Virus record (IMG/VR): IMGVR_UViG_3300007965_000002
Location: 1-64,000 of that record
DNA length: 64,000 nucleotides
Source: a virus
Taxonomy: Duplodnaviria; Caudoviricetes
Reading direction: 5' to 3' (one strand)
The translations under genes were made by a program, and so were the position numbers. The notes under the pieces were generated by a model. It worked only from the letters and a program-made list of their open reading frames with translations, searched no databases and had not been told where the DNA came from. Positions 1 through 64,000 of the stretch are shown here, in pieces. Within the stretch, counting starts at the first letter, position 1, and each line of letters starts with the position of its first letter.

Positions 1-2
1 GA

Positions 3-554
3 TATACTTCTTCTTTTAGAATGGGTCAAATACTAGAGCATTACTGGACTTTACCACCTAGAGTAGAGGGACAAACCGCTGAAAACTTTGTTAATGTAAC
101 CTTAGTAGAATCTATACGTGCTATCTTTAAAACATATGGGTATGGTACTAAAGATGGTTTAGAGGATTTAGGCGGAACATTCATATTACTTTACGAAGAT
201 AGAATATACTGTATGCAGTTTAACTACTCATTACTAGATTACGATTCAGAAATCATTGCAATTGGTAGTGGCACAGATGCTGCACTAGGAGCAATATACC
301 TATCCCTACCCATAAAGCTAGAAAATATTGAAGAAGCTCTAGCTAAGATATTCTGGGCTACTAGCCTAGTCACACCATCAGTATCTCCTGAGTTCTCCTA
401 TTCTGTAATACAAAATATATATGAAGAACCCGCTGATACTGTAATACCAGAAGTAATTCCTAAGGAGGAAGTACCGGATGTTGCAACAATTGATGAACCC
501 CTACCTATGGCTGGGTTTAATATTGGTTACAAGCACTCTTTTCGGAGTATATAA
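3..554 (+). CDS. HslV/proteasome-like Ntn-fold protein, probably truncated at the window edge
   Basis: Frame is open from position 3 (YTSSFRMGQIL). Contains AIGSG..AALGA, typical of HslV-like Ntn hydrolases. Confidence 0.5.
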   Translation, partial: YTSSFRMGQILEHYWTLPPRVEGQTAENFVNVTLVESIRAIFKTYGYGTKDGLEDLGGTFILLYEDRIYCMQFNYSLLDYDSEIIAIGSGTDAALGAIYLSLPIKLENIEEALAKIFWATSLVTPSVSPEFSYSVIQNIYEEPADTVIPEVIPKEEVPDVATIDEPLPMAGFNIGYKHSFRSI

Positions 555-855
555 ATACCAAGAGTACACCATTAGTAACCTAGAAAGTAAGTTAGAAATA
601 TCTAATAATAGAGTTGATAACTTAGAAACTAATATAACTGGTATAAAATCAGTTGTAACCAAATTTGGTAATAACCAAGAAGAAACTAATTCTACTATTA
701 GAAAACTCCAGTCTAGCACTTCTAGACTAGATGTTATAATAGCTAAACCTACATTAGTATCTAGAAAGATTGAATCAAGCTATGCTAAGTTTCATCTAGA
801 AAAAGCATGCTACTCTGGTAATAAGGAGGCATGTAATGAACTGGATAAGAAGTAG
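478..855 (+). CDS. i-spanin (Rz-like)
   Basis: N-terminal TM helix followed by coiled coil; C-terminal Cys pair; overlaps a lipoprotein gene. Confidence 0.7.
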   Translation: MLQQLMNPYLWLGLILVTSTLFGVYKYQEYTISNLESKLEISNNRVDNLETNITGIKSVVTKFGNNQEETNSTIRKLQSSTSRLDVIIAKPTLVSRKIESSYAKFHLEKACYSGNKEACNELDKK

Positions 856-1126
856 TCTAGTACTACCAGTTATATTTCTTACAGGATGTGCATTAAATAG
901 TGCTCCTCCTACAGAACCACTTTTACTACCTTGGCCTAGTCCTATGGCTACATGTGAAATAAGTTCAGTAGAGATAGATAACCAGGGTAGAGTAATACTA
1001 TCATACCAAGATAATATAAACATAGCAGTTTGCGAACGAGATATGTTTAGATACATTAAAGACTTAACCCAAATAATTTGTACCCACCAAATAACAGACA
1101 CTAGATGCAAGGAATTAAATAAATGA
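836..1126 (+). CDS. o-spanin (Rz1-like lipoprotein)
   Basis: Signal peptide with lipobox FLTGC, Pro-rich stretch, overlaps the i-spanin 3' end. Confidence 0.7.
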   Translation: MNWIRSSLVLPVIFLTGCALNSAPPTEPLLLPWPSPMATCEISSVEIDNQGRVILSYQDNINIAVCERDMFRYIKDLTQIICTHQITDTRCKELNK

Positions 1127-1827
1127 AGATAGCCCTAACAGGATTTGCTGGAGCAGGAAAAGGTTTAGTAGCCGAGTTAATACAAGAGATACTAAAAGAT
1201 AAAGCACCAACTAAAGGTAGTTTTGCTTTTCCAATAAAAGAGTTTTTTCGTAAACTATGTAACATGACAGACCAGCACCTATACGGTGAATTTAAAGAAA
1301 TACCAATGACATTCATTATAACACCTGAGTCATTTAATGAAGCAGCTAAGTTTTATATGGATTATGGGTTAGACAACCATGTTTCCTTTGATAGAATGTG
1401 GGATAGATTCGTAATAGTCCTACAAGATAATTTAAATGGTGTAGGAAAAGAAGGGTATTGGACGCTACATAGTATATCCTCTAGACGATTACAGCAACTA
1501 CTTGGTACTGAGATTATCCGACACTTCAAAGATACTACCTGGGTAGATGTTGCTTTAGATAATAACTACAATATCATTGATGATTTACGTTTTATCAACG
1601 AAGCTAAACTTCTTAAAGAAGATGGTTTCTTAATAGTTAGGGTACTAGGGAAAGATACACGTATTGAGGATGAAACCGCAAAAGCTCATGCCTCAGAGCA
1701 AGAAATACCTCTTATAGCCGAAGATGAGATTTTACATAACTACTTTGCTTCGTATGATGCAGAATCTAGAGCATCTTTAAAGGCTCGTGTAGTTACTATG
1801 TTATTTAATAATAATCTACTAATATAA
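1123..1827 (+). CDS. dnk: deoxynucleoside monophosphate kinase
   Basis: P-loop GFAGAGKG, SFAFPIK, RRLQQLLGTE, IIDDLRFINE; T5-like position near lysis genes. Confidence 0.85.
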   Translation: MKIALTGFAGAGKGLVAELIQEILKDKAPTKGSFAFPIKEFFRKLCNMTDQHLYGEFKEIPMTFIITPESFNEAAKFYMDYGLDNHVSFDRMWDRFVIVLQDNLNGVGKEGYWTLHSISSRRLQQLLGTEIIRHFKDTTWVDVALDNNYNIIDDLRFINEAKLLKEDGFLIVRVLGKDTRIEDETAKAHASEQEIPLIAEDEILHNYFASYDAESRASLKARVVTMLFNNNLLI

Positions 1828-1899
1828 AGTAGTAGTTTTTACAGAAATTAGAAATTAGAGCTGATAGTCTAGTTTCAGTTGTCTTTCGGAAAAAACTAT

Positions 1900-1928
1900 T
1901 TGCAAAAATAAAAGTTTAATAGTATACT
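1900..1928 (+). promoter_or_regulatory. sigma70-type promoter for holin/endolysin
   Basis: TTGCAA-17 nt-TATACT. Confidence 0.6.
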
Positions 1929-1951
1929 CTAGCCTGAGAGGATATACTTTA

Positions 1952-2599
1952 ATGAAAGAACAATTGTTAACATATATGTTTAAACTACTCTCGGAGATAA
2001 AAGACCCTAAGACGTTTTTATTACGTACTCTTACTCTATTAGTGCTTCTATTTGGTTGGGTTCTTATTGATAATCCTGATGCTGTCGTTAAGGTAGCTAA
2101 AGAATTTACAAGAGGATCTGTAGTAGAATCATTAGAAAGAGAAAGAGTAAATCTCTTGCCTGTAATTGCTAGAGAACGTATTAACTTAATCTATGGTCAG
2201 GTTTATGCTGATTTAGTTTATGTAGCAACCTATAACCCCAAACAACAGAACGATTATATGCGAATACTAGCAAAGGAGGGAGAATCTAATGGAGTCTCCG
2301 TCGATATGCGAACTAGATTAGTTATTAAGAAAGCATCCAAGATGTACTTAGAGCACTTATCTAGCAGAACATTTACACTAGATTTAACAAAGAATAGTTA
2401 TGTTGATATTTTATTCGATTCTACTAAGCTTGAAGCAGCAGGTATAAAGGTTTTATACACATGCCCAATATACTCTATAGATAATATCTATTCAGGACAT
2501 ATTGGTATAGGCTACAAAGATCCTTCTTTTAGTCTAACGCAAGAGTTTATAGATTCTATCTGTAAACCTAATGCAAGAGCAATCGGGAGATATTTATAA
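1952..2599 (+). CDS. holin (T5/T4-T type: one TM plus periplasmic domain)
   Basis: Single N-terminal TM, about 215 aa, directly upstream of the endolysin. Confidence 0.75.
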   Translation: MKEQLLTYMFKLLSEIKDPKTFLLRTLTLLVLLFGWVLIDNPDAVVKVAKEFTRGSVVESLERERVNLLPVIARERINLIYGQVYADLVYVATYNPKQQNDYMRILAKEGESNGVSVDMRTRLVIKKASKMYLEHLSSRTFTLDLTKNSYVDILFDSTKLEAAGIKVLYTCPIYSIDNIYSGHIGIGYKDPSFSLTQEFIDSICKPNARAIGRYL

Positions 2600-2952
2600 T
2601 GAACTGGGATAAAGGATTTAGTAGGAAAGAATTTGCGTGTAAATGTGGGTGTGGGTTTGATACCGTAGATGTAGCTTTGTATGACATACTAGTTGCTGTA
2701 CGGGAACACTTTAATAAGAGTGTTACTATTAACTCAGGATGTAGATGTGCTGTATACAACGCTAAGATAGGGGGAGCTAAAAATTCCCAACATGTTAAAG
2801 CTAGGGCAGCAGATATTGTAGTAAAGGACGTATCCGTGGAGGAAGTTTATGCTTACTTGGATAATACTTTTGGTATTAAAATATCACTAGGAAGATACAA
2901 AACCTTCACACACGTAGATACAAGAACGGATTCCCCTGCACGCTGGGGGTAA
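2599..2952 (+). CDS. lys: endolysin, peptidase M15 family
   Basis: FACKCGCG, INSGCRC, SQH..ARAADI, FTHVDTR zinc peptidase motifs. Confidence 0.88.
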   Translation: MNWDKGFSRKEFACKCGCGFDTVDVALYDILVAVREHFNKSVTINSGCRCAVYNAKIGGAKNSQHVKARAADIVVKDVSVEEVYAYLDNTFGIKISLGRYKTFTHVDTRTDSPARWG

Positions 2953-2986
2953 AAAGAGGGTGTTGTCTTAAGGCAGCACCCTTTTT
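2951..2986 (+). terminator. intrinsic terminator
   Basis: AGGGTGTTGTC-TTAA-GGCAGCACCCT followed by a T tract. Confidence 0.75.
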
Positions 2987-3001
2987 GCTTTTAAAAATTA
3001 G

Positions 3002-3030
3002 TTCCCTTTCTGCTTATATTCACGTATAAT
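3002..3030 (+). promoter_or_regulatory. early promoter
   Basis: TTCCCT-17-TATAAT; downstream TCTTTATTGAATTG shared with other early promoters. Confidence 0.65.
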
Positions 3031-3065
3031 ATCTTTATTGAATTGGCAAAGAGGGATTAAACGCT

Positions 3066-3392
3066 ATGGGTGAACGATTTTATCAGCAGATTGGTAAAGC
3101 TCACAATTTAAAAACTGTAGCGGAAATTATGGCTTTTTGTCACAGACCTATTTCTGCTAGAGAGAAACGCACTAAATCAGATATTCAAGAGGATATTGGT
3201 ATCTCAGGTGTGGATAAGCTAGGCAAAGACCAGATGTTATGGTTGGAAGCAAATTTAAAAGATGTTAAGTCTACTATTACAGGTAAACTAAAGAAAGACT
3301 ATGTTAATCAACTTAGCATAATGTTTCCTGAGTTAGACTGGAACAAACTAACATTAGTTACTATTAAGGAAATAATCAATGGCACTAGATAA
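3066..3392 (+). CDS. hypothetical protein
   Basis: ORF downstream of a promoter, GAGG RBS. Confidence 0.7.
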   Translation: MGERFYQQIGKAHNLKTVAEIMAFCHRPISAREKRTKSDIQEDIGISGVDKLGKDQMLWLEANLKDVKSTITGKLKKDYVNQLSIMFPELDWNKLTLVTIKEIINGTR

Positions 3393-3549
3393 TGAGTTCC
3401 TACAAAGTATTACCTCAGTTGACCGTCTAAAGAAGATTAAAGACGTAGCAAGTGATGGGCTAAGGACTGCTGAAAAAGAAGTCTACGAACTTAAAGCATG
3501 GATTAAAGATTTACAAGAACGTATTGATGAATTAAGCAAAAAAGACTAA
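3379..3549 (+). CDS. small coiled-coil hypothetical protein (56 aa, not in ORF track)
   Basis: AAGGA RBS; MALDNEFLQSITSVDRLKK...DELSKKD; overlaps the upstream stop. Confidence 0.65.
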   Translation: MALDNEFLQSITSVDRLKKIKDVASDGLRTAEKEVYELKAWIKDLQERIDELSKKD

Positions 3550-3557
3550 AATTGTAG

Positions 3558-3586
3558 TTTACATACCGCTTAATTTACCGTATAAT
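3558..3586 (+). promoter_or_regulatory. early promoter
   Basis: TTTACA-17-TATAAT. Confidence 0.75.
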
Positions 3587-3610
3587 ATACAAATAAATTA
3601 AGGAAACAAT

Positions 3611-4636
3611 ATGAATAACGAGTTATTAGCAAGGTTTTTTGATAAGACGTTCCAAGTCTTATTTAAGGAAAGAATTACATCTTTTGCCCACTCAGAAAAT
3701 CTAATGGTAAGAAACTTCGTCTATGTATGGATGGAACGTAGCAAGCATTACCCTAGTAAGTCTGGGTCACCCTACCAAGATAGAGTAAAGTTCTGGTTTA
3801 ATGGTGGTAGGCTCAACGCTTTATTAGTTGATAAACGTTGCTTTAGTACCAGAACGGTAACATTATCCAATATTAATTTCATTACGGATAAAACTGCTAA
3901 AGTAACAGTAAAGGAAAGATTTAGTAGTGGCAGAATCGCGGAAACAGTAGAGACTATTGACATAGCTACTATAATTCCAATATTTCCTTCGTATTACGCA
4001 GGAAATGTTAGCGACTTAATTAGAGATTTATCTGATATATCTATGTTCAATAGGGAAACTATAGACGATATTGATGGTAGAGTAGCTGATATATGCTCAG
4101 CAGAACAAACACAAAATACCAACATTAATAGTGATAACTTTACTATCAATGGAACAACTAAAACTAACACACAGGAATCAAACACAATGTCTAAATTAAA
4201 TAAAGCAGCATCAACAGTATTAGCTACAGGTAAAAGCAGCGTAACTTTAGCAGCTAGTATCACAGCAGGTAACGCAACTAACGCAGTTGTTAAAGCAGCT
4301 CTACGTCCTACACTAGAACCTGCTCTACGTAAGATGCTACAGCCTAAAGGTTTTGTACAACGTACACTAGGCAAGGCTAAAGTAGAAGATTCTGTATCAG
4401 CAGTTATGGATTCTCCTTTAATGGATGTACTATCTGCTGCTATCCTAGTAAGTATCACTTCTAGCGGTATGGTAACTAACCAAAAATTAGTTAAAGGAGC
4501 AGCATTAGCATCTGATGCCGCAGCACTTAAACTATTTAGCTTAATTGACTTCGATACGCTAGTATCGGGATTAACAACTAAGATTGGTTCTATTGTTGCT
4601 AACCTTGACGCGGTAGACTCAGATACTGCTGAGTAG
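3611..4636 (+). CDS. hypothetical two-domain protein with a possible internal start at 4187
   Basis: 341-aa ORF with RBS; low-complexity Asn/Thr linker and CAGGA RBS before the internal ATG. Confidence 0.7.
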   Translation: MNNELLARFFDKTFQVLFKERITSFAHSENLMVRNFVYVWMERSKHYPSKSGSPYQDRVKFWFNGGRLNALLVDKRCFSTRTVTLSNINFITDKTAKVTVKERFSSGRIAETVETIDIATIIPIFPSYYAGNVSDLIRDLSDISMFNRETIDDIDGRVADICSAEQTQNTNINSDNFTINGTTKTNTQESNTMSKLNKAASTVLATGKSSVTLAASITAGNATNAVVKAALRPTLEPALRKMLQPKGFVQRTLGKAKVEDSVSAVMDSPLMDVLSAAILVSITSSGMVTNQKLVKGAALASDAAALKLFSLIDFDTLVSGLTTKIGSIVANLDAVDSDTAE

Positions 4637-4640
4637 TAAG

Positions 4641-4673
4641 AAAAAGGGCTACCCTAATAGAGTAGCCCTTTTC
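4641..4673 (+). terminator. intrinsic terminator
   Basis: AAAAAGGGCTAC...GTAGCCCTTTTT. Confidence 0.75.
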
Positions 4674-4691
4674 TATACGCTAAAACTTCTC

Positions 4692-4720
4692 TTTACTAAG
4701 TCATACATTTAACGTATAAT
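4692..4720 (+). promoter_or_regulatory. early promoter
   Basis: TTTACT-17-TATAAT followed by AGCTTTATTGAATTG. Confidence 0.7.
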
Positions 4721-4752
4721 AGCTTTATTGAATTGCAAAAGGAACGAAAAAC

Positions 4753-5022
4753 ATGACAAACGAAACATCAAACAAAGCTACTTTAGTAAACTCTATTGCT
4801 ATTCTACTATCATGTGTACAGCAAACTACTGGATTACAAAAACTAACCGTCCCTACACTAGAAGCTATGTATCAAGGGCTTCTACGTAATGCTAACTCAT
4901 GGCAGTTAGTTAAAGAGGAAGCAAAGGCTGCTAAGAACGAAGCATTCATAGCCAAGGCACGTATCGTTGCTTTAGAGGCAGAAGTTCGTAAATTACAGCG
5001 TAAATTAAAGGGTAATAAATAA
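4753..5022 (+). CDS. hypothetical coiled-coil protein
   Basis: ORF with AAGGA RBS after a promoter. Confidence 0.7.
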   Translation: MTNETSNKATLVNSIAILLSCVQQTTGLQKLTVPTLEAMYQGLLRNANSWQLVKEEAKAAKNEAFIAKARIVALEAEVRKLQRKLKGNK

Positions 5023-5465
5023 TGGAAAAACTAGTACAGTTTCTAACTGAGTTAGCAAAGAACAGTGAAATGAGTGCAACCTCTATGGGGGCGGCAACAG
5101 CAGAAATGCTACTAGATAATAAGGGACATATTGATATGTACTTCTTACGGGATTCGTTAGAAGAAAATATATCACGTACCCAATTACAAAAAGCATTTAA
5201 TCAAGTATTTGGCAAGAATATACCTACTAAGTTTACATTTATCAAGGTAGAAACTGCTATGTCCAAAGAAGTGTTCTTAACAGAAGTCTATGAGCCAGCT
5301 AAGTATCGTAATGTGCGTAGTTGGGTAGGGCACGTAATCAATAATTATAATTGCATGATTAATCGTAAAGATGTATTTGATTGGATTATGTCAACAGCCA
5401 AGTCACATAGTTTAGGTGGAGAATTTTATGGAAATACAGGAACAGCCAAAAATAGCTCTAAATAG
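5022..5465 (+). CDS. hypothetical protein
   Basis: TAATG-coupled ORF. Confidence 0.7.
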   Translation: MEKLVQFLTELAKNSEMSATSMGAATAEMLLDNKGHIDMYFLRDSLEENISRTQLQKAFNQVFGKNIPTKFTFIKVETAMSKEVFLTEVYEPAKYRNVRSWVGHVINNYNCMINRKDVFDWIMSTAKSHSLGGEFYGNTGTAKNSSK

Positions 5466-5712
5466 AGAAGAAGCTTTAATAGCCTTATTTGAACTAGTAG
5501 TAGAGTATAGAGAAGCACTCCAAGAGATTCTAGGAGTTCATAGCTTAGTGCTAGAACATATTTCAAAGAAGGCACCAGTAGAAGTTCAAGTGATTCTTAG
5601 CCAAGAAACTAATTTACTACTAAAGGCATTTGATAAGGTAAGAACTCTGGATAGTTTTAGAGACTCGTTAAGGCCAGAGTATCTAACTATAACTAAGCCA
5701 ATGAAACACTAG
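5428..5712 (+). CDS. hypothetical protein
   Basis: GGAG RBS before ATG 5428. Confidence 0.6.
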   Translation: MEIQEQPKIALNREEALIALFELVVEYREALQEILGVHSLVLEHISKKAPVEVQVILSQETNLLLKAFDKVRTLDSFRDSLRPEYLTITKPMKH

Positions 5713-5720
5713 GAGGTTAT

Positions 5721-5972
5721 ATGTTTAGTAGACAAGTACTAGACTCTAAAGAGAAGGTATTAATACAAAAAGTACCTACTTCTTGGTCTAGTAAAACCTT
5801 AGATGATTCCTTAATGGGATTAATGGAAACAGCCCATAAATGTAAAGAAGCTGGCATAACATCTATATTATATAATAATGTAGATATACCAATTAACCGA
5901 TTTGATACCCTAACAATAGTACATAAGTTCTTAGGGATACCATACTGCTATGTGGATATTATAATAGAATGA
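5721..5972 (+). CDS. hypothetical protein
   Basis: GGAGG RBS, in operon. Confidence 0.65.
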   Translation: MFSRQVLDSKEKVLIQKVPTSWSSKTLDDSLMGLMETAHKCKEAGITSILYNNVDIPINRFDTLTIVHKFLGIPYCYVDIIIE

Positions 5973-6523
5973 CAACATATTTTACATCAGATTTGCATTT
6001 CCTACACAAGAATATTATTGCGTATAATAGGCCATACTACTCTGATGTAGAAGAAATGAACGAAAGTATTATCAGTACTATCAATAAAAAAGTTACACCT
6101 AATGATACCTTGTACATACTAGGTGATGTAGCTCTCGGCTCTATTACCAAAGCTGTAGATTATATATCACGTATTAACTGTAATATTAAGCTAGTACCAG
6201 GGAACCATGATAATAAGAAAGCCTTAAATGCTTATGAAAAACTATCTAATGTAGAGATTTTGCCAACACTTTGTGAGATAAAGCTAGGGGATAAGACAGT
6301 AGTACTATGTCATTTTCCACTAGTATCTTGGAATAAGATGCATCATGGGGCTTGGCACCTATTTGGCCATACCCACGGCTCTTACGAGGGATTAGGTAGA
6401 TCTATTGATATTGGTTGGGATAACTACTTCAATATATTTAATAAGCCAGGTATATTTTCCACTCAAGACTTGGTAGATATTATGGAAAATAGGCAATCAC
6501 ACCAAGTAGACCACCATAAATAA
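5969..6523 (+). CDS. calcineurin-like metallophosphoesterase
   Basis: SDLH, LGDV, GNHD, CHFP, GHTH motifs. Confidence 0.9.
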   Translation: MTTYFTSDLHFLHKNIIAYNRPYYSDVEEMNESIISTINKKVTPNDTLYILGDVALGSITKAVDYISRINCNIKLVPGNHDNKKALNAYEKLSNVEILPTLCEIKLGDKTVVLCHFPLVSWNKMHHGAWHLFGHTHGSYEGLGRSIDIGWDNYFNIFNKPGIFSTQDLVDIMENRQSHQVDHHK

Positions 6524-6534
6524 GGAATAGATTA

Positions 6535-6942
6535 ATGAATTTAAGACCAGACTATACTAGTGTAATAGAAAATGCAGATAGACTAAAGAAAGATTATCAA
6601 ACACATGGTAACTTATGTATCGCATTTGACTATGATAATACTTTATTTGACTATCATGGGGATAACCCAAAGAATCTAAAAGATTGTATTGACTTAATGC
6701 TCCGCTGTCAGAAAGTTGGCCTAGATTTAGTACTATGGACTTGTAGCGAGCCTAGTAGATACCCTAGTATTCGTACTTATTTAGCTACTTTCGGTATTAC
6801 TGATTTTATGATAAATGACGTACCAGATAAGTATATGCTTTTAAATAGTAGAAAGATTTTCTTCTCCTTACTTTTAGATGACCGTGCAGGTTTAGGTTCG
6901 GCAATGCGTACACTATCTATTTTGTTAAACTCAATAGAATAA
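6535..6942 (+). CDS. HAD-superfamily phosphatase-like protein
   Basis: AFDYDNTL (DxD), WT, LDDRA motifs. Confidence 0.7.
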   Translation: MNLRPDYTSVIENADRLKKDYQTHGNLCIAFDYDNTLFDYHGDNPKNLKDCIDLMLRCQKVGLDLVLWTCSEPSRYPSIRTYLATFGITDFMINDVPDKYMLLNSRKIFFSLLLDDRAGLGSAMRTLSILLNSIE

Positions 6943-6950
6943 GAAAAGTA

Positions 6951-7010
6951 AAAAAGCACTTCCATTAGGGGTGCTTTTTACGTATAATAGCTTTATAGAA
7001 TTGAGAAAGG
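6951..7010 (+). promoter_or_regulatory. terminator-promoter-RBS cassette, copy 1
   Basis: AAAAAGCACTTCCATTAGGGGTGCTTTTTACGTATAATAGCTTTATAGAATTGAGAAAGG; TTCCAT-17-TATAAT lies inside a hairpin. Confidence 0.85.
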
Positions 7011-7019
7011 AAACAAATT

Positions 7020-7259
7020 ATGAATATTACTGATTATGCATGGTACAGGGCTTGGCGTAGACATGAAGCCTATGGAGTCCCAGTTACTCCAGAAGGAAAG
7101 CAAAGAGCCGATATTAGAGCCGAAGCCTTTTCTGAGGGATTTATTGCAGGTCAACGCTATGCAGCTACGTTGCTTGAACGGGAACATAGTAAAGCTAAGA
7201 AGTTACATAGTTTTTTCTTATTAGCATCAAAAATAATTAGAGATGGGATACAACGATGA
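7020..7259 (+). CDS. hypothetical protein
   Basis: First ORF after the cassette. Confidence 0.7.
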   Translation: MNITDYAWYRAWRRHEAYGVPVTPEGKQRADIRAEAFSEGFIAGQRYAATLLEREHSKAKKLHSFFLLASKIIRDGIQR

Positions 7260-8182
7260 AATTTAACTTAAAAGCAATACCAGCAGATTTAATTACAGTA
7301 AAACAAGTAGGTAAACTTAAAGTAGTAAAGTACGCACGAAAAGTATTTTATGATAACCTATGGGAAGTACATCCATTATTAAAGGAATGTAGAGGACTAG
7401 TACTAGACTTAGATAATAATGTTGTAGCCCATCCTTTCACTAAAGTATTTAACATTGGTGAAAATGGCACGGGATACCCAGAGTTCCCTTTCACACTAGT
7501 AGATAAGGTTAATGGATTCTTAGGTGTTATTACTCGATATGAGGGTAGAGATACATTCTCAACAACAGGTTCACTAGACTCACCATTTGTTACTATGTGG
7601 AGAGATTCTTTTGTTTGGCACTGGAAAGATAACAATGATACATTTGCTAACTCATTAATCTTAGATAAGTTACTAGATAGCTTTACTCTTATGTTTGAGG
7701 TATGCCACACAGATGACCCACACATAGTAAAAGAAGAACCTGGTATCTATTTAATTGGAGCTAGACGCAAAGATACTGGTACTATGATGTTAGAGTGTGA
7801 GCTAGATATTTTAGCTAGTAACTTTAAGTGGTATAGAAAAGAGCATCGTTTAGTTAAGAATAAAGAGGAACTGGATTCTTTAGTTAAGAACTGTAAGATG
7901 GAAGGGTTCATGGTTCGTGACTTCGATGGAAAGATAGTAGCTAAGGTTAAGTCTCCGCACTACCTAGGTACTAAGTTCATCGCTAGAGGTGGTTCTAAGA
8001 AAACTGCTCGTCTATGGGGAATGGAGGCAAGAGAAGTATTTAACTTAGGGCTAGAGGAGGAGTTCTTATCCGTTATCGAAAAGATTCGTGGTGCTTTTAG
8101 TCAAGAAGAATGGACAGCTTTAGGTGAGCAAGAACGAATTAGATTCGTAGAATTAGTTTTAACTCTAGTAGGAGAAGAATAA
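7256..8182 (+). CDS. RNA ligase (Rnl1-like)
   Basis: AHPFTKVFN, motif I DKVNGFL, III MFEV, IIIa YLIG, IV EGFMV, V KVKS. Confidence 0.85.
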   Translation: MKFNLKAIPADLITVKQVGKLKVVKYARKVFYDNLWEVHPLLKECRGLVLDLDNNVVAHPFTKVFNIGENGTGYPEFPFTLVDKVNGFLGVITRYEGRDTFSTTGSLDSPFVTMWRDSFVWHWKDNNDTFANSLILDKLLDSFTLMFEVCHTDDPHIVKEEPGIYLIGARRKDTGTMMLECELDILASNFKWYRKEHRLVKNKEELDSLVKNCKMEGFMVRDFDGKIVAKVKSPHYLGTKFIARGGSKKTARLWGMEAREVFNLGLEEEFLSVIEKIRGAFSQEEWTALGEQERIRFVELVLTLVGEE

Positions 8183-8397
8183 TGGTACATATTAATACAC
8201 AAGAGTTGCAAAAGTTAGTAGAAGAAGAACTTCTAGCAGTAGAAGAACTAGGTAATGATGTTGTTGGTACTAGTTTAATTGGTAGAGTTGGAAACTGCCA
8301 AATCCATTTAGTTGTTACTAACATGAAAGAAGAATTTATGGAAGATGAAGATAACGTAAACGTGGAAGATGGTTTAATTATAACAGAGGGTACGTAA
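8182..8397 (+). CDS. acidic hypothetical protein
   Basis: TAATG-coupled ORF. Confidence 0.6.
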   Translation: MVHINTQELQKLVEEELLAVEELGNDVVGTSLIGRVGNCQIHLVVTNMKEEFMEDEDNVNVEDGLIITEGT

Positions 8398-8798
8398 TGC
8401 CTACAGTAACTATATTACGTGGAGTATCCGGCTCAGGTAAGTCTACTATAGCAAATATGTTAACACAACTAGGTGCTGTAGTAGTATCTGCTGATAAATA
8501 CTTCATACAGCCATTTGGGGGTTATGTATTTGACCCTGCTAAACTAAAGCAAGCACATGAGTATTGCTACGATATGTTCCGTATGGAGTTGCTTTCAGGG
8601 AATGATGTGATAGTAGATAATACTAATACAACAGAAAAAGAAATAGCTAAGTATCTAGAGTTTGCTCAGGAACGTGGTTATAAAGTAACATGCCTAGTAG
8701 TAGAGAATAGACATGGTAGTGACTCAATACATGATGTACCAGAAGAAGTTCGTAAAAAACAAGCTATGCGCCTTGCACAATCAATTAAATTAATTTAG
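8397..8798 (+). CDS. P-loop kinase (polynucleotide-kinase-like, AAA_33)
   Basis: RGVSGSGKST, SAD, VIVDNTN. Confidence 0.8.
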   Translation: MPTVTILRGVSGSGKSTIANMLTQLGAVVVSADKYFIQPFGGYVFDPAKLKQAHEYCYDMFRMELLSGNDVIVDNTNTTEKEIAKYLEFAQERGYKVTCLVVENRHGSDSIHDVPEEVRKKQAMRLAQSIKLI

Positions 8799-8820
8799 TT
8801 AGTTCTAAGTAATAAAGTTA

Positions 8821-8880
8821 AAAAAGCACTTCCATTGGAGGTGCTTTTTGCGTATAATAGCTTTATAGAATTGAGAAAGG
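8821..8880 (+). promoter_or_regulatory. terminator-promoter-RBS cassette, copy 2
   Basis: AAAAAGCACTTCCATTGGAGGTGCTTTTTGCGTATAATAGCTTTATAGAATTGAGAAAGG. Confidence 0.85.
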
Positions 8881-8890
8881 GAACAAAGCA

Positions 8891-9322
8891 ATGAACCAAG
8901 TAGAATTAATATTACAAAGTGCTATAATCTTAAAAGACCAAGTAGATAATAACTTAATACATAAAAGCGAAGTAGAGACAGGTATATGTGGATTACTATC
9001 TATGATAGCTATTTCAAAATTCCAACAAGATACTAGCACTAGAAAGCTAAAAGAGTATTTTATTACTTGGGATAAGTATTCAGGTAACGAGTCATACCCA
9101 GTACCTTATGTAGGTGAGATATATAGATCAAAGTTAACCAGAGCTAATATAGATTATATAGCAAACGTAGTAGATACAGGGTTAAATAGTCCAGAATACT
9201 GTGCTAAACTAGCTTATGTTATATGTGATAATGTATGGATTGGTGAGTATGGCACATTACGCCGTGAACTTTTAGACCATATTATTAAGTCAGCTAAACA
9301 GGGGCTAGAATTATGCGATTAG
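8891..9322 (+). CDS. hypothetical protein, paralog family W-x-GEYG-x-LR
   Basis: Shares YF.TW..(F/Y)SG...YPVP and W.GEYG.LR..LL.H.I with 9313 and 19155. Confidence 0.75.
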   Translation: MNQVELILQSAIILKDQVDNNLIHKSEVETGICGLLSMIAISKFQQDTSTRKLKEYFITWDKYSGNESYPVPYVGEIYRSKLTRANIDYIANVVDTGLNSPEYCAKLAYVICDNVWIGEYGTLRRELLDHIIKSAKQGLELCD

Positions 9323-9624
9323 TACAGTACTTACAACAGATTATGGACTTAGCACTATTAAAAGATGAAGCTTTATCTATAAATGTAGGTATATGTTCAA
9401 ACCTATATTACCTATCTAATTTTAGATATGATGAAGATGATATTACTAAGTATTTCTACTCTTGGAAACATTTTTCAGGTGACTATAGGTACCCTGTGCC
9501 CTATCCGTCACTAGACCCTGATAAAGCATTTTTAACTATAGATAACCTATGGGTTGGTGAGTATGGTGAGTTACGTATTGATCTACTACAACACTTAATA
9601 GATTCGGTAGATAGATGGAGTTAA
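9313..9624 (+). CDS. hypothetical protein, paralog family W-x-GEYG-x-LR
   Basis: Same motifs as 8891. Confidence 0.75.
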   Translation: MRLVQYLQQIMDLALLKDEALSINVGICSNLYYLSNFRYDEDDITKYFYSWKHFSGDYRYPVPYPSLDPDKAFLTIDNLWVGEYGELRIDLLQHLIDSVDRWS

Positions 9625-9911
9625 GTCTATTATACCTACCGTTTAGCATTAGTACAGGCATTACTTTATCTGTATGTGCCTTAGTATTAATGCTTATAGA
9701 CCTATTAAATAATAAAATAACTAATGATGAAGAATTACGCATCGATTTAAGGTTTAAGTTTATAAGAGATGTGAATCTAAATTGTAGATTAAATAGCTTC
9801 TATAGCACTAGTAATAGTGTGAATAGAACAAAAGCGTATCACCAATCAATTTTACGAGAAATAATTATAAACAAGTTCAGTCTTGAATATTTAAAGGAAT
9901 TTAACAAATGA
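9615..9911 (+). CDS. membrane protein
   Basis: N-terminal hydrophobic helix. Confidence 0.6.
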   Translation: MELSLLYLPFSISTGITLSVCALVLMLIDLLNNKITNDEELRIDLRFKFIRDVNLNCRLNSFYSTSNSVNRTKAYHQSILREIIINKFSLEYLKEFNK

Positions 9912-10210
9912 AGAAATTATTATTAGTAGCAGTATTAGCCACACTAGTAACCCCTGCAGAAGCTAGAGTAGAAGCTTACGAAGCTATGGGTAACGTAGTA
10001 GAAGTAATGACATGTGTAGAAGCAGGTAAAACAAAAATCGAAGCATTATTCCATAATGGCCCACGATATAATCAATGGACTAAGATACGAGATATGCGTC
10101 AAGTATCGGCTATGGAGTTTGAATTTTTAGTAGCCAATAACTACAATGATAACTTTAGCTGGTATCGTGCTGATACCTTTAGTCAAATTCGCTGTGAGGG
10201 AGATAAGTAA
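9908..10210 (+). CDS. secreted hypothetical protein
   Basis: Signal peptide MKKLLLVAVLATLVTPAEA. Confidence 0.65.
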   Translation: MKKLLLVAVLATLVTPAEARVEAYEAMGNVVEVMTCVEAGKTKIEALFHNGPRYNQWTKIRDMRQVSAMEFEFLVANNYNDNFSWYRADTFSQIRCEGDK

Positions 10211-10818
10211 TGAATAAGATTTTATTAGGAGCTACAATTATATTGGCTAGCCTATTTACTACACCAGCACTAGCTTATACAGCTAATTGCTCTACACAGA
10301 TTAATAGTATTGATGGTCTAAGTGATACAGTTAAACAGACTATGATTGTCCAGTGTGAGCAGAATAAGTTAAAAGAAGCCACAACAACAAGCCCAAGTAT
10401 TAATACTTCTAGTATAGAAAATATGGATAAATGGTCTGAGATTTCTCTACGCTTTGCTAAAGCTATTGGTGTTGCTGCTAAAGAGTTTGGTGTAGCAGTA
10501 GATGACTTTTTAAAAACTGATGCAGGTAAGTTAACGGCAGTTTTCATTGGTTGGCAGGTATTTGGGGATGACCTAATTTCCTACTCTATTAGCTTAATAG
10601 TTCTATTAATAATGGTATTAGGTTGTAGAGCTTTCCGCAGACACCTATCATTAGAGGGTTATGAGGAACAAAAACGTACACTATTTGGTTTTGATATGGG
10701 TAGCAAGAAAGTACCTTTATACACTCCTTGGCGTTCAACTAATGAAAACGCCTCAGTAATGATTGTATTAAGTTATATAATCCAGTTAATTGTGTGTCTA
10801 ATTATTGTATTACACTAA
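10210..10818 (+). CDS. signal-peptide plus TM membrane protein
   Basis: Signal peptide ending ALA, two C-terminal TM segments. Confidence 0.7.
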   Translation: MNKILLGATIILASLFTTPALAYTANCSTQINSIDGLSDTVKQTMIVQCEQNKLKEATTTSPSINTSSIENMDKWSEISLRFAKAIGVAAKEFGVAVDDFLKTDAGKLTAVFIGWQVFGDDLISYSISLIVLLIMVLGCRAFRRHLSLEGYEEQKRTLFGFDMGSKKVPLYTPWRSTNENASVMIVLSYIIQLIVCLIIVLH

Positions 10819-10834
10819 AGAAGCATTAAAACTA

Positions 10835-10895
10835 AAAAAGCACTTCCTAAGGGGGGTGCTTTTTCTGTATAATAGCTTTATAGAATCAAGAAAGG
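10835..10895 (+). promoter_or_regulatory. terminator-promoter-RBS cassette, copy 3 (variant)
   Basis: AAAAAGCACTTCCTAAGGGGGGTGCTTTTTCTGTATAATAGCTTTATAGAATCAAGAAAGG. Confidence 0.8.
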
Positions 10896-10905
10896 AAATA
10901 AAGAA

Positions 10906-11427
10906 ATGAAAGACTATTATTTATATGCTATCGTAGTAGAGAACCGTATTTGGGGCGAGTTATCGGTATGTGCTGGTAACCATTATGAGATACACGCTAT
11001 ACCTGTAGTACCTAATGAGTCAGAGGAAGATACTGTATCTTCTTACGTATGGGAAATGCAAGCTGATTGTTCTAGTTCATACGGAAGCCCTTCTTGTACT
11101 TGCATTAACTGCGGGGATGATGTAGATGACTGTGAGTGTGATGAACCAGATATAGAGGATGAAGAAGAAAGCTCATTCATTGAAAGTAACTCAGATGCAC
11201 GTTGGGTTAAGTATGATGAAACAGATGAAGACCATATACTATGTCCAGGAGCAGAGGAGTATCGTGATACTAGTGTCCTGAATAAATTTCTACGAGTACG
11301 TGAATTAGAAAACAAAGAACAAGAGATGGGTCGTGTTAACAGTAAGATTCTTAGCTTAGAAGATGAACTATCACGCCTAATTGCTTTACGGGATAAACTA
11401 AACCTAGAACTAAAGGAATTAAAATAA
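10906..11427 (+). CDS. acidic hypothetical protein with a Cys cluster
   Basis: CTCINCG..DCECD and a C-terminal coiled coil. Confidence 0.7.
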   Translation: MKDYYLYAIVVENRIWGELSVCAGNHYEIHAIPVVPNESEEDTVSSYVWEMQADCSSSYGSPSCTCINCGDDVDDCECDEPDIEDEEESSFIESNSDARWVKYDETDEDHILCPGAEEYRDTSVLNKFLRVRELENKEQEMGRVNSKILSLEDELSRLIALRDKLNLELKELK

Positions 11428-11753
11428 TGAAACAGTTATATAGACTACAAGACCAAGTTACTGCCTTAGCTACATTTGCAAGTATCCTAGGATACCATAT
11501 TACCAAAACCAAAGGTACATGGCATATCTGGAGAGAGGTATGGAGCAAAGATGGCCTCTTATTAGATAAACCTAGACGTAAGTATATTTCACTAGAGAAG
11601 ATGGTATCCCTGTATAACCGTGGTTCTAACTCTATCTATGTAAGTAAAGAGCATTTTAATATTGCGCCTAGTAGCTTTAGTGCATTAGTATTAAAACTAC
11701 CACGTGAACCATTAACTATTAATCGTAAGACATTACGTGACTATAAGGTATAG
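11427..11753 (+). CDS. basic hypothetical protein
   Basis: TAATG-coupled ORF. Confidence 0.65.
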   Translation: MKQLYRLQDQVTALATFASILGYHITKTKGTWHIWREVWSKDGLLLDKPRRKYISLEKMVSLYNRGSNSIYVSKEHFNIAPSSFSALVLKLPREPLTINRKTLRDYKV

Positions 11754-11756
11754 ACC

Positions 11757-12626
11757 ATGATTAAATTTTCAGAAGATAGTTCAATTCAATTTGATAAACC
11801 TACAGTATATTTTAATGGTGGGGAAGTACACACTACAGTAAAGTGGGGAAGTTACAAATTAAACAAAATTAAGCTGGAAGCTCTTATCAAGACAGCAGAT
11901 GACCTAATGGAATTAGTTATGGTTAAAGATGCTATTGATAGATTGAACGTATTCACTAGACAACCAGTAGTACTAACTATGCCTTATATACCTTATGCTA
12001 GACAGGATAGAGTAGCTAATGTAGGTGAGGCCTTAGGTATTAAAGTATTTGCCGATATGCTAAATGCTATGAACTTTGACAAGGTAGTAGTATCAGACTC
12101 GCATAGTCCTGTAGCCCTAGCATTGATTAAAAATGTTATGGAGATTCCACAAGAAGCTTTACTAGTTAATGTATACCATAGCCATAGTGGTTTCCATTCA
12201 CAAGATATGGTATTAGCACCTGATGTTGGTTCGCTTAAAAAAGCTAAGAAATTTGCGGATAAACTTGAGCTACCACTTTTAACTGCTACTAAGTCTAGAA
12301 ATACTTCTACAGGCATGCTATCTAACGTAGAGATACAGTTTACTAATCAGTTAACTATTGAGTATGTTAAAGATAGAATTAGTAAGGGTGGTAAGTTACT
12401 TATTGTAGATGATATTTGTGATGGTGGTGGAACATTCCTAGGATTAGGTAGTGCTCTGGTAGAAAAAGGATTGCTAAGAGGTAAACCTCGTGATGCAGGT
12501 GATGAACAAGAATTTTCAGGAGCAGCGTTACTAGTAACTCATGGTATTTTTGCTAAAAATGCTAAAGTTAGATTAAGTAAATACTATGAAGTTGTAGCCG
12601 CAGCTTATGACTGGACTAAGGAGTAA
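11757..12626 (+). CDS. prs: ribose-phosphate pyrophosphokinase-like (Prs / possible ADPR-PP synthetase)
   Basis: FNGGE, MPYIPYARQDR, DSHS, LAPDVG, IVDDICDGGGTF, VTHGIF. Confidence 0.9.
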   Translation: MIKFSEDSSIQFDKPTVYFNGGEVHTTVKWGSYKLNKIKLEALIKTADDLMELVMVKDAIDRLNVFTRQPVVLTMPYIPYARQDRVANVGEALGIKVFADMLNAMNFDKVVVSDSHSPVALALIKNVMEIPQEALLVNVYHSHSGFHSQDMVLAPDVGSLKKAKKFADKLELPLLTATKSRNTSTGMLSNVEIQFTNQLTIEYVKDRISKGGKLLIVDDICDGGGTFLGLGSALVEKGLLRGKPRDAGDEQEFSGAALLVTHGIFAKNAKVRLSKYYEVVAAAYDWTKE

Positions 12627-12628
12627 TT

Positions 12629-12895
12629 ATGTTGGTATTATTTATTATATATATTTTATCGTTTGCTACCTTAATGGCTATAGGAGTTTCCACTCTTGTA
12701 CATAAAGACTATAGACATGAAATATATTCAAAAGAGTTTAAAGAGAAATTAGCCAGCCTAGGTTCAGGTAATATTAGTTCCAATGAACAACTAAGAATTA
12801 ACATAGGTATATCTATTATATTTTTAGCCTTAATACCTATACTTAATACACTTACAATTACATCTGCAATAATTATAAAATGGAGAACTAAATGA
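12629..12895 (+). CDS. small membrane protein
   Basis: Two TM helices; ALIPILN motif shared with the next ORF. Confidence 0.65.
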   Translation: MLVLFIIYILSFATLMAIGVSTLVHKDYRHEIYSKEFKEKLASLGSGNISSNEQLRINIGISIIFLALIPILNTLTITSAIIIKWRTK

Positions 12896-13152
12896 TTTAC
12901 TTAATACTACTATATATACTACCAGTACTACTACTATGGGCTTGTGCTGGGTGGATATTTCTAAACCCAGACCACCCTAAATTTTCTAGAGTATATAATG
13001 ACCCACAAATTAAGCTACACTTTGCAGAAGTATTTAATGAAGTCCCTACAAAGGATAAACTAGCTGGCTCATTGGCTCTAGGGACATGTATTTTAGCATG
13101 TATACCTATTTTAAATATACTTTCTATTGCAGCGTTTATACAACTAAAATAG
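12892..13152 (+). CDS. small membrane protein
   Basis: Two TM helices; ACIPILN motif. Confidence 0.65.
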   Translation: MIYLILLYILPVLLLWACAGWIFLNPDHPKFSRVYNDPQIKLHFAEVFNEVPTKDKLAGSLALGTCILACIPILNILSIAAFIQLK

Positions 13153-13161
13153 ATAATTTCC

Positions 13162-13190
13162 TTCCATTAAAGCTATTATTAACGTATAAT
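13162..13190 (+). promoter_or_regulatory. early promoter
   Basis: TTCCAT-17-TATAAT; inverted repeat AAAGCTATTA/TAATAGCTTT spans the -10. Confidence 0.75.
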
Positions 13191-13221
13191 AGCTTTATTG
13201 GATTGGGAAAGGTACAAAACA

Positions 13222-13407
13222 ATGAAACCTAAAGCATTAAAACATATTAAAATGGATGCTGAGCCTACTTATGGAGCAGCAGCAATGAAACCTAAAGTAG
13301 ATAATACGCCAAGTTGTAAAGTATCTAATCTAGAATATAGAGTTTCACAATTAGAAAGAACAGTTAAAATGTTATTAGATGCATTAACAGATTACAAAGG
13401 AAAATAA
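13222..13407 (+). CDS. hypothetical protein
   Basis: AAGG RBS before ATG 13222. Confidence 0.6.
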   Translation: MKPKALKHIKMDAEPTYGAAAMKPKVDNTPSCKVSNLEYRVSQLERTVKMLLDALTDYKGK

Positions 13408-13408
13408 A

Positions 13409-13804
13409 ATGGAAAACGTATACGGTACATTAAAAGGTGACTTAATTGTTATGCGTCGCCACAAGAAGGCAGATAGAATTAAGTTCTACTCATTCCTATT
13501 AGGTGAAATTGACCGAGCAGGTAAAGACCATAGCAATGAAGCTGTTATCAAAGTTTTAACTACAGTACAGAAGCAGTTATCAAAGTCTGCTGTACCAAAT
13601 GAGCTAGAGATTCGTATTATCGGTAACTACTTACCTAAAGTAATGACTAATGATGAAGTAATCCAGTTCTTAATGGAAACTAACCCAATGGGTCAAAAGA
13701 TGGGTGATGTAGTTAAGTCACTTAATATCTTCGCTAAATCAGAGAATAAAACTGTTAATGGTAAAGATGCCATTGACTTAATTAAAAAATACTTAGGGGT
13801 TTAA
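13409..13804 (+). CDS. YqeY/GatB-domain-like protein
   Basis: LLGEI....K, EL.II..YLP..MT..E pattern. Confidence 0.65.
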   Translation: MENVYGTLKGDLIVMRRHKKADRIKFYSFLLGEIDRAGKDHSNEAVIKVLTTVQKQLSKSAVPNELEIRIIGNYLPKVMTNDEVIQFLMETNPMGQKMGDVVKSLNIFAKSENKTVNGKDAIDLIKKYLGV

Positions 13805-13807
13805 CAT

Positions 13808-14692
13808 ATGAACTTACAGAAAATGAATAGTATGGAACGTTTATCTCATGAAGTTATGCCTATGACCTTACAGGATATGTATAAGAGCTTTCACAAGTTC
13901 GCTACAAAACCGGGAGTAGCTTATAACTACTCTAATTTAACACCACGTCATGGTAAGCACTCTAATACCAAGTTAAATGGTGTAGTAACAGTAGGAGCAC
14001 AGTATTTAGTTAAGGAAATCTTAATTAAACTATTTAATCGTGACTTCTTTTGTCGTAATAAAGCTGAAATAATTGCCGAGTATAAGTACTTTATTGAAGG
14101 AGCATTATTTAAGCAGGTAGATACTACCCATATTGAAGCACTACATGACTTAGGGTATTTACCTTTACGTATCAAAGCTTTACCTGAGGGTACTTTTGTT
14201 CCTTATGGTGTACCTACGGTAACAATGCAAAATACAGTACCAGGTTTTGGTTGGCTAGTAGGTGCTTTAGAGGATGAATTTAGTGCTGAGATTTGGCCTA
14301 TTACAACTTCTGCTACTACAGCGTTTAACTACTTAATCACGTTTGAGAAGTCTCGTATTGCAAAAGAAATGATTCCATTCATGGGTCATGACTTTAGTTA
14401 TCGTGGACTACCTGGACATGTAGCAGCAGGTATGATTGGTTTCGGCCACCTAACCTCATTCTATGGTTCTGATACCACACCAGCAGCTATCTTTGCTTGG
14501 AAGTATTACGGAGCTGACGTAGGTGGAGCATTTGCTGGTCATGATGTAGAGCCTATATTTGCCTCTGTTAACGCTACTGAACACTCAGTAGCTACTAGTG
14601 CAATAACTACTATTGAGAATGAATTAAGAGATACAGGTAAATATAAAGGAAAAACTAATAATGAATGGATTAGAGAATTGGAAGGATATTAG
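13808..14692 (+). CDS. nadV: nicotinamide phosphoribosyltransferase family (Nampt/Namat), N-terminal fragment
   Basis: YSNLTPR, YLPLRIKALPEGT, HDFSYRG, FYGSDT, ATEHS; ends about 30 aa after EHS. Confidence 0.85.
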   Translation: MNLQKMNSMERLSHEVMPMTLQDMYKSFHKFATKPGVAYNYSNLTPRHGKHSNTKLNGVVTVGAQYLVKEILIKLFNRDFFCRNKAEIIAEYKYFIEGALFKQVDTTHIEALHDLGYLPLRIKALPEGTFVPYGVPTVTMQNTVPGFGWLVGALEDEFSAEIWPITTSATTAFNYLITFEKSRIAKEMIPFMGHDFSYRGLPGHVAAGMIGFGHLTSFYGSDTTPAAIFAWKYYGADVGGAFAGHDVEPIFASVNATEHSVATSAITTIENELRDTGKYKGKTNNEWIRELEGY

Positions 14693-15257
14693 GGGTTATG
14701 AGGGGCTCTACCAAGTATCTGACCAAGGAAATGTTAGATCCTTAACTAGGACAGTTCAACAAATTTGTGGTCTAAATGGTAAGGAAGTTACTAGAAAGTA
14801 CCTTGGTAAGGTTCTTAAGTTCAACTCAGACAGGAAAGGTTATCTGTACTTATCTTTAAGTACAGAGGGTAAACAGAAAACATTTAAAGTGCATAGATTA
14901 GTGGCTGAACATTTTATACCTAACCCACAAAATCTACCGGAAGTGAATCATCTTTATGGTAAAAAAGAAGATAATAGGGTATCTAGCCTAGAATGGAGTA
15001 CCTCTAGTGGGAATAAGAAACATGCTATTAATATGGGATTAAAAGAGAATCCTTTTGGAGATAAAGCTCATAACTATCGTGGAGATGTAGAAGTATACAA
15101 TAAAGAAGAAAAACTAATTGATATACTTAAAGGACACAAAGATATAATAAGTAAAGGTTACTCCTCTTCTGGTGTTAGTGCGTGCTTAACAGGTAGACAA
15201 AAGACCCATAGAGGGTGTACATTTAAATTAATACATAAGGATAGACACAATGGATAA
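14661..15257 (+). mobile_element. free-standing NUMOD4-HNH homing endonuclease inserted in the Nampt gene
   Basis: WKDIRGYEGLYQVSDQGNVRS (NUMOD4), VHRLVA..F, VNH..GKKEDN...LEW (HNH), C-terminal NUMOD1-like SACLTGRQKTHRG; own RBS. Confidence 0.9.
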
Positions 15258-16131
15258 TAAGTTACTAGCAGAAGTTTTACATATGAAAGAATTAATGACA
15301 GAAGTTGCACCTACTGGCATACTATCTATGGTAGCAGATAGTTATGACTTTTGGTCAGTAGTATCTATAGGACTACCTCTACTAAAAAATACCATCATGG
15401 CTCGGGATGGTACACTAGTTATTCGTCCTGACTCCGGTGACCCAGTTAAGATTGTTTGTGGTTACAAACTATTTAGTAAGTTTAAGTTTGAAACCCTAAA
15501 TGACGCACTTGGCCATGCAAGCGCATTCCCACAAGACACATATGACTATGAAGTATATGAGTTAGAAGATGGACGCTTCGTTGATATAGAACGTGGTTGT
15601 TACGTAGAGAAACATGAAGTTAAAGGATTAATTGAATGTTTATGGGATATTTTCGGTGGTACTACTGATACAGAGGGTTATCGTACTCTAGACTCACATA
15701 TTGGAGCAATCTATGGTGACTCTATTACGTTAGCTCGTTCAGCAGAGTTCATTGAACGTCTAGAAGCTAAGATGTTTATCCCTACATGTGTTCAGGGTAT
15801 TGGTAGTTTTTCATATCAATACGTTACCCGTGATACTCATGGCTTTGCGATGAAGTCCACGGCGATTAAGTTTGAGTGGAACAGAGAGTGGACTCCTATA
15901 TGGAAAGAGCCTGCTACTGACTCAGGTAAGAACTCTGCAAAGGGTCTTATGATGGTTAAGTCTTTCAATGATAATACTATGTATCAATTAGTAGAGAATG
16001 TATCAGCGGATATGGAAGCACGTGGCGCCTTAGATATTATCTTTGAAGATAGTGTACTATTTAAGGAAACTACACTTACTGAAATTCGTAACAATATCAA
16101 GAACATTAATCGCTCTTTAGCTATCAAATAA
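15250..16131 (+). CDS. nadV: nicotinamide phosphoribosyltransferase family, C-terminal fragment
   Basis: PTGILSMVADSYD, IRPDSGDP, IYGDSIT, GIGSFSYQYVTRDT.GFAMK, KNSAKG; own AAGGA RBS. Confidence 0.85.
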   Translation: MDNKLLAEVLHMKELMTEVAPTGILSMVADSYDFWSVVSIGLPLLKNTIMARDGTLVIRPDSGDPVKIVCGYKLFSKFKFETLNDALGHASAFPQDTYDYEVYELEDGRFVDIERGCYVEKHEVKGLIECLWDIFGGTTDTEGYRTLDSHIGAIYGDSITLARSAEFIERLEAKMFIPTCVQGIGSFSYQYVTRDTHGFAMKSTAIKFEWNREWTPIWKEPATDSGKNSAKGLMMVKSFNDNTMYQLVENVSADMEARGALDIIFEDSVLFKETTLTEIRNNIKNINRSLAIK

Positions 16132-16143
16132 GCTGTAACGTTG

Positions 16144-16203
16144 AAAAAGCACTTCCATTGGAGGTGCTTTTTGCGTATAATAGCTTTATAGAATTGAGAA
16201 AGG
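16144..16203 (+). promoter_or_regulatory. terminator-promoter-RBS cassette, copy 4
   Basis: Identical to copy 2 at 8821. Confidence 0.85.
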
Positions 16204-16212
16204 GAACGAATA

Positions 16213-16707
16213 ATGGAAAAGCAAATAATAGAAGCAGCAAATAACCTTATGAGATACATACTAATAGCCTATGGTTTTGAACTAAAACATAGAGTTACTA
16301 TTAAATTTGACTTAAAAGGTCGTGCAGCAGGCGAAGCTATCTACTATGTGGAAGATGATGCTTTCGTTATTCGTTTTAACAAAGAAGCTGGCCTAGATTT
16401 TATAATATCAGATACTTTACCACACGAAATGGCTCATGTATTGGAAGCTGCTTTTGGAGGTAAAATGTCGCATGGTAAAGCTTGGAACTATTACTGTCTT
16501 GAGTTAGGTGGTACAGGTTTAACATACCACTCTCTAGACCTGACACCTGCTAGAAAAACTAGAATGTTCCTTTACGTAGTAAAGGGTGAACATTGTGAGT
16601 TAACCATTATTAGACATAATAGAATACAAAAGAAAGATATGTTCTACATATCCAACGATACTGGTAACGAAATTAGAAAACAACACTTTGTAAAGGAAAT
16701 TATATAA
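16213..16707 (+). CDS. SprT-like zinc metalloprotease domain protein
   Basis: LKGRAAG, TLPHEMAH, HG.AW, C..LGG..H. Confidence 0.8.
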   Translation: MEKQIIEAANNLMRYILIAYGFELKHRVTIKFDLKGRAAGEAIYYVEDDAFVIRFNKEAGLDFIISDTLPHEMAHVLEAAFGGKMSHGKAWNYYCLELGGTGLTYHSLDLTPARKTRMFLYVVKGEHCELTIIRHNRIQKKDMFYISNDTGNEIRKQHFVKEII

Positions 16708-17000
16708 TGAAAGATAGAGGCAAGACATTCTTTAATAACTCATTCAACGAGACTGGATACATTAAGTGGCAAATTAAGTCGGGTAAAGATAGAACATATA
16801 AGGGCGACATATTAGATGGTAGTTTAATTATTGCGGACTGTAATAGTAATATATGCCTAGATTTTGATTGTGAAGAAGCACATCAAGTAGCCAAGCGCAT
16901 TGAGAAACTTGATGTAATGATAACTGAATTAAACCGTATGCGCGAAGCTTTAGTTAAAGCTAACACCGAAATTACAACAACCAAAAAGTTCTATTACTAG
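16707..17000 (+). CDS. hypothetical protein
   Basis: TAATG-coupled ORF. Confidence 0.65.
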   Translation: MKDRGKTFFNNSFNETGYIKWQIKSGKDRTYKGDILDGSLIIADCNSNICLDFDCEEAHQVAKRIEKLDVMITELNRMREALVKANTEITTTKKFYY

Positions 17001-17009
17001 GAGAAATAC

Positions 17010-17234
17010 ATGGGTTTATTTATTTATTTACTACTAAGCTACGTTATTACATCATATGTGCTTAGTTTTTTATTTATAGTTGATTTAATAGTAGTACCAG
17101 AAAAAATGGCACATTTTACAATAAAAGAGCGTGTAGTTATAATTGTATTTATGCCTGTAATGTTTATACTAGCTTTACTGCGTATTATCTGGGAAGTATC
17201 AGTAGCCTTTTATCGGAGAAACCGAAATGTTTAA
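17010..17234 (+). CDS. small membrane protein
   Basis: Two TM helices, GGAG RBS. Confidence 0.6.
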   Translation: MGLFIYLLLSYVITSYVLSFLFIVDLIVVPEKMAHFTIKERVVIIVFMPVMFILALLRIIWEVSVAFYRRNRNV

Positions 17235-17580
17235 AACAGAAACAACATTTGAAGCAAAAGTATCCGTTACATTCTTAGATGAAGATATGGCCTTCGAATA
17301 CTTCATCCTAGGTGAATGGGCTAAGATATTTACTAAGTATCATGACCTAAAAGAAGTAGCAGAAGATATTGCTGGTACATTTATGTCGCAAAGTGAGACT
17401 TGGAACTCTAAGTATAGAGCACATAAATGGTTAGAAGGATACGGAACCTTTGTAAAAGATAACATTAATGGCTATTATTTACTGGATACAGAATTATTTA
17501 AACCGGATAACTTTCCTGGTGTAATTATAATTACAGTAGAACAAGAATTAGAGGCTTACCACTCAGAGGTAGTTGAATAA
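17227..17580 (+). CDS. hypothetical protein
   Basis: Operonic ORF. Confidence 0.65.
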   Translation: MFKTETTFEAKVSVTFLDEDMAFEYFILGEWAKIFTKYHDLKEVAEDIAGTFMSQSETWNSKYRAHKWLEGYGTFVKDNINGYYLLDTELFKPDNFPGVIIITVEQELEAYHSEVVE

Positions 17581-17828
17581 TGACTAAGATAGTAGCCTTA
17601 ATAGTTCTAGGTACTATTCTAATGGTCAATGGTATAGCTGGGTTTGTTCAGATATACAGTTTAGAATTAAGTACACAGCTAGAAAATAAGAAGCAAGAAG
17701 TAGTAGAGTTAACTGAGAAAGTAGAGACTCAGCGACGAGCTTTAACTAAAGCTAAATATGATATAGCCCAAGCTCATAAGTATGCTGTATCCCAGAAAAC
17801 CCTATGTAAAGTAAGGAATAAAGAATAA
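17580..17828 (+). CDS. TM plus coiled-coil protein
   Basis: N-terminal TM helix. Confidence 0.6.
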   Translation: MTKIVALIVLGTILMVNGIAGFVQIYSLELSTQLENKKQEVVELTEKVETQRRALTKAKYDIAQAHKYAVSQKTLCKVRNKE

Positions 17829-18160
17829 TGCTAGATGCCAACCTAAGACACCTACCAATCAATAAACAATGCTTCATTAAAGTACATCACTGTGCTACGG
17901 GTTCATTCCTACATGACTTAGGTGTTCGTAATGAAGATATAATGATAGCTACTATGTTAGAGAAAAGCCATAGAGACCCCGCTATTATGCTATGTGTACC
18001 TTCGGGTGAAGTAGTGATACTTGCAGGTAGTCCAGAGGAATACTGGCTTGCTTATGAAGGAGCAATAACCCTTAGAGACTTCATTAACGAAGAATCCAGA
18101 ACAAAAGCTGCTGCTATACTAGCTAAAGGAAACCGATTTAACTTAAAAAAGACTACCTAA
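17828..18160 (+). CDS. hypothetical protein
   Basis: TAATG-coupled ORF. Confidence 0.6.
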   Translation: MLDANLRHLPINKQCFIKVHHCATGSFLHDLGVRNEDIMIATMLEKSHRDPAIMLCVPSGEVVILAGSPEEYWLAYEGAITLRDFINEESRTKAAAILAKGNRFNLKKTT

Positions 18161-18205
18161 GGGTGGTCTTTTTTGCTTTACAAAGTCATCAAAATTAGGT
18201 ATAAT
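18145..18205 (+). promoter_or_regulatory. terminator followed by early promoter
   Basis: GACTACC-TAAG-GGTGGTC-T6, then TTTACA-17-TATAAT (18177-18205). Confidence 0.75.
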
Positions 18206-18234
18206 AGTTCTATAAATTGAGGAGAGAACTAACC

Positions 18235-18756
18235 ATGACATTTACAGAACATTTACTAAGTAGACATATGAACCTAGATGGTTATTGGGTAGACCTTGAT
18301 AAAGAATTAGTTACATTTCCTCTATGGGGCATAAATCAAGCCTTAGCAGGTACGTTACAGTATAACTGGAAAGGTGAGAAGAAAGGCAAGCATTGTAAAG
18401 AAACAAGTAAGTATTACTTAATAAACCGTAAAGGCATGTATGCACCTTACGGACTAGAAACACTGAACCCTGAGTTAAAGAACATATACGTAGTTGAGGG
18501 AGCTTTCGATGCTCTAGCAGTACGAAACTTAGGATATAACTGTTTAGCTCTATTAACTAACAACCCTAAGCACTTAGTATCTACACTAAATGTATTACGT
18601 AGTAAAGGACATAATATAGTAGCCCTTTGTGAGGGAGATAAAGCAGGTAAAGAGTTAGCCAAATATGGTGATACAGCTCTTTACTTACCAGATAACGAAG
18701 ATGCAAGCTCACTTCCTCAAGAAGTACTTGCATTTATACTAGAGGAAATGAAATAA
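18235..18756 (+). CDS. Toprim-domain (primase-like) protein
   Basis: YVVEGAFDAL, EGDKAG Toprim motifs; no zinc-binding domain seen. Confidence 0.75.
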   Translation: MTFTEHLLSRHMNLDGYWVDLDKELVTFPLWGINQALAGTLQYNWKGEKKGKHCKETSKYYLINRKGMYAPYGLETLNPELKNIYVVEGAFDALAVRNLGYNCLALLTNNPKHLVSTLNVLRSKGHNIVALCEGDKAGKELAKYGDTALYLPDNEDASSLPQEVLAFILEEMK

Positions 18757-18965
18757 TGACTATTGAGCAATTAGAGCTTATAATGGAATTGATTTACCAA
18801 GAGATACTACGAGTACAGGCAGAGACAACAGAGTATGTACTACCTAGTTCTAGAATTAGTATTGAAAAACTTAAAACTAAGCGTATTCTAGAACTACAAG
18901 AAATTATGCTAGAGATAAACGATTTGATATTCGCCAAACAGATGGAGGAGGCATTCAATGAATAA
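18756..18965 (+). CDS. hypothetical protein
   Basis: Coupled ORF. Confidence 0.6.
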   Translation: MTIEQLELIMELIYQEILRVQAETTEYVLPSSRISIEKLKTKRILELQEIMLEINDLIFAKQMEEAFNE

Positions 18966-19161
18966 CATGGAACTATACTGTAAAGCAGATAAGGTAATGC
19001 GCTCGTCTACTACAAAAGAACAATTAAAGGTAGCCTTTGAATATATTAAGTTAGCTAGACGAGCTAGCTCCAAGGAGTGGGAAGTACACTATAAGGAAAT
19101 GTTAGCTCTTTGTAAAGAAAAGTATGCTAGTGCTGAATTTTGGGGTAAAGTTTCATGGTAA
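18958..19161 (+). CDS. hypothetical protein
   Basis: GGAGG RBS. Confidence 0.6.
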   Translation: MNNMELYCKADKVMRSSTTKEQLKVAFEYIKLARRASSKEWEVHYKEMLALCKEKYASAEFWGKVSW

Positions 19162-19556
19162 ATAAAAAATATATGAAAGAAGAAGAAAGATTACTACTGT
19201 ACCATATGTTACAACTAAAATCTCTAGTTAATAGAGGTAAGGCTTCTAGAGGTATATGTTTTTATGCGCGTAGATACTCAAAACAATTATTTCCTTACTT
19301 TACTACTTGGGTACATTTTAGTGGTAGTACGACATGGCCAATACGCTCTACTGATAAGCATCTTACGGATTCATCTATGTGGACTTACGCATCTGGGTAT
19401 AATCGACTAATGTGGGAGGGAGATTATGGAACTTTACGTAAAGACTTACTAGACCATGTTATTAAAGAGCTATTAGCTAAAACTAGGATACAACCTAAAT
19501 ACGATGTTAGATACTGGTTATTCCGTATACAAAGGAGTTTGGCATGGACGAGCTAA
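19155..19556 (+). CDS. hypothetical protein, paralog family W-x-GEYG-x-LR
   Basis: YFTTWVHFSG..WP, MWEGDYGTLRKDLLDHVI. Confidence 0.7.
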   Translation: MVNKKYMKEEERLLLYHMLQLKSLVNRGKASRGICFYARRYSKQLFPYFTTWVHFSGSTTWPIRSTDKHLTDSSMWTYASGYNRLMWEGDYGTLRKDLLDHVIKELLAKTRIQPKYDVRYWLFRIQRSLAWTS

Positions 19557-19666
19557 TGGACAGACTTTTAGAACTACAGTCTATTAGAAACAAGCTAATA
19601 GAAGATTTAGACAGTATCAATGAAGAAATTGAACAAGTACGTGCAGAAGCAGAGGAATATTTATAA
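19544..19666 (+). CDS. small acidic coiled-coil protein (40 aa, not in ORF track)
   Basis: AAGGAG RBS; MDELMDRLLELQ...AEEYL; TAATG-coupled to the next ORF. Confidence 0.6.
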   Translation: MDELMDRLLELQSIRNKLIEDLDSINEEIEQVRAEAEEYL

Positions 19667-20133
19667 TGAAAAGATTACAAAAGATGCGAGCAATTAATCC
19701 TGCATTAGAAACATTAGCTTCGTTAACGCTAGACCAAGGGATTACCAATGAACAACACGTTATGCAAATAGCTAGTGATATATTTGCAGCAACAAACGAT
19801 ATGGAAGTATTCAAGTATACATATCGTCACCTGACTATCCTACGCTTATGGGCATTGAAGAAACAGAAATATGAGTCTGGCATCTATAAGGGTAAACGAG
19901 TATTTGCTACACGAGATTCAAGTAAGCATGTAGTCTCTGTGCTGAAAGCACAGGGTTACAATGTTAAGTTCCCTAATAACTTAGATTTCTTACACAACCT
20001 ATTCCGTGAACATAAGATTACTAAGTTTGCAGAGTTTAAAACAATTATACAAGAACGTAGTCCAGCTATCTTTGGTACTTATGCACAAATGCAGATAGAT
20101 GCTATGCTAGAGTATGGACATTTAGGAGAGTAA
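19666..20133 (+). CDS. hypothetical protein
   Basis: Operonic ORF. Confidence 0.65.
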   Translation: MKRLQKMRAINPALETLASLTLDQGITNEQHVMQIASDIFAATNDMEVFKYTYRHLTILRLWALKKQKYESGIYKGKRVFATRDSSKHVVSVLKAQGYNVKFPNNLDFLHNLFREHKITKFAEFKTIIQERSPAIFGTYAQMQIDAMLEYGHLGE

Positions 20134-20134
20134 A

Positions 20135-20833
20135 ATGTTAGTATATGTAAATAGTAAACACTTCTATTTTAATGGTGAATTGATTAGTATAACTAAGTCT
20201 ACATGTATTGAGATATATCAAGCAGATAACGTAGTTGTTCTAAACTTCATGCTATTAAACGAACAACGCACATATCAAACAAAGTTTGTATATCAAGAAA
20301 TATCTAAGGCAGTAACTGAAACCAATATAATGAGAAGATTAGCTGGTAAAGGCTCTGATGCGTATGTTGGTAGAAGCTCTGAAGCATATAAACTATATTC
20401 TAGAGTAATTGAGGCTGCTAGAGCTATTAGAGGAGGATTCTCACTAAGTAGAGGTGAGTATAATAGTCATGAGTTATACTTAATAGATAACTATCTGCGT
20501 TTTAAAGGTAAACTACCAGAAGTAGAAGCGAAGGGTAGAAGTGAAGGACTAAAAGAGCAAATAGATAAAGCAATGGAGAATGAAGTGGAAGAAGTAGAAC
20601 CAATGGATAAGTGGGTTAAGAGATTAGCTAGTCTGATATATGTGCAACATATGGGGTACATTAACAAGGATACTGTAGCTAATTATATTAGTAAAAGATT
20701 CCCAACCCCACATAATAAGAGAGGTATACGTTGGGAAGAAGATATGAGAACAATGGTAGAACTAGCTAGCCTAGACTTAATAACTAAGCATGAGCTACAT
20801 GAGTTCGTAGATAAGTGGGTGAGTAATGTTTAG
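20135..20833 (+). CDS. hypothetical protein, tandem paralog 1
   Basis: N-terminal M..Y.N...F.F domain shared with the next two ORFs. Confidence 0.7.
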   Translation: MLVYVNSKHFYFNGELISITKSTCIEIYQADNVVVLNFMLLNEQRTYQTKFVYQEISKAVTETNIMRRLAGKGSDAYVGRSSEAYKLYSRVIEAARAIRGGFSLSRGEYNSHELYLIDNYLRFKGKLPEVEAKGRSEGLKEQIDKAMENEVEEVEPMDKWVKRLASLIYVQHMGYINKDTVANYISKRFPTPHNKRGIRWEEDMRTMVELASLDLITKHELHEFVDKWVSNV

Positions 20834-21263
20834 ATATATTAATAGAAACACATTCGAATTTGGACAACACAGATTCCTATCTAGTATAGGTAGTTACAAC
20901 ATTATGCGTAGCGGATGTGATGTAACTTTAAGCTTTACAGACCATAAGGAGATTGTAGTAACTGTATCATATGGCAGTGCAAAGGATGCATTACTAGTTC
21001 AAGGTTGCTTACGTATAGCTACTCGTGGTAGAAAGTTGGACGAGGATATTATCTTCCTACTAGTGCAACGTATGCTTGAGGGTACTGACGAAGAGTTTAG
21101 AGATTGTAGTAACTACCGTGTATATTATAATTGTGCGGAAACATTATATGTAATAGATGCATCAGCTATAGAACTTCATAAGAAGCTAGTAGTAGATAGT
21201 TACGCAAAGGAAATAGATAAAGTTAGTAAAAGATTCGATATATCAGATTTGGGGGTAGAATAA
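20826..21263 (+). CDS. hypothetical protein, tandem paralog 2
   Basis: MFRYINRNTFEF... Confidence 0.7.
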   Translation: MFRYINRNTFEFGQHRFLSSIGSYNIMRSGCDVTLSFTDHKEIVVTVSYGSAKDALLVQGCLRIATRGRKLDEDIIFLLVQRMLEGTDEEFRDCSNYRVYYNCAETLYVIDASAIELHKKLVVDSYAKEIDKVSKRFDISDLGVE

Positions 21264-21715
21264 TGTTTACATATTTAAATCACAACTCATTCATATTTAT
21301 GGATACTAAAGTTAACCCTAATATGGGTAGCGCTATTAGAGTTATTAGGAATGGTAATACTATTACACTAGTGCATAATATCTCTGATGACCTAGTATAT
21401 GAGTATCCTTTAGAGTCGGAAGCTATCATAGTTCAAAAGGCTATGTTAATTGCTTTTTCAGGGAATAAAGATTTTGCTAATACTATACTAGATTTAGTTA
21501 ATAATATGCGAGTAGATATTATCACTAGAAGATTAGTCAAACACTGTCCCGTAGGATATTGTGCATTTACCTTGCTAGAGTATACTAAGGAGATGCGTGA
21601 GATAAAGGAGGCTACTCTAGAACAACAAGAGTTAGTTAATAAACCTAAAAGAAGAAAGCCCAAAGAAGAGCTTAATAAAGAGTGGGGAACACCCGCTGGT
21701 ATGGAGTTAGATTAA
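21263..21715 (+). CDS. hypothetical protein, tandem paralog 3
   Basis: MFTYLNHNSFIF... Confidence 0.7.
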   Translation: MFTYLNHNSFIFMDTKVNPNMGSAIRVIRNGNTITLVHNISDDLVYEYPLESEAIIVQKAMLIAFSGNKDFANTILDLVNNMRVDIITRRLVKHCPVGYCAFTLLEYTKEMREIKEATLEQQELVNKPKRRKPKEELNKEWGTPAGMELD

Positions 21716-22539
21716 TGATTAATGATTATTTAGCAGGTGGTTGGTCAGTAGAGCCAGTCAACATTATACTTGATAAAGACAAATTCGCTAGTATTAGAGA
21801 ATTTGTTGATATAGCAAAAACTCATGCAATATATATTATGTTGAGTGAAGAAGATAGGATTAAGTTGCTTTCAGGGGATGGGGATGATATTAAAATATAT
21901 CAGCTACAGCAAACAGTAGCACCACTTTGGAACTCAAAAGGTGTGTATAGTCAAGGTAAGAATAGTTCTAAACCTAACTATGATATTGTAGCATACAAAG
22001 CACAAGTTGGAACATTTAAACGTGTATTTAATGTAGAGTACTTAAAGCAATCTGATGCGGCTTTACTTCTAGACCCTAAACATGTATATACAGATGGTAA
22101 ACTAAGACCTTATATAAAGAAGTTATGTGTTGTTCACACAGCTAATAACAACTTTGTAATAACAACACATCAGATAGTTAGAGATTATGCAGAGAATGCA
22201 GAAGCGGATACTAAGCTAGATGAAATACCAAAGTTCACTCCTTTTATACTAAATACAGATAATAAGTTCTTAAAGTATTTTAGTTGGTCTTGTCCTGTGG
22301 GATATACTAAACTAATGGAGGATATAAAGAACGCTCTTCCATATATTGATAAGTATGATTCATCTATAATTATAGACGATACAGACTTCCCCGAAGAAGC
22401 AACTAATAATACCACAGGGTTAGACCGTATCTCGGAGATTACTATTAACCGTAATCTAGTGAAGATAGGATATATAATCTCTACTGAGATACCCGTTCTT
22501 ATTGCAAAAACATGTATTGACAAAAATATGGAATCCTAG
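21715..22539 (+). CDS. hypothetical protein (274 aa)
   Basis: TAATG coupling suggests ATG 21715 rather than the track start 21682. Confidence 0.65.
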   Translation: MINDYLAGGWSVEPVNIILDKDKFASIREFVDIAKTHAIYIMLSEEDRIKLLSGDGDDIKIYQLQQTVAPLWNSKGVYSQGKNSSKPNYDIVAYKAQVGTFKRVFNVEYLKQSDAALLLDPKHVYTDGKLRPYIKKLCVVHTANNNFVITTHQIVRDYAENAEADTKLDEIPKFTPFILNTDNKFLKYFSWSCPVGYTKLMEDIKNALPYIDKYDSSIIIDDTDFPEEATNNTTGLDRISEITINRNLVKIGYIISTEIPVLIAKTCIDKNMES

Positions 22540-22545
22540 TAAAAT
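22517..22545 (+). promoter_or_regulatory. sigma70 promoter firing into the non-coding/terminal-repeat region
   Basis: TTGACA-17-TAAAAT. Confidence 0.65.
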
Positions 22546-22621
22546 ATATACTTAGCAGAAAAGCGAGACTTCTGCAATCACTAAACCCCCGAACTAGAGA
22601 GGGGTGAAGGAGGTGGGGTGA

Positions 22622-22762
22622 ATGAACCGACGACAGTCGACTCGAGTGATTCGCCCCAACCTACCAAACACTCTCTATCTAATACAAAAGAAAAGAGCCA
22701 AGTCCAAGCTTGGACTTAAATACGCTTTATGGCTCTTTACGTCTAAAAATAGACTTACCTAA
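22622..22762 (+). CDS. candidate 46-aa basic peptide (or part of a structured ncRNA)
   Basis: AAGGAGGT 7 nt before ATG; MNRRQSTRVIRPNL...KNRLT. Confidence 0.35.
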   Translation: MNRRQSTRVIRPNLPNTLYLIQKKRAKSKLGLKYALWLFTSKNRLT

Positions 22763-22866
22763 AAAATTTACAGCAACATTGAAAGCTTCCGATTCCGCTA
22801 AGAATTAGAAGCCCTTTTCAAAAAACAGACTACCTTAAAAAACAGACTTGCCTAAAAACAGACTAC
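22745..22866 (+). repeat. short direct repeats AAAAA(C/T)AGACT(T)(A/G)CCT
   Basis: Copies at about 22745, 22820, 22837 and 22855. Confidence 0.7.
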
Positions 22867-22924
22867 TCTTATTTTGAACATCATTTCCTGAAAAAGCAAC
22901 TCCAAACTTCCGCTTCACCCACTT

Positions 22925-23075
22925 CTAGCAATTACTTATAGATCTTGCACTAATATAGGTTTTGCACTTATACACCACAATTCCCCCTTGTTCTACAATT
23001 CTAGCAATTCCCCCTTATTCTACAATTCTAGCGATTCCCTTTGTTACATAATTCTAGCTCAATTGCTTTTTAGGG
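22925..23075 (+). repeat. tandem repeats (CT)ACAATTCTAGC(A/G)ATTCCCC
   Basis: 3-4 imperfect copies. Confidence 0.7.
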
Positions 23076-23350
23076 ATTACTCTAATTAGCTTCGGGTACC
23101 GCTTTGTTGCTTTCCGGGATAAAAATGAGCCTGGTATGCAATTTTGAGATAGTCCAAATCTCCGATTAGCTCTATTTATCCCTGAAAAGCAACCCAACGA
23201 ACCTAGTCCGCCTCGAATATCTCCCAAAAAGTCCAAATAACTCCAAATATCCCTGAAATAGCACTTTCTAGCTAGTCCAGCGAGTCACAGTGGTGAAGCC
23301 ACTGAATCCCGCTAGTCCCGGTGCACGTAATGTGAAATTCTGCTTTACAG

Positions 23351-23480
23351 ATCGGTTTCGCACTGGCGCAGGGTAGATTTTTATTTTTTGACCAAAATTT
23401 ATTTAGACTACACGTTCGGATTCGCACTTAGTCGGTTTCGCACTAGTAACCCTCGGTTTTGCACTTATCGGTTTCGCACT
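23351..23480 (+). repeat. five copies of TCGG(T/A)TT(C/T)GCACT
   Basis: At 23351, 23415, 23431, 23452 and 23467; a related copy at 22955. Confidence 0.8.
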
Positions 23481-23520
23481 AAAGCGCCGAGCTGCGCTCA
23501 CCGCCACGTGCATTCACGCT

Positions 23521-23600
23521 GGACGTCTAGCCATCCAGACTTCTAGCCGTCTAGCCATCTGGACGTCCAGCCATCTGGCCATCTAGACGTCTAGACGTCC
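23521..23600. promoter_or_regulatory. array of 10 tandem in-phase met boxes (MetJ operator-like)
   Basis: GGACGTCT AGCCATCC AGACTTCT AGCCGTCT AGCCATCT GGACGTCC AGCCATCT GGCCATCT AGACGTCT AGACGTCC; consensus AGACGTCT. Confidence 0.85.
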
Positions 23601-23609
23601 GCAAAGTTG

Positions 23610-23656
23610 AATACGAATCATTCTCATTCCCACCTTGAATGCGAATCATTCTCATT
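23610..23656. promoter_or_regulatory. two Fur boxes
   Basis: AATACGAATCATTCTCATT (23610-23628) and AATGCGAATCATTCTCATT (23638-23656). Confidence 0.7.
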
Positions 23657-23672
23657 TCGATTACGATTAGCA

Positions 23673-23730
23673 GTTTACGTAAACGTCAATATGCGTTTTT
23701 TCTAATGTTTACCTTTACGTAAACGTCAAC
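23673..23730. promoter_or_regulatory. three LiuR-type boxes
   Basis: GTTTACGTAAACGTCAAT (23673), GTTTACCTTTACGTAAAC (23707), CTTTACGTAAACGTCAAC (23713) versus sTTkACGTwwACGTmAAs. Confidence 0.65.
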
Positions 23731-23772
23731 TAAGTTATACAAAGTTATCCACACTGTTATACATTATCCACA

Positions 23773-23788
23773 TGGCACGTTAATTGCA
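23773..23788 (+). promoter_or_regulatory. sigma54 -24/-12 box
   Basis: TGGCACG-TTAA-TTGCA. Confidence 0.75.
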
Positions 23789-23845
23789 TAATCCCTGTAA
23801 AGCAACCTAACGAGTTATCCACAACTTATTAACAGGGTTATACCA

Positions 23846-23861
23846 CTGTATGTTTATACAG
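23846..23861. promoter_or_regulatory. LexA (SOS) box
   Basis: CTGT-ATGTTTAT-ACAG within the palindrome TACCACTGTATGTTTATACAGTGGTA. Confidence 0.75.
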
Positions 23862-24043
23862 TGGTAGTAACATGTGGATAAGTGTAAACGTCCATTTTAA
23901 GGGGTCTAAATGGCTCTGTAAGTTGCTTTCAGGGATGGGCTATATATTAGGTGGTACTAGATTCTATAGCCTGGAGGGATTATATTAGATTTACCTGTTA
24001 TAGCGTGTAAACGGCGAACTACACGCGCAAGCGTGTAGTCCTA

Positions 24044-24097
24044 TGCAAGAATCATGCCAACTATTTTTCGACGCGGTGAATGAGAATAGTTCTCATT
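24044..24097 (-). promoter_or_regulatory. composite module: sigma54 box, GC motif, Fur box
   Basis: Reverse-complement TTGGCATGATTCTTGCA (24044-24060); GACGCGGTG; AATGAGAATAGTTCTCATT (24079-24097). Confidence 0.75.
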
Positions 24098-24107
24098 TGA
24101 CTTTATG

Positions 24108-24398
24108 CTAACACTGGAAATAAATTCTGTCTACTCCTTCTAGTATATTCATTTCTTCTAATATACCATAGCCTATTGGGGCTAATTTCTTAAAGTCCTG
24201 TACTGTAAATTGTGCTACTTCACAATAAGATTCGGCCTCTATATTGTCTAGCTCTATAGTAGATTCTAGAAGTAAATCATGCCATTTATCCCTAGGGTAC
24301 GCGCATAAAAACATACCCAAATTTATATCTAAGATAGTTAATTTTTCAACACTAGAATTTTTAATACTTCCTAGTCGTGCGTTATTAGAATAGCTCAT
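24108..24398 (-). CDS. pre-early hypothetical protein
   Basis: Operonic ORF with GGAG RBS. Confidence 0.65.
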   Translation of the reverse strand: MSYSNNARLGSIKNSSVEKLTILDINLGMFLCAYPRDKWHDLLLESTIELDNIEAESYCEVAQFTVQDFKKLAPIGYGILEEMNILEGVDRIYFQC

Positions 24399-24592
24399 TT
24401 TAAAAGCTCCTTAAGTTTAGGTAAATTAGCACGCCCTAATTTATTTCGGGCGTGATCTACGTTGGCACGTTGTCTAGTGATGCGCTTTTCAATATCAGAT
24501 TTTTCATCTAATATGCTGGCTAGCTTGCTGCAAGCAAATTCGTATTGTTGCAGCAAGTATAAATAGCGCTTTTCTTTATTTGATAGGCTCAT
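24395..24592 (-). CDS. pre-early coiled-coil protein
   Basis: Coupled ORF. Confidence 0.65.
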   Translation of the reverse strand: MSLSNKEKRYLYLLQQYEFACSKLASILDEKSDIEKRITRQRANVDHARNKLGRANLPKLKELLK

Positions 24593-25032
24593 TATCCAAA
24601 CTCCACTAATGCTAGCAATTCACATTCTGCGCCCATTTCATCCTCGTTATACTGTACAGCTTCTAGGTGGTTGAAAATATCCTCGTCAAATGTTTCCTGA
24701 TAGCATTCGGTATAATCGATTGAGCAGTTTGCAACCTGTTCGCGGTTAAATTCTGCTCTAGCTTTTTCGCTGTAACCTACTCGAGTTTTTGCCTTGGCTA
24801 GTGTTTGCTCGGTAAGCCAAGTACCAATTGAATTAGAGTAATCCATTGCAACGCTTTTAGTAGATACGAAAATCGGAGCAGGGGAAGCCATAGATCTAAC
24901 TAGTCCAGTGTTTAGTTGTACTGAATGGCCGATAACAATAGTTCTATTATTATCGTGAAACGATTTGGCTGAAAAGTCTATTTTATCACCACAAAGAGAT
25001 ACAGATTGGGTAGCGCGGTTTGAGTTTTTCAT
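24592..25032 (-). CDS. pre-early hypothetical protein
   Basis: Follows the 50-nt leader repeat and a promoter. Confidence 0.7.
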   Translation of the reverse strand: MKNSNRATQSVSLCGDKIDFSAKSFHDNNRTIVIGHSVQLNTGLVRSMASPAPIFVSTKSVAMDYSNSIGTWLTEQTLAKAKTRVGYSEKARAEFNREQVANCSIDYTECYQETFDEDIFNHLEAVQYNEDEMGAECELLALVEFG

Positions 25033-25079
25033 AATTTTGAATCCTAGCTTAGTGGGTTGAAATTATTTTCTTACCCGAC
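25030..25079 (-). repeat. 50-nt identical leader/RBS repeat (second copy 25913-25962)
   Basis: CATAATTTTGAATCCTAGCTTAGTGGGTTGAAATTATTTTCTTACCCGAC occurs twice. Confidence 0.9.
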
Positions 25080-25085
25080 CAAATA

Positions 25086-25113
25086 AGTATATCACACTGA
25101 CAACTGGTAGCAA
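25086..25113 (-). promoter_or_regulatory. pre-early promoter
   Basis: TTGCTA-16-TATACT with extended -10 TG. Confidence 0.6.
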
Positions 25114-25123
25114 GTAATCTTTT

Positions 25124-25179
25124 AGCCGTCTAGACGTCCAAACCCAAAATCGGCGCAGCGAATGAGAATCATTCTCATT
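25124..25179. promoter_or_regulatory. met-box pair plus perfect Fur box
   Basis: AGCCGTCT AGACGTCC (25124-25139); AATGAGAATCATTCTCATT (25161-25179). Confidence 0.75.
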
Positions 25180-25206
25180 TAGCTTTGCGTTAACAGTGAA
25201 CTTCTA

Positions 25207-25458
25207 TTATTCAAATTCCACTAATGCTAGTAGTTTGACAATTTCATTAACACTTTGTGAACAATTGTACTTATTAGCATCTGCTAATATACCCGCTAAA
25301 TCCTCCAAATCGTAAATTCGATAATGATAACAAAACTCATAATTTTTAACTTCTGGCTTTGTTACCGAAATGTTACAATAACAATCAATTTCGTTATCAC
25401 AGCCATGTAAGTATAGTTCAACCATTACACCCCCAGAAAAGCAACAAAGCGATAACAA
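25207..25458 (-). CDS. pre-early hypothetical protein
   Basis: ORF; the true start may be the internal MVELYLHG. Confidence 0.55.
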   Translation of the reverse strand: MLSLCCFSGGVMVELYLHGCDNEIDCYCNISVTKPEVKNYEFCYHYRIYDLEDLAGILADANKYNCSQSVNEIVKLLALVEFE

Positions 25459-25603
25459 TCACCACGCCGCAACAATTAAGTAACTCAACAGCCATACGTT
25501 CTGATAATCCTAGTTTTAACGCTACCATATCAATTAAACAATTCATTAAAATGCCCCCGCAAAAAGTGCTGCCATGATGAACGTAAACATAAGCTTTGAC
25601 CAA
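25418..25603 (-). CDS. small membrane/lipoprotein-like ORF
   Basis: Hydrophobic C-terminus; start uncertain. Confidence 0.4.
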   Translation of the reverse strand: MVKAYVYVHHGSTFCGGILMNCLIDMVALKLGLSERMAVELLNCCGVVIVIALLLFWGCNG

Positions 25604-25734
25604 CCAGCCTTAAAGTCGTTTGTACCTATTGAACGAGCTATACCGATTACGCCACACAAAGCCGCTAAAATAGTTAATATTAATACTAGCATGATTATCA
25701 CCTCTAGGCTAGCCCGTAGGCTAGCCTTATCCAA
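25546..25734 (-). CDS. small membrane protein
   Basis: Two TM helices; probable start MLVLIL after GAGGTG. Confidence 0.55.
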   Translation of the reverse strand: MDKASLRASLEVIIMLVLILTILAALCGVIGIARSIGTNDFKAGWSKLMFTFIMAALFAGAF

Positions 25735-25735
25735 G

Positions 25736-25915
25736 TTAAGTAGTTGATTTAGTGGTTAATGGCACCATTTGCATTTGTGAAAATATAGCTGCTAATTCGT
25801 CACGCTCAAGTGTAACAACTACCCCCGAGTCTGTTTGCAATTTAATCACCTGCTGACCTTTCAGTGTTCTGTGTTGAACCATGTAAACGACTTCTTGCTT
25901 GCCTGAAATAAACAT
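25736..25915 (-). CDS. pre-early hypothetical protein (59 aa, not in ORF track)
   Basis: MFISGKQEVVYMVQHRTLKG...; starts at the 50-nt leader repeat. Confidence 0.65.
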   Translation of the reverse strand: MFISGKQEVVYMVQHRTLKGQQVIKLQTDSGVVVTLERDELAAIFSQMQMVPLTTKSTT

Positions 25916-25968
25916 AATTTTGAATCCTAGCTTAGTGGGTTGAAATTATTTTCTTACCCGACAAAGAC

Positions 25969-25996
25969 AGTATAGCACACTGATAAATCATATCAA
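25969..25996 (-). promoter_or_regulatory. pre-early promoter
   Basis: TTGATA-16-TATACT with extended -10 TG. Confidence 0.6.
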
Positions 25997-26249
25997 CTAT
26001 TTATTTGGTCTAAAATGAAAAACATTGTTCTTACCAGGAACCAACCAGGGTTACCGGCAGGTAAACCTGCCCAGCCAGCCAGCCTAGGCAAATATACCTA
26101 TTTCTTGCAAAAGTCGCTTAAATCGCTGTTTTGGCGGCTTCCTGTCGGTGGATAATGTATAAGGGCTGTTTCAATGATTTTTTTATCCACAGGTTATTAA
26201 CAGGTTATACATTATCAACAGGGTTTATAGGCCACCAGCAACATTTTGA

Positions 26250-26266
26250 CAATGGTAAGACCAATT
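26250..26266. promoter_or_regulatory. PdhR-type operator
   Basis: CAATGGTAAGACCAATT versus AATTGGTAAGACCAATT (15/17). Confidence 0.6.
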
Positions 26267-26348
26267 GACCAAGTTATCCACAAAATTATTTTGTTTAATG
26301 TATAACTCACCTGTTAATAAGTCTAGACTTATCCACAAGTACCACACA

Positions 26349-26447
26349 TGCAAGAATCATGCCAAAAAATTTTCGGCGCGGCGAAATGAGAATGATTCTC
26401 ATTTGCATTCAACCCAGTGAGCTACCAGGATGAGAATGATTATCATT
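26349..26447 (-). promoter_or_regulatory. composite module copy 2: sigma54 box, GC motif, two Fur boxes
   Basis: TGCAAGAATCATGCCAA (26349-26365); GGCGCGGCG; AATGAGAATGATTCTCATT (26385-26403); GATGAGAATGATTATCATT (26429-26447). Confidence 0.75.
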
Positions 26448-26470
26448 TGCATATGCAAGTTTGCTAATAC

Positions 26471-26636
26471 AAGTTGGCATGGTTTTTGTTGCGAACTATT
26501 ATCATATGCGTTTTTGCTAATATACCTATATGCAAGTTTGCTAATATTAACATTAGATTCTACTAATATAAGTTGGCATGGTTTTTGTTGCGAACTATTA
26601 TCAACAAGAATCGTGCCAAGTCAAGAATCGTGCCAT
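26471..26636. repeat. 34-bp direct repeat and four sigma54-like boxes
   Basis: AAGTTGGCATGGTTTTTGTTGCGAACTATTATCA at 26471 and 26570; reverse TGGCACGATTCTTG at 26603 and 26620. Confidence 0.7.
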
Positions 26637-27178
26637 AACAGTAAAATCTAATATATAGCTCTAGAACGCGCTATAACGTGATTTGCCGGTACTATTATTT
26701 TTTGAAGCCCTAGTATCAAAACCTTTTTAAAATGCCACCAGCAGCCAAAGCGTGACTTATCCACAAAGTTATCCACAAGCAATGGGGTTGACATTCTCAA
26801 AAGGCCATTTCTATCCACAATTTGCTAGTTATACATAAAAAATCTGTGGATAAGTGAATAACTAGCATGTTTTACAAATGTCAAATTTATTTGAAATAAT
26901 GCTTAACAAAGTTATCCCCACCTGGTAGAGCCTGGACGTGCCCCTTGTGGATAACTATTACCAAATAGGCCGATTCCTTGGATTCTAGGAAAGTTATCCA
27001 CAAAATTACAAACCAGGAAAATTATCTGTGGATAAGTGCCCTGTGGATAAGTACCAAATAGCACCAGATTCAACAATCTATTTGTTTTGATATACGACTG
27101 ACCAAAAAATTAAAGTCGCTTAAATCGCTGTTTTGATGCCTTTACGGGCATATTAGTTATATCTAATATATAACCATG

Positions 27179-27195
27179 TTGGCATGGTTATTGCT
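27179..27195 (+). promoter_or_regulatory. sigma54 -24/-12 box
   Basis: TTGGCATGGTTATTGCT. Confidence 0.7.
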
Positions 27196-27395
27196 ACGCG
27201 CTCGCACCTGTTTCTTTTATAAACTAGCCCAGGCTTATGCATTCTAGTTATAACTTATATTAACTAGTTATTAGACGGTATTTTTTAAACGTGGTCTAAT
27301 AGCTTCATTGAAACGGGACATCATTTCAATGTTATTTTTACCCTGTGATGTGAAGCGGCTTTGATTAGCGCGAGGTACTAGGAAAAAATAAAAGC

Positions 27396-27470
27396 TTGAC
27401 AATAAAAACGGTTCCATGCAATAATAGCTCCACTGATTAGGCAGCATCCTAAACGTTCTTTAACAATCTG
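27396..27470 (+). promoter_or_regulatory. pre-early promoter with rrn-like boxB hairpin and boxA
   Basis: A-tract UP element, TTGACA-18-AATAAT, TTAGG-CAGCAT-CCTAA hairpin, CGTTCTTTAACA. Confidence 0.6.
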
Positions 27471-27591
27471 GTAACAAAAAAGTTTCACTTGCCTAGTTAA
27501 AGTTATCATTAATCACATTATTTATTAGTAGTGTGATTATTGACTAACTTTTAGTCAATACCACTAACTAAAATCATTGGAGATTTTAAAA

Positions 27592-27978
27592 ATGGCAAAG
27601 GCACCTAAAACCCAAGAAACGAAAAAAGCTACCGTATTGCGTAAAAATCACGGTACTAAGGGCAATTTTCCCCCTAAAAAATCTTGGGTAACATTAAACG
27701 GAAGGATTAAAACCGAAGTCGTTTTATGTTCTGGAAATTTCGAACCAATGCGAACGGGCGACAAAGACAAAGACGCCGAAGCAATGCGACTTTATCGCGA
27801 AGCATACCGCGCCGATTTGCGAACGCTTGAACGCCAAAAACCTGTTAAGCCTAAAACATTATTCGACCTTTATGTGTTGAACGGTGGCAAGGCAAGACAC
27901 CCGAAACAGCTAGCAGGCCAAATTGTGCAAATGCTCGGTTATTCGCATAATTCAAGCGCTGAAATTCGCATTATTTAG
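27592..27978 (+). CDS. basic pre-early protein
   Basis: GGAG RBS before ATG 27592. Confidence 0.7.
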   Translation: MAKAPKTQETKKATVLRKNHGTKGNFPPKKSWVTLNGRIKTEVVLCSGNFEPMRTGDKDKDAEAMRLYREAYRADLRTLERQKPVKPKTLFDLYVLNGGKARHPKQLAGQIVQMLGYSHNSSAEIRII

Positions 27979-27981
27979 GGG

Positions 27982-28188
27982 ATGCTAATGTTTATATTAT
28001 TTGTTGCTATATACATGTTAGCGGCTTATTTAATTGGTTTATTAACAGGCCAATTATTGGAGTCAAGAGATAAAACTTTCTTTACCTCAGAGCCTATCCA
28101 CGGCCACGTTTTATGTGTATTGTGTTTGTTCTGGCCTATCCTGCCCTTGCTTACGCAAGCCAGCAGGTTAAGGAAATTTAAACCGTAA
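27982..28188 (+). CDS. small membrane protein
   Basis: Two TM helices; position resembles the T5 pre-early membrane ORF. Confidence 0.6.
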   Translation: MLMFILFVAIYMLAAYLIGLLTGQLLESRDKTFFTSEPIHGHVLCVLCLFWPILPLLTQASRLRKFKP

Positions 28189-28277
28189 TATAGAGTTATC
28201 TTAAAGAGCGTTTATTAAGCGCTCTTTGTGGCTAACTTTAGCCATTAACTAACTAACCCTTTCTAGGAGATTTACAA

Positions 28278-28745
28278 ATGACTACAACTAAAACACCAGC
28301 TAAAAAATTCGCTTGGAATGATGAAACCTGTTCACAAGCTGCCGCGCTTTATGCTGAATTACTAGGTGCAACTTACAACCCTGTTACTAAAACGCTGGAT
28401 TTTGAAGTTGGTTCGAAGCCTACTGTCGATTTACACACGGTAGCAAACAGCGAAAAAGCTTTAAATGCAATCGCTGTTAAAATTGGGGCGAAATCTGGTC
28501 GTGCTGTTCGCGGTAAGTTATCAAAAGAGGGCGTTTATATTACCCTTGAAGCCGTCCCAACTCCAAGCACCTCGACACGTATCTCAAAAGGTCAGTACGT
28601 GCGTTCAATTGCCGAGGGTTTAGGCGTTGACCTTGAAACAATCCAAACGCTTGATAAGGCCAATTTAGAAGCGTTGGAAACCTTAACAGCGAAATTAAAC
28701 GGAGTGTTGAAAGCTGCCGAAATGCCAGAAATCACTGTTAAGTAA
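28278..28745 (+). CDS. A2: T5 A2-like DNA-binding / second-step-transfer protein
   Basis: FAWNDE..., IA..IGAKS..AVRGKLS, K.QYVR.IA resemble T5 A2; synteny with A1 and dmp. Confidence 0.8.
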   Translation: MTTTKTPAKKFAWNDETCSQAAALYAELLGATYNPVTKTLDFEVGSKPTVDLHTVANSEKALNAIAVKIGAKSGRAVRGKLSKEGVYITLEAVPTPSTSTRISKGQYVRSIAEGLGVDLETIQTLDKANLEALETLTAKLNGVLKAAEMPEITVK

Positions 28746-28782
28746 TTGTTAACTGGGCGTTAATTCTAGCGCCCTTTAATTT

Positions 28783-28798
28783 CCCGTAATGACGGAGT
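28783..28798 (+). promoter_or_regulatory. repeated hairpin-RBS leader CCCGTAATGACGGAGT (also at 29263 and 31335)
   Basis: Three identical 16-mers, each 6-8 nt before an ATG. Confidence 0.75.
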
Positions 28799-28806
28799 AT
28801 TAAAAA

Positions 28807-29244
28807 ATGTTTTCACCCAAACTCAACTTATCTGATTTAGTCGCAGAGCATAAAGGCCATATTGCAGCCGTATTAGATACCCAGTCCGAAATTGAGCGCT
28901 TAAAGGAACTAGCATTTCAGCAAAAAGAAGCGGCTAAACTTGACCGTGATACGTTAACGCAATTAATACGCCAATTGTCTAACGAGCGTCACCCAAGCAA
29001 CAACGGCATGTTGCAAGAAGCAAATGTTAGCGCTTTGCTTGGCGCAATCAATATTAACTTTACTGCTTATAACAGCTCAAATGATGAAGTTAGACTAGCG
29101 TATGATAAGGCCGTTAACGTCTACAATGACGCAATGGTAAAGCTATTTAAAGCAAAAATAGCATATATCGAAAGTTGTGCTGTTTATGGTAGTATGGCAG
29201 GCTTATCGGTTAACTGGCAAGCGCTAGAAAAACGTAGCAAGTAA
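28807..29244 (+). CDS. pre-early helical hypothetical protein
   Basis: ORF after the leader repeat. Confidence 0.7.
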   Translation: MFSPKLNLSDLVAEHKGHIAAVLDTQSEIERLKELAFQQKEAAKLDRDTLTQLIRQLSNERHPSNNGMLQEANVSALLGAININFTAYNSSNDEVRLAYDKAVNVYNDAMVKLFKAKIAYIESCAVYGSMAGLSVNWQALEKRSK

Positions 29245-29284
29245 GCAACCCCTTTAAATTTTCCCGTAATGACGGAGTAACAAA

Positions 29285-30958
29285 ATGAAACAAGTTAAAA
29301 ACCTATCTGTAGCGACACAAGCGGCATTGTTAAATCTTGCTCAAAATGAGTTTAATTATTATGGCAAGCGTACCCGTTCAACTCGCCTAACTTGTGCTGA
29401 ACAAATGCTTAGAGAATGTGAGTTAATCGGAACGGTAGAAAGTGCCGATTTAGTGGAATGGCTGGCAGAAAATAAACCAGCACCAGCACCAGCCAAAGAA
29501 AAAGCCGAAAAAGTTAACGCTCCGTTAGTTCCTACTTTCAACGGCGAGTTAATGCATCGTGACGATATTATGCAAAGCTTACCTGATGGCGTTTATATTA
29601 TTTCTAGTGCGCAAAATAATACATTGCCGCACCCTACACTAAAATCATTAAAAACTTTAGCGGGTGTTTTAGAGGCTCAACTTTTATTGATGCCTATTAA
29701 ATACACAACAACGCTTGATAGCTTGGAACGCAAAACGCCAACTTATGACGATAGTGTTACACCTTATCTAGTAGAGAATAATATCTGGCTAGGTGGTCGT
29801 GGCTGTGTTCGCTTGGCAGTTGGGGCAAATATCCTGCCAACCGCTAAGCAGCCAATTAACACGGCAGCAAACTTGAATAAAGGCGAGTCGTTAACCGTTG
29901 TTGCCTCACCTAAAAAGCAACTCAAAACACTAGCCCGTTCAAAAGATGGTGCACATCGTTGGGTATATACAACGGGTTCATGTACACAACGCCATTACAC
30001 TGACACCAGAGCAGGCGAGGAGGGATGTGATTCACATACGTTCGGGGCATTAGTTGTCACTGTTAATGAGGGTTATGTCGAGCATCAAGAAATTGTGGCA
30101 GATGAAAGCGGGGCATTTTATTATGATATGGCCTGTTATGATGGTTTTAACATAACAGAGATTCACAAGACACCAGCACTAGTTTTAGGTGACTTACATT
30201 GTGAAAAGATGTGCGAAAACTCGCTTGTAAGAGCATTAGCCCAAATTGATATTTATCAGCCCTCACAAGTTATTTTACACGATACACTAGATTTTATGTC
30301 TAGAAATCATCACAATCGAAATAGCGGTTTGTTTCTATATACAATGGGTTCCCGCTCTGTTTTAGATGATTTAAATGATGCTGTTCATGTTGTAAATAGA
30401 ATTGCTGCCCAATGCGATAGCGTTTTTATCGTTTGCAGTAATCACGACTTAGCCCTTGATAGCTGGCTTGATGACCCAAAATACAACGCTGATAAAGACC
30501 CTATCAACGCTAAAACGTATTATTTCTTGAAACATGCTGTTTTAGAAGCAATTGACAGCGGGGACGAACTAGACGCACCACGCTTAGCAATGTTTGATTT
30601 AGCAATCACTAAACTAGTCGAGCAGTTAGCGGAACCATTAGCCAGTAATGTTATATTTGGCCGTCTAGATATGAGCCATAAGATTAACGGATTCGAATGT
30701 GGTTCTCATGGGCATTTAGGTAACAGCGGCGCACGTGGTTCGCAACGCTCGTTTAAAGCTTATCAGATGCCTTGGATTAGCGGCCATACACATTCACCCG
30801 CCCGTGATGGTAATGTGTTAACCGTGGGCGTTACTGGTTCGCTGGAAATGGGCTACAATAAAGGTGGTACTATGTGGGATAGAGCAAACGCCTTAATCCT
30901 GCCAAATGATACAGCCGTATTAATTCCCACGTATGCAATAGGAGAGCAGCAAGCATAA
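29285..30958 (+). CDS. A1: T5 A1-like DNase / DNA-transfer protein
   Basis: 557 aa; IISSAQNNT, TTGSCT..HY, LGDLH, SNHD, HGH.G..GARG, GHTHSP, GVTGSL..GYNKG; synteny. Confidence 0.88.
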   Translation: MKQVKNLSVATQAALLNLAQNEFNYYGKRTRSTRLTCAEQMLRECELIGTVESADLVEWLAENKPAPAPAKEKAEKVNAPLVPTFNGELMHRDDIMQSLPDGVYIISSAQNNTLPHPTLKSLKTLAGVLEAQLLLMPIKYTTTLDSLERKTPTYDDSVTPYLVENNIWLGGRGCVRLAVGANILPTAKQPINTAANLNKGESLTVVASPKKQLKTLARSKDGAHRWVYTTGSCTQRHYTDTRAGEEGCDSHTFGALVVTVNEGYVEHQEIVADESGAFYYDMACYDGFNITEIHKTPALVLGDLHCEKMCENSLVRALAQIDIYQPSQVILHDTLDFMSRNHHNRNSGLFLYTMGSRSVLDDLNDAVHVVNRIAAQCDSVFIVCSNHDLALDSWLDDPKYNADKDPINAKTYYFLKHAVLEAIDSGDELDAPRLAMFDLAITKLVEQLAEPLASNVIFGRLDMSHKINGFECGSHGHLGNSGARGSQRSFKAYQMPWISGHTHSPARDGNVLTVGVTGSLEMGYNKGGTMWDRANALILPNDTAVLIPTYAIGEQQA

Positions 30959-31008
30959 TGTTAGATAGAGATTATAACGGCTACCCCATTAAGTAACTTA
31001 ACCCGCTT

Positions 31009-31024
31009 TGTTCCACGTGGAACA
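31009..31024. promoter_or_regulatory. parS site 1
   Basis: TGTTCCACGTGGAACA within the 24-bp perfect palindrome 31005-31028. Confidence 0.8.
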
Positions 31025-31055
31025 AAGCAACCCCCCTTTTTACGGAGTTACCCAA

Positions 31056-31292
31056 ATGTCACAAGTTAATATCACGTTTACCAAAGACACCCCAGAATCA
31101 TTCGAACCTGAAACAGGGCAATTTTTTCAGGTTAATGAATGCCATACAAACGAATTGATTTTAATAACTGACGACACCCATGTGTGCGTTATTTTATCTA
31201 GTGGTCAATTAATGGACGTTGAAAACCTAGACGAAAAGCTTACCCGCGATAACTTAGTTATTGATTTAAAAATCGAAGCAACCATTAAATAA
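31056..31292 (+). CDS. pre-early hypothetical protein (78 aa)
   Basis: GGAG RBS before ATG 31056; the track start 31008 is unlikely. Confidence 0.65.
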   Translation: MSQVNITFTKDTPESFEPETGQFFQVNECHTNELILITDDTHVCVILSSGQLMDVENLDEKLTRDNLVIDLKIEATIK

Positions 31293-31303
31293 TTAACCCG
31301 CTT

Positions 31304-31319
31304 TGTTCCACGTGGAACA
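31304..31319. promoter_or_regulatory. parS site 2
   Basis: Identical palindrome at 31300-31323. Confidence 0.8.
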
Positions 31320-31358
31320 AAGCAACCCTTTTTCCCCGTAATGACGGAGTATTAAAAA

Positions 31359-31982
31359 ATGAGCCAATTTAAGCCAAAGCATATTACAATTTTTGACCTA
31401 GACAGAACCGTTATAGATAGCGACCATCGCACCCCCTACGATAATGATGGCAACCTAGATTTAGCAGCATATCGCGACAACCAAACACACGCTAACATTA
31501 TGAATGACACACTTTTACCCTTAGCTAAACTTATGCAATCGCGCATAGCCCAAGGGGAAACCGTGGTAATCGTTACTGCAAGGCGCATGATTAAGAGTGA
31601 TTACATATACCTAAGAAAGAACGGATTAAAAACCGCGTATACTTGCAGTCGTGACCAATTATTCAAGCGCTTCGATAATGAAACCGCATCAATGATTTAT
31701 AATCTTAATGATGCAAACTACAAATGGCATTGGTTTAACCATTTACAGAACCGTTTTCCTCTTGCCTCGTTTACTGTATACGATGACCATAAAGGCGTAT
31801 TAAAGGTGGCGCAATCGTTTGGCTTTCAAGTGTACGATGCAATTAGTGTTAATAGTATGCTGGCTGATTTTCTTGATATGGGATTTGAAGAAGGATTTGC
31901 GCAAGGATTAGACGCGGGTTATCTGGACGGGGAAATGAGCGCTATTCATCAGGTAATTGAATTTGACAGCAGAGCAGCCTAA
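31359..31982 (+). CDS. dmp: deoxynucleoside-5'-monophosphatase (HAD)
   Basis: IFDLDRT, VTAR, YDDH HAD motifs; last pre-early gene, as in T5. Confidence 0.8.
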   Translation: MSQFKPKHITIFDLDRTVIDSDHRTPYDNDGNLDLAAYRDNQTHANIMNDTLLPLAKLMQSRIAQGETVVIVTARRMIKSDYIYLRKNGLKTAYTCSRDQLFKRFDNETASMIYNLNDANYKWHWFNHLQNRFPLASFTVYDDHKGVLKVAQSFGFQVYDAISVNSMLADFLDMGFEEGFAQGLDAGYLDGEMSAIHQVIEFDSRAA

Positions 31983-32103
31983 GCGCAATGCTGGTAGTAT
32001 ATGCATCAATGCTAATATAGTGCAATATGTTAGCATTGCATTATCCCCCTGTTAGAGCATTAGCCCTTACTAATATATAGTAAGGGCATTTTTATTATGT
32101 ACA

Positions 32104-32208
32104 AATGATAATCAATATCAAATGAGAATCATTCGCATATGATAAGCCAGGAACAAATGATAATCATTCGCATTTAGGGTGGGGGCGGTAATGAGACTCA
32201 TTCTCATT
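32104..32208. promoter_or_regulatory. four Fur boxes
   Basis: At 32104, 32121, 32156 and 32190 (e.g. AATGATAATCATTCGCATT, AATGAGACTCATTCTCATT). Confidence 0.7.
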
Positions 32209-32305
32209 TGACCCAGGCCCCACCCCTTTTCATGTAACTACTATGAAAAATTAGAGGAAATGGCTTAGGCCGCCTCTAAGAGCAACTAAGCGGTTCCCTG
32301 AAAGC

Positions 32306-32455
32306 AACTATGCATAATTCCCCAACTATGCATAATTCCCATAACTATACATAATTCCCATAACTATGCATAATTCCCCTAACTCCCTATACTCCCTTTA
32401 CTTCCCAACTTCCTATACTCCCTTTACTTCCTATACTCCCCGCACCCCTCCACTC
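32306..32455 (+). repeat. short tandem repeats near the inferred genome end
   Basis: AACTAT(G/A)CATAATTCCC x4, then CCTATACTCCCTTTACTT-like repeats. Confidence 0.8.
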
Positions 32456-32624
32456 CCAAAGAGACTACTAATCTAAAAGACTCCAAATACAATTCTTAAT
32501 TTTTTAATTTAAAAATACTTGGCTAGTACCTTACTTGCATCCGAGGTAGAAAATTAATCTTTACATATATTAATAATAACGTTATAATAACCCTATTATT
32601 AACACACATCTAAGAGGAAAGTAT

Positions 32625-33110
32625 ATGTCTACCCAAGATAAACTAGTAGAGTATGATGACGCGTTGCTCCCAGAGACTATTAGTCCCCAGGGATTATTAA
32701 TTGCAGACACATACCTAACCAATGGCCAAGATGCTAAGAAAACAGCTCTAGCTTTAAAGATTGATGAACAAGAAGTTCGTAGATTATTAAGAACACCAGA
32801 AGTCCGTTCGTATACTAACGCAGTATTCATGGAGACAGGCTTCAGAAATAGACACCGCATGTTTGGTGCCTTAGACGAGATTATTAACCGTAAGTTAGAA
32901 GAAATGGAAGAAACTGGTACTACTACAGATGCAGATATTTTAGAACTAATGGTTAAGTATCATAACATGAAAATGGCAGAGATGAAAATGGAAAAGGAAC
33001 TACACGAAGCTAAGTCCCCTACCATAGGTCGTCAGAATAACGTACAAGTTAACCTTAATGGCGGCAGCAACTACGACAATCTTCTAGCCTCCCTAGCCAA
33101 AGGAAATTAA
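32625..33110 (+). CDS. terS: terminase small subunit
   Basis: ISPQGL.IADTYL, F...G(F)RNR; directly upstream of terL; T5-like. Confidence 0.85.
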   Translation: MSTQDKLVEYDDALLPETISPQGLLIADTYLTNGQDAKKTALALKIDEQEVRRLLRTPEVRSYTNAVFMETGFRNRHRMFGALDEIINRKLEEMEETGTTTDADILELMVKYHNMKMAEMKMEKELHEAKSPTIGRQNNVQVNLNGGSNYDNLLASLAKGN

Positions 33111-34418
33111 ATGGAACTCTCTAGAGATTTTATTTCACGTACTAGCATAACCAACTACCCTGTCGGGGAAAGATTTTTCAAATTGCCTGTCGAAAATATG
33201 ATGTTGCAGGAAGGAATTATCCCCAACGAGCCACAAATAGCTATCATTAATGCGTTGAACGATCCTAACATACGCTTCGTGGTCGGCTGCGTTTCTAGGC
33301 GTGTCGGAAAATCTTTCATCGCCTATACTTTAGGATTCTTAAAAGCTTTAGAGCCTAATGTAAAAGTACTAGTTGTGTGCCCCAACTACTCGCTAGCGAA
33401 TATTGGTTGGACACATATCAAAGGACTTATACGTAAGTATGGTTTAGAAACAGAGAAAGAAAACGCCAAGGATAAAGAGATTGAGTTATCTAATGGTACT
33501 CTTATTAAACTAGCTTCTGCTGGTAATGCTGACTCCGCTGTTGGTCGTTCTTACGACTTTATTATATTTGACGAAGCGGCTATCTCACCTAAGGGTGGGG
33601 ATGCTTTCTCAATTCAGTTACGCCCTACACTTGATAAACCTAACTCTAAAGCTTTGTTTATTTCAACACCTCGAGGTGCTAACTGGTTCCAAGAGTTCTA
33701 CCGTCGTGGGTTTAGTAGTGATCCCTTGTTATCTAAGTGGTGTTCATTACATGGTACTTACCGTGATAACCCTCGTGCTAGTAAGGAAGATATTGATGAA
33801 GCACGTGCTAATAATAGCCCTGCATTCTTTAAACAAGAATACGAAGCTGACTTTGCAACGTTTGAGGGTCAAATTTACGAATCATTCGATTACGAGGAAC
33901 ATGTATTCAATGATGAGGACTTATATGGCCGCTTAATGGTTTCGGAAGATTGTGAGGGTATCCTAGGTATTGACCCAGGTTATCGTGACCCAACTGCCAT
34001 GACAGGTATTAAGTATGATGACGAATCTGACTGCTACTATATTCTAGATGAGTATGAAGAAGCAGGTGCTCAGACTTCTGTTCACGCTAAGTTTATTAGA
34101 CAGTTCGAAGATAGATTTGATCCTCACTATATATTCGTTGACTCGGCGGCTGCTCAGTTTATTGCTGACTTAGCTTACGATTATGATATATCTAGTGCGA
34201 AAGCTAATAAAGCTCAGTCCGAGGGGATTGGACACTTAGCATCATTAATACATGCAGGTAAGATAAAAGTATGGCATAAGTGTACTAAGACTATTAGTAT
34301 GTTTATGAACTATAGATGGGATGATAAAGAAGGCTTAACTTCAGAACGTCCTTTACACAATGAATACTCTCATATGGCAGATGCCGTGAGATACGCAATT
34401 TATACACACAATAGATAA
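33111..34418 (+). CDS. terL: terminase large subunit
   Basis: SRRVGKS Walker A, FIIFDEAA Walker B, STPRG, GIDPG, HMADAVRY. Confidence 0.95.
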   Translation: MELSRDFISRTSITNYPVGERFFKLPVENMMLQEGIIPNEPQIAIINALNDPNIRFVVGCVSRRVGKSFIAYTLGFLKALEPNVKVLVVCPNYSLANIGWTHIKGLIRKYGLETEKENAKDKEIELSNGTLIKLASAGNADSAVGRSYDFIIFDEAAISPKGGDAFSIQLRPTLDKPNSKALFISTPRGANWFQEFYRRGFSSDPLLSKWCSLHGTYRDNPRASKEDIDEARANNSPAFFKQEYEADFATFEGQIYESFDYEEHVFNDEDLYGRLMVSEDCEGILGIDPGYRDPTAMTGIKYDDESDCYYILDEYEEAGAQTSVHAKFIRQFEDRFDPHYIFVDSAAAQFIADLAYDYDISSAKANKAQSEGIGHLASLIHAGKIKVWHKCTKTISMFMNYRWDDKEGLTSERPLHNEYSHMADAVRYAIYTHNR

Positions 34419-34438
34419 TTCTTAGGAGAAATTATAAC

Positions 34439-34717
34439 ATGGCAGATACAATTAATGCAGTACCAGTTTACGGTGACCAGTACTACTCATTGAATGCACT
34501 CACAGGCACGCCTGTGGGAACTGCAATAACAATACAAAATCAAGGAGACTCAGTGCTAGCCATTAATGTTGGAGCTACTAAGCCTGCTGCTACTACTAAG
34601 GCTAGACGTTTAGTCCCTACAGATATAGGCTTTATTGCTTATATAGAAGCGGGCTCGTCAGAAGTCTGGGTTAAAGCTATTAATGGGGCTACTGACGCAC
34701 ATGTAGAGGTGGCTTAA
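34439..34717 (+). CDS. small putative virion protein
   Basis: Beta-rich 92-aa ORF in the late operon. Confidence 0.6.
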   Translation: MADTINAVPVYGDQYYSLNALTGTPVGTAITIQNQGDSVLAINVGATKPAATTKARRLVPTDIGFIAYIEAGSSEVWVKAINGATDAHVEVA

Positions 34718-35568
34718 TGAGTATACTAATTAGAGGTGGTGGTGTAGTACCTCCTCTTACTAACTTAGCACTTACTAGACTTAGTACCTATATTGCTCAA
34801 CTACTAAGCTCAGGTCAATTATCCTTTACTTCTCAACCACAAAGTAAAGCAGTTGACCAGTATTCCCTAGCTACCTTTAGTTGTGTTATTTTAGGGGGGG
34901 TAGGACCATATACTTATCAGTGGAAGAAGAATGGTATTAACGTAGGTACTAATAGTGATTCACTATCTTTTGTAGCTGCTACTACGGATAAAAATGCATC
35001 GATTACGGTTACTGTGACTGATAGTGTTGGCACTATAATTACTTCTAGTGCCGCAATTTTAGGTGTGACGAGTTATGTATACCAATTAGACGGTGTGGCT
35101 CAATACCACAAGTTGAGCAACCAAATACCTTTTGATGCCAATACAGTAATAAAGATTAAATTTTTAGGTGTGCCGTCTTTTTTTGGGGCGTATCGAAAGT
35201 TTATAGAGTCAGCAGATTATGCAACGAGAGTTGACTCTAATGCTTCTGGAAACACATTTAGACTTAATAGCTGTACCGCTAAACTTGATGGTATAGCTAT
35301 ATCAACAGGAACAGCAATACCGACTTCAGGGTGGCATACATTAGAAATAACTCCAACATCTACCAGCTCATTGGCTACAATAGGAAGTCGTGGATCTGGA
35401 GAATTATCAATATGGGGATTATTTGGATTTGAAGTAATTAAATCAGGAGTTATATCTAATAATATACCATTAAATAATAAATCTGCTGGTGCTAACCAGC
35501 TTGCTACTGCTGGAAGCATCAACGCTACGATAGTTAATTATAATCCAGCGGGGTGGGTAGCATTATGA
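34717..35568 (+). CDS. Ig-like domain plus lectin-like domain virion protein
   Basis: FTSQPQS...FSC...GG.GPYTYQWKKNG...VTVTDS Ig motif; beta-sandwich C-terminus. Confidence 0.7.
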   Translation: MSILIRGGGVVPPLTNLALTRLSTYIAQLLSSGQLSFTSQPQSKAVDQYSLATFSCVILGGVGPYTYQWKKNGINVGTNSDSLSFVAATTDKNASITVTVTDSVGTIITSSAAILGVTSYVYQLDGVAQYHKLSNQIPFDANTVIKIKFLGVPSFFGAYRKFIESADYATRVDSNASGNTFRLNSCTAKLDGIAISTGTAIPTSGWHTLEITPTSTSSLATIGSRGSGELSIWGLFGFEVIKSGVISNNIPLNNKSAGANQLATAGSINATIVNYNPAGWVAL

Positions 35569-35846
35569 TACAATTAGATACTTGGGTTAATTCTGGTATG
35601 TATATATTTGTTATATTATCTGAGGAGGGTTATCAGGCTAATGAGATAGCTAAGACAACTTGGCCTAGTGCAGCTATATATGGCGACTATCGATTAGTTA
35701 ATTTTCATAAAGATAACGTAGAGGAGTTTATAGCACAATTAGACTCCCTAGGTTATACTCCTACGTATGGTTTAGGAGGAAATACTCCTATGCTAGTTAC
35801 TTGGGAAGAGGCTAAAGAATTTACTGCACAATATAATATTGAGTGA
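35553..35846 (+). CDS. hypothetical protein
   Basis: Operonic ORF; probable start MIQL. Confidence 0.55.
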   Translation: MGSIMIQLDTWVNSGMYIFVILSEEGYQANEIAKTTWPSAAIYGDYRLVNFHKDNVEEFIAQLDSLGYTPTYGLGGNTPMLVTWEEAKEFTAQYNIE

Positions 35847-35964
35847 TTTAATACTTGTAAAAGTACAACCATACTAGTTAGTTCTGGTATGGTTGTATTA
35901 TAAATATTACTTTACAAATCTAAATATTACTTTATAATAGATTCTAAGTTAGAGGAACAAATAC

Positions 35965-36426
35965 ATGGCAACAAACACTAGAAGTGTTATCAAGTGGATT
36001 AGGGACTTAGCTAAAAGCCATTATGCAAAAGATACAAAATGTGCAATATGTGGTGTGGAACACGAACTGGAGTTCCATCACTATAATACGGTTTCCTTGA
36101 CCGTTAACAACTACGTCAAACAACACGGAATATCTGTGGATACTAAAGAAGATATTCTTGCTATGCGAGAACCATTTTTAAAAGAGAAGTGGCGTGAGAT
36201 GGTTGAGGAAGCTGTAACCCTTTGTGCTAGTCATCATAAGTTACTGCATAAATTATATGGTAAAGAGCCTGCTCTAAATACCGCAAAAAAACAAGAAATC
36301 TGGGTTGAGCGTCAAAGAGAAAAAGTAGCTAGTGGAACCGAGGGTGCTTTAATAGTATCACTACCCTCTAGTCTAACCCAATTTTGTACCGATTCACAAC
36401 CACTAAGTAATTTCATAACGAGGTAA
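35965..36426 (+). CDS. HNH nicking endonuclease (T5-like, upstream of portal)
   Basis: CAICG, LEFHH, TLCASHH..LH; synteny. Confidence 0.8.
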   Translation: MATNTRSVIKWIRDLAKSHYAKDTKCAICGVEHELEFHHYNTVSLTVNNYVKQHGISVDTKEDILAMREPFLKEKWREMVEEAVTLCASHHKLLHKLYGKEPALNTAKKQEIWVERQREKVASGTEGALIVSLPSSLTQFCTDSQPLSNFITR

Positions 36427-36428
36427 TA

Positions 36429-37637
36429 ATGGGACTTTGGCACTCAATAGTAGAGAAACTAAATCCATCACAAGAAAGAATAAAAAATAGTGATCCCGGT
36501 GGTAAACGTACTACTAGTGATCCTTATACCATATCACAAGCTTACCGTGAGGTAGAGTTTGTAAACAGAGCGGTTAACATGTTTGTTGATTCTTGCTCTG
36601 AAGTTACATATGACGTAAAGGAAAAACATGCTGGTGTAATATCGCATGGTACGGGTGTACGAAAGGATCAACTACAAAAACTTTTAAATGTTCAACCAAA
36701 TCCATATATGGATGTAAACTTATTCCGTCGCCTAGTCTTTATGGACTTAATTATGGAAGGAGCAGCCTACATCTTCTGGGACGGCGCAGGTTTATACCCG
36801 CTACCAGCATCCCAGATGGAAGTAGTTATGGACAAGAAAAAGTTTATTAATAAGTTTGTATTTGCTGGTAAGGATGATTATCGTCCAGACCAAATTATCT
36901 TTATTAAAGATAACGCATACTATGCAAATACAGTTATGACTAGCGGATATAGTCGTCTAGCTTCTTCACTAGCTAGTATCAAACGTCTACGTAAGTTAGC
37001 AACCTTTAAAGAAAAGTTCTATGATAATGGAGCTGTACTTGGTTTAGTTATTGAAACTGACCAATTATTAAGTAAAAAACATAAACAACGTTACGAAGAA
37101 GAAACTTCTATTAGGTATAATCCTAGTACAGGTAAATCTAGCGTACTAGTTTTAGATGGTGGGTTTAAGGCAAAGTCGGTATCAAATACTAGTTTCCGTG
37201 ATATGGGGACTAAGGAAGATCAGGATGATTTACGTGTGTCTATAGCAACAGCTATTGGTATACCTCCTATATTATTTGACTCCGGTAATAATGCTAATAT
37301 CAGACCTAACCTAGATTTATTTTACTCTATGACTGTAATGCCTACACTACGTAAGGCAGAGGCTGCGATAGAGTTCTTCTTCGGTTATGATGTTAAGCTA
37401 ATGACAGAAGATGTTATGGCTCTAGCACCAGATAAGAAGATTCAAGCAGACTATGTTAGTGCACTTGTTAATAACGGTATTATTACTGGTAATGAGGGTC
37501 GCGGAATGCTACGTCTAGTTGAACTAACAGACGAGGAAATGACTAAGATCAGAATACCTCAGAATATTGCAGGCTCAGGAACTGGAGTTACTGGACAAAC
37601 CGGTGGTAAACCACCCGCAAAAGAGGAAAAGAAATAA
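36429..37637 (+). CDS. portal protein (pb7-like, HK97 family)
   Basis: LLN..PN.YM, GYSRL, NGA..G, VLDGG, IGIPP, NEGR. Confidence 0.92.
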   Translation: MGLWHSIVEKLNPSQERIKNSDPGGKRTTSDPYTISQAYREVEFVNRAVNMFVDSCSEVTYDVKEKHAGVISHGTGVRKDQLQKLLNVQPNPYMDVNLFRRLVFMDLIMEGAAYIFWDGAGLYPLPASQMEVVMDKKKFINKFVFAGKDDYRPDQIIFIKDNAYYANTVMTSGYSRLASSLASIKRLRKLATFKEKFYDNGAVLGLVIETDQLLSKKHKQRYEEETSIRYNPSTGKSSVLVLDGGFKAKSVSNTSFRDMGTKEDQDDLRVSIATAIGIPPILFDSGNNANIRPNLDLFYSMTVMPTLRKAEAAIEFFFGYDVKLMTEDVMALAPDKKIQADYVSALVNNGIITGNEGRGMLRLVELTDEEMTKIRIPQNIAGSGTGVTGQTGGKPPAKEEKK

Positions 37638-39059
37638 ATGATTGAAACATGGCCTAATGAGATAATGGAAGAGTTATTACAGATATTTAATGGTACTATA
37701 CCTGAGAGCCATATATTCTATGCACATAGTGGTACCCCTACAAGAGCACAGTTATATGATTTTATAAAGAGATATAAACAAGGCGACCTTGAGAACCGTA
37801 AAGAACTTGATTTATGGAAGGACTTCTTAAATGTTTATACCTACTATGTAGCTAATAGAAAGTTTAATAGTCTTAATCTAAGTGAGTTACGTACTAACAG
37901 TGGTTATGATACATATTTAGCTTCATTAAGTGATTTAATTAATAATACTGGTAGTACATATGTTACTGATATTCAAGTAAATGCTATAGCAGAAGATATT
38001 GCTCTAGGTACTTTGGATTTAAACGCTTATAATTTTATTATTAAACAAATAGTACCAGGACCACTACAGACTAGTGGTTACTGGGTAGCTGGTACACTTT
38101 CTGGGGATGGCGATACACTAATAAGTGCTCGTAGGTATAACTCTACTGCGGCTATAAGCCGAGATTCTGGACTTAATTGGTCTGAGTTTACTGTCCCAGG
38201 TGCTACTAATAAAACTTATAAATTTATTACTAATTTTGATGGTAATACTATTATAGCACTAGATACAGGTATTAGTGAGGATATAGTAAATTACTCTATA
38301 GATGGTGGTCTAAATTGGATTACATTACCTGCCTTACCCACAGGTACGGCAGCATTAGTATCTGGCTTTAATAGTGGTTGGGTATCTGATGATAGTAGTA
38401 TTATTAGACTAATCTCTGCTACTGGTGAGTTTTTACTTGAGTACTCAAGTGGTTCTTGGAGTACTTTAACAAATCCATATACACAAACAGCTGTTGTATT
38501 TAGCGAGTATGCTTCACTAAATAATCCTATAATTCTTAATAATGTTGAGGGTGATACCTGTATTATAATAAACGATAATAAGATATTTATTAGTAAAGAT
38601 GGTTGTAGAAACTGGTCACTACAGGAAATACAATTTAGCGGGTACTGGTCTAGTGCAAGCATGTCGCATAATACTAATAGTATAGTGATATGTGATGGTA
38701 ACGATGCTGCTCATATAGTTTCTTATGATGGTGGTGCTACATGGAATAATTTAGTTCTACCTACTGATTTACTTTCTGATTATTTACAAGTAAATATATC
38801 ATATGACGGTAAGCAGTTATTCGGATTTGTCCAAGGCTCTAATAACGAAGCTGTATTAGGTTACTCTCCAGATAGAGGAGCTACTTGGACTAGAAATGTA
38901 TTAAGTACAGCTGGTGTAGGAGAGTTTCTACAGTGGCAAGACTTAGGTAATAATGGTGTTACTTATGTATTAGCAGCTAGAAATACAACTAGTACCCTTA
39001 GAACTGGAGATTCAGGCCAAAATTGGCATCTCAGTAGCACTGTAGGAGCAGTATTATAA
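37638..39059 (+). CDS. pb10-like capsid decoration protein fused to a BNR/Asp-box beta-propeller
   Basis: N-terminal F..TIPESHIFYA like T5 pb10; six S.D.G..W Asp-boxes. Confidence 0.7.
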   Translation: MIETWPNEIMEELLQIFNGTIPESHIFYAHSGTPTRAQLYDFIKRYKQGDLENRKELDLWKDFLNVYTYYVANRKFNSLNLSELRTNSGYDTYLASLSDLINNTGSTYVTDIQVNAIAEDIALGTLDLNAYNFIIKQIVPGPLQTSGYWVAGTLSGDGDTLISARRYNSTAAISRDSGLNWSEFTVPGATNKTYKFITNFDGNTIIALDTGISEDIVNYSIDGGLNWITLPALPTGTAALVSGFNSGWVSDDSSIIRLISATGEFLLEYSSGSWSTLTNPYTQTAVVFSEYASLNNPIILNNVEGDTCIIINDNKIFISKDGCRNWSLQEIQFSGYWSSASMSHNTNSIVICDGNDAAHIVSYDGGATWNNLVLPTDLLSDYLQVNISYDGKQLFGFVQGSNNEAVLGYSPDRGATWTRNVLSTAGVGEFLQWQDLGNNGVTYVLAARNTTSTLRTGDSGQNWHLSSTVGAVL

Positions 39060-39283
39060 TGATTGATAAACTATTTAAAACTTTTGGGGATACACTACCT
39101 GAGCGCCATGTATTCTTTGCATCGGAGGGAGCACCTACACGTGCTCTTCTTTTCAAGGAGTTTGGTAGCTGGGTATCATTTAATAATGAGTATTACCGTT
39201 ATGTAGCTGTACAGAAAGCTTTGGCAGCTTCTAAAACTAAAAATGTAGCTGTAAAAGCTAAAGGAGCTACTAATGCAAAATAA
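39059..39283 (+). CDS. pb10-like capsid-binding domain only
   Basis: FGDTLPERHVFFAS; paralogous to the N-terminus of 37638. Confidence 0.7.
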   Translation: MIDKLFKTFGDTLPERHVFFASEGAPTRALLFKEFGSWVSFNNEYYRYVAVQKALAASKTKNVAVKAKGATNAK

Positions 39284-39848
39284 CCCTGAAATTACTGCGT
39301 ATATTAAATCAGTATCTTTAACTGAAGATACTGGTGATATTATTATACGTGGATATGCAAATACAGTTACCAAGGATAGAGCTGGGGATGTTATTCCTAC
39401 TGAAACTTGGAAATCTAGTAATGCATTAACAAACTACATGAAGAATCCAATTCTTCTTGCATTCCATGACCATAAACTACCTATTGGCGAAGTAACAGAA
39501 TTGAATATTACACCAGAGGGATTGGAAGTAGTCGCTAGAGTTGTTAAGTCAGCACCTGCTAGTGTATATGGACTAATCAAGGATGGTATATTAAAAGCTT
39601 TCAGTGTTGGTTTCCGAATCTTAGATGCGGATTACGAACATGAGAAAGGTATTTTCTTAATAAAAGACTTAGAACTACTAGAACTTTCAGTAGTATCAGT
39701 ACCTTGTAACCAAGATTCTATCTTTAGTCTAGAAAAAACCTTATGTATGAAAGACTATATAGAACTAAAGCAAAAGTTCATTAAATCTGAACCTGAGCCT
39801 TTAAACGAGATTGAAAAACTTCTACTAATGTTAGGTTCCCTAGACTAA
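39273..39848 (+). CDS. prohead protease (pb11-like)
   Basis: GYANT..KDR.GDVI, H....PIG, FSVGF, LELSVVSVPCN. Confidence 0.92.
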   Translation: MQNNPEITAYIKSVSLTEDTGDIIIRGYANTVTKDRAGDVIPTETWKSSNALTNYMKNPILLAFHDHKLPIGEVTELNITPEGLEVVARVVKSAPASVYGLIKDGILKAFSVGFRILDADYEHEKGIFLIKDLELLELSVVSVPCNQDSIFSLEKTLCMKDYIELKQKFIKSEPEPLNEIEKLLLMLGSLD

Positions 39849-39951
39849 AATATAAAAGTTGGTTTACAAAACCTAACTATTTAGTATATAATAATTCTAT
39901 CTTAAATTAAGACCAAATTTTTTACAACGATATAATCATAGGAGATTAATT

Positions 39952-41346
39952 GTGCCAAATTCATTAGATATTAACAAATTAAGAGATCAACTTGGTCTTA
40001 CCGCAATCACTGACGCTCTAAAGCAAGTTAGTGACGAAAATGCTAAAACTCAGGCAGCTAAAGCTCTAGCAGCAAAAGCAGCAGAAGAAGAAGCTCGTGT
40101 AACTAAGTTAATCGAAGCGTCTACTGGAGAACAACGCGAAGCGTTGATCGCAGCAAACGATACAATCAAAGCTTTAGAAAGCAAACTTGATACAGGCAAT
40201 ACAGCATTCGCTAAAGCATTAGAACAAATGCAAGCAGAAGTTGTTGGCTATCAAGATCAAATTAAACAAGTTTTAGCATCACGTGAAAACAACCACTCTT
40301 TCGTGGCTGGTGCAGTTGGTAAAGCTATGTTCGGTAACGACCAAGAAACTTTTGAAAAAGAAGTTGAAAATGTTGCTTTAGTAAGTTTCATTACTGAAAA
40401 AGGCATGTTCGAAACCAAATATGGTGAAGCTCACTTAAAAGCTGTTAACGCAAGTTCAAGCATCCAAGTTTCTAGTGAAAACTACGAAACAATCTTTTCT
40501 CAACGTATTCTACGTGATATGCAGAAGTTAATGGTTGTTGGTAACATGTTCGAAGAATTACCGATGACTAGTAAGTTACTTACTATGATGATCGAACCTG
40601 ATTCACAAGTTGCAACATGGGTTGATTCTAGAACTTATGGTACTGACGCTACTACTGGTAACGAAATTACAGCTGCTCTAGGTGAAACAACTTTCCGTAC
40701 ATTCAAACTAGCTAGTAAAGCTTACATGACTGATGAAACAGAAGAAGATGCTATCGTAGCATTACTACCTATTATCCGTCGTCACTTAGTTGAATCACAC
40801 GTTAAAGCTATCGAAATTGCTTTCATGAGTGGTACTGGTACTGGTCAACCTGCTGGTCTACTAACTATGGCTGCTGCAGATTCTATGAAGAAAGCTACTT
40901 TAGCTACTCATACTGGTACTGTTAAAGTTACAGCTAAAATGATTCACGTGTTACGTCGTAACATGGGTCAATACGGTTTAGATTTATCTAAACTAGCACT
41001 AGTAGTTTCAATGGACGCATACTTCGATCTTTTAGAAGATGAAGAATGGCAGGACGTTAACCAAGTTGGTGCTGATAATTCGTTAAAGCTTCAAGGACAA
41101 GTTGGTCGTATCTACGGTCTAGCTGTTGTAGTTTCTAACTACTTCCCTGCAAAAGCTTTAGGTTCAGAATTCTGTGCTATCGTATATCGTGAGAACTTCG
41201 TTGTTCCTCGTCAACGCACAATTACTGTTGAACGCGAGCGTCAAGCTGGTAAGCAACGTGATGCGTACTACGTTACACAACGTCTTAACCTACAACGTAT
41301 GATTGCTGGTAAAGGTATTGTTACAGGTACTTACGCGGCTGCTTAA
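39952..41346 (+). CDS. major capsid protein (pb8-like, HK97 fold with delta domain)
   Basis: N-terminal coiled coil, GTGQPAGL, GQVGRIYG; highly biased codons; GTG start. Confidence 0.93.
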   Translation: MPNSLDINKLRDQLGLTAITDALKQVSDENAKTQAAKALAAKAAEEEARVTKLIEASTGEQREALIAANDTIKALESKLDTGNTAFAKALEQMQAEVVGYQDQIKQVLASRENNHSFVAGAVGKAMFGNDQETFEKEVENVALVSFITEKGMFETKYGEAHLKAVNASSSIQVSSENYETIFSQRILRDMQKLMVVGNMFEELPMTSKLLTMMIEPDSQVATWVDSRTYGTDATTGNEITAALGETTFRTFKLASKAYMTDETEEDAIVALLPIIRRHLVESHVKAIEIAFMSGTGTGQPAGLLTMAAADSMKKATLATHTGTVKVTAKMIHVLRRNMGQYGLDLSKLALVVSMDAYFDLLEDEEWQDVNQVGADNSLKLQGQVGRIYGLAVVVSNYFPAKALGSEFCAIVYRENFVVPRQRTITVERERQAGKQRDAYYVTQRLNLQRMIAGKGIVTGTYAAA

Positions 41347-41362
41347 TCGCATAACCCAAATG

Positions 41363-41392
41363 AGGGCAGGGCTTCTAGCCTTGCCCTTTTTT
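41363..41392 (+). terminator. intrinsic terminator
   Basis: AGGGCAGGGC...GCCTTGCCCT-T tract. Confidence 0.75.
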
Positions 41393-41406
41393 ATTGAGGA
41401 AAATAT

Positions 41407-41913
41407 ATGGCACAAATAATTAGTGTAGCGGACTTTAAAGCCGCTGAGGGTATTAATAGCCCCGATTCAGATGCTCAGATTACCACAATAGTAAATGGTG
41501 TTAACTCGTACTTATCTGATATATTAGACCTAGATAATACTTCTGATTATCTAGAAAAGGTAGAAACTACAGAGTCATTTTTCTTAGATACTCTAGATAG
41601 GGCTGCTGATATTATAGTTACTGATGTAGATGGAGTACCTCTTACTGGCTTAACAGGTAGTAGAGGTAGATATACATTAACTAATGATTATGTTGGTATT
41701 GTTAATTTTACATACTCAAATCATATCCCCCTGACTGGTGGGACTTATCCTGCAGATATTATACTAGCAGCACATACGTTAGCTAGATACTACAAGCGAG
41801 AAGAATATAAAGCTAGTGCATCAGCTGCTGGCCAATCTATTAGCTTTGTAACCTTATCAAGTAATATACCAAAACATATATTGTCCTTAGTAGCGCACTA
41901 TAGGCCACTATAA
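41407..41913 (+). CDS. head completion / head-tail connector
   Basis: P.DI.LA...L..YYKREEYK...IPKHI..L...YR; synteny. Confidence 0.8.
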   Translation: MAQIISVADFKAAEGINSPDSDAQITTIVNGVNSYLSDILDLDNTSDYLEKVETTESFFLDTLDRAADIIVTDVDGVPLTGLTGSRGRYTLTNDYVGIVNFTYSNHIPLTGGTYPADIILAAHTLARYYKREEYKASASAAGQSISFVTLSSNIPKHILSLVAHYRPL

Positions 41914-42650
41914 TGTCTTTATCTAGTTTTGCAAAAGAGGTAGTTGATAAGCTGATTAATAAACTATACTCTAAAAATGATGATGGGACAATAAGCTATA
42001 GTCTAGAGATTAATAGTAGTAGGGCTGATCCCGACGTATTTACTACTAACTTTAAATTTAAGAAACCTATACCTGAAGCTGATCTAGAAAAGATTATGCC
42101 TGATTTTATAAATATCCTATCTACTAACCTATCCGCTAGACGCTTAGGTGTTATAGGTGCAATACTAGGTAAAGCAGGTATAGACCCAGAAAGTATAGGT
42201 AAAAGTACTAAAGTTATGGGTTCCCTACCTATTAGGGGTACAGGTAAGGGCACTGAAAATATAGGTTCTCTATTATCTATACGTACTAAGTCCGGTAGAT
42301 TTATTGGTATAGAAGCTTTCAAAGGTTTAGTTAGCTTACTAATGAAACCTTATATAGTTAAAGATATGGTTAGTCCTTCTTTAGTATATAGAACTGGTAG
42401 ATTTGTAGCTAGTACTTATGTTAGTAATGTACAGGTTTATAATAGTCCTAGTAGTTCATTACCTATACTAGAAATAACTTTTGGGTACCAAATGTATCCA
42501 TACCATACTTTTGATCCAGCAGGGCCGAATGGTTTAGGATTAGCTACTCCAGAAAGAAATCCTCGTAAGATTATAGGAGAAGCAATTACTAAGGTACTAG
42601 ATGATTTAGTTTCTAGTAGGCAATATAATATAAGGATTAACCAATTATGA
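41913..42650 (+). CDS. tail completion protein (p143-like)
   Basis: L.YRTGRF, Y...PY.TF..., RNPR..I; synteny. Confidence 0.75.
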   Translation: MSLSSFAKEVVDKLINKLYSKNDDGTISYSLEINSSRADPDVFTTNFKFKKPIPEADLEKIMPDFINILSTNLSARRLGVIGAILGKAGIDPESIGKSTKVMGSLPIRGTGKGTENIGSLLSIRTKSGRFIGIEAFKGLVSLLMKPYIVKDMVSPSLVYRTGRFVASTYVSNVQVYNSPSSSLPILEITFGYQMYPYHTFDPAGPNGLGLATPERNPRKIIGEAITKVLDDLVSSRQYNIRINQL

Positions 42651-43105
42651 GGGGTTCAATAGTAGACTCTTTAGCAGCATTAATAAAAGCAGGAGTAGAT
42701 GGTTCTGATTATGCAAACCTTTATGGTAATGTATCAACTAAGAATCTACACTTCGACCAAATACCCGACTTCCCATACTGTACTGTCTCCCCTGGCCCTA
42801 GTACAATTACTCTAGAAAGTTCTGGAATAAAATGGAAGTATTTAGATGTATATATAAGATTATATGTTCGAAGCGAAGAAGATGCTCAAGGCAAATTAGA
42901 GCTGCTCATCGCAGATATAGAAAATATAATTGACTCTAATTTACAATTAGAGTATACTATCACTAAAGCATCAGGGGATACAATAACAGGTTATACCGCA
43001 GACTCTAATATTCGTAGTGTAACTACTGATGAAGGAATTCTCGCCCCATTGGCTTTCGGGGAAATAACCACACAAATTAGGTATCAAAATATTCAAAGGA
43101 GATAA
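42647..43105 (+). CDS. tail terminator (p142-like)
   Basis: FDQIPDFP, TTDEG.L.P; synteny. Confidence 0.8.
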   Translation: MRGSIVDSLAALIKAGVDGSDYANLYGNVSTKNLHFDQIPDFPYCTVSPGPSTITLESSGIKWKYLDVYIRLYVRSEEDAQGKLELLIADIENIIDSNLQLEYTITKASGDTITGYTADSNIRSVTTDEGILAPLAFGEITTQIRYQNIQRR

Positions 43106-44323
43106 TTGATGAGTTCTAATATTCAACTACTTCGTAATGCCAGACTTTGGGTAAGCACAGCGCCTACTCAAGCAGCTATTACTAAGTTAAACACAAAAGA
43201 AATTTTATTACAGGATGACTTATCATTCTCACAAGGTACATCTACAAGTGATGTTAGTTTGGATGAAGCTGGTTATGCCCCTGCGCGTGGTTCTGCTCGT
43301 TTTAACGAGGCTTTAGATCCAGTTGAGTGGAGCTTCTCTACTTATACTCGTGCATTCCAAGAACTAGATTTAAATGGCGATGGTACTGCTACTGACTCTG
43401 GTGTTTTAGCACTAGACTCAATCTTATGGCACTGTCTAGCAGGTTCTGGCCCTTATGATCCAGCTGACCCTACTAATAGTGTAGCGTCTAATGCAGCTAA
43501 CATGATAGTTAATTTTGAAGATAACCAAGTACATACTTTAACTACATTTACTATCTATATTATGATGGGTTCTGTATGGTATAAAATATCAAACTGTCAA
43601 GTAGGTCAAGCCGAAATTAGTTTTGATATATCTGCTATTACAATGGCTGCTTGGAGTGGTTCTGGTACTAAGTTAGAAACTTTACCTACTCAACCATTTG
43701 ACCCAGCAAGTACTGATTATAAGTTATCAGATGCTATCTTTAACTCGGCTACTTATATTAAAAATAAGTTAACAGTTATTAAGTGTAAAGATAATAAAGA
43801 TAGTGTAGAATATGTTATCCCTATTACTGGTGGTTCTATGACTATTAGCAATAATATTACATACTTAACACCATCTACTTTATCTCGTGTAGACCAAGCA
43901 ATTGGTTCGTTCACAGGTTCTTTTGAAGTTACTGGAAGCTTAACAGCTTATCTACGTAATGATACGGGCGCAGGAGATAAGTATACTGCGGAATTACTAG
44001 CTAAGATGCAGGGTGATACCTCTACTACTAATAGCTTCGAATTTGCTATCTGTTTAGGTGGTATCTCTTCTAAAGCTGTTATTGATAATACAAATACAGC
44101 TACTCAGTTGAAGAATCCTTTACTTATGGTTCTACTACCAACATGTCACCTATCAACACCTACTGTTGAGTCTGGTGATGTAATCGGTACTAGTATTGAA
44201 TTTAAAGCTATTCCATCATCATTTGGTACTTCTGATTCTATCTATATCGGTATTACTAATGATGCTAACGCAGGTTACGTTGCTAACTTCATTGCTAACC
44301 AGGATATGAATATACCTGTATAA
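43106..44323 (+). CDS. tail tube protein (pb6-like)
   Basis: IQLLRN, FSQ..S, RG..RFN..L.P.EWSFSTY, FTG...VTGSL. Confidence 0.9.
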   Translation: MMSSNIQLLRNARLWVSTAPTQAAITKLNTKEILLQDDLSFSQGTSTSDVSLDEAGYAPARGSARFNEALDPVEWSFSTYTRAFQELDLNGDGTATDSGVLALDSILWHCLAGSGPYDPADPTNSVASNAANMIVNFEDNQVHTLTTFTIYIMMGSVWYKISNCQVGQAEISFDISAITMAAWSGSGTKLETLPTQPFDPASTDYKLSDAIFNSATYIKNKLTVIKCKDNKDSVEYVIPITGGSMTISNNITYLTPSTLSRVDQAIGSFTGSFEVTGSLTAYLRNDTGAGDKYTAELLAKMQGDTSTTNSFEFAICLGGISSKAVIDNTNTATQLKNPLLMVLLPTCHLSTPTVESGDVIGTSIEFKAIPSSFGTSDSIYIGITNDANAGYVANFIANQDMNIPV

Positions 44324-44338
44324 CCTTTAGGAGGTTTA

Positions 44339-45223
44339 ATGAATTTTTCATTTAAACGCAACTCCGAACTATACGTGGTTAAAGATGGTATCGGCTACTT
44401 ACTAAACTCTGTAGCCGATTTTTCTCTAAACCAAACGGTTTCGGAGAAAACTATTAATAGAAAAAGTCAGTTTGCTAGTATAGCACCCAAGAGTATTATT
44501 AATAGGTCTAAGAACTTAGGTTCTGGCTCTATTGAGGTATACTTCAATAGGGAATGTTTAGCTATTCCAATACTACTAGAAACATTAGACTTTACTACTA
44601 ATAATAATGCTGAGTATACTTTTGATAATAATTATACGACTAGAGTACAAGGTATTGACATAGTACTATTTAATAGGGTATCTAATACATATCATAGAAT
44701 AATTGATGCAGTAGTAACAAACTTAGACTTTGGTCTATCTGCTAGTGGTATGAGTAGAATGGTATTTGGTATTGAGTTCTCTGATATACAGAAAACTAAT
44801 ATAGCAGTATTGCAACCAAGTCCTGAACCAGAAATAAGAAGTCCATCGTACATAGACTTTAAACTAGGTACACAGAATTTTCCAAGTGTTGTTAGTGCAG
44901 CATTTACAATTACTAGAAGTATTAATAGACTTAACAAAGGAGCTACTCAGTTTAACTTAGGCTCTCTTGCTACACCTACTAATCCAGTAGTAACGGGGTA
45001 CGATATTACTGCAATGGTAACATCTAATATGGGGTTTAATCCACTATTATCTAATAATGGTTTACCTTTTGATGAAGATGTTCACTTAGGTAATAAAGTA
45101 TTCTTTATAGATATACCAAACGCAAAGATTACATCGAGAGAAGAACCGTCTGAGGTTTTCAAGGTATTCTTTGATATTAAACATCAATCTCTTAATTCCA
45201 TTACCTTAGGAGGGTACAGCTAA
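44339..45223 (+). CDS. baseplate tube protein (p140-like)
   Basis: Position after the tube gene; tube-like sequence pattern. Confidence 0.75.
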   Translation: MNFSFKRNSELYVVKDGIGYLLNSVADFSLNQTVSEKTINRKSQFASIAPKSIINRSKNLGSGSIEVYFNRECLAIPILLETLDFTTNNNAEYTFDNNYTTRVQGIDIVLFNRVSNTYHRIIDAVVTNLDFGLSASGMSRMVFGIEFSDIQKTNIAVLQPSPEPEIRSPSYIDFKLGTQNFPSVVSAAFTITRSINRLNKGATQFNLGSLATPTNPVVTGYDITAMVTSNMGFNPLLSNNGLPFDEDVHLGNKVFFIDIPNAKITSREEPSEVFKVFFDIKHQSLNSITLGGYS

Positions 45224-45639
45224 TGTCAGCTATTTCAATTAAAAGTATTAAACTAAACACTAAAACAATCGATTTAAATTTCCCAGAGTATCCTACTTTT
45301 GTGGTTCAAATCGGTTACTTATCAACAGAACTAAGCCGTAAGATGTATAAAGAATCTTATGTAACTAAGTTAGACCCAGAATCTGGCGTACCATTTGAAG
45401 AAGTGGATAATAACGTATTCGCAGAGCAATTCTGTAGACACGCTATTAAAGGCTGGTCAGGTTTAACTTATGAGATTCTTAGTAATCTTATGCTTATTGA
45501 GATTCCAGACGATGTTGACCCATCAGTAGAAATTGATTACTCACCAGAGAATGCTCTGGCTCTATACTTAGAGAGCGTAGCGTTAAATCGCTGGGTAACC
45601 ACGTCGTGTAAATCTTTAACAAAATTTCGCACTAAGTAA
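45223..45639 (+). CDS. tail assembly chaperone
   Basis: IKGWSGLT motif; upstream of the tape measure gene. Confidence 0.8.
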   Translation: MSAISIKSIKLNTKTIDLNFPEYPTFVVQIGYLSTELSRKMYKESYVTKLDPESGVPFEEVDNNVFAEQFCRHAIKGWSGLTYEILSNLMLIEIPDDVDPSVEIDYSPENALALYLESVALNRWVTTSCKSLTKFRTK

Positions 45640-46018
45640 TATAGACAAAGTATATACCGAGTTTAAGAAGTATTTAGATAATACTTCTCTTGGTATTACT
45701 AAGGATAAATTCCTAGCTATGCGTACACAATGGATAGAGATAGGCCAACCGCCTCAGCCTATGTCAGACTGTCCAGCTGCTTTAGAGGACTTCCCTTCAC
45801 TAGTTTTAACTAGTTTAGATATATTCTCCAATCTACCGGATATTTATATCCCTAGAATGGAGGGAACTCCTTATTATCAGGGCAAAGATAAAAGTTGCCT
45901 AGACTTATTATTTAGGCTACACTTTATTGACTCCCCTGAAGAGCAACTTATTATTCTCAACTTATTAAATATACTAGAAGCTAGAGCTAAAAAGGATATG
46001 AACAGGGTTAAGAAGTAG
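45620..46018 (+). CDS. tail assembly chaperone C-terminal extension (frameshift product)
   Basis: The +1 frame is open from 45620, 99 nt before the ATG at 45719; candidate shift site AAA TTT CGC. Confidence 0.65.
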   Translation, partial: QNFALSNIDKVYTEFKKYLDNTSLGITKDKFLAMRTQWIEIGQPPQPMSDCPAALEDFPSLVLTSLDIFSNLPDIYIPRMEGTPYYQGKDKSCLDLLFRLHFIDSPEEQLIILNLLNILEARAKKDMNRVKK

Positions 46019-46096
46019 TTTTCCTCCAAAAGGCAATTAAGAGAGGGTTTAGCCTTGGTGATTATATTGCCAAGGCTTTTTTTATAAGGAAAAAAC

Positions 46097-49000
46097 ATGG
46101 CTAATAAATTAATCGAAGAGCTAATTATTAACGTTAAACAGAAAGGTCTAACTACTGTCACTAATAATGTTAAGAAGCTCCAAGATAATATGGTAAATGC
46201 TGCTGCTGGTGCTGAACTATTAGACAGTTCCCTTAAACCTATCCCAGAATCTTTAAAACAAATTCTAGCCGAGGCTAAACAAGTTGATCAGATAATAGGT
46301 AACTTAGGTATGGGGGCAGGTACTGATAGACTAGAAGCAGTTCTGCAAGAAATTGAAGATAGTATGCTAGAACTAGTGGGTTCATCTGTTAAAATGAATG
46401 AAACCTTAGAGCAAGGCTTTAAAAGTATGTCATCTAATAGTGCTAATGAAATTCATGATTTAATAGTACAGTTAGAGAGATTAGAAGATACTACTGAGAA
46501 CGTAGGTAGACGTAATACACTTCAAACTCAATTAAATGAAAAACTAGCTGCATCACAAGAACGAGTAAATAGAGGCCTAGGGCGTACTAATGCTCAAGGT
46601 AGGGGGCAGGCGAGAAACTTTGCTAATATAGCTAGAGTAGCTGGACCACTACCAGGTCTATATGCTGTTATAGCTGCTAACGTATTTACTTTATCTGAGG
46701 CTTTCCGTGTAATGACAGAGGGAGATCAGTTAAATAGGTTAGAAAAAGTTGGTACTATACTAGGGGCACAAGTTGGTGTTCCTATACAAAGTATTGCTCG
46801 TGATATGGAAGAAGCAACAGGTTATACTATTAGTTATGAGCAGGCACTAAGACAAGCTACATCTGCTGCCACATATGGGTTTGGTGCAGAACAAATTACT
46901 GATATGACCATAGCTGCTCGTAGAGCCTCAGTTGCTCTAGGTGTAGATATGACAGATGCGCTAAACCGTATTATACGTGGTGTGTCTAAGTTAGAGATTG
47001 AATTATTAGATGAATTAGGTATTACAGTTAGGTTGACAGAAGCCTATGATACGTATGCACGTAGTATCGGTAAGACAGCAGATTCTTTATCTGGTTATCA
47101 AAAACAACAGGCATACTTAAACGCTGTTCTTAAAGAATCTGAAGCAAGACAGTCTGCAGTAGACCCCCTTACCCAAGCTACTGGTTGGGAAAGATTAGGT
47201 GCTTCACTATCTGGAGCAACTACTAGAGGTAAACAGTGGATTTCAGGATTCCTAGAACCAGCGGCTGCAGCAGCTGCTAATATATTTAGTGAAGATAATC
47301 TTACTAAAGGTCAAAAAGTTATAGAAGCTAATCTTGAAACTCTTAAGAAGTCTATTGAGGCAGGGGATAAAGGTAGTGTATATAGTATGTTAACTGGAGA
47401 TGCTAAAGCGCAAGCACAGTATAAAAAGTTAAATGCTGATATGTTAAACCTACAATATCAAGCTGAACTTATGAGAGATACTTTAGCGGCAACACCAGAT
47501 AACTTAGGGAAGAATTTAATTTATAGACAGATTAGTGGTATAGAGTCAGCTATTGATGCAGTAACTGCTAAGATGAGAGTGTATAATGAGGCCCTTGAGT
47601 CAGGTAAGACGTATTTGAATAAGCACTCAGATGCACAAATAGAAGCAGGTAATGAGGCGTATAAAGAAGCTGCATCTATTGCTAAAAGTGCAGAAGAATA
47701 TACAAAGATTACTTCAGCAGTAAAGGGGGTAGCTAAACCTTATGAAGTACTACAAAATAATTTAACTAGTGTAAGTGAGGGGTTAGCTAACTTTATAGCT
47801 ATTGGTGGTACGGCTGAGGAGTTCTATAAGGAAATTAAAATCTCCAAGGAGACTATAGATGGTTATACTAACCTACAGGCTGCAATGGAGAAAGTAGCAG
47901 TTGCTACTGCCACACTTGGGGCATCACAAGCAGCTATTACTTGGTCTGATGCACAGAAAGGGGTTGCTACAGAAACTACTGCACTTAAGTTACAACAACA
48001 AAGTATTAATCTTCTAACTAAAGAGATAGCACTAGCTAAGCAAGCTTCTGCAACTAAATCAGAGGGTTCAATATTAGAACTAGAAGCTCAGCGTAATACT
48101 TTAATAAGTGAGCGTGGTTTCTTATTACAAGCAGAGGCTAGAGCACTATTAGATGCATCTCAGTCTACTAGAGAACTATCATTATTACAGGCTACATATA
48201 TTGATCAAGTAGCTAATGCTTCATCTGAGTATGTTAGACAGAAAGCTATAACAACTCAACAGTTGATATTCCAACAGGAACAACTAGATTTAGCAGTAGC
48301 ACAGAATAAACCACTAGCTGAGCGAGCTGCTCTTGAGATGCAGATACTACAAACTAAACAGAAGAGTACGGACTTAGATAAAGCTGAGTTAACTAACAAG
48401 TTTGGTAAAGAGACAGATGCATTAAATCAAGGTAACTCTACTGGTAATGCTGGGCCTATTAGTGACCTAACTAAGCAGGTACAGCTAGCAGAGCAACAAA
48501 CTGCTATTGCACAAGCTAAAGGAGCTGAGTTCCATGATCAATACTTAGAGCGTTTAAGTAATGAACTAGCATTAAAAGTCCAATTACAGCAGATGGAATT
48601 AAGTAGGGAGGCTACATTACAAAACCTATTTATGTCTAGAATAGGTATGCAGTCTACTATAGCTATGAATATGGAAGAAGAGTTGGCCTACCAAAACCAA
48701 ATTGGGGCATCAATATACGAATCATCTAGAGCTGTATTAGATGGTTTTGACCCAGCTATGGGATCTATGTTCGATGGCCTAGAGAAGTTTACTTACGCAT
48801 TGAAAAATATGGGTAATACTTCAGAGGGGGTTTGGAATGGTGTTAGCTCAGGTATCCAAGCTGCTGCTGGTGTTATGTCATTTATGTCAGACCAAGCTAT
48901 TCAGGATATTGATAAGCAAATAGAGGCAGAAAAGAAAAAGGATGGTAAATCTGCTGAGTCTAAGAAAAAGATAGCACAACTAGAAGCTAAGCGTAAAAAT

Positions 49001-49564
49001 GAAGAAATGAAAGCCAAAAGAATCAGTATTGTTTCAAGTACTGCTGCTGGTATCATGCAATCATTTGCTCAGTTAGGTCCATGGGGCGCAGTACCTGCTG
49101 CTATGATTGCAGCTATGGGTGCTATGCAGCTATCTTCACTTGATTCTGGAACCGTTGCTGACCCTTCAGGGGCTGGTAATATAGGTAAACTAGAGTTAGG
49201 TAGTAGAGATAACGTTGTTAACCTAGATAAAGGAGCTACAAGTGGAGAACTAAACTATGTTCGCGGTAATAGCGGTGTTGGTGGAATTCAAGACTTTGTA
49301 CCTAGAGCACGTGGTAATAACATGAGTCCTAACGTTTCTTATGCTACTGGTGAACATGGCATAGAGGTTGTATCTTCTGATAGTTCTAGAACTAGTGTTA
49401 CTTCTGCTGAGAATGTAGATGGAACTTCTTCAGGAAGAAAAGGTATAGGTATGGCACTTACTATTAATGCACTTGACTCTCAGTCTGTTATAGATAGAGC
49501 TGCTGAAATCTTTGCTGCTGTAGAGGCAGAAGCAAACTCTAGGGGTTATACTTTAGAGAGATAA
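46097..49564 (+). CDS. tape measure protein (pb2-like)
   Basis: 1155 aa, Ala-rich helical; LPGLYAVIAANVF; GE.G.EV near the C-terminus. Confidence 0.92.
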   Translation: MANKLIEELIINVKQKGLTTVTNNVKKLQDNMVNAAAGAELLDSSLKPIPESLKQILAEAKQVDQIIGNLGMGAGTDRLEAVLQEIEDSMLELVGSSVKMNETLEQGFKSMSSNSANEIHDLIVQLERLEDTTENVGRRNTLQTQLNEKLAASQERVNRGLGRTNAQGRGQARNFANIARVAGPLPGLYAVIAANVFTLSEAFRVMTEGDQLNRLEKVGTILGAQVGVPIQSIARDMEEATGYTISYEQALRQATSAATYGFGAEQITDMTIAARRASVALGVDMTDALNRIIRGVSKLEIELLDELGITVRLTEAYDTYARSIGKTADSLSGYQKQQAYLNAVLKESEARQSAVDPLTQATGWERLGASLSGATTRGKQWISGFLEPAAAAAANIFSEDNLTKGQKVIEANLETLKKSIEAGDKGSVYSMLTGDAKAQAQYKKLNADMLNLQYQAELMRDTLAATPDNLGKNLIYRQISGIESAIDAVTAKMRVYNEALESGKTYLNKHSDAQIEAGNEAYKEAASIAKSAEEYTKITSAVKGVAKPYEVLQNNLTSVSEGLANFIAIGGTAEEFYKEIKISKETIDGYTNLQAAMEKVAVATATLGASQAAITWSDAQKGVATETTALKLQQQSINLLTKEIALAKQASATKSEGSILELEAQRNTLISERGFLLQAEARALLDASQSTRELSLLQATYIDQVANASSEYVRQKAITTQQLIFQQEQLDLAVAQNKPLAERAALEMQILQTKQKSTDLDKAELTNKFGKETDALNQGNSTGNAGPISDLTKQVQLAEQQTAIAQAKGAEFHDQYLERLSNELALKVQLQQMELSREATLQNLFMSRIGMQSTIAMNMEEELAYQNQIGASIYESSRAVLDGFDPAMGSMFDGLEKFTYALKNMGNTSEGVWNGVSSGIQAAAGVMSFMSDQAIQDIDKQIEAEKKKDGKSAESKKKIAQLEAKRKNEEMKAKRISIVSSTAAGIMQSFAQLGPWGAVPAAMIAAMGAMQLSSLDSGTVADPSGAGNIGKLELGSRDNVVNLDKGATSGELNYVRGNSGVGGIQDFVPRARGNNMSPNVSYATGEHGIEVVSSDSSRTSVTSAENVDGTSSGRKGIGMALTINALDSQSVIDRAAEIFAAVEAEANSRGYTLER

Positions 49565-49578
49565 CTAGTAATCATAAT

Positions 49579-49605
49579 GGGACAGTCAATTGGCTGTCCC
49601 TTTTT
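49579..49605 (+). terminator. intrinsic terminator
   Basis: GGGACAGTC-AATT-GGCTGTCCC-T5. Confidence 0.75.
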
Positions 49606-49699
49606 ATTTTAATAAATTTAGATTAAAAACTTTACTTTACAAATCTTTTATAGTATGATATAACACATATAGTTTAATAAACATCATTGAGGAACTAAA

Positions 49700-50326
49700 A
49701 TGACAACTTTACGATTACCAGATCCACTTACTAACCCTAATGCACCTGGGTTCACAGATGTACGTCTGATTGATAATTACCCAATCTATAGGGATAGACT
49801 AGCCGGAGGTAGCGTAGTTACTTTAGCTAGCGGTGCACAATATTGGAGTATATCCCTAACTTACTCTGAGTTATTCCCTGAAGAGCAATACATTTTAAGT
49901 ACTTCCTTACTAAACTGCAAACATAAGGGTCAACCTTTAATGGTTTTACTACCACAGTATGAGAATTTCCATACAATAGGAGATCCTAGTAGTATCACAA
50001 TTGCAGCAGGACAACAAGGTAATAACCTTACTATGCAGAATTACAATCTAACTGGGGCACCAAAAGCTGGTGACCTATTTCAGTTAACTAACCATAGTAG
50101 CAAGGTATATAAGATAACTAATGTAGTATTAGTAGGTACTATACTAACACTAGAAGTTTATCCTAATTTACGAGTACCTACTACAGGTAATGAAAAGCCT
50201 GTATTTAATGGTATACTATTTCAAACAGTACTAGCTAAACCAGAAGCAGTAGAATCTACCTTTACTTCAGATAGACATTACTCTGGGTTTACTCTAGAAC
50301 TAGAGGAGCATGTAACAAATGGCTAA
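49700..50326 (+). CDS. distal tail protein (pb9-like)
   Basis: LRLPDP, PGF, QYWSI...Y, V.LPQY, P...G; synteny. Confidence 0.85.
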   Translation: MTTLRLPDPLTNPNAPGFTDVRLIDNYPIYRDRLAGGSVVTLASGAQYWSISLTYSELFPEEQYILSTSLLNCKHKGQPLMVLLPQYENFHTIGDPSSITIAAGQQGNNLTMQNYNLTGAPKAGDLFQLTNHSSKVYKITNVVLVGTILTLEVYPNLRVPTTGNEKPVFNGILFQTVLAKPEAVESTFTSDRHYSGFTLELEEHVTNG

Positions 50327-53156
50327 TATTAACTTATTAAAAGATAGGTTGCATACTCTACGTGCAGCCTTAATAAGACTAGAAGATCCTAATAGTACTG
50401 AGATAGCACCTATCTATAAGTACTATACTGACTTCGGTAGAGATTTAACATATAATGGTGTAGTATACCAATCTAACGTAGTTAAAGAAGTAAAAACTAT
50501 CAAGTTTACGAAACAACTAACTGCACATAAGACTAAAATATCCTTTACAGGGTTAGATCAAGAACAGCTTAGTTTAGCTATTGATTCTTCTTCTTCCTTT
50601 CTAAATAAGTCTTTACGTATATCTCATGTATTCTTTGACTCTGTAACTGAAGAACCTATTGGTGAAGAAGTTATCCTTATGGAGGGTATTATTACCGGAG
50701 CTTCTGTTGATGATAAACGTGGTTCTGGGGTAGGTAGTTCTACTATTGAATGGGAATGTGCTAACCACTTCCAAGATTTCCAACAAGTAACTGGTCGTAT
50801 TACAGATGATTACGCCCATAGAGGTATGGTAGTAGAGAATGGTGTATGGGTTCCCTCTGTAGCAACTAAGAAACCAGAGTATGCCTTTGATAAAGGATTC
50901 TTCCACGCGAATAAAAGTACAACATTCCTAGCGCAATACCAGACTGAAGAAACTAAGTATAAGCTTAATAAAAAGTCTAGCTGGTTTGGTTTGTCTAAAA
51001 GCTATTCTATGCAAGAGTATACTGAAGTAGTAACTAAAGAGGTTGATTTACGCTTTGATTTAAGTGCTAAATTTATCCCTGTTATATATGGTACTCAAAA
51101 AGTACAAGGTATACCTATCTTTGCTGATACAGATAGAAATGATCCATCTCAGGTGTGGATTGTATATGCATTCTGTGAGGGAGAGATTGAGGGGTTCTTA
51201 GACTTCTACTTAGATGATGCACCAATTATATGCTTTAGTGAGGCTGACTCAGGTGGTAGAGTATGTTTTGGTAGAAAAGAAGTAAATGGTGATACTATTA
51301 ATTTAGTAGCTGGCTCTCCAGGAGCTACTTCTCCAGTTAGTGTACATGGTCAAGAATATATTATTGACGATGGGCAAGGGGAAGTGTCTATACGAACTTT
51401 TCATGGTTTAGCTAATCAATTAGCTTCTTCTACTATGGTAACAAAAGCAACTAATGGGGAATTCTATCTTCAAGGATTAAATAACCAAGGCCCAGAGTAT
51501 TGGGACTCTAGCTTTAAACTACTAGATACAGCTTATGTTATTTGTAGATATAGTTTAAGTGACTTAGAGGGTGGTAGAACATCTATACCTAAGCTAGAAG
51601 CAGAACTACGTGGAAAGATTATTAGTACATACTCAGCAGGGTTTGAGCAGACTCAAACTACTACTAGTAATAACATGGCTTGGCAACTACTTGACTACAT
51701 TAAATCACCTGTATATGGGCTTACATTACCCATAAGTCAGTTTGATATACAGTCATTCGAAGATGTTGCTAATAAGTTTGAGCTTATTGATGATTCCTAT
51801 GAAGCATCTTGGGTTCCTTATTGGAGATATTTAGGTTGGACAGATTCTATTGATAGCCAACGTACAACTATGCAGACTAATATGGTTATTCAGACCGAAG
51901 ATACTGTATTTAAAAATATTCAATCTATGCTTAACCAAACCCAATGTTCTTTAAATAAGTTTGGTGGTAGATACTTCTTAAAGGTAGAAAGTGATGACCA
52001 TGCTGTAATATCTATTGACTTAGATGATAATAGTATAGATGATATTACTGTTAAGGATATGACTGGAACTAAGAAGTATAATACTGTTTCTGCATCTATA
52101 CTAGATCCTGCTAAAGGATGGGCTACTAATACTATTACATTCTATGATGGGGTATATAAGACTGAGGATAGAGGTGTTGAGAAGAAGTTAAATATATCTT
52201 TCCCATTTGTTACTAACTACTATACAGCTAGATCGATTGTAGATAGAGAGTTAAAGAAGTCTAGATTCTCTAGATCTATTAGCTTTACTTTACCATATTA
52301 CTACTTAGGCAGCCTATCTCCAAATGATAATATTAATATTACATATAAGAGATTCTCTTGGATTAATAAACGTTTCATTGTAGATTCCCTAGATATACTT
52401 AGTAATGGTAAGATACAAGTAACAGTTATGGAGTTTCCACCTGATGTATTTATTAACTCTGGACAGGCACAAGTAGGGGATAATGAGGGAGTAGTACATA
52501 CACCTGCTACACTCCCTGTTAGAGATTTAACCTATACACCTAATACTACAGAATCTATTGCTAATTTAAATGGTATAGTATCTTGGCTTCCTAGTTTAAG
52601 CACAGATATATCGCACTATACAGTATTCTATGATGGTGCTCCCCAGCTTATAATAGTAGCTAAACCTACTACAGGTACACAGACTACTAGAGTTGAGTAT
52701 CCAGTTGTTGACTTACCTATCGGTTCCTATACATTTACAGTTAAGGCCGTAAATCTAGCAGGTAAATTTAGTGCACCTACTAGTATTCAGGTTAATGTAA
52801 CACCAACTAAATATCTTCCAGATGTTACTAACTTTGTAGTAAATAATCTGGAACCTGGGCACACTAATAGGTTTATACAAAACTATGTTCATTTACAATG
52901 GGATAGTATCCAAAGTTCGCTTCCCTCTATAATATATAGGTTGCAAATTTTAGATATTAATGATACTATATTACGAGAAATAGAGATAGCAGATTCCGGC
53001 ACAGCAACAGGTACTTTTACCTATACCTTCACACAAAATATTGAAGACTATACCCGTACTATAGGGTCACTAGGAGCTAATAGACAGTTGAAGTTTAAAA
53101 TACGAGCTGAAAGTGGAGGTACTGCCGCATCATATAATTGGAGTACAATAAATTGA
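50319..53156 (+). CDS. baseplate hub / tail-associated protein (pb3-like)
   Basis: 945 aa; YYTDFGRDL, GRITDD..HRG, IPVIYG; C-terminal FnIII-like repeats. Confidence 0.88.
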   Translation: MANINLLKDRLHTLRAALIRLEDPNSTEIAPIYKYYTDFGRDLTYNGVVYQSNVVKEVKTIKFTKQLTAHKTKISFTGLDQEQLSLAIDSSSSFLNKSLRISHVFFDSVTEEPIGEEVILMEGIITGASVDDKRGSGVGSSTIEWECANHFQDFQQVTGRITDDYAHRGMVVENGVWVPSVATKKPEYAFDKGFFHANKSTTFLAQYQTEETKYKLNKKSSWFGLSKSYSMQEYTEVVTKEVDLRFDLSAKFIPVIYGTQKVQGIPIFADTDRNDPSQVWIVYAFCEGEIEGFLDFYLDDAPIICFSEADSGGRVCFGRKEVNGDTINLVAGSPGATSPVSVHGQEYIIDDGQGEVSIRTFHGLANQLASSTMVTKATNGEFYLQGLNNQGPEYWDSSFKLLDTAYVICRYSLSDLEGGRTSIPKLEAELRGKIISTYSAGFEQTQTTTSNNMAWQLLDYIKSPVYGLTLPISQFDIQSFEDVANKFELIDDSYEASWVPYWRYLGWTDSIDSQRTTMQTNMVIQTEDTVFKNIQSMLNQTQCSLNKFGGRYFLKVESDDHAVISIDLDDNSIDDITVKDMTGTKKYNTVSASILDPAKGWATNTITFYDGVYKTEDRGVEKKLNISFPFVTNYYTARSIVDRELKKSRFSRSISFTLPYYYLGSLSPNDNINITYKRFSWINKRFIVDSLDILSNGKIQVTVMEFPPDVFINSGQAQVGDNEGVVHTPATLPVRDLTYTPNTTESIANLNGIVSWLPSLSTDISHYTVFYDGAPQLIIVAKPTTGTQTTRVEYPVVDLPIGSYTFTVKAVNLAGKFSAPTSIQVNVTPTKYLPDVTNFVVNNLEPGHTNRFIQNYVHLQWDSIQSSLPSIIYRLQILDINDTILREIEIADSGTATGTFTYTFTQNIEDYTRTIGSLGANRQLKFKIRAESGGTAASYNWSTIN

Positions 53157-56100
53157 TTAACTTAGCACCACAAAAAATGGTTATATCTGAGGTACGTGGT
53201 GGTTTTAATAAGCTATATGTATCTCACTCTACCTCTGGAGACTATGATGCTCTAGGTAGAATATTCTGGGTTCAGGAGGACGGCTCTGCGCTGCCTCCTA
53301 CTACCTACAAGTTAGATCCTTTTAGTAATTCAGCCTCTTTAGGTGGATTACTAGCAAATAAAAGTTATACTGTAACAGGTGCATTTTATGATAGTTTTAG
53401 TAATGATGCTACCTTGGATGCTAAAGTACTGATAGAAGTATCCGACCCTTATACAGTAGTAACACAAAGTGGTCCTAGTATAACAGGTATTACTTTTGAA
53501 ACATTAGACGTAGATATTGGTGTAACTATACCTAATCTTAACTTTGCCTTAGTAGGTGCATGTGATGTACTTATAGTAGAGTATAGAGAGGGTACTGCCG
53601 CATGGGAGCGTATTTACTCTGGACCAATGAGTTCTAGTGTTGTTATACCTGCTCCTAAACTAGGTTCTTTAGAGTTTAGAGTTAAAGGTGCATTCTATAA
53701 TGGTGTTGGTGTTATTGAAGAAGGCTCTAACTATGTAGTATGGCCTAATATTGTGGATGTAGGGCTTAACTTTTCTAATCCTAGTACACCAAGTACCCCT
53801 ACAGCTAAAATAGCTAAAATTAATGATTCCTTTGAACGATACGATGTAAAATTAACTTGGAATTGGGTTAAAGGTACGGGTGCAGGATTAAGAGGTTTTG
53901 TTGTTGAATATACATCTACTGCTGATTATGCAATTAATGGTTTCGATAAAGCAAAAACACTAGCTGTTGGTAATACATTATCTACTATTATTACTAATTT
54001 TCCATTTAATATACCACATAAGATTCGCATAGTATCTATGTCTTATGGTGAAGTTAACTATAGAGCCAATTCTGGGATACTAGATTTAACTATTACCAGT
54101 AGCTCTGTATTAGATAATAGCTTTACTAAAGAAACTCTTATTGATATAAACTATAATGGTATTACCGCGTATAGAAATGGCCCACTAGCTAGGATAGTAA
54201 CATTTAAACTAGATGCTAATACAGGTAATGCTGGTTTTGGTACTCCTATTTTTGGTAAGCATCCGATACAGATTGATGGAACCACTGGTGTATTGTCTGT
54301 AGATGGTGGTGTAATAACAAAGAAAATTAATGCGGCTAGTTTCGTACTTACTAACTTTACTGGTACAGATAACCCTGCCCTTTATACTGAGGGTAAGACA
54401 TATGCTAGTGGCGTTTCAGGTATATGGACTGGTTACGATAATACTAGTGGTATTTATAAGTTTGATTTAGGTAACTCTGCTAAGTATATACGCTGGGATG
54501 GATCTAAGTTACTAATATCGGGTCAAGTAGTTATTGGTACTGTTAATGGGGATATTCCACTAGAAGATACTATTGCTAAGCGTTTTGTTTATGTATATAA
54601 GTCTAGTGCCACACAAGAATCTCCTACAGGTAATGCTTATCCACCAGCTGGGTGGTCTACTATACCAGTTGCCCCTGCTAATAGTAATGAAAATGTTTGG
54701 GTATCTCAGGGACTTCTTAACGATGTTACAGGGGTATTACAAACAGGATATAGTTGGAGTGCTAGTATACGTTTTAGTGGTATTAATGGTGTTAATGGTA
54801 TTAATGGGGCTAATGGAGCTAATGGTGTACCTGGCTATAATAACGCTACAGTATTCTTATATAAAAGAAGTGCTAGTACCCCTGCATTACCTACTACTAA
54901 TAGTATCTATACTTTTACTACTAAAACTCTTACAGGATTTGATAATGGGTGGACTATAGGTGTACCTGCAGGTACTGACCCAGTTTATATAATAGCGGCC
55001 ACAGCAAGCTCTGCCTCTAGTTCTGATACTATAGCGAGTAATGAATGGACTTCCCCTACTATATTAGCCTCTGATGGAGCAGATGGTAGTGATGGTGTAA
55101 ATACCGCAGCTATTTTCTTATATAGAAGATCTACTGTAGTACCTACTAAACCTTCAGTATCTACTACGTATACATTTGCTAGCGGTGTACTAACTGGAGC
55201 TAACAATGCTTGGGTTCAAGGAATACCTTCAGGTACTGATCCACTATATGTTACTACGGCAACCGCAGTATCTACTAGTAGTACTGATGTAATTGCTGCG
55301 ACTGAGTGGGCTACTCCGGTAGTTTTAGCACAAAATGGAGACGTAGGCTCTAGGGGCGCGGGTACATTTACTATTGCTACATCTACAGGTGCTTGGAGTG
55401 ATACTACTGCTGCATCTGCTGTTCCAGGTTACCCAGTTCAGGATGATGTAGTTACTATCTATAAAGCAACTGACTTCTCTATAGCTAATACTAAAAGATT
55501 TAATGGATCTAGTTGGGTAACTCCTGGACTTATGGTACATGGAGATATGATAGCATCCGGCTCAGTATTAGGTGATAGGTTTGTAGCTGGTACAGAAATA
55601 AAAGCACCTGTAATTAATGGTGGTACTGTGCAGATGATTGGATCTACTATTATGCGAGTTACTAGTTCTACTCCATTTGGCCCACATAGCCTAATTGAAT
55701 GGACGGGGCCAAGATTAGTTGATGAACTAGGTAATCCTTCGTGGAACTCATTACTAAAGAGTAATGCTATAACCTACTTAACAGCTACTGGTGATGCTTA
55801 CTTTGGTGGTAGTTTAAGTGCTGGTGTTCTTAAATCAGGAGTTACAAACTCTTTAAAGACAGAATACGTACTTAATACATATCCTGTAGAGGTAGGGCCT
55901 TTTGCTACCAATGGTGGGTCTAAGACTGTTGTTGTATCATATTCCCTAGCAGCTAGTAGCAGTACAAGCACTGCGCCAGGTACTCTAACGCAACCGAGCG
56001 TATCTTGGACATTAGAACGTAGCATTGGTGGAGCGGCATTCACAGTGTTGACTTCTGGTACCTTTAGTGGTTCCACTACTTCTAGATCTAATCCCGAAAC

Positions 56101-56269
56101 GGGGCAGTATGATGTTACTGAATTTGTGGATGGTTCTTTAACATTCCCAGATACTTCAGCAGCTACAGGAGACTTTATTTATAGAGTTAAAATAACAGCG
56201 TATACTAGATATCATGTAACTTCTAGTGTACAAGCACAGACATTAACATTAATCTCTACGGAGGGTTAA
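53138..56269 (+). CDS. central straight tail fibre (pb4-like) with an extended C-terminus
   Basis: FnIII N-terminus, RYD, FDLG, collagen-like GXX, internal repeated modules. Confidence 0.8.
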   Translation: MEYNKLINLAPQKMVISEVRGGFNKLYVSHSTSGDYDALGRIFWVQEDGSALPPTTYKLDPFSNSASLGGLLANKSYTVTGAFYDSFSNDATLDAKVLIEVSDPYTVVTQSGPSITGITFETLDVDIGVTIPNLNFALVGACDVLIVEYREGTAAWERIYSGPMSSSVVIPAPKLGSLEFRVKGAFYNGVGVIEEGSNYVVWPNIVDVGLNFSNPSTPSTPTAKIAKINDSFERYDVKLTWNWVKGTGAGLRGFVVEYTSTADYAINGFDKAKTLAVGNTLSTIITNFPFNIPHKIRIVSMSYGEVNYRANSGILDLTITSSSVLDNSFTKETLIDINYNGITAYRNGPLARIVTFKLDANTGNAGFGTPIFGKHPIQIDGTTGVLSVDGGVITKKINAASFVLTNFTGTDNPALYTEGKTYASGVSGIWTGYDNTSGIYKFDLGNSAKYIRWDGSKLLISGQVVIGTVNGDIPLEDTIAKRFVYVYKSSATQESPTGNAYPPAGWSTIPVAPANSNENVWVSQGLLNDVTGVLQTGYSWSASIRFSGINGVNGINGANGANGVPGYNNATVFLYKRSASTPALPTTNSIYTFTTKTLTGFDNGWTIGVPAGTDPVYIIAATASSASSSDTIASNEWTSPTILASDGADGSDGVNTAAIFLYRRSTVVPTKPSVSTTYTFASGVLTGANNAWVQGIPSGTDPLYVTTATAVSTSSTDVIAATEWATPVVLAQNGDVGSRGAGTFTIATSTGAWSDTTAASAVPGYPVQDDVVTIYKATDFSIANTKRFNGSSWVTPGLMVHGDMIASGSVLGDRFVAGTEIKAPVINGGTVQMIGSTIMRVTSSTPFGPHSLIEWTGPRLVDELGNPSWNSLLKSNAITYLTATGDAYFGGSLSAGVLKSGVTNSLKTEYVLNTYPVEVGPFATNGGSKTVVVSYSLAASSSTSTAPGTLTQPSVSWTLERSIGGAAFTVLTSGTFSGSTTSRSNPETGQYDVTEFVDGSLTFPDTSAATGDFIYRVKITAYTRYHVTSSVQAQTLTLISTEG

Positions 56270-56270
56270 T

Positions 56271-56663
56271 ATGGAAAATAATCCAACATTTAATTTATAT
56301 GTAGATTCAGGTATGTTATATGAAATATACCTGGGTCTGGCCAACTTGGTCGAAGACGCCCAAACAGGCCAAACAACAAAGACCCCAATAGACTTATCTG
56401 ACATAGTTAGTTTATCTGGAGATATAAAAAAGAATTATAGTAGTAGTGCTTCATTAGTAGCCTCGTTTAACGTTTCTATTGAGAATGCAACTGCTGGTGA
56501 AATTTTAGTTACTTTACCAGCCTCTGCTAGTGCGAATATAGAGTTAGGACCTGATCCTACATACCTATGGGGTTACTATGATATAGTAGCTACCAATAAC
56601 TTAGGTACTAAAATTAAGATAGTTGGAGGTAAAGTATACCTAAACCAAGTATTAAATAAATGA
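56271..56663 (+). CDS. collar / fibre-anchoring protein (p132-like)
   Basis: Y..G..YDI...K.KI..GKVY; synteny. Confidence 0.7.
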   Translation: MENNPTFNLYVDSGMLYEIYLGLANLVEDAQTGQTTKTPIDLSDIVSLSGDIKKNYSSSASLVASFNVSIENATAGEILVTLPASASANIELGPDPTYLWGYYDIVATNNLGTKIKIVGGKVYLNQVLNK

Positions 56664-56673
56664 GGATAATAAC

Positions 56674-59600
56674 GTGATTATAGTAGAGTTTTTTAAAAGA
56701 GATAGCCAAACTAATGCTGAGACTGGTGTAGGTTCTGTTGTACAAGTACTTACAGCAGGTCTTAGTGGTATTAGTAGATCTGAGCTAGATCAAATTAGAT
56801 CGGATGCATTAGCTAGTGCTAATAGTGCGGCGGCGGAAGCATTAGCTGCAAGTAACTATGCATCAAGCGCTAGTTCCAGTAATACTTCTGCACAGGCGTA
56901 CTCTTTAGCTGCTGCAGCAGAGGCAGATGATGCTGCTGCTAGTGCAGCTAGTGCTTTGGCTTCAGCTAATACTGCTAATACTAAAGCTACTATAGCTACT
57001 AACCAAGCTACTATAGCTACAGATGCTGCCACTACTGCTACTAATGCTACAAATAGTGTTGTACTTATTTCTAATAATATAGATTCAGTAGCATTAGCTG
57101 TTGATGCAGATGCAGCTAGTGCAGCTAGCTCAGCTAGCTCAGCTTTATCTAGTAAGACAGCTGCGGCAGCTAGTGCTGGTACAGCAACTAGCCAAGCTAA
57201 TATAGCTACTACTAAAGCAACTGAAGCAAGCGCCAGTGCTACTTCTGCACTAGCTAGTGCTAATAGCGCAGCAGCTGATAAGGTAGCGGCTGCCGATAGT
57301 GCTATAGCTGCGGCTAGTAGTGCTTCTAGCGCTAATACTAATATTGATACTATTATTGCTGCTAAAGATAGCGCTGAGGCTGCTGCTTTATCTGCCGAAA
57401 ATTCAGATACATCAGCACAACAAGCAGCTACTAATTCTGCTAACTCAGCTACTGCTGCCAGCACTTCAGCTACTTCAGCTAATAGTGCAGCTAGTATAGC
57501 TTCTTCTAGTGCTACTTCTGTATTAAGTGTAGCGGCAAATATACAAGGGCTAGTGGATGAAACGGCTACTAATGCTCTTGCAGCAGCTACTAGTGCTACT
57601 ACTGCTACTAGTAAAGCTACTTCTGCAACTAACTCCGCAACTTCTGCAACTAATAGTGCTGCTAATGCATCTGCTTCTGCTATATCTGCTAGTACTGATG
57701 CAGTTAGAGCAAAAAATGAGGCTGATAGAGCACAGTCTATTGCAGATAGTATGGGTGGAACTGGTGGAGGAACTTGGGGAGGTATCGTAGGTACTTTATC
57801 AGACCAAGCAGATCTTCAATTAGTATTAGACGGTAAGCTAGATGCAGCAGCTAATGCAGTTTCTGCAACTAAGCTAACTACAGCTCGTACAATAAGCTTT
57901 ACAGGTGATGCAACTGGATCTACTACTTTTGATGGTACAGCTAATAAAGCAGTAGCTTTAACTGTAGCAAAAGCAGCTAAATGGACTACTGCTAGAACTC
58001 TTAGTGTAACTGGGGATGCTACTGGTTCTGTTATTATAGATGGTTCAGGTAATATGTCACTGGCTTTAACAGTTGGTGGATTAAGTGCATCTATTCCATT
58101 TAGCCAGATTACTAGTAAACCAACAACCTTAGCTGGTTATGGAATTACTGATGCTGCTACTAGTGGACATACACATACTTTTGCTTCAATTACTGGTAAA
58201 CCAACAACCTTAGCTGGTTATGGAATTACTGATGCTGCTACTAGTAGTCACACACATAGTCCTACTCAAGTTGGGTTAGGTAATGTAGTTAACGTATTAC
58301 AATACTCTGCTAGTAATACCAACATTGGAACAGGTGCTACAAATTATGCAGCAGGGAACCATGACCATAGCTCAATCTCTGGTACATCTGGGTCTTCATT
58401 ATATTTAGTCCGTCAAGATACTCGTACAGAAAATTTACCACCATCGGGTTACTCTGACTCTGGTGTTGGATACCACTTTAAACAAAATACTGCTGATGGA
58501 TTTACTGCGGGTGGGGGGACTTATCACCGAGTACTAAACCTTGACGCTTGGGGTGGCATCTCTGGAGGGTTAAGTGGGCAACTGGCCTTTGGGGACAATG
58601 GGGTGGTCGGCTATCGTGGTTCTGTCTCTGAGGCTACTTGGAGTGGCTGGAAAACCTTTGTTTTCACAGGTGAGAATATTGGGGGTGGGGCTAGTAATTA
58701 TGCTGCGGGGAACCACTCACATAGTCAGTATGTCTTAAACAATGGTTATGATGAAGTTCAAGAACTTACTTTTCAGGGGGGTATTAGTGACCCAAACTTT
58801 ACTAATAATGATTCATCATGTTGGAATAATAATGGTACTGTGCCTTTTAAGATAGTTAGAGGGAATAATGCTGCAGCGATATGGCTTAAAAATGGTGATG
58901 TGAGTAACAGCCGTGAGTTAAATATTCAGTGTGGCCATTCCTCTACGGGATACGCATATATTGGGGGGATTATTAACCTAAACCCTAATGGTGGTACAGT
59001 TATGGCTAATGGTAACCCCCTTTACCATGCCGGTTATAATAATATTGGTAGTGGGGCGACAAACTATGCGGCTGGCAACCACGGCCATTTAAACCAGTAT
59101 ATTGGTAGCCAATATGCTAATGGTTATGCTGGTATACTTGGGCAAGATAACAGTAATGCCACTTGGGTAAGAACTACGACATTAGGTATTCTACCTTACC
59201 AAGCAGGAGGTTATAGTAGTATTGGTACAACTACGTGGCCATTCTCTGCTATTTACTCTACTAATTTTTATGGTACGTTTAAAGGTCATGCTGATACTGC
59301 TACATGGGCGGATACTGTTGATGTTAACTCTAATAATTTATCAGCCTATTGGTATGACGTTGTATGGCATTCTGGAGATACAGTATATTCATCTGCAAAT
59401 GTTGAGATTCAGGGTTCAACTGGGACACTTAGAGCTGCACGTCTACAGGTAGGCACTGCAACTGGTTACTTCTATGGTGATGCAAACTATACCCAATTTA
59501 CAGGTGGTAATATGTACTTCAATACTGGGGTAGGTATTTTCTACAACTATGCTGGTACTACATATCACGGTAATACTTCTGGTTGTGACCAGAACTTTAG

Positions 59601-60678
59601 GGGTAATAACTTATATGGTAATTCTTGGAATATACTTGCGAGTGGTGCAATTAATGTTGCGGGTGGCACGGTAGCCCAAAACGGCTACCTTGAGTTTGCA
59701 GGTAATAGTACTTGGGGTGGAATATTACGCGTAGGCGGCAATGGCCGAACTATTACCACAGCTCTTGGTAGCTCAATAGCTTCGACAAATGGCAACCTCC
59801 ATATTGATTGTGGGACTACGGGGACACTACACCTGAATTATTATAGTGGTAATGGTGGCATAATTTTTGGTAACGGTGCAAATGGAAACGTAGGCAATTT
59901 GAGCAGTTCAGGGAGTTTAACTTTAAGTGGGGCGATAACTGTTGCGGGTAATGTTAACTCCAACGGGGATACCTATTATGGGGATGGTAAAGGGGTTATC
60001 CAGTTTAGTGACAGTTGGTTACGCATTAATCCCCTTAACGCCTTCTCGTCAGGAATATATTGTGGCAGTAGTGTCTTACGAACGGACGGTCAACTTGAGG
60101 TTGGAAGTAATGGCGGGAGTTTTAAAGTTACTTCTACGGGTACCGTAAGTATGGCAGGAGACCTAACTGTAGGTAGTGGAACCGCTAGCAATATTTATAT
60201 GACAGATACAGATAACACTACTAGACGAATACATTGTAACTCCAATCGTATTGGGTTCTTGAACTCGTCAAGTGGGTGGAGCGCGTGGTCTGATAATACT
60301 GGTAATTGGGTGTGTGCTTATACCGTCTATGGTGCTGACTGTATCTCAACCTCAGATATTCGAGTTAAGTCTAATCTAGAATTAATTCAGAATGCTCGTT
60401 GGATGGTTAATCAACTTGATGGTTGGACCTTCGATCGAAGTGATATGGATGGTCGTCGTCATGGTGGTGTGATTGCTCAAAAGGTAGAGGAAGTCTATCC
60501 TGTGGCAATCTTTAAAACTGAAGATGAAGTACTAGGTGAGAAGCTTAATGTCTCATCTACTGCGCTTATCGGCTTATTAGTTGCTGCGTTTAAAGAGCAA
60601 GATGCTGTTATAACTAAACAACAAGCTGAGATAGATAGTATTAAACAGATGCTACTAGACTTGAATATAGGTAGATAA
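56674..60678 (+). CDS. lateral tail fibre with a C-terminal intramolecular chaperone (peptidase S74)
   Basis: Ala/Ser-rich stalk, KPTTLAGYGITDA repeats, SD.R.K.N, G.IAQ.VE.V.P, coiled-coil end. Confidence 0.9.
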   Translation: MIIVEFFKRDSQTNAETGVGSVVQVLTAGLSGISRSELDQIRSDALASANSAAAEALAASNYASSASSSNTSAQAYSLAAAAEADDAAASAASALASANTANTKATIATNQATIATDAATTATNATNSVVLISNNIDSVALAVDADAASAASSASSALSSKTAAAASAGTATSQANIATTKATEASASATSALASANSAAADKVAAADSAIAAASSASSANTNIDTIIAAKDSAEAAALSAENSDTSAQQAATNSANSATAASTSATSANSAASIASSSATSVLSVAANIQGLVDETATNALAAATSATTATSKATSATNSATSATNSAANASASAISASTDAVRAKNEADRAQSIADSMGGTGGGTWGGIVGTLSDQADLQLVLDGKLDAAANAVSATKLTTARTISFTGDATGSTTFDGTANKAVALTVAKAAKWTTARTLSVTGDATGSVIIDGSGNMSLALTVGGLSASIPFSQITSKPTTLAGYGITDAATSGHTHTFASITGKPTTLAGYGITDAATSSHTHSPTQVGLGNVVNVLQYSASNTNIGTGATNYAAGNHDHSSISGTSGSSLYLVRQDTRTENLPPSGYSDSGVGYHFKQNTADGFTAGGGTYHRVLNLDAWGGISGGLSGQLAFGDNGVVGYRGSVSEATWSGWKTFVFTGENIGGGASNYAAGNHSHSQYVLNNGYDEVQELTFQGGISDPNFTNNDSSCWNNNGTVPFKIVRGNNAAAIWLKNGDVSNSRELNIQCGHSSTGYAYIGGIINLNPNGGTVMANGNPLYHAGYNNIGSGATNYAAGNHGHLNQYIGSQYANGYAGILGQDNSNATWVRTTTLGILPYQAGGYSSIGTTTWPFSAIYSTNFYGTFKGHADTATWADTVDVNSNNLSAYWYDVVWHSGDTVYSSANVEIQGSTGTLRAARLQVGTATGYFYGDANYTQFTGGNMYFNTGVGIFYNYAGTTYHGNTSGCDQNFRGNNLYGNSWNILASGAINVAGGTVAQNGYLEFAGNSTWGGILRVGGNGRTITTALGSSIASTNGNLHIDCGTTGTLHLNYYSGNGGIIFGNGANGNVGNLSSSGSLTLSGAITVAGNVNSNGDTYYGDGKGVIQFSDSWLRINPLNAFSSGIYCGSSVLRTDGQLEVGSNGGSFKVTSTGTVSMAGDLTVGSGTASNIYMTDTDNTTRRIHCNSNRIGFLNSSSGWSAWSDNTGNWVCAYTVYGADCISTSDIRVKSNLELIQNARWMVNQLDGWTFDRSDMDGRRHGGVIAQKVEEVYPVAIFKTEDEVLGEKLNVSSTALIGLLVAAFKEQDAVITKQQAEIDSIKQMLLDLNIGR

Positions 60679-60680
60679 CT

Positions 60681-61922
60681 ATGGCTAATCATGCATTTAA
60701 TGTAACAACTGTGAGAAATACAAGTACTGACTATAGTATTTCTATTACTCCTAGTACCAGTTCAGGTAGCCCCTTAACTATTACTGAGGGGGATACGGTT
60801 ACTTTTACTTGGATAAGCTCTGTTGCTGGAGCACCTCCGAGTCAACTTAATTTTGGTAATATATCTACTAATACATTTACAGATGGCTCTTTAGCTACTT
60901 TGTATAGTGTTGGTAGTTCATTTACACGTACAGTAAAGACAGGCGGCACTATTCCTAATGCGGATAGTTGTCGTGTGTCTACTACTGGCTCAGGGTTTTC
61001 ATACTGGTACCTATATCGTGTATCTAGTATTGATACCTTACCCGATAATTTTAGCTTAGGTACTGACATTGTTAACGCTAATCCTTTACAAACTTATTAT
61101 ACAGATATAGTTACTATTACAGGCATTAATACACCAGTAACTGCTTCTGCAAATAATGGTGGTTTGATTAGTAAGAATAACGGTTCCTATGCTTCGTCAC
61201 AGACGATATCTAATGGGGATAAAATACGAGTTAAGATTATATCTAATAGTAGTTATAGTTCCACTAAAGTAACTAGCGTTACAGTAGGTTCTAGAGTAGT
61301 TACTTTTAATGTTACTACTATGGCATCTCCTGCTGCTGGTCAGATTATACCTATAGGTATAACTAGTGGGAATATAAGTATTAGGGATTTATCAGACTTA
61401 TTTGGTAAACCAAGATATGATGTTAACGTACCTCTTAGTAACTACTTAAAGGCTCCTGGAGGAACTAGAGTACCAGATATTAGTCAAAATAGTGCAGTAT
61501 CTAGTTCTCTACCTTTAAGTTTAAGAAGCTTCTTAGGATCTGCTACTTCATTTTATGTATCAACCTATCCAGCTAATAAAATTATATCTTATGATACTAC
61601 GTCACAAGGTGGCACATTCTATTTACGATGGGAAGTAGGTGTTGACTGGTTCCTAGGATTCCATCCTGATGTAATGAATATAGCAGAATATAGATATGTA
61701 GTTACCGAGACAGGTTCTAGTACTGGGGTCTCAGCTTCATCTGCAGTAGCTATAGGAACATGGAGCAATCTTAATAGAGACATACAGATAGGTATAACGG
61801 TACCTTCGTATGTAGAGAGACGTTATCAAGGACAGATTACAATATACGCAAGACACCCAAAAGCACCTACTCAAGTAGTAAGCTGCACAACTAACTACTG
61901 GTTCGAGTTCTACGGACCATAA
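60681..61922 (+). CDS. putative tail-fibre adhesin / accessory tail protein
   Basis: Beta-rich; PDNFSL..., ISIRDL...FG...LSNY...LSLRSFLG motif. Confidence 0.55.
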   Translation: MANHAFNVTTVRNTSTDYSISITPSTSSGSPLTITEGDTVTFTWISSVAGAPPSQLNFGNISTNTFTDGSLATLYSVGSSFTRTVKTGGTIPNADSCRVSTTGSGFSYWYLYRVSSIDTLPDNFSLGTDIVNANPLQTYYTDIVTITGINTPVTASANNGGLISKNNGSYASSQTISNGDKIRVKIISNSSYSSTKVTSVTVGSRVVTFNVTTMASPAAGQIIPIGITSGNISIRDLSDLFGKPRYDVNVPLSNYLKAPGGTRVPDISQNSAVSSSLPLSLRSFLGSATSFYVSTYPANKIISYDTTSQGGTFYLRWEVGVDWFLGFHPDVMNIAEYRYVVTETGSSTGVSASSAVAIGTWSNLNRDIQIGITVPSYVERRYQGQITIYARHPKAPTQVVSCTTNYWFEFYGP

Positions 61923-61943
61923 TAAATTATCGAAGGAGATAAT

Positions 61944-62321
61944 ATGTTTACAATTAAATTTAGAGATCCACAAGGCACTGTATATAATAACGCAGTTGTA
62001 ACAGTTAAAACTATTAATGAGAATACTAATACATCATCTAGTAATATACTAGATACTAGTGATTTATTAAACCCTACGTACAATGGTACTACGTCTAATA
62101 ATAGAAATATTAACTATACTGCTGTATACTGGCCTGACCAAGCTAGTTATGATTCTGGACTAGTTCCTTATATACTATATAATTATAATAGTATGGGTAT
62201 ATACGGTGATCCTACCTTTAACGTACCTATGCTTTCTGAGTATGATGGTTTACCTGCACTAGATATCTGTGAGTTACACTTAAATAGTGAAGTACTTGAT
62301 ACTAACTTTCCTGTAGCTTAG
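61944..62321 (+). CDS. hypothetical late protein
   Basis: GGAG RBS; last gene before the bidirectional terminator. Confidence 0.6.
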   Translation: MFTIKFRDPQGTVYNNAVVTVKTINENTNTSSSNILDTSDLLNPTYNGTTSNNRNINYTAVYWPDQASYDSGLVPYILYNYNSMGIYGDPTFNVPMLSEYDGLPALDICELHLNSEVLDTNFPVA

Positions 62322-62326
62322 GCAAT

Positions 62327-62360
62327 AAAAAACCCCATAACTATTTAGTTATGGGGTTTT
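62327..62360. terminator. bidirectional terminator
   Basis: AAAAAACCCCATAACT-AT-TTAGTTATGGGGTTTT between convergent genes. Confidence 0.8.
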
Positions 62361-62363
62361 CTT

Positions 62364-62579
62364 TTATCCCTCTGAGGGAATATACTCGGCCTGTGTAAGT
62401 GCCTTTAATCTAGTTACTTCATCCACTAACATATTAGGTGTTATATTACCTTCTTCATTAGCTTGAAGCTGTAATACATTTACAATTGCTTGTAAAATAC
62501 CACTAAGTTCTGCTATTTGCTCGCCCTTATCAAATAAGTTAGCTTTAAGTTTAGTAATTGTTTCGTCTTTGTCTTGCAT
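62364..62579 (-). CDS. hypothetical protein
   Basis: GGAG RBS. Confidence 0.6.
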   Translation of the reverse strand: MQDKDETITKLKANLFDKGEQIAELSGILQAIVNVLQLQANEEGNITPNMLVDEVTRLKALTQAEYIPSEG

Positions 62580-62595
62580 AATAATCTCCTATTAT

Positions 62596-63039
62596 TTATT
62601 TTAGTTTAATGTCACAACCGGAACTACCAAACCCGCCCGCTCCGCGGTCAGTATTGGTTAACTCGGTTACAAGGTTGAATTTTGGGGATAAATGAGGTAC
62701 TACTATTAGTTGGCACACTCTATCTCCTTTATACATGGTAATATTTTTTGTCCCTATATTACGTAGTTTAACTTGAATCTCTCCACGATAATCAGAATCA
62801 ATAACTCCTATTGTATTTTTAAGTACAATGTGTAGTCCTTCATACTTACCCATACTCGATCGTGGAGCTACAATGCCTACCGTATTCTTTGGTAATTCTA
62901 CAGAAACCCCTGTCCCAAAGCTTATCTCTTTACCTGGCTCTAGGCAGAAGTCTACTGAAGTCTTTAAGTCCATACCAGCAGCATCTTCGCTGCCAATAAC
63001 TGGAACTAATTCTTTATCTATGCATACTATATTTATCAC
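62596..63039 (-). CDS. dut: dUTPase (trimeric)
   Basis: AGMDL, PRSS.G, GVIDSDYRGEI, GDRVCQ, RGAGGFGSSG. Confidence 0.95.
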   Translation of the reverse strand: MINIVCIDKELVPVIGSEDAAGMDLKTSVDFCLEPGKEISFGTGVSVELPKNTVGIVAPRSSMGKYEGLHIVLKNTIGVIDSDYRGEIQVKLRNIGTKNITMYKGDRVCQLIVVPHLSPKFNLVTELTNTDRGAGGFGSSGCDIKLK

Positions 63040-63907
63040 TACGAATGTCCTTTAATGTATTTTCTAGTTTAGTAAAGTAATCACCATCATATGTATTACT
63101 AGCGTGTTCAATAGCATCATCAGAGTATGAAATTAAATCCATTAACTCTAGATTGCGAAGAAGAACTTCTTCACCACTACTATTAAGATTCTGTACAAAT
63201 AATTGCTTACCAGGAATTGGTAATGCCCCTACTAGGTCATGAACTGAGCCATACTCCCTAACTAGGTTATAAGCGCGTTTAACACCAATACCATCAATAC
63301 CTGGTACAGAGTCTCCTCGGTCTCCCTGAATTGCTTTTACATGAGAATACTGTTCTGGGCTATCACACCCATGTTCATCATAGAAGTTATCAATTGTAAA
63401 CTCTTTCTGACTAGTATACGCCCAACGTTTTACTTTATCGTTAAGGAGTTGATCCCAATCTTGGTCAGTTGATATTAACCAAATAGTATCGTAACGATCG
63501 TATAAATGCTGTGCAAAGTAAGCTGCCAAGTCATCAGCCTCTACACCTTTTAGTTTTATGATACAATGACCTGTTTCTTCTACTAACTCAACTGCACGAA
63601 TATACCCATCAAAGAAGTCAGCCCAAGATTGAGATTCTTCCTCTGTTTGTGTTTCACGCTTAGCTTCACGGTCGCCTTTGTACGTAGGCAGTAGCTCTTT
63701 ACGGTAAGTTGACTTACCAAAGTCTGATAAGTGTAATACATCTTTAGCACCATAAGAGGCTGCTAAAGAGTTAATAGTTGCTAGATATTCAGCACCAAAT
63801 ATATTATGGCCTCTATGCTTGAATCTCATTGCTAAGTTGATTCCGTCTACTATGATAAGGTTATTACCTGTACCACGACGATTTTGTTGTTCCCAGCTTA
63901 TTGTCAT
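63014..63907 (-). CDS. D15: 5'-3' flap endonuclease (T5 D15-like)
   Basis: IVDG.NLA.R, S.YRK...P.YK..R, GVEADD, STDQDWDQ, GD.GD.VPG..GIG.KRA. Confidence 0.92.
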   Translation of the reverse strand: MTISWEQQNRRGTGNNLIIVDGINLAMRFKHRGHNIFGAEYLATINSLAASYGAKDVLHLSDFGKSTYRKELLPTYKGDREAKRETQTEEESQSWADFFDGYIRAVELVEETGHCIIKLKGVEADDLAAYFAQHLYDRYDTIWLISTDQDWDQLLNDKVKRWAYTSQKEFTIDNFYDEHGCDSPEQYSHVKAIQGDRGDSVPGIDGIGVKRAYNLVREYGSVHDLVGALPIPGKQLFVQNLNSSGEEVLLRNLELMDLISYSDDAIEHASNTYDGDYFTKLENTLKDIRSDKYSMHR

Positions 63908-64000
63908 TTTACAAAATACTCCGCTTTTGTTGTTTCTAGTAGGCTTTCAAATAGGAATACAACTACTTGCATTTCACCTTTATTAAATGTAATGTTTGGT

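Follow-up and report, generated by a model that had tools for sequence, protein, structure and literature searches.

The locus described here raises the question of whether an NAD-salvage enzyme whose gene is interrupted by a free-standing endonuclease gene is still functional and, if so, whether it works as one chain or as two. It lies in the window, a 64,000-nucleotide (nt) stretch of a T5-like phage (positions 1 to 64,000 of IMG/VR record IMGVR_UViG_3300007965_000002).

Anatomy of the split locus

The Namat split locus comprises three overlapping open reading frames (ORFs), all on the plus strand and in three different frames. These are the N-half of a Namat/Nampt protein (13808 to 14692; 294 aa, frame 2), a free-standing, I-HmuI-like NUMOD4/HNH endonuclease (14661 to 15257; 198 aa, frame 0), and the Namat C-half (15250 to 16131; 293 aa, frame 1). 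The N-half and the HNH ORF overlap by 32 nt, with the stop codon of the N-half lying just within the endonuclease gene, and the HNH ORF and the C-half overlap by 8 nt; zero noncoding space is thus left at the split locus. A preliminary description had reported the coordinates of the HNH ORF, its overlap with both halves, and the use of three different frames, all of which were reproduced, and had placed the catalytic His in the N-half and the RPDSG and GDS motifs in the C-half. Alignments agreed, locating them at H259 (within ATEHS) of the N-half and at R59-G63 and G156-S158 of the C-half, respectively. On the PHROG 448 profile (500 positions), the N-half covers positions 3 to 263 and the C-half 263 to 495; on the NCBIfam NF006629 profile, the ranges are 6 to 242 and 241 to 462, and the C-half also matches Pfam NAPRTase (4.5e-24). 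Separate PHROGs already exist for the individual halves (phrog_16547 and phrog_15800). Since megablast of the split region against GenBank phages gave zero matches, distant and protein modes were used instead. No second Nampt-family copy was found in the genome record, which is 77% complete.

The three ORFs had also been credited with a ribosome-binding site each, and Shine-Dalgarno (SD)-like sites do precede all of them on the plus strand, that of the endonuclease being weak. The N-half is preceded by TAGGGG (13794 to 13799, read from the sequence), the HNH ORF by AAGGA at a long spacing of 10 nt (14646 to 14650), and the C-half by AAGGA (15237 to 15241), 8 nt from its ATG (15250) and still within the 3′-terminal part of the HNH ORF. 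An SD-like purine run ahead of the C-half ATG is also present in the split loci L001, L002, and L007, and a weaker one is present in L008. A strong hairpin terminator 3′ of the C-half closes the transcription unit (16144 to 16172, plus strand; −26.9 kcal/mol, z = −6.05; 0 of 200 shuffles folded equally well), and no terminator-like sites were found on the plus strand between 13808 and 16131. All three ORFs would be cotranscribed up to this single terminator, and translation of the C-half would restart from its own SD and ATG, 8 nt short of the end of the endonuclease ORF.

The preliminary description knew of no such case in this enzyme family, which proved wrong: the Pectobacterium phages phiTE (annotated in 2012) and vB_PatM_CB7 (CB7) carry a homologous split. 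In CB7, a gene of the same family (CB7_244/246) is split by CB7_245, and phiTE_195/196/197 shows the same cassette at the same site, after ATEHSVAT..I..EL..G.Y.GK. Both phages share with the window the order of N-half, overlapping NUMOD4-HNH ORF, and C-half, the head of the C-half (..L.AE..), and an upstream Prs-like gene. They differ in that they are Certrevirus myoviruses whereas the window is T5-like, in that the halves are only ~45% identical and the HNH proteins 43% identical over 183 aa, and in that the CB7 enzyme was named Nampt and its insert an intron. Our result is, in this respect, mostly confirmatory, adding a T5-like phage to an arrangement known in Certrevirus phages.

Type of the divided enzyme

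Phages use NARP1, a recent discovery, to counter host immunity that depletes NAD. The best solved relatives of the N-half are the NARP1 Namat structures 9w5w and 9w5x (~4e-50, aligned to native residue 248), versus ~2e-18 for human NAMPT; likewise, the C-half aligns with 9w5x from native residue 257 onward (2.6e-52) and matches human NAMPT at ~2e-11. The ligand residues of SPbetaL1 Namat are F189, S190, R192, D215, A242, R306, D308, G360, D361, G390, S391, and R399′ (PMC12774641). Mapped by alignment, the nicotinamide (NAM)/ribose-phosphate ligand set corresponds to F196, S197, R199, D222, and A256, with the catalytic H259, in the N-half, and to R59, D61, G156, D157, G185, S186, and R194 in the C-half. 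The N-half further carries D23, Y25, and K50, and the residues checked in the C-half extend to G156-D157-S158, G185-S186-F187, Y191, and T193-R194-D195. [quoted passage not shown] Some of the residues lie in the N-half and others in the C-half, and most fall in invariant columns across split alleles.

The selectivity-clamp helix (SCH) of Namat has two aromatics, F392 and Y396, which are not found in Nampt (PMC12774641). This pair is present in the C-half motif GSFSYQYVTRD, in which F187 corresponds to F392 and Y191 to Y396. In the SCL, K50 aligns with R40, the adenine-stacking residue; a Lys-type SCL has been described as a variant, Lys/Tyr occurring with a later residue that takes over the stacking role (PMC12774641). 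The NARP1 Namats of SPbetaL1 and Bas63 (Osterman et al. 2024 preprint; Lan et al. 2026, PMC12774641; 9w5w/9w5x), the best sequence match for each half, resemble the enzyme described here in ligand residues, catalytic His, SCH aromatics, and a Prs-like partner, but they are single chains of ~490 aa with a short loop past the catalytic His, whereas the window has two chains, a long-loop excursion, and the SCL Lys.

The candidate Adps partner of NARP1 in the window is a Prs-like gene (11757 to 12626, plus strand; 289 aa; Pfam Pribosyltran and Pribosyltran_N; phrog_619) located 1.2 kb upstream of the split gene on the same strand. In L001, L002, L003, L007, L008, and phiTE, too, the split gene has a Prs-like gene upstream. 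A PDB search with the protein from the window did not separate Adps from Prs.

We consider it unlikely that the split enzyme is active but an ordinary Nampt, forming NMN from nicotinamide and PRPP alongside a true PRPP synthetase rather than belonging to a Namat/Adps pair. Such a reading could draw on the Nampt activity that Namat retains in vitro (PMC12774641), the Lys in place of Arg in the SCL, the five small ORFs between the Prs-like gene and the split gene, and the database names, which are Nampt/NAPRTase. However, solved Namat is by far the best PDB match, the SCH pair missing from Nampt is found here, and the Prs-like protein scores under every NCBIfam Prs cutoff (102 bits versus 113 for TIGR01251). 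Moreover, no NMNAT-type family was found in the 77% complete genome record, so that the phage itself could not finish the conversion of NMN to NAD+. Judged by these features, the split enzyme is probably of the Namat type (NARP1) rather than a plain Nampt, an assignment that is new here.

Fate of the two halves

Compared with the split relative L001 (77% identical), the dN/dS value was 0.10 for the N-half, 0.18 for the C-half, and 0.12 for the Prs-like partner, these ratios being rough since dS is saturated (1.2 to 1.4). Some of this divergence may also be older than the split, had the window and L001 lineages been invaded independently. Population variants of the same phage (L012 to L016) differ at 0 to 4 sites over 2324 nt, too few for dN/dS. 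In the window, L001, L002, L007, phiTE, L003, and L073 (44 to 78% identity), the two halves are uninterrupted reading frames of full length.

These data bear on the idea that the endonuclease insertion inactivated Namat and that the two ORFs are leftovers in decay that accompany a selfish element. One related locus, P0022, does look like decay, with an HNH gene in fragments (114 and 68 aa) and a C-half of only 199 aa. In addition, all four differences among the near-identical population variants are nonsynonymous, a number far too small to weigh. Against a dead gene stand the dN/dS values of both halves, close to that of the partner gene, the intact ORFs across these seven loci, the invariant or nearly invariant columns that hold the checked ligand-binding and catalytic residues, the conserved SD and ATG of the C-half, and the persistence of split alleles that have no endonuclease. 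The split gene is probably functional, and we regard its inactivation as improbable, slightly more so than an ordinary Nampt.

I-HmuI-family endonucleases are classically intron-encoded, and the HNH ORF matches a member of this family, 1u3e. One can accordingly picture a single chain being restored by excision of the insert, either from the RNA or from the protein, through a degenerate group I intron with a core overlapping the ORF, through ribosomal bypass, or through protein trans-splicing, and the CB7 authors indeed named their insert an intron (PMC7344957). However, reverse transcription-PCR (RT-PCR) showed that in CB7 the nicotinamide phosphoribosyl transferase transcript retains the HNH gene CB7_245 without splicing (Buttimer et al. 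2020, PMC7344957), and by analogy the same may hold for the window, from which CB7 is distant (HNH 43% identical). An Rfam intron search of positions 13000 to 17000 gave no match even at an E value of ≤10, the insert folded no better than shuffled sequence (z = +0.43 for the whole insert and +0.62 and +0.11 for the junctions), and neither approach revealed a group I intron core (P3-P9) at the insert. Only ~70 nt of the insert lie outside the HNH ORF, and those encode the tail of the N-half. Furthermore, the HNH gene of L087 is on the opposite strand, and L073, without an HNH gene, still has two cistrons with a 55-nt spacer. A split intein was dropped because intein halves would need much longer tails, only ~10 N-side and 4 C-side residues lying outside Namat homology, and there is no Pfam match to a Hint domain in the locus. 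This distinguishes the locus from the fractured genes with split inteins (Dassa et al. 2009, PMC2677866), in which an endonuclease gene likewise lies between the pieces of a broken enzyme gene. Ribosomal bypass was dropped since the gap from stop to restart is ~560 nt, 10 times that of known ribosomal hops. The earlier statements that the locus is not an intein and has no room for an intron core were therefore borne out, and removal of the insert is highly improbable. A frameshift fusion of the N-half to the HNH protein was also considered and dropped, as no slippery site was seen by eye in the overlap.

The halves most likely act as two polypeptides. This reading rests on purifying selection, active-site residues divided between the halves, restart signals, occurrence in many lineages, and split alleles free of the endonuclease; function in trans is what we infer here, as has been done in the literature. 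The evidence supports the preliminary proposal of genes in pieces, split by a free-standing HNH gene with neither intron nor intein. We consider it likely that a NARP1-type Namat has been cut into two cistrons by an I-HmuI-like HNH cassette and that its chains cofold and are active with Adps. The two chains would form a Namat-like protomer whose active site draws residues from both, and two such chain pairs would form the usual head-to-tail dimer. The enzyme and the Prs-like Adps encoded upstream would jointly rebuild NAD+ from ADP-ribose and nicotinamide and so counter NAD-depleting defenses. A two-chain solution of the Aeh1 NrdA type was already proposed by the CB7 authors (PMC7344957). In Aeh1, the gene of a different enzyme, nrdA, is split by mobE (Friedrich et al. 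2007; Crona et al. 2011, PMC3045599), likewise a free-standing HNH-family endonuclease in a conserved metabolic gene; its separately translated halves were shown to assemble and stay active, as the halves described here may do.

The break site and the probable mobility of the endonuclease

The homology of the N-half was said to break just after EHS. This is correct against short-loop homologues but not against the long-loop Namat P0009, to which the N-half tail aligns over 30 further residues (57% identity to residues 240 to 269). The C-half matches P0009 residues 280 to 335 at 68% identity, the alignment starting at C-half residue 5. Since both the N-half tail and the C-half head match P0009, the true break lies ~30 codons after EHS, in the loop. 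The left flank of the mobile cassette (14591 to 14660, plus strand) is the long-loop-type Namat coding sequence that accounts for the 57% match, and its pattern, ATS.I..IE.EL..TG.Y.GKT, stands in place of the MCSYG.EGE segment of short-loop alleles. N-half tail residues 262 to 291 are predicted to form a helix, a hairpin, and a helix, and AF2 modeling of the N-half alone gave helices at 256 to 276 and 284 to 291. The position of the break corresponds to P0009 residues 270 to 279, between predicted helices 267 to 271 and 278 to 294 (pLDDT mostly >90). In these models, long-loop Namats have a native helix-hairpin-helix excursion, and the break falls in the predicted loop at its tip, a position that plausibly explains why the split is tolerated.

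Two other origins of the N-half tail (..GKT.EELW.L*) were considered, namely, a mere by-product of the overlapping NUMOD4 start and an element-derived interaction peptide as in Aeh1. Both were dropped because the same segment occurs in frame in uninterrupted proteins (P0009/P0012, PaP1 gp018, FKP3, and RYC). Unlike the Aeh1 peptides, which come from the inserted element, the N-half tail and C-half head of the window are mostly native long-loop Namat, carried as cassette flanks. The long-loop single-chain Namats may be the ancestral homing site or, alternatively, re-fused scars of earlier splits.

The HNH ORF contains a NUMOD4 N terminus (8.8e-16), an HNH motif, and a NUMOD-like DNA-binding tail, the Pfam matches to HNH_3 and I-HmuI_NUMOD-like being under the cutoff; it belongs to phrog_59. 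It aligns with the HNH nicking endonuclease I-HmuI of Bacillus phage SPO1 (1u3e; 9e-15) through the VNH...DN...N motif, with His and Asn matched, and the two proteins share the NUMOD4 start and the C-terminal NUMOD-like region. I-HmuI, however, lies inside a self-splicing group I intron, whereas there is no intron around the HNH ORF of the window.

The split is widespread: of 118 homologues, 15 are split, at scattered positions in the tree, and the remaining 103 are uninterrupted at this site. IMG/VR loci were surveyed by local tblastn, as a motif-only survey (distance from EHS to RPDSG) missed many of them, and 77 of the 80 are uninterrupted at the split site. At least three endonuclease types occur there, and two loci, L073 and L079, have two intact halves and zero endonuclease. 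This prevalence, the diversity of types, and the endonuclease-free split alleles are new here. On the tree, the split state requires 13 changes, at least 8 of which are forced by well-supported branches. The insertion site follows the invariant ATEHS motif, and the near identity between split and intact sisters holds up to ATEHS(V) and is lost right after it. The proximal C-half best matches long-loop proteins, and the N core best matches short-loop ones. To judge from these mosaics, the endonuclease travels with flanking sequence from the long-loop Namat subfamily, which is also new here; its mobility is suggested by tree scatter and mosaic flanks. The endonuclease would act as a selfish element, cutting uninterrupted Namat alleles near the ATEHS codons during coinfection and being copied in together with flanking donor sequence.

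A more tentative proposal, which we hold to be possible but rather less than even in probability, is that the mobile unit consists of the HNH gene plus ~30 codons upstream and ~60 downstream of long-loop Namat and, on converting a short-loop allele, installs a helix-hairpin-helix adaptor with the break at its tip. If so, a selfish element would bring the structural adaptor by which the host enzyme survives being cut, and this would explain both the repeated invasion of divergent Namat genes and the split alleles that outlive their endonuclease. The locus offers a comparative system for homing endonucleases, in which one site has been invaded many times independently, flanks are mosaic, endonuclease types have been exchanged, and the endonuclease has been lost without re-fusion of the halves. 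If a sizeable share of natural Namat genes encodes two chains, surveys and annotation pipelines tuned to one protein of ~490 aa would miscount or discard them. Reporters or complementation systems based on split Namat/Nampt could be designed directly around the natural split point.

The HNH gene is single copy in the genome record (77% complete). Also in line with mobility, its product is closer to that of L002 (52% identity over 185 aa) than to that of L001 (41% over 102 aa), even though identity to L001 reaches 78% and 72% in the two Namat halves.

Organization of the split Namat gene and its active site

The split of the Namat gene in the window was confirmed. Three plus-strand ORFs, each called in its own frame, make up the locus: a 294-aa N-half (13808-14692), a 198-aa HNH endonuclease (14661-15257), and a 293-aa C-half (15250-16131). 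The first two ORFs overlap by 32 nt and the last two by 8 nt, and therefore zero non-coding DNA lies between the three. SD-like sequences were found upstream of all three start codons, with that of the C-half (AAGGA, 15237-15241, plus strand) lying within the end of the endonuclease ORF. No terminator-like sites were found between the three ORFs, and a hairpin terminator of very stable fold (16144-16172, plus strand; z = −6) follows the C-half. The preliminary description of three overlapping ORFs in three frames, each with an SD-like site and with no non-coding space, was correct. The outer ORFs match PHROG 448 at positions 3-263 (N-half) and 263-495 (C-half) and NCBIfam NF006629 at 6-242 and 241-462, respectively; they are complementary halves of a single Nampt-family protein.

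Both halves matched the SPbetaL1 Namat (9w5w/9w5x) at about 1e-50, versus about 1e-11 to 1e-18 for human NAMPT. The ligand residues listed for SPbetaL1 Namat (Lan et al. 2026, PMC12774641) were then transferred via alignments to 9w5w/9w5x. In the N-half, D23 and Y25 correspond to D13′ and Y15′, K50 occupies the position of R40′, F196, S197, and R199 correspond to F189, S190, and R192, D222 to D215, and A256 to A242; the catalytic His (H259) is also located there. The C-half carries R59 and D61 (R306 and D308), G156-D157-S158 (G360-D361-A362), G185-S186-F187 (G390-S391-F392), and Y191 (Y396), as well as T193-R194-D195. This bears out the earlier assignment of the His motif to the N-half and of the RPDSG/GDS residues to the C-half. 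F187 and Y191 are the aromatic pair setting Namat apart from Nampt, and, as judged from sequence, neither half could be active alone.

A Prs-like gene (11757-12626) that scores below all NCBIfam Prs cut-offs is located 1.2 kb upstream of the N-half, and neither NMNAT-type families nor a second Nampt-family copy was found in the 89.9-kb record. Because of these features and the Namat-like matches and residues, the Prs-like gene and the split gene are best read as a putative NARP1, the NAD+-rebuilding pair of Adps and Namat. Five small ORFs (12629-13804) separate the two genes, two of which (12629-12895 and 12892-13152) seem to encode small membrane proteins that are paralogues of each other; the near-identical contigs L012-L016 have kept this block. 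Directly past the terminator lies a homologue of SprT-like zinc metalloproteases (16213-16707; NCBIfam NF003421, 7.8e-15, below cut-off).

The intervening endonuclease and known precedents

The middle ORF matched NUMOD4 (8.8e-16), phrog_59, and PDB 1u3e (9e-15, with the His/Asn motif aligned) and is a predicted I-HmuI-like homing endonuclease. An intron is very unlikely, since a Rfam scan of 13000-17000 at E ≤ 10 yielded no intron family, and the two junctions and the whole 686-nt insert folded no better than shuffled sequences (z = +0.62, +0.11, and +0.43). Intein halves are very unlikely as well: Pfam revealed no Hint-type domain in the N-half or the C-half, and, with long-loop relatives (those with an extended loop after the catalytic His, ATEHS) used for comparison, only ~10 residues at the N-half end and 4 at the C-half start fall outside Namat homology, which is far too few. 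The prior exclusion of both elements was thus upheld.

When the tail of the N-half was used as a tblastn query, it retrieved Pectobacterium phages, namely, phiTE, CB7, and the DU_PP phages. In phiTE, annotated genes encode a Nampt N-part (phiTE_195), an HNH protein (phiTE_196), and a Nampt C-part (phiTE_197), with overlaps and junction sequences as in the window and 43% identity between the HNH proteins. RT-PCR on CB7 had shown that inserts interrupting the genes for terminase, polymerase, and RNR are spliced and that HNH CB7_245, inside the nicotinamide phosphoribosyl transferase gene, is unspliced, and its authors proposed a two-peptide enzyme on the model of Aeh1 NrdA (Buttimer et al. 2020, PMC7344957). 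Our literature search found no further paper on split Namat and no mention of split forms in papers on NARP1/Namat. Hence, the genes-in-pieces interpretation, in which a free-standing endonuclease cuts an enzyme gene and the halves are translated separately, is supported except for its novelty: the statement that no such case was known for the Nampt family is refuted by phiTE and CB7, where the arrangement is already described. As placed by its nearest relatives, the window phage is a T5-like case of it. The comparative picture, comprising Namat identity, recurrence, an exon-flanked mobile cassette, endonuclease turnover, and endonuclease loss, has no description in the literature covered by our search; the activity of split Namats is putative.

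At 14655-14700, a quasi-repeat in the DNA gives the tail of the N-half and the start of the HNH protein similar peptides (..E-W.. and ..EE.WK), encoded in two overlapping frames, and the same is seen around 4845-4885 of the related locus L001 (units GTGGAAGAACAGTGGAAG and GTGGAAGAGCTATGGAAA). Either microhomology exploited when the insertion first occurred or chance, owing to the overlap, may explain the quasi-repeat.

Recurrence of the split and exchange of the cassette

Among 118 motif-bearing homologues, 15 end within 60 residues after ATEHS, and the order of N-half, overlapping NUMOD4-HNH ORF, and C-half was present in all five neighbourhoods examined (L001, L002, L007, L008, and the P0022 locus). 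Mapping the split state onto an N-terminal-region tree requires 13 changes, of which well-supported branches force at least 8. Sister pairs such as P0022 (split)/P0032 (intact) and P0006/P0026 are near-identical through ATEHS(V) and then diverge completely, with A[TC]S.I..I..EL..TG.YNGKT.EELW following in split alleles versus MCSYGNEGE in intact ones. A foreign origin of the split-type segment was ruled out by its in-frame occurrence, joined to the head of the C-half (..L[LV]AE.L.MK.L..), in long-loop Namats that are uninterrupted, namely, P0009 and P0012 (515 aa each), gp018 of Pseudomonas phage PaP1 (562 aa), and those of Klebsiella phage FKP3 and Vibrio phage RYC. The first ~60 residues of the C-half best match long-loop proteins and the N core short-loop ones; in sliding windows, the distal C-half resembles short-loop P0005 more than long-loop P0009. 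We read this pattern as homing with co-conversion, in which the endonuclease would spread along with donor DNA from its flanks. The endonuclease body itself was apparently exchanged, because the window HNH is nearer to that of L002 (52% over 185 aa) than to that of L001 (41% over 102 aa), whereas the Namat halves are closest to L001.

The post-ATEHS site is uninterrupted in 77 of the 80 best IMG/VR relatives. In L003 (4001-6229), the ORF that splits Namat is a different one of 213 aa, which has an HNH-like C-terminus but lacks any Pfam match. In L087 (3498-6089), the 283-aa N-half and the 336-aa C-half flank a 240-aa HNH gene that runs on the other strand (4312-5034) and is a third, unrelated endonuclease type. 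Since these different inserts occupy the window's site, the region right after ATEHS is a hot spot for at least three endonuclease types. A Chitinophagaceae (Puia) protein is among the intact sisters of L003, which may therefore be a bacterial NARP1-like locus; genes for PARG and a nucleoside deoxyribosyltransferase, two ADP-ribosylglycohydrolase genes, and a Prs-like gene lie nearby. HNH genes also lie between the Prs-like and Namat genes in phiTE (phiTE_194; 1222-1779 of L009), FKP3 (2483-3058 of L010), and Pseudoalteromonas phage H101, and homing endonucleases seem to be drawn to several sites in NARP1 operons.

Position of the break and maintenance of both halves

In an AlphaFold2 model of long-loop P0009 (mean pLDDT, 94.6), the catalytic His stands at the start of helix 242-259, after which the chain forms a short hairpin, helix 267-271, loop 272-277, and helix 278-294. 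The window N-half aligns up to residue 269 and the C-half from residue 280, and therefore the break falls within the loop between the last two helices. Modelled alone, the N-half retained the helix-hairpin-helix tail (pLDDT about 70-85). The models thus place the break on a structured excursion, at its tip, which may plausibly be why the split is tolerated.

Metagenomic L001, with the same split, shares 78% (N-half) and 72% (C-half) identity with the window; dN/dS values were 0.10 for the N-half core, 0.18 for the C-half, and 0.12 for the Prs-like partner, rough ratios given saturated dS. In alignments with 13 split N-halves and 5 split C-halves among their sequences, most ligand residues, including the catalytic His, occupy columns that are invariant or nearly so. 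The C-half SD-like run and ATG recur in L001, L002, L007, and L008, and an essentially identical locus is present on dozens of contigs of the window's phage. These data suggest that the split enzyme has been kept working.

In L073 and L079, two intact halves (N-half, 3489-4322, and C-half, 4378-5154, in L073) lie on either side of a 55-nt spacer; there is no endonuclease, and a Prs-like gene is located immediately upstream. Their tail and head resemble those of L003, the tails of L073 being homologous, so that the endonuclease was probably lost with the gene remaining in two pieces; the split would therefore outlast the selfish gene.

Across several metagenomes, L012-L016 differ from window 13808-16131 at 0 to 4 positions in 2324 nt, and each of the four differences alters the protein sequence, two in the N-half (E127D and I250T), one in the HNH protein (E14G), and one in the C-half (I24V). 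The P0022 locus, in which the HNH is broken into pieces of 114 and 68 aa and the C-half has only 199 aa, may be a decaying example.

Follow-up and report, generated by a model that had tools for sequence, protein, structure and literature searches.

Candidate binding sites for host proteins cluster in non-coding blocks of a putative T5-type terminal repeat

Pre-early genes and mapped sites

The window analyzed here is a stretch of 64,000 nucleotides taken from a viral contig of 89,861 bp, which was classed as linear, was estimated to be 77% complete and carries a single collapsed copy of a putative terminal repeat. Homologues of A2, A1 and dmp form one operon (Table 1), and a small-gene operon flanked by non-coding blocks runs divergently from it, as in T5-type repeat regions. 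There are no tRNAs in the window, and an Rfam scan of 22-33 kb gave a sole match, which was below threshold and spurious.

The original prediction took this region for the counterpart of the T5 DNA transferred in the first step, and synteny supports that assignment. The boundaries given for the region (22750 and 32460) and its designation as a "terminal repeat" should be read as deductions from the sequence: alignment to the measured Thalassa repeat probably places the repeat between approximately 23.0-23.3 kb and approximately 32.2 kb, and the terms "terminal repeat" and "enters first" are applied here only by synteny with T5, Thalassa and Stubb.

Table 1. Genes, promoters and candidate binding sites in the pre-early region
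Feature	Position	Strand	Remarks
DRD-type direct repeats	22937..23479	+	five clear copies at 23351-23479, two weaker at 22945-22972
MetJ-type array	23521..23600	+	ten in-register 8-bp met boxes, each matching 5-8/8 positions of AGACGTCT
Two Fur boxes	23610-23628, 23638-23656
Two LiuR-type boxes	23674-23689, 23712-23727		conserved in L008
Core module	23745..23881		DnaA boxes at 23745, 23764, 23815 (+) and 23873 (-)
Sigma54 promoter of core module (predicted)	23773-23788	+	perfect consensus
LexA box	23846-23861		gammaproteobacterial type, AT-rich centre; within a longer palindrome; unique in contig
Sigma54 promoter (predicted) and Fur box	24044..24097		promoter 24044-24059 (-), Fur box 24079-24097
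Met box pair and perfect Fur box	25124-25139, 25161-25179		intergenic gap of minus-strand operon
DnaA boxes of block 2	26147..27050		10 perfect, 5 with one mismatch; block lies between divergent pre-early operons
Chi, exact octamers	26232, 26735	-	both on this strand
PdhR-like site, weak	26251-26265		one mismatch to GntR-type palindrome
Sigma54 promoter (predicted)	26349-26364	-
Fur boxes of block 2	26385-26403, 26429-26447
Sigma54 promoter (predicted)	27180..27195	+	about 200 bp upstream of main sigma70 promoter
Strong sigma70 promoter of A2-A1-dmp operon	27396-27425	+
rrn-type boxA	27454-27466	+	A2-A1-dmp leader; 11/13 match
A2 homologue (DNA-binding protein)	28278..28745	+	phrog_1725; PF26822 recorded for orthologues in relatives
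A1 homologue (DNA transfer protein)	29285..30958	+	by homology
Two identical 16-bp parS-type palindromes	31009-31024, 31304-31319		flank a small ORF; A1-dmp spacers
dmp homologue (5'-deoxyribonucleotidase)	31359..31982	+	PF26880 recorded for relatives
Terminator of A2-A1-dmp operon	32063-32087		3' of dmp
Four Fur boxes after dmp terminator	32101, 32121, 32156, 32190		region 32063..32208
Direct repeats, 19 bp (4 copies) and 26 bp (2.3 copies)	32306..32440	+

The DRD-type repeats of the inner block correspond to "direct repeat D" of T5, whose nine copies lie on both sides of the inner boundary of the terminal repeat; the motif is also present in nine copies in Boggle, six in Thalassa and five each in JSF10 and L008, a relative of the window phage. 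The adjacent MetJ-type array was detected by Tandem Repeats Finder as an 8-bp repeat at 23524-23599 (9.5 copies). No methionine gene lies downstream of it, and it is predicted to be a binding array and not the operator of a gene; such arrays occupy the equivalent position in Thalassa and JSF10. In Proteobacteria, genes for leucine/isovalerate catabolism and for MerR regulators have the 16-mer of the LiuR-type boxes upstream: nine of the 12 flanking genes tested belong to the LiuR regulon or are plausible for it (two carboxyltransferases, an acyl-CoA dehydrogenase, an enoyl-CoA hydratase, a fused isobutyryl-CoA mutase, two MerR regulators and an etfBA/FAD-oxidoreductase pair), the remaining three being two metallo-beta-lactamase-fold proteins and a sodium/solute symporter. 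This context confirms the identity proposed for the LiuR boxes, of which three had been claimed and two were mapped. The DnaA/sigma54/LexA core module has a counterpart in T5, Thalassa, JSF10, D332, Boggle and Stubb; its LexA box is identical at 18/18 positions in L008 and is present in all nine lineages examined. The sigma54 and Fur sites at about 24044-24097 form a 57-nt module, which recurs at 26348-26405.

Eight sigma54 sites had been proposed. Four of them are perfect; two of these point towards operons, the other two towards non-coding DNA or the end of a convergent operon. Sites at 26475, 26574 and 26603 can be read either as sigma54-like or as sigma70 promoters, and the one-mismatch sites 26475 and 26574 fit sigma70 equally well. 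The 27180 site is shared with L008 at 22/22 nt, and Thalassa has the same 16-nt core. No binding site for a sigma54 activator was recognised near these sites, and no activator gene was identified. A boxA is found upstream of A2 at a comparable position in Thalassa, JSF10, D332 and L008. The two Chi sites of the T5 repeat have an orientation equivalent to that of the two minus-strand Chi of the window, and Thalassa has one Chi in this orientation at the matching place in block 2 and one further match outside its repeat.

The parS-type palindromes match the palindromic consensus at 14 of 16 positions; in relatives the consensus is matched exactly, between genes and within flanking sequences that are unrelated. 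We considered whether these are mere terminator hairpins and rejected this, the relatives having a separate preceding terminator and the 16-mer being kept while its flanks vary. Searches of the contig (77% complete) for a ParB_N match and for phage versions of ParB, MetJ, Fur and LexA found none, and no cognate parAB was seen in it; a host ParB would have to be the binder of parS. Fur boxes after dmp are also present in L007, L012 and L013. By alignment to Thalassa, the physical end of the repeat would lie approximately 17 bp past the last of the four Fur boxes at the tip, and all four fall within approximately 125 bp of this putative leading end. The direct repeats that follow are probably just outside the terminal repeat.

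Enrichment and conservation of the sites

Three blocks (22750-24100, 26000-27500 and 32000-32500, 3.35 kb in total) were scanned and compared with the other 86.5 kb of the contig. The perfect DnaA box TTATCCACA occurs 14 times in the blocks and once in the rest of the contig, and the sigma54 consensus TGGCAY-N5-TTGCW is matched perfectly four times in the blocks and nowhere else. With up to four mismatches allowed, the 19-bp Fur consensus is found five times in the blocks (six in the whole region) versus two elsewhere; ten Fur sites in all have 0-4 mismatches to either the local palindrome or the E. coli consensus. The double met box (up to three mismatches) gave 4-5 matches versus none, the LexA motif CTGT-N8-ACAG one versus none and Chi two versus one, and the two parS-like palindromes in the A1-dmp spacers are the only ones in the contig.

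As a control, 500 dinucleotide-preserving shuffles of the three blocks were scanned. Mean counts were 0.05 for DnaA (14 observed), 0.04 for Fur (5), 0.004 for MetJ (4), 0.016 for sigma54 (4) and 0.06 for Chi (2), and none of the 500 shuffles reached the observed number for any of these five motifs. The single LexA box (mean 0.012) was equalled in six of 500 shuffles. The single boxA (mean 0.19) was reached in 85 of 500 and is not significant by count, and the one PdhR site, with one mismatch, is not conserved in L008. An unbiased count of repeated 10-mers placed DnaA-box words first and Fur-box words second, which argues that the motifs were not cherry-picked. The dense island of sites for many regulators that had been proposed is thus borne out, both against the rest of the contig and against the shuffles. 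Its list of sites holds for DnaA (14), Fur (about 10), MetJ (10+2 boxes), LexA (1), parS (2) and Chi (2); PdhR and boxA are weak by count, and of the sigma54 sites the four perfect ones stand while 26475 and 26574 are ambiguous.

Searches for relatives gave no match to the region by megablast against a phage collection and no close relative when viral contigs were searched with A1; relatives were obtained by protein search. Shewanella phage KASIA was examined and proved not to be a relative of this kind. T5-like relatives show a similar pattern: in five complete genomes (T5, Thalassa, JSF10, Boggle and Stubb) matches to LexA, Fur, MetJ, sigma54 and DnaA motifs lie almost only in the terminal repeats, and the order of DRD repeats, Fur or MetJ array and DnaA/LexA core is kept in all five. 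In T5 this order is mirrored relative to the window, as expected from the T5 orientation. Sites come within 15 bp of a measured repeat end in Stubb and within 17 bp and 67 bp in Thalassa. When the region was compared with that of a relative whose A1 is 76% identical, the candidate sites stood out as conserved islands, indicating that they are under purifying selection. In this close relative the position of the MetJ array is taken by Fur boxes, and this exchange argues that the identity of the regulon does not matter and that the role is a generic, physical one.

Possible roles of the sites

The cause of the stop of T5 DNA after 8% is a question about 60 years old. According to Davison (2020; 10.1101/866236), transfer without protein synthesis stops in vivo but is completed into FhuA proteoliposomes, so a component of the cell is needed; the same paper notes that the leading end needs protection at a stage when no phage protein is present. 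The enrichment and conservation described above make it very probable that the window contains genuine sites for host proteins, selected for binding. Our preferred reading, which we hold at slightly less than an even chance, is that these near-consensus sites act in cis: they would load pre-existing host proteins onto the phage DNA that carries them, both at the pause point and at the leading end. Before phage expression, host proteins would be the only DNA-binding proteins at hand, and we infer that they would load within seconds of entry; the sites would serve the abundant DnaA, Fur, MetJ, LexA, sigma54 holoenzyme, LiuR and ParB, with Chi belonging to the same set. A large complex would form just inside the pause point, on the DRD repeats, a cooperative Fur or MetJ array and the DnaA/sigma54/LexA core, and a small Fur cap at the leading end.

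More tentatively, the inner complex may belong to a brake that arrests the DNA, or keeps it in place, until A1 and A2 have been synthesised. Such a brake, consisting of several unrelated binding proteins, would be robust to the physiological state of the host. Against it, it is not obvious how DNA still being driven inward would be arrested by proteins bound on the cytoplasmic side; the virion itself could cause the stop, via the nick at 7.9% or via proteins on the DRD repeats; block 2 sits 3 kb from the pause point; and the sigma54 sites at 26349 (-) and 27180 (+) face operons and may be true promoters. No effect on T5 growth is known to us for host mutants in fur, metJ or similar genes, which fits redundancy and equally fits the lack of an essential role. 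A role of the sites as a packaging stop was rejected, because the motor must pass the first copy of the repeat without cutting.

An extension of the brake to the whole T5 family is somewhat unlikely. In that version, two-step injection would be gated by a host-built brake of redundant proteins, held until A1/A2 release it. Its module would comprise DnaA, LexA and an interchangeable cooperative filament of Fur or MetJ; marine members would add sigma54 holoenzyme, LiuR and ParB, and host ParB clamps, loaded at parS and fenced by roadblocks, would coat the first-entered DNA in that lineage.

The positions of some sites suggest a regulatory function, which is unlikely to be the explanation of the set. 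Here the sigma54 sites would be alternative promoters of the two pre-early operons, and the Fur, LexA, MetJ, LiuR and DnaA sites would be operators that adjust pre-early transcription to the supply of iron and SAM, to DNA damage and to the state of growth. The sites at 26349 (-) and 27180 (+), the latter conserved as described above, are indeed each located 0.2-0.4 kb upstream of the sigma70 promoter of the operon they face, Fur boxes precede two sigma54 sites by approximately 35-55 bp in the repeated module, and the leader boxA is a true transcription element. However, the candidate sites are outside transcription units, most of them beyond the end of the minus-strand operon or past the dmp terminator, where no gene is available for regulation; none overlaps the -35/-10 elements of the two strong sigma70 promoters. 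Ten met boxes and 14 DnaA boxes are far above the needs of an operator, and the sigma54 sites come with no identified activator site or gene.

A role in end protection, recombination and DNA handling is quite unlikely as an account of the whole. Fur at the tip and the inner cluster would shield the ends, Chi would convert RecBCD that comes in at the DRD-side end into a loader of RecA, leading to recombination of the two repeats, and host ParB at parS would coat or position the first-entered DNA. The closeness of the tip Fur boxes to the leading end, the early need to shield that end, the orientation of both Chi sites, active for RecBCD entering from the DRD side, with its parallels in T5 and Thalassa, and the exact parS 16-mer of relatives in combination with a contig lacking ParB are all consistent with this. 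On the other hand, RecBCD displaces bound proteins, there are just two Chi and two parS sites, and T5 and the other enteric members examined lack both parS and the Fur boxes of the tip, which therefore cannot explain the family-wide core.

The original prediction also offered the island as a "chromosome mimic / operator sponge" reprogramming host metabolism, in which the amplified repeat would titrate Fur, MetJ, LexA, DnaA and others and derepress host regulons. This was not supported and is improbable, even though the number and quality of the sites exceed those of natural operators, and titration is known in E. coli both for Fur boxes in multicopy and for the datA locus. During the pre-early phase each cell has a single copy, the sites cluster at the borders of the repeat and not anywhere in the genome, and the targeted regulon differs between close relatives at the same position, MetJ being exchanged for Fur. 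Furthermore, the phage has A1 and dmp, genes that in T5 accompany a quick breakdown of the DNA of the host and its shut-off; derepressed regulons would thus have no target by the time of high copy number. Finally, recognition of the repeats by phage proteins, with a chance likeness to host sites, is very improbable: although A2 is a DNA-binding protein conserved alongside the repeats, and no host protein has been assigned to the DRD repeats or to several further conserved elements, the region holds seven independent motif classes at or near textbook consensus, none of the 500 shuffles reached the DnaA, Fur, MetJ, sigma54 or Chi counts, the LiuR 16-mer lies upstream of its regulon in bacteria and relatives carry the exact parS consensus.

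The comparison among relatives also suggests a general principle: DNA that acts before phage proteins are made can use host proteins only, and the occupant of a given position can vary from one relative to another. Reading the repeats as operators of named, purifiable host proteins makes the problem approachable by simple experiments with E. coli and T5. The set of sites also predicts the host, a gammaproteobacterium with MetJ, LiuR, sigma54 and chromosomal ParB/parS, which would be Vibrionales- or Alteromonadales-like and not enteric.

Comparison with known systems

Repeat Regions 1-3 of T5, with the injection stop signal, were reportedly described by Heusterspreute in 1987, Wang in 2005 and Davison in 2015. 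The three blocks of the window correspond to them, injection stop signal included: in both phages one non-coding block separates the divergent operons and another follows the small-gene operon, towards the inner end of the repeat (a putative one in the window phage), both blocks have DnaA boxes, DRD repeats adjoin the block at that end, and A1, A2 and dmp are alongside. The T5 repeat has three perfect DnaA boxes versus 14 in the window phage, and lacks its MetJ, sigma54, LiuR and parS sites. The T5 "palindrome D" matches the LexA box and "direct repeat C" matches Fur boxes, and the calculated shear point of T5 (9618) falls within a Fur-box array (9473-9630). The published account of T5 names DnaA boxes only, whereas the elements of the window can be read as Fur, MetJ, LexA, sigma54, LiuR and ParB sites. 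Recent papers describe the T5 stop signal only as repeats, palindromes and DnaA boxes; Davison (2020; 10.1101/866236), who called the T5 palindromes impossible to interpret, makes no mention of Fur, MetJ, LexA or sigma. This agrees with the claim that the multi-regulator set had not been described, an older mention elsewhere being possible.

The Vibrio T5-like phages (Ermolyevavirinae: Thalassa, JSF10 and D332) share the gene order, the MetJ array followed by sigma54/DnaA/LexA sites in the stop block, the identical 16-nt sigma54 core upstream of A2, the leader boxA, the Chi of block 2 and Fur-like boxes after dmp; we found no paper describing these sites in Vibrio phages. Their A1 is only 37-49% identical to that of the window phage, which has many more DnaA and Fur boxes and, in addition, the LiuR boxes.

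Like datA and multicopy Fur boxes of E. coli, the window contains clusters of high-affinity sites that serve no gene and could bind a host protein in many copies. Titration by datA or Fur boxes acts in a living cell, whereas the window sites border the first-entering DNA of a phage expected to destroy host DNA. In T7 early-entry DNA and the leading regions of conjugative plasmids, too, the DNA that enters first has cis elements using pre-existing host machinery. T7 pulls its DNA in via promoters for host RNA polymerase and plasmids use single-strand promoters; the elements of the window, unlike these, are repressor, initiator and centromere sites.

Enrichment and identity of the predicted host-protein sites

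The analysis of the three non-coding blocks of the pre-early region (22.75-24.1, 26.0-27.5 and 32.0-32.5 kb; 3,353 bp), in comparison with the remaining 86.5 kb of the contig, revealed a marked concentration of predicted sites for host proteins. Perfect DnaA boxes number 14 in the blocks and one elsewhere; perfect sigma54 -24/-12 promoter matches and double met boxes (four and four to five, respectively) are found only in the blocks, and Fur-consensus matches are five to six against two. The genome's single copy of CTGT-N8-ACAG falls within the region, as do both parS-like palindromes and two of the contig's three Chi sites. Of 500 dinucleotide-preserving shuffles, made from the block sequences, none reached the counts for DnaA, Fur, MetJ, sigma54 and Chi, and six reached that for LexA. 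The site clusters reported in the original prediction are thus real by both comparisons. A motif-free count of repeated 10-mers ranked DnaA-box words first and Fur-box words second, and the 8-bp array was also reported by Tandem Repeats Finder. Two of the predicted classes fared less well. PdhR is weak, being represented by a single one-mismatch site that is not conserved. The boxA match is not significant by count, as 85 of the 500 shuffles reach it; it recurs in relatives. Two near-sigma54 sites fit sigma70 promoters as well and are also weak items.

The assignment of a 16-mer to LiuR was upheld. This sequence is widespread in Proteobacteria, where it frequently forms a perfect palindrome of 22 bp, and lies directly upstream of genes for methylcrotonyl-CoA-type carboxyltransferases, acyl-CoA dehydrogenase, enoyl-CoA hydratase, fused isobutyryl-CoA mutase, MerR-family regulators and etfBA. 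Relatives of the phage have the exact parS consensus in several intergenic positions whose flanks are unrelated, and some of these relatives have a separate terminator hairpin before it; therefore, the parS 16-mer itself is what is kept. No homologue of ParB, MetJ, Fur or LexA is encoded on the contig (89,861 bp, estimated to be 77% complete). Since MetJ, LiuR, sigma54, chromosomal-type parS and Fur sites are combined with a gammaproteobacterial LexA box, the region predicts a host of the Vibrionales or Alteromonadales type and not an enteric one. parS is absent from T5, Boggle and Stubb, all of which have enteric hosts.

Presumed repeat borders and position relative to transcription units

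The window covers the first 64 kb of an IMG/VR virus contig that is classed as linear; no long internal or terminal repeat was found in the 89,861 bp of this contig. Within the phage collection, its A1 is matched best by Vibrio T5-like phages (49% identity; T5, about 34%), the gene order is that of Vibrio phages Thalassa and JSF10, and the genes for the small and large terminase subunits lie directly downstream of the 22.7-32.5 kb region. The phage is a new T5-family member of marine type, and metagenomic relatives with A1 70-76% identical were recovered.

Positions of the main features, with homologues named after the T5 pre-early genes
Feature	Position	Strand	Remark
A2 homologue	28278-28745	+	
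A1 homologue	29285-30958	+	
dmp homologue	31359-31982	+	
Small-gene operon	24108-25915	-	divergent from A2-A1-dmp
Strong sigma70 promoter	27396	+	
Strong sigma70 promoter	25996	-	
DRD repeats ('direct repeat D' of T5)	23351-23479		five copies
Met-box pair and perfect Fur box	25124-25179		intergenic gap
TCCCTGAAAGCAAC-like motif	22886, 23179, 23250, 23792, 32296		
TCCCTGAAAGCAAC-like motif	23062, 23107, 23923	-	
72-90 nt repeats	6945-7017, 8813-8887, 10828-10902, 16136-16215		

Comparison of the two copies of the Thalassa repeat gave a length of 7,395 bp, with the start 67 bp before the first internal DRD copy and the end 17 bp past a Fur-like box that follows dmp. For Stubb, PhageTerm places the boundary at 15 bp from a Fur box, and the calculated shear point of T5 first-step DNA, 9618, is inside a predicted Fur-box array. 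Judged by alignment, the repeat of the present phage probably starts at about 23.0-23.3 kb and ends at about 32.2 kb; its last 125 bp would then hold four Fur boxes. Close to each of these presumed borders, and to the same borders in the relatives L007, L008 and L012, a 13-15 nt motif (consensus about TCCCTGAAAGCAAC) is repeated; no host protein could be matched to it, and it may act as a signal for packaging or for the border. Three more DRD-like repeats with a 27-bp period are present far from the pre-early region, at 65106-65175 of the same contig (beyond the window), and the 72-90 nt repeats, 83-97% identical, are scattered upstream of the region.

Neither of the strong sigma70 promoters is overlapped by any of the host-protein site matches. 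At 32.1-32.2 kb, the Fur boxes are located past the dmp terminator, and the whole 22.75-24.1 kb block is beyond the end of the minus-strand operon. Two sigma54 promoter matches, at 26349 (-) and 27180 (+), are oriented towards the operons and could be functional. boxA belongs to the leader that precedes A2 in the A2-A1-dmp transcript, and it recurs at a comparable position upstream of A2 in L008 and in Vibrio phages Thalassa, JSF10 and D332, which suggests rrn-type antitermination. A 72-nt direct repeat (25030-25100 and 25913-25983, 94% identical), probably a promoter or leader that was duplicated, precedes two places in the minus-strand operon. At 26455-26545 and 32000-32045, 3-4 copies are present of a word with TTTGCTAATAT at its end; it resembles extended -10 promoters and lies just upstream of sigma54-like or sigma70 -35-like TTGGCA sites.

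Conservation of sites and of their order

Non-coding DNA has diverged between the window and the metagenomic relative L008, the A1 of which is 76% identical, and it is the sites that can still be aligned. Identity is 18/18 positions in the LexA box and 22/22 in the sigma54 promoter at 27180; the LiuR boxes with one DnaA box show 89% identity over 88 nt, and Fur boxes, DRD repeats and boxA are also among the aligning segments. L008 has no met-box array at the corresponding place and carries six Fur boxes between its DRD repeats and LiuR boxes. Therefore, the predicted host protein at this position differs between the two, with the architecture unchanged. Both Fur and MetJ are repressors with cooperative binding along tandem sites, and this may explain their interchangeability here.

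Several shorter elements were also observed. Next to the DRD repeats, on their outer side, a 35-nt segment with a small hairpin (23279-23313) shows 97% identity to L008 within diverged surroundings. A 24-nt element containing a short direct repeat is found twice in the 26.0-27.5 kb block (26117-26133 and 27119-27142), the second copy being 100% identical to L008 7616-7639. Right after the last DRD copy, a GCGC-containing stretch (23480-23506), conserved in L008 (4053-4075), is located where T5 has its major 7.9% single-strand nick; a T5-type nicking endonuclease is encoded beside the terminase in relatives.

Whole genomes of T5, Thalassa, JSF10, Boggle and Stubb were scanned with the same patterns, and with reversed patterns as a control. 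The same site classes were found: essentially all LexA, Fur, MetJ, sigma54 and perfect DnaA matches are inside the terminal repeats, and the unique DNA, which exceeds 100 kb in every one of these phages, is nearly empty of them. The reversed patterns gave 0-2 matches. In Thalassa and JSF10 the DRD repeats are followed by a met-box array and then by sigma54, DnaA and LexA sites, and Boggle and Stubb carry Fur, DnaA and LexA matches. DRD repeats, repressor array and DnaA/LexA core follow one another in a conserved order; in T5 this order is mirrored, in agreement with the orientation of its map.

Possible role and comparison with T5

Transfer of T5 DNA stops in vivo without protein synthesis, whereas it is completed into FhuA proteoliposomes (Davison, 10.1101/866236), so a component of the cell is required. 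A host-protein site, unlike a site for a phage protein, would be usable before expression of any phage gene. For these two reasons we favour a cis-acting platform of host proteins on the entering DNA. Pre-existing host proteins would load on this DNA. A large complex would form immediately inside the pause point, and the leading end would receive a small cap. The complexes would help to stop or hold the DNA until A1 and A2 act, and the use of several unrelated proteins would provide robustness.

Alternatively, the pause could be intrinsic to the virion rather than caused by a cytoplasmic complex. True regulation, or sensing of the host state, is a further rival, and so are recognition of the repeats by phage proteins and end protection with recombination, by means of Chi in conserved orientation and a coat of host ParB. 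The operator sponge that headed the original prediction is rated low, as the copy number is one when titration would matter, destruction of host DNA is implied by A1 and dmp, and the targeted regulon changes between relatives.

The T5 repeat regions and their DnaA boxes are already known, and in two papers from 2026 the description of the stop signal still consists of repeats, palindromes and DnaA boxes. The Davison text (10.1101/866236) makes no mention of Fur, MetJ, LexA or sigma factors. As the original prediction had supposed of such a collection, no reading in terms of LexA, Fur, MetJ, sigma54, LiuR and ParB was found in the literature searched, to which the 1987, 2005 and Davison 2015 papers did not belong. 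The window contributes the widest set of sites seen to date and confirms LiuR; it also adds parS sites, the replacement of MetJ by Fur between relatives and the restriction of sites to the terminal repeats of five reference phages.

The left terminal repeat of T5 has three untranslated repeat regions (Davison, 10.1101/866236). Like T5 regions 1 and 2, the 26.0-27.5 kb block lies between divergent operons, and like region 3, which holds the stop signal, the 22.75-24.1 kb block lies beyond the small-gene operon. 'Direct repeat D' of T5, for which A2 is the first candidate binder, is recognisable in the window, Thalassa, JSF10, Boggle and L008. In T5 itself, a near-perfect LexA box corresponds to 'palindrome D' (9330) and is present a second time in inverted repeat D (6136), and the palindromes of 'direct repeat C' (9473-9630) are predicted Fur boxes.

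Follow-up and report, generated by a model that had tools for sequence, protein, structure and literature searches.

Met-box-like units in an unbroken ten-unit array in the putative injection-stop region of a T5-like phage

Phage T5 stops transferring its DNA at about 8%, before any phage protein is made; the stop at 7.9% is observed in vivo without protein synthesis, whereas FhuA proteoliposomes receive the whole genome (Davison, bioRxiv 10.1101/866236). A host factor is therefore expected to be involved. The injection stop signal region has been proposed to be Repeat Region 3 of the left terminal repeat, and the preprint discusses DnaA alone as a host factor, with neither MetJ nor 8-bp units being considered (Davison, bioRxiv 10.1101/866236).

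The operators of the methionine repressor MetJ, such as those of metJ/metB, metF and metA, are situated at met-gene promoters and consist of 8-bp AGACGTCT units in strict head-to-tail register. Long arrays built of 7-bp units are also known as binding sites of ribbon-helix-helix proteins, omega among them. Indeed, the omega heptads and the ParR/ParG centromeres are also long contiguous series of short units, each unit receiving one dimer of the MetJ/Arc fold, although these units are 7 bp or longer and have different sequences, and the binder is encoded adjacent to the array. MetJ is confined to the Enterobacterales, Pasteurellales, Vibrionales, Aeromonadales and Alteromonadales, where its motif is conserved (PMC3228920).

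The locus described here is located within a window of 64,000 nucleotides, corresponding to positions 1 to 64,000 of the IMG/VR virus record IMGVR_UViG_3300007965_000002, which itself comprises 89,861 bases and is estimated to be 77% complete. The window belongs to a T5-like phage, as indicated by a block of pre-early genes that marks T5-type first-step-transfer DNA:

28278–31982, plus strand: pre-early genes A2-like, A1 and dmp
28278–28745, plus strand: A2-like DNA-binding protein, matching the A2-type DNA-binding family
29285–30958, plus strand: homologue of the A1 DNA-transfer protein, 49% identical to A1 of Vibrio T5-like phages (E = 5e-158)
31359–31982, plus strand: homologue of the dmp 5'-deoxyribonucleotidase, within the pre-early block

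The window is syntenic with Vibrio phage Pontus through the array described below, DnaA boxes, small minus-strand ORFs, A2, A1, dmp and terminase, and for the pre-early block the synteny also extends to T5. The major capsid protein shares 60–62% identity with its counterparts in Demerecviridae that infect Vibrio and Aeromonas. The host orders of these nearest relatives carry MetJ and, judging from the relatives, the host of the window phage may do so as well. A megablast search of 22000–26000 against phage records returned no close relatives, and an IMG/VR scan with the single protein A1 found nothing; the 22000–26000 region thus appears to have distant relatives only. The orientation of the window is reversed with respect to the standard T5 map, with the left genome end presumed to lie near 32.1–32.6 kb; DNA entry would proceed toward lower coordinates and the array would be reached after ~8.6–9.1 kb. 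The terminal repeat is collapsed in the assembly, in which nicks are also invisible. Dense tandem repeats with periods of 17, 19, 9 and 26 bp fill 32101–32440 and separate dmp from the genes on the terminase side; the left genome end and the repeat edge are expected here. Elsewhere in the window, a tail-fibre-like ORF of 1334 aa (56674–60678) contains many 9-bp periodic repeats at 56934–57885 and an 81-bp tandem duplication at 58108–58258.

The main feature of the locus lies at lower window coordinates than this block, within a 1.6-kb gene-free stretch that is presumed to be part of the phage terminal repeat:

23521–23600, no strand assigned: main array of ten in-register met-box-like units (87.4 bits in total, 8.7 bits per box)

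Read directly from the sequence, the array comprises ten contiguous 8-bp units arranged head-to-tail with zero indels, and Tandem Repeats Finder reports a period of 8, 9.5 copies and 0% indels, in agreement with the exact ten-unit array of the original prediction. The units match AGACGTCT at 7, 5, 7, 7, 6, 6, 6, 5, 8 and 7 of their eight positions (64 of 80 in sum), such that a perfect met box is seen once and the earlier wording, that the array is built around this sequence, is fitting. Nine different sequences occur among the ten units, which argues against a fresh slippage repeat, and the strongest boxes are found at both ends, the final two reaching 12.6 and 10.3 bits. Within the whole 89.9-kb record, runs of at least three in-register boxes with at least five of eight matches are restricted to the main array, and Markov shuffles yield 0.03 runs of at least four boxes per genome. 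No ORF of note crosses the array in a coding-potential check, Rfam gives no matches in 22400–27700, and a promoter and terminator scan of the region reveals no excess over shuffles. The absence of a nearby met gene, as previously claimed, is borne out, with the neighbours being the pre-early genes A1, A2-like and dmp.

The array was scored with the metbox information matrix and thresholds of Augustus and Spicer, which derive from 832 half-metboxes of gammaproteobacterial met regulons (PMC3228920) and are therefore independent of phages. The box threshold of 3.145 bits is one quarter of the consensus score, and the site threshold of 12.58 bits is the consensus score itself. All ten boxes pass, with 5.9–12.6 bits each, and together they place 87.4 bits in exact 8-bp register, compared with the 12.58 bits required of a site. 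When scored alike, seven E. coli operators (MG1655) reach 15–31 bits, or 5.0–9.5 bits per box, with 2–4 passing boxes, consistent with the 2–5 boxes that had been attributed to natural operators; the main array therefore scores ~3 times as high as the best of them and, with ten boxes (and 8–29 in its relatives), is also longer. Only 23 of the 65,536 octamers reach 8.7 bits, and a random 8-mer repeat reaches this value in its best rotation with a probability of 0.0024. In a substitution-pattern test, none of 5000 random draws with equal change counts scores as high as the array of the window, and P<0.03 is obtained in nine of the ten phages tested. The observed units thus outscore matched random changes, which suggests that they vary as natural MetJ sites vary. 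Indeed, the box-to-box variation is of the same kind as that seen within natural MetJ operators, and some phage units have exact natural counterparts, including one of the metK boxes, which recurs in the main array. At the sequence level, the proposed reading as a MetJ operator is thus sustained, since every box passes a published matrix and the departures from consensus are natural-like.

The array is nevertheless distinct from natural operators in several respects. Position 3 is enriched in C, which is present in 44% of distinct phage units versus ~10% of natural half-boxes, and T is nearly absent from position 4. Most array-bearing phages preserve the right half-site more faithfully than the left, an asymmetry that a symmetric dimer would not be expected to produce. 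In contrast to MetJ operators, which reside at met-gene promoters, the array is found in non-coding terminal-repeat DNA of a phage, and it has no met-regulon promoter to overlap or repress.

Blastn against 5,426 complete E. coli genomes returned no comparable array. In a degenerate five-unit scan, simple 8-bp repeats that pass the matrix were present in many non-MetJ bacteria among the matches listed, and passing the matrix is thus no evidence of MetJ in the case of a simple repeat. Among the matches listed, these bacterial look-alikes are monotonous, with one or two units, whereas the phage arrays are heterogeneous; we note that such degenerate scans, of IMG/VR and of bacterial genomes, are unreliable as a guide to taxonomic distribution, monotonous simple repeats from many taxa making up most of the matches listed in both. 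A Kofleriaceae MAG carries five near-consensus met boxes at ~2261–2300, with a mean of 11.1 bits and four distinct units. This MAG belongs to a phylum without MetJ, and short met-like arrays can arise elsewhere.

The surroundings of the array were compared with the corresponding region of T5. In the same orientation, T5 9150–10450 presents the DRD repeats, GCGCAG at the 7.9% nick, Fur-like palindromes, paired DnaA boxes and palindrome D. The window presents a similar succession of DRD repeats, nick-like motif, MetJ-like array, Fur-like palindromes, sigma54 look-alike, DnaA boxes and LexA-like palindrome, with the main array located between the nick-like motif and the Fur-like palindromes:

23353–23479, plus strand: five DRD-like direct repeats, counterparts of T5 direct repeat D
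23492–23497, minus strand: GCGCAG nick-like motif, counterpart of the motif at the annotated 7.9% major nick of T5
23609–23657, no strand assigned: two Fur-box-like palindromes, directly after the main array
23674–23689 and 23714–23729, no strand assigned: two copies of a 16-bp near-palindrome, between the Fur-like palindromes and the DnaA boxes
23745–23881, no strand assigned: block of four perfect DnaA boxes, matches to TTATCCACA at 23745, 23764, 23815 and 23873
23773–23788, no strand assigned: sigma54 -24/-12 look-alike, a motif match
23846–23861, no strand assigned: LexA-box-like palindrome, counterpart of T5 palindrome D

The order of the modules was confirmed by a motif scan of six phages, and the succession of DnaA boxes and then palindrome D is found in the window and, in identical order, in five relatives. 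Thus, from its place relative to dmp, A1 and A2 and from the order of its modules, the array interval appears to be the counterpart of Repeat Region 3 in T5, which has been put forward as the injection stop signal. GCGCAG precedes the array by 0–25 bp in PR1, AhSzw-1, Pontus and JSF10; in the window it lies on the strand opposite to that of the T5 motif, and its homology to the nick motif is uncertain. T5 palindrome D (AY587007, ~9330–9349) and its counterparts in five relatives are of the LexA (SOS) box type, CTGT-N8-ACAG, and the sigma54 look-alike at 23773 has counterparts at the matching place in AhSzw-1, Pontus and JSF10.

Matches to the consensus sites of host proteins are strongly enriched. 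Perfect DnaA boxes (TTATCCACA) occur 15 times in the window, compared with 0.62 expected, and all except one are found in non-coding blocks of the presumed terminal repeat, at 23.7–23.9 kb and 26.2–27.05 kb (23745–27050). Fur-like 7-1-7 motifs with up to two mismatches number 6 versus 0.79 expected and cluster in the same non-coding blocks as the DnaA boxes; Fur-like palindromes are positioned at 25163, 26387, 26431, 32106 and 32158, as well as at 23609–23657 and 24078–24100. Four exact sigma54 -24/-12 look-alikes (23773–23788, 24044–24059, 26349–26364 and 27180–27195), compared with 0.04 expected, all fall within non-coding parts of the repeat. In T5, direct repeat C and palindromes E–I can also be read as the Fur-like 7-1-7 motif. 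Despite these similarities, T5 Repeat Region 3 differs from the array-bearing phages in that a met-box array is absent from the homologous interval, where four Fur-like boxes are present instead, compared with none or one in the array-bearing phages. This reciprocity, seen in a small sample of phages that are not phylogenetically independent, suggests that one slot may be filled by arrays for either of two cooperative repressors, MetJ or Fur.

Besides the main array, a single further site in the 89.9-kb record passes the published metbox criteria, and it is present exactly where a second pair of boxes had been predicted:

25124–25139, no strand assigned: second site, a pair of met-box-like units (19.8 bits) flanked on either side by a minus-strand pre-early ORF
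25153–25177, plus strand: GCGCAG nick-like motif (25153–25158) and Fur-like 7-1-7 palindrome (25163–25177), adjoining the second site

Both units of the pair match AGACGTCT at seven of eight positions. The met-like, nick-like and Fur-like modules that accompany the main array thus recur here, with their order changed. Taken alone, the pair is moderately unusual, an equally good site being present in 3 of 150 shuffled genomes, and it is absent as a conserved feature from Pontus, AhSzq-1, PR1 and T5.

Relatives of the array were identified by blastn with the array as query, and six T5-like phages carry one:

AhSzw-1, host genus Aeromonas: 16 units
AhSzq-1, host genus Aeromonas: 29 units
PR1, host genus Providencia: 9 units
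Pontus, host genus Vibrio: 17 units
JSF10, host genus Vibrio: 20 units
PVo5, host genus Vibrio: 8 units

In each case the array maintains a single unbroken register and occupies the matching place in the module order. Conservation in relatives, which had been put forward as a check, is therefore seen as arrays of 8–29 units at the same position in T5-like phages of Aeromonas, Providencia and Vibrio, and the array is conserved across phage genera in unit grammar as well as in position. The PR1 array (9620–9691) lies inside the annotated terminal repeat (1–10461), ~0.8 kb from its inner edge, such that the right-hand copy is ~0.8 kb from the genome end. The units of PVo5 are inverted relative to their flanks, an arrangement that a symmetric binder would tolerate. 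The array is absent from T5 and from its relatives of Klebsiella and Salmonella, and blastn with array queries gave zero matches in A1-bearing phages of Flavobacterium, Caulobacter and Rhizobium.

Arrays of this kind are also found in the non-coding DNA of phages unrelated to T5, namely Asteriusvirus, Mimasvirus, PGT2 and D164. The Asteriusvirus jumbo coliphages have 19 units, ~0.8 kb inside a 21.5-kb direct terminal repeat. The positions of the arrays within the stretches compared are as follows:

vB_Ec-M-J: 1140–1291
121Q: 1124–1275
Mimasvirus CBB: 706–825, 15–16 units (CBB/XbC2)
Mimasvirus XbC2: 701–828, 16 units
Autographivirus PGT2: 1493–1564, 9 units, 38–109 bp from the record start
Vibrio phage D164 (46 kb): 1119–1278, 20 units

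These arrays share the 8-bp unit family, comprise 9–20 units in one register and are non-coding, whereas the virion types and gene sets of their phages are unrelated to those of the T5-like phages and the flanking motifs differ. Indeed, the window phage and D164 have only protease-like and helicase-like matches in common. The arrays of the unrelated phages are mostly located 0.04–0.9 kb from an annotated terminal-repeat edge or a record end. No DnaA/LexA cassette was seen in the jumbo-phage leader that was read; the jumbo-phage leaders contain many copies of the CAGTACTG motif.

With the exception of the Xanthomonas phage XbC2, the hosts of the array-bearing phages all belong to MetJ-bearing orders. 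XbC2 has a good 16-unit array although the Xanthomonadales are without MetJ, and it is a counter-example unless the host assignment or the history of the phage explains the array. In IMG/VR, the exact two-box pattern was matched at nine loci, mostly coding or chance matches, and two of the nine are intergenic arrays of 5–6 boxes on unrelated contigs. These two arrays (14584–14631 and 435–474 of their contigs) are directly upstream of genes and look like ordinary MetJ-type operators on phage genes.

We consider it reasonably probable that host MetJ, together with SAM, coats the array cooperatively, the array being part of a cassette of sites for host proteins that marks the boundary of the first-step-transfer DNA. 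The array would then represent a super-sized MetJ-type operator, in which each 8-bp unit would take one SAM-loaded dimer of host MetJ. Neighbouring dimers would touch, such that the ten in-phase boxes would become covered by a continuous protein sheath of ~80 bp, probably nucleated at the near-consensus boxes at both ends of the array; the cooperative protein helix formed on plasmid ribbon-helix-helix arrays provides a working analogy for such a coating of 10–29 units. Rather than regulating a met gene, the array would serve as one module of a conserved cassette of host sites at the terminal repeat's inner edge, where the MetJ complex may help to retain or tag the DNA during the injection pause. 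Alternatively, the complex may act at the same site in the right-hand copy of the repeat, which lies within 1 kb of the genome end. The dependence on SAM would tie binding to the metabolic state of the host. Because the flanking motifs are strongly enriched consensus sites of host proteins, a host factor is favoured for the array as well.

A role of the MetJ-coated segment in the pause is plausible, and the injection roadblock of the original prediction gains from the position of the array, which fits the T5 stop region and adjoins the nick-like motif; the blocking activity itself would be a further step beyond this placement. Two objections apply to a role in the pause. Proteins bound to DNA that has already entered the cell would not necessarily prevent the rest from following and, by T5 shear mapping, the array may remain in the envelope or tail during the pause. 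Moreover, the location of the arrays near repeat edges in unrelated phages is just as consistent with a function in the processing of the repeat, or with one at the genome end. A much broader proposal, that several unrelated families of gammaproteobacterial phages with terminal repeats use a SAM-loaded MetJ filament, formed on 8–29 boxes at one repeat edge, for genome delivery, with a T5-like stop component that is interchangeable with Fur and gated by SAM, seems to us quite unlikely in its entirety.

The array could also be bound by a protein of the phage itself, such as a ribbon-helix-helix protein of the omega, ParG or ParR type, A2 or a virion protein, in which case the likeness to met boxes would reflect coincidence or mimicry. 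The coverage of long arrays by omega provides a precedent, and the unit dialect, the unequal conservation of the half-sites and the retention of the array by XbC2 in a host order without MetJ would all suit such a binder, whose gene could reside in the missing part of the record; in addition, Pfam often misses small proteins that bind DNA. At BLAST and Pfam sensitivity, however, the MetJ, RHH_1 and Arc families have no match in the 89.9-kb record (77% complete), the ten pre-early ORFs have no Pfam match and, unlike the plasmid systems, no adjacently encoded binder was detected. The only pre-early proteins common to the window, Pontus, AhSzq-1, PR1 and T5 are A1, A2 and dmp and, since T5 has all three yet lacks the array, no pre-early protein tracks it. 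The near absence of proteins shared with D164, despite its 20 units, and the agreement of the unit variation with a bacterial MetJ matrix also argue against a phage-encoded binder, which we regard as possible but doubtful. A further explanation is that the array is a cis signal for processing of the terminal repeat, be it concatemer cutting, duplication, nicking or packaging, with or without a host architectural protein. Every lineage examined has its array 0.04–0.9 kb from a repeat edge or record end, in the T5-like phages it adjoins the nick-like motif, and T7 likewise has short repeat arrays near its repeat edges. Yet a single 8-bp specificity would not be expected to be common to the terminases and nickases of unrelated phages, T5 shows the same organisation of repeat and nick without carrying the array, and the units of PVo5 are inverted relative to their flanks, so that we judge a processing signal to be unlikely.

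The original prediction had also named a decoy that could derepress methionine and SAM synthesis by the host; in this reading, replicating genomes would titrate MetJ. The matrix score leads us to expect a high total affinity, and two copies per genome would be multiplied by the many genomes present late in infection. However, the host DNA is broken down by T5 in the first minutes after infection (Davison, bioRxiv 10.1101/866236), which in a T5-type phage would leave derepression without a template, and one entering array offers only ~ten dimer sites; for these reasons a decoy is very unlikely, and it would also leave unexplained the conserved placement in the stop region beside sites for other host factors. 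Explanations that do not invoke a protein, namely a neutral tandem repeat or a structural hairpin or cruciform, can draw on the single strand of the array, which folds better than shuffles (z = -4.4), as well as on the simple matrix-passing repeats of non-MetJ bacteria among the matches listed. The predicted fold is diffuse, with a minimum-energy structure frequency of 0.02, and the folding advantage follows trivially from the palindromic nature of the units. Moreover, the register is perfect even though nine of ten units are distinct, the position is conserved across genera, the unit variation is constrained, and the bacterial counterparts among the matches listed have the monotony already described, all of which makes a non-protein origin hardly likely. 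Tandem binding of TrpR at 8-bp spacing is established, the CTAG cores of the trp operator being 8 bp apart, and CTAG or close variants do recur every 8 bp at the unit junctions of the array. Nevertheless, ACTAGT is absent from the array, the junctions being TCTAG with A or C as the next base or, in many cases, CCAG or CTGG, and the MetJ matrix accounts for all eight positions, such that binding by TrpR appears extremely improbable.

Although the two-step injection of T5 has been known for decades, DnaA is the only host component to have been proposed for the 8% stop, and the searchable literature contains no paper linking MetJ or met boxes to T5-like or other phages. If the MetJ reading is correct, the array places a specific and easily tested host protein at the point homologous to the T5 stop in relatives infecting Vibrio, Aeromonas and Providencia. 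The window contributes a distant uncultured member of the family and the exact placement of the array beside a nick-like motif, together with the reciprocal pattern of Fur-like and met-like boxes relative to T5 and the substitution-pattern test. Several of the array-bearing relatives, coliphages included, are in culture, and thus a direct test is possible. Should MetJ indeed bind, phages would be using a metabolic repressor of their hosts for a purpose beyond gene regulation.

Follow-up and report, generated by a model that had tools for sequence, protein, structure and literature searches.

Why should the gene-free DNA of a T5-like phage carry ten 19-bp palindromes that resemble operators of the host protein Fur? 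The question arises from a window of 64,000 nucleotides (the whole stretch of DNA that was analysed) within an 89,861-bp record—a contig of a T5-like (Demerecviridae) phage with its terminal repeat collapsed, in which homologues of A1, A2, dmp, TerS, and TerL all stand in T5-like order, with A1, A2, and dmp in the terminal repeat. The region under study is the first-step-transfer DNA with A2, A1, and dmp (Table 1). We consider it probable that the ten palindromes, which occupy non-coding blocks of the DNA that enters the cell first, the terminal repeat, are selected, high-affinity putative docking sites for host Fur, and that they are the counterparts of direct repeat C (DRC) and palindromes E–I of T5 and of the palindrome near the left end in relatives. 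The motif is established, as are its enrichment, its conservation, and its confinement to terminal repeats, and statistically it is on a par with genuine Fur operators; we infer a docking or architectural role, and classical repression of iron genes is not likely.

Table 1. Palindromes, neighbouring host-protein sites, and genes in the first-step-transfer DNA (positions in the window; scores in bits on the Fur matrix)
Feature	Position	Strand	Remarks
Fur-like palindrome AATACGAATCATTCTCATT	23610..23628		19.5 bits; AATACGAAT variant half-site, as in T5 palindrome E
Fur-like palindrome AATGCGAATCATTCTCATT	23638..23656		22.6 bits
First DnaA-box cluster	23745..23881		exact boxes TTATCCACA at 23745, 23764, 23815, 23873 (minus strand)
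LexA-type box CTGTATGTTTATACAG	23846..23861		inside first DnaA cluster; counterpart of T5 palindrome D
Fur-like palindrome AATGAGAATAGTTCTCATT	24079..24097		22.1 bits
Perfect palindrome AATGAGAATCATTCTCATT	25161..25179		24.6 bits
Second and third DnaA-box clusters	26183..27050		ten exact TTATCCACA boxes
Perfect palindrome AATGAGAATGATTCTCATT and overlapping site at 6-bp offset	26385..26409		24.6 bits; 26391, 16.0 bits
Fur-like site GATGAGAATGATTATCATT and overlapping site at 6-bp offset	26429..26453		19.0 bits; 26435, 17.6 bits
A2 homologue, DNA-binding pre-early protein	28278..28745	+	phrog_1725 / PF26822 Phage_T5_A2
A1 homologue	29285..30958	+	49% identity to A1 of Vibrio phages Brizo and Ceto; 34% to T5 group
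dmp (deoxynucleoside 5'-monophosphatase) homologue	31359..31982	+	followed by terminator-like hairpin at 32063–32087
Fur-like site AATGATAATCAATATCAAA	32104..32122		18.5 bits; first of four sites downstream of dmp terminator
Fur-like site AATGAGAATCATTCGCATA	32121..32139		20.4 bits
Fur-like site AATGATAATCATTCGCATT	32156..32174		23.4 bits; conserved island in closest relatives
Conserved left-terminus element	32177..32225		GC stem GGGTGGGG/CCCCACCC around GGCGGT-AATGAGACTCATTCTCATT; palindrome 32190–32208, 20.9 bits

Enrichment and arrangement of the palindromes

A preliminary description of this DNA had placed ten palindromes in its non-coding parts, with a perfect copy at 25161. All ten are present and all lie outside open reading frames (10/10); the copy at 25161 is indeed perfect, as is that at 26385. 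Nine (23610, 23638, 24079, 25161, 26385, 26429, 32121, 32156, and 32190) fall within three mismatches of AATGAGAATCATTCTCATT, against 0.03 such matches expected from dinucleotide shuffles of the window, and no further match of this type was found elsewhere in the 89,861-bp record; the tenth, at 32104, is farther from the phage consensus. Scored on a matrix of Fur sites, 12 positions reach at least 14 bits in the 3.2 kb of non-coding DNA (0.06 expected) and 13 in the whole window (0.4 expected). Whole-genome scans of five complete genomes—T5, My1, phi 3, Ceto, and AhSzq-1—place nearly all sites in the terminal repeats, the sole exception among the five being one weak site in Ceto.

Near-consensus sites of other host proteins stand beside the palindromes, namely 14 exact DnaA boxes and one LexA-type box. 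The pair at 23610 and 23638 is the equivalent of the T5 array of DRC and palindromes that adjoins a DnaA-box cluster, and the site at 26385 adjoins the second such cluster; that at 24079 lies 11 bp past the stop of a minus-strand ORF (24108–24398), in a module of about 60 bp that recurs at 26345–26405. A strong partner at +6 bp accompanies two of the ten sites (the partners being 26391 and 26435), as it does T5 sites 9577 and 9612, the other sites standing alone.

The GC stem that had been described around the last palindrome is real, GGGTGGGG at 32177–32184 pairing with CCCCACCC at 32218–32225. As single-stranded DNA, the terminal 49 nt fold at -17.6 kcal/mol (z = -5.1) into a stable snap-back hairpin with the palindrome at its tip. 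Judging by analogy from My1, phi 3, and Ceto, the DNA should end physically, on the left, near 32225–32240; in relatives, the palindrome lies 16–29 bp from that end. The terminus element GGCGGT-N4-AGAC makes up half of the 32190 site; as the element is kept in T5, PR1, and D258, where the palindrome is absent, this site is under a non-Fur constraint.

Likeness to Fur operators

The proposed identity of the motif with the gammaproteobacterial Fur consensus is well supported computationally. Palindromic expectation-maximisation with unbiased seeds, applied to 16 Fur-regulated intergenic regions of E. coli K-12, converged on AATGATAATCATTATCATT, with a 9-1-9 register identical to that of the phage motif, and the phage sites—putative Fur boxes by this measure—are top-scoring on the resulting matrix. 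They attain 18.5–24.6 bits (maximum 26.3, on a matrix learned from E. coli promoters) versus a median of 18.1 bits for the best site per true promoter; the top true promoter, ryhB, reaches 22.4 bits and T5 palindrome G reaches 25.5 bits. By matrix score, all ten match the Fur-box inverted repeat at its informative positions, and their base frequencies track the matrix down to second choices, such as C at position 5 and C at position 9. The half-site ATTCTCATT or GAGAAT is found in the ryhB, fhuA, fecI, fhuE, exbB, and feoA operators. In a reverse probe of E. coli K-12, the phage consensus with at most three mismatches hit 10 places, versus one for a control pattern; four of the 10 are the promoters of ryhB, fecI, gpmA, and yoeA, and another hit overlaps the start of yddA, which heads an operon that also encodes the TonB-dependent receptor YddB. 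Gel shifts show that Fur binds ryhB, gpmA, and yoeA (PMC2189734).

The 19-bp 9-1-9 repeat, the informative positions, and the tolerated variants are common to the phage sites, the E. coli operators (ryhB, fecI, gpmA, yoeA, fhuA, and fhuF), and the Vibrio consensus, and the overlapping partners that some of the sites have at 6-bp offset resemble described Fur clusters. The Vibrio consensus, AATGATAATAATTATCATT, and the phage motif agree except at the centre and at positions 6 and 14, both of low information. Aliivibrio Fur, whose DNA-binding domain is 86% identical to that of E. coli Fur, binds that consensus less well when it carries the double change A14G/C16A (PMC7536154); in the phage motif, C16 is retained and position 14 is C instead of G. 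Unlike host operators, the phage sites favour G at position 6 (0.6–0.8, where E. coli sites have T at 0.59) and C at position 14. These are the least informative positions of the Fur matrix (T 0.59, G 0.22), and the position-6 preference is a systematic difference, unexplained by Fur alone. Host operators also overlap the -35/-10 elements of iron-regulated promoters, whereas the phage sites mostly do not and instead form arrays in gene-free DNA near DnaA and LexA-type sites. No literature link between T5-like phages and Fur was found in searchable papers; the FhuA promoter does carry a Fur site, as expected from the earlier statement that the T5 receptor is Fur-repressed.

Counterparts in T5 and other relatives

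In T5, the palindromes match Repeat Region 3, the injection stop signal region, with DRC copies 1–4 and palindromes E, F, G, H, and I (AY587007, 9468–9637). T5 (AATGAGAATCATTATCATT, AATACGAATCATT, AATGAGATTGATTCTCATT) and the window have the repeat unit in common, including its AATACGAAT variant, and in both it adjoins paired DnaA-box inverted repeats and a LexA-type palindrome (D in T5) in non-coding terminal-repeat DNA, the setting of the T5 injection-stop repeats; a spacing of about 35 bp between several sites likewise recurs in the two. The window phage belongs to a lineage distant from T5 (A1 identity in Table 1), and its ten sites are spread over three non-coding blocks with four at the left terminus, whereas the main T5 array occupies one block, with weaker sites outside it at 231 and 6022. 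The accessible part of the T5 literature gives no function for the DRC/palindrome repeats and makes no mention of Fur.

Across phages of Escherichia, Pectobacterium, Aeromonas, and Vibrio and the window lineage, the motif is constant, with A2 identity down to 27–36%. In the closest relatives, chosen on their A2 protein without regard to the motif, the sites stand out as conserved islands within diverged non-coding DNA. Copy number varies widely, with 1–2 sites in D258 and PR1 and, in the close relative L148, a single one next to the DnaA boxes. To our knowledge, other conserved repeats in the same blocks, such as those of the T5 DRD type, match no known host factor, so conservation alone is no proof of a host binder. 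A host DNA-binding protein on conserved sites in non-coding blocks is likewise the substance of the DnaA-box model of the T5 injection stop (Davison 2020, 10.1101/866236), and the 14 exact DnaA boxes of the window are arranged as in that model. Davison names DnaA only and regards the role of the palindromes next to the boxes as impossible to guess (10.1101/866236); Fur would be a second host factor added to the model, both being hypothetical.

Candidate roles of the sites

If the palindromes are docking sites, iron-loaded Fur dimers would bind them as first-step DNA enters, at some sites as 6-bp-phased pairs and at several with about 35-bp spacing, adjoining the DnaA-box arrays and the LexA-type box. 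Host proteins would thereby form a complex at the tip of the DNA and on the stretch just before the injection pause. Its role would likely be architectural: the complex could pause or anchor the DNA, block RNA polymerase or nucleases, or mark where the repeat is bounded. At lambda cos, IHF has been experimentally demonstrated as a host architectural factor near a phage DNA end, a precedent for a host DNA-binding protein with a non-regulatory role on non-coding phage DNA near the terminus; protein and motif differ from the Fur-like palindromes, and the role there is experimental, while ours is putative.

The preliminary description had instead proposed iron-responsive control of pre-early transcription, or Fur titration that raises iron uptake for phage iron enzymes, and it is improbable that Fur binds in order to repress pre-early promoters by iron or is titrated so that host iron uptake is de-repressed. 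By matrix score, the phage sites equal the best host operators in strength, the twenty sites of each genome could, once copies accumulate by replication, become as numerous as the Fur molecules of the cell, and the 26429/26435 and 25161 sites lie 25–50 bp upstream of promoter-like -35 elements (about 25 bp for 26429, from a plus-strand promoter-like site at 26474, and 47 bp for 25161, from the -35 of a strong minus-strand one at 25113–25086). FeoB over-expression protects E. coli BL21 from T5, which counts for regulation, the authors' reason being fhuA repression (PMC7553319). Against this, the sites mostly lie 25–400 bp from predicted -35/-10 elements or downstream of terminators, four of them at the DNA end, past the final terminator; none coincides with a strong predicted -35/-10 pair or holds the operator position over the -35/-10 of an iron-regulated promoter, the only promoter overlaps are weak promoter-like matches created by the boxes themselves, and the T5 array has no annotated promoter nearby. 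Since core promoters are clear of most sites, there is poor support for classical iron repression, and the unique part of the genomes, having no Fur-like sites, offers no phage genes for Fur to regulate. Titration is unlikely: host DNA in T5 infection is degraded within minutes in an A1-dependent manner, according to the accessible part of one report (10.64898/2026.04.02.716235), leaving no host genes to de-repress, and the window phage encodes A1. Nor was a gene for small-subunit ribonucleotide reductase, an iron enzyme, found in the record, which covers 77% of the genome. Fur is probably not essential for infection, since fhuA is reported for T5 in the accessible part of Mutalik et al. 2020, where fur is not among the T5 hits. 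Of the earlier proposal, control of DNA entry through putative Fur binding is what deserves a test, given that the T5 homologues of these repeats lie in the injection-stop region.

That the palindromes only resemble Fur boxes and are in fact operators for a dimeric DNA-binding protein of the phage itself—A2, the small terminase subunit, or another—seems doubtful to us. A2, a DNA-binding dimer required for second-step transfer (10.1101/866236), is encoded among the sites, and its predicted structure is helical with helix-turn-helix-like helices. The preference for G at position 6, the placement of sites near both boundaries of the terminal repeat, and the overlap of the terminal palindrome with a terminus element that packaging proteins probably recognise also argue for such a protein. 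However, it would need to share the preferences of Fur at 16 of 18 informative positions, down to the second-choice bases and the overlapping sites phased by 6 bp; the motif is unchanged while A2 diverges; and the exact palindrome also occurs in non-T5-looking loci, for example T4-like contigs with a peptide deformylase and an SbcC-like protein. Family and fold searches found no Fur-family signature or Fur fold in A2, a fold search with its model returned no structural match in the PDB, and no Fur-family gene was found anywhere in the 89.9-kb record. A role of the repeats as DNA structure, as cruciforms or hairpins for replication, nicking, packaging, or end processing, would make the Fur likeness a by-product of AT-rich palindromes; the terminal snap-back hairpin fits this, as does a literature that treats the region as nested repeats and palindromes possibly forming secondary structures. 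We hold it very improbable, given that a structural role would constrain pairing and not sequence, whereas the sequence itself follows the Fur matrix base for base in lineages far apart; many copies score high without being perfectly palindromic, and an AT-rich 9-bp stem with a 1-nt loop is a weak hairpin.

About 60 years ago, T5 injection was found to pause after 8% of the genome, and the cis-acting stop region is without explanation. In a 2026 paper, that region is still described only in terms of repeats, palindromes, and DnaA boxes, with a possible interaction with host components. Should the palindromes be Fur sites, they would bring in as a candidate a host protein that is specific, abundant, and well studied, with ready-made tools in fur mutants, iron chelators, gel shifts, and titration assays. 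Their position among other host-protein sites suggests a first-step DNA organised as a platform on which host factors dock. It is a bolder and on present evidence unlikely proposition that iron-loaded Fur, with DnaA and LexA on neighbouring sites, is the missing host trans component of the T5-type injection pause and end protection; cellular iron status, which also controls the T5 receptor FhuA, would then gate two-step DNA entry. The window adds a deep marine branch of the family to the range of the feature and shows it marking both ends of the first-injected DNA.

Fur-like palindromes in a T5-type pre-early region

The window covers the initial 64 kb of an IMG/VR record of 89,861 bp judged 77% complete. 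Gene content identifies the block analysed here as the pre-early region of a T5-like phage (Demerecviridae), oriented in reverse of the T5 map, in an assembly where the two terminal repeats are collapsed. The interval 23.6–32.2 kb is therefore first-step-transfer DNA, roughly the 8% of the genome that enters the cell first. A megablast search of GenBank phages with the region returned no match, and relatives were found through the A1 protein instead; searching IMG/VR for related loci with A1 recovered no close relative.

All ten palindromes in this region fall between ORFs. Of those listed in the preliminary description, nine differ from AATGAGAATCATTCTCATT by at most three mismatches, whereas shuffled sequences predict 0.03; site 32104, which is more diverged, lies beyond that limit, and the motif had no further match in the whole 89,861-bp record. 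The GC stem described at the last site was also confirmed: GGGTGGGG at 32177 pairs with CCCCACCC at 32218, and in single-stranded DNA the fold has an energy of −17.6 kcal/mol (z = −5.1). We rejected an RNA-level role of the palindromes as terminators on account of their AT-rich stems and the absence of a consistent T-run from most copies.

Coordinates of genes, Fur-like sites, and accompanying elements (site scores in bits on the Fur matrix, maximum 26.3)
Feature	Position	Score or remark
A2, DNA-binding protein	28278-28745	phrog_1725; PF26822 Phage_T5_A2
A1 'DNA transfer protein'	29285-30958	49% identity to A1 of Vibrio phages Brizo and Ceto; ~34% to T5 group
dmp phosphatase	31359-31982	
Small and large terminase subunits	32625-34418	next after dmp
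Fur-like site	23610	19.5
Fur-like site	23638	22.6
Fur-like site	24079	22.1
Fur-like site	25161	24.6; perfect palindrome
Fur-like site	26385	24.6; perfect palindrome
Fur-like site	26429	19.0
Fur-like site	32104	18.5
Fur-like site	32121	20.4
Fur-like site	32156	23.4
Fur-like site	32190	20.9
Overlapping partners at 6 bp offset	26391; 26435	
Promoter-like elements	25113-25086; 25996-25969; 27396-27425	strong
TCGG(A/T)TT(C/T)GCAC copies	23416-23480	four
MetJ-like units	23521-23600	ten tandem, 8 bp
MetJ-like pair	25124-25139	
LexA-type box CTGTATGTTTATACAG	23846-23861	
50-bp leader modules	25030-25080; 25915-25965	
~60-bp modules	24040-24100; 26345-26405	
Chi octamers	26232; 26735	plus strand
Terminus element	32177-32240	GGGCGGT..AGAC; conserved, left end
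Tandem units past predicted DNA end	32290-32460	

A Fur matrix was learned de novo from E. coli K-12 promoters using a palindromic expectation-maximisation search (627 unbiased seeds) on 16 intergenic regions, all controlling classic Fur-regulated genes: fepA-fes, fepD-entS, fepB-entC, fhuA, fur, tonB, cirA, exbB, fecI, fecA, fiu, fhuE, sufA, feoA, ryhB, and fhuF. The search converged to AATGATAATCATTATCATT in a 9-1-9 register identical to that of the phage motif, with positions 6 and 14 the least informative (T 0.59, G 0.22, A 0.15). The best sites of the real promoters have a median score of 18.1 bits, and the highest, at ryhB, reaches 22.4. Base frequencies at the phage sites track the matrix into its second choices—for example, C at positions 5 and 9—with a single systematic departure, G instead of T at position 6. 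The phage-type half-site is frequent in real operators (ryhB AATAATAATCATTCTCATT, fhuA TATAATAATCATTCTCGTT, fecI TATGAGAATGGTTATCATT), and the published Vibrio Fur consensus AATGATAATAATTATCATT (PMC7536154) agrees with that of the phage except at the centre and at positions 6 and 14. Two phage sites have strong partners overlapping at a 6 bp offset, and 6-bp spacing has been reported for Fur dimer clusters (PMC2189734).

In a reverse test, we probed the E. coli K-12 chromosome with the phage consensus, allowing up to three mismatches, and used the reversed pattern as control. The probe yielded 10 matches versus 1 for the control. Four of them fall at promoters, those of ryhB, fecI, gpmA, and yoeA; another extends over the beginning of yddA, which heads an operon with the TonB-dependent receptor YddB. 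Gel shifts showed Fur binding at the ryhB, gpmA, and yoeA sites (PMC2189734). The phage motif thus retrieves the Fur regulon. At the level of sequence, the likeness to the gammaproteobacterial Fur consensus that had been drawn for the motif appears borne out by both the matrix and the reverse test.

Distribution among phages and the T5 counterpart

Five complete relatives, picked by A1 homology and not by motif, were scanned; outside the terminal repeats, their ~100-kb unique regions held no sites except one weak match in Ceto. Each terminal repeat carries 7 Fur-like sites in T5, 9 in My1, 2 in phi 3, and 4 in Ceto; AhSzq-1 has 5, and D258 and PR1 one or two only. The three closest relatives, found via the A2 protein (66–69% identity), retain the post-dmp sites as conserved islands amid diverged DNA, with GGCGGTAATGAGAC..TTCTCATTTG invariant. 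More broadly, the exact palindrome occurs in >118 IMG/VR contigs; 39 of the 118 loci retrieved share proteins with the window. Some others are fragments of T4-like marine phages or look bacterial, and one of the latter encodes a FecR-type protein. Two such T4-like marine fragments at 30% GC, L046 (5811-8544) and L111, which encode peptide deformylase, an SbcC-like ATPase, and an AAA_5 protein, carry intergenic Fur-like palindromes, the exact phage consensus included; the motif therefore extends beyond T5-like phages.

In T5, the repeat unit of the window palindromes corresponds to 'direct repeat C', present in four copies; palindromes E, F, G, H, and I overlap it at AY587007 9468-9637. Palindrome G (AATGAGAATCATTATCATT) scores 25.5 bits on the Fur matrix, and palindrome E shares a rare variant half-site, AATACGAAT, with site 23610. 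DnaA-box clusters and a LexA-type box lie next to the array in both phages (palindrome D, TACTGTATAAATATACAGTA, in T5; CTGTATGTTTATACAG in the window), and the T5 array sits at the calculated first-step DNA shear point, making it a candidate injection stop signal. The T5 repeats themselves are known, having been annotated for decades; Davison (bioRxiv 10.1101/866236) considers their function impossible to guess and mentions neither Fur nor iron. Among the papers searched, none connects T5-like phages with Fur. The window extends the Fur-like feature to a distant marine lineage and is unusually rich in it, its ten copies being spread over three blocks.

Site 32190 is part of a conserved left-terminus element, GGGCGGT-AATGAGACT-NN-TTCTCATT, whose distance to the physical end of the DNA is 16–29 bp in My1, phi 3, and Ceto. 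At this element T5, PR1, and D258 keep GGCGGT..AGAC and nothing more; half of the site is therefore under a non-Fur constraint, probably end recognition. The physical end lies 26–39 bp past AGACT in My1, phi 3, PR1, and T5, and by analogy we predict the left end of this phage's DNA at ~32225-32240, inside the GC stem, in which case four Fur-like sites would fill the last 130 bp of the first-entering tip. The GGGCGGT..AGAC element, at 32177-32240 here, is also present at three other loci (L142 15333-15434; L141 14708-14839; L139 8201-8301). Just past the predicted end are about five tandem AACTATGCATAATTCCC copies, followed by CTATACTCCCTTTACTTCC-type units.

Candidate roles and alternative binders

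Iron-dependent repression of the pre-early genes, one role proposed in the preliminary description, is poorly supported because most of the sites are not placed like operators: the palindromes nearest to strong promoter-like elements lie 25–400 bp upstream, and four lie beyond the dmp terminator. Fur titration that raises host iron uptake is unlikely since T5-type phages use A1 to destroy host DNA within minutes (10.64898/2026.04.02.716235). As for the phage iron enzymes that such uptake was suggested to supply, we looked for a ribonucleotide reductase small subunit gene and found none in the record (77% of the genome). We infer, as the best-supported reading, a candidate docking of Fur on incoming DNA with an architectural role. 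Host Fur would be loaded within a multi-protein platform that also involves DnaA and LexA-type sites, with one such platform at the tip of the DNA and a second just ahead of the pause, and might serve in DNA pausing or anchoring, in blocking polymerase or nuclease, or in marking the repeat boundary. In E. coli BL21, over-expressing FeoB or YdiE confers protection against T5, which the authors ascribe to Fur repression of fhuA (PMC7553319); this fits either view.

The palindromes could instead be bound by a phage protein such as A2, a DNA-binding dimer needed for second-step transfer (10.1101/866236), and the preference for G at position 6 is unexplained by Fur. However, the motif stays constant while A2 drops to 27–36% identity, A2 has neither a Fur signature nor a structural match, and agreement with Fur at 16 of the 18 informative positions is unlikely to be a coincidence. 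A2 as a hidden Fur-like protein was rejected, with no Pfam hit and no PDB match (AlphaFold model, pLDDT 76; E <= 0.001), and a search for a FUR family gene across the record found none. Were the palindromes purely structural, acting through DNA structure and not as protein sites, constraint would be expected on pairing rather than on sequence. Docking of host Fur remains the reading we favor.

Other repeats in the non-coding blocks

Exact TTATCCACA DnaA boxes number 14 within 23.4–27.6 kb, in three clusters (23745-27050), compared with 0.07 per kb elsewhere in the window under a looser pattern. The LexA-type box, the only CTGT-N8-ACAG in 64 kb, sits inside the first cluster and corresponds in position to T5 palindrome D. 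The TCGG(A/T)TT(C/T)GCAC copies represent T5 'direct repeat D' (TGTGCAAATCCGACA) in reverse complement, and a further unexplained T5 repeat is thus conserved in this distant lineage.

The tandem 8-bp units resemble the MetJ 'met box' AGACGTCT and end in AGACGTCTAGACGTCC; with up to 4 of 16 mismatches allowed, a pair of tandem boxes is matched 11 times where 1.7 would be expected. This array is absent from T5, and blastn of the stretch matched Aeromonas, Vibrio, and Providencia phages as well as jumbo phage 121Q. Near-identical 50-bp modules (CATAATTTTGAATCCTAGCTTAGTGGGTTGAAATTATTTTCTTACCCGAC) form the leaders of two minus-strand operons, each with a TTG..A-16-TATACT promoter-like site upstream. 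A repeated ~60-bp module, GCAAGAATCATGCCAA...TTTTCG.CGCGG.GAA(A)TGAGAAT..TTCTCATTTG, ends in one Fur-like palindrome in each copy and may be a counterpart of T5 IRC/IRD-type repeats. Finally, the terminal repeat contains two E. coli-type Chi octamers (CCACCAGC) of matching orientation; the 64 kb hold only one more.
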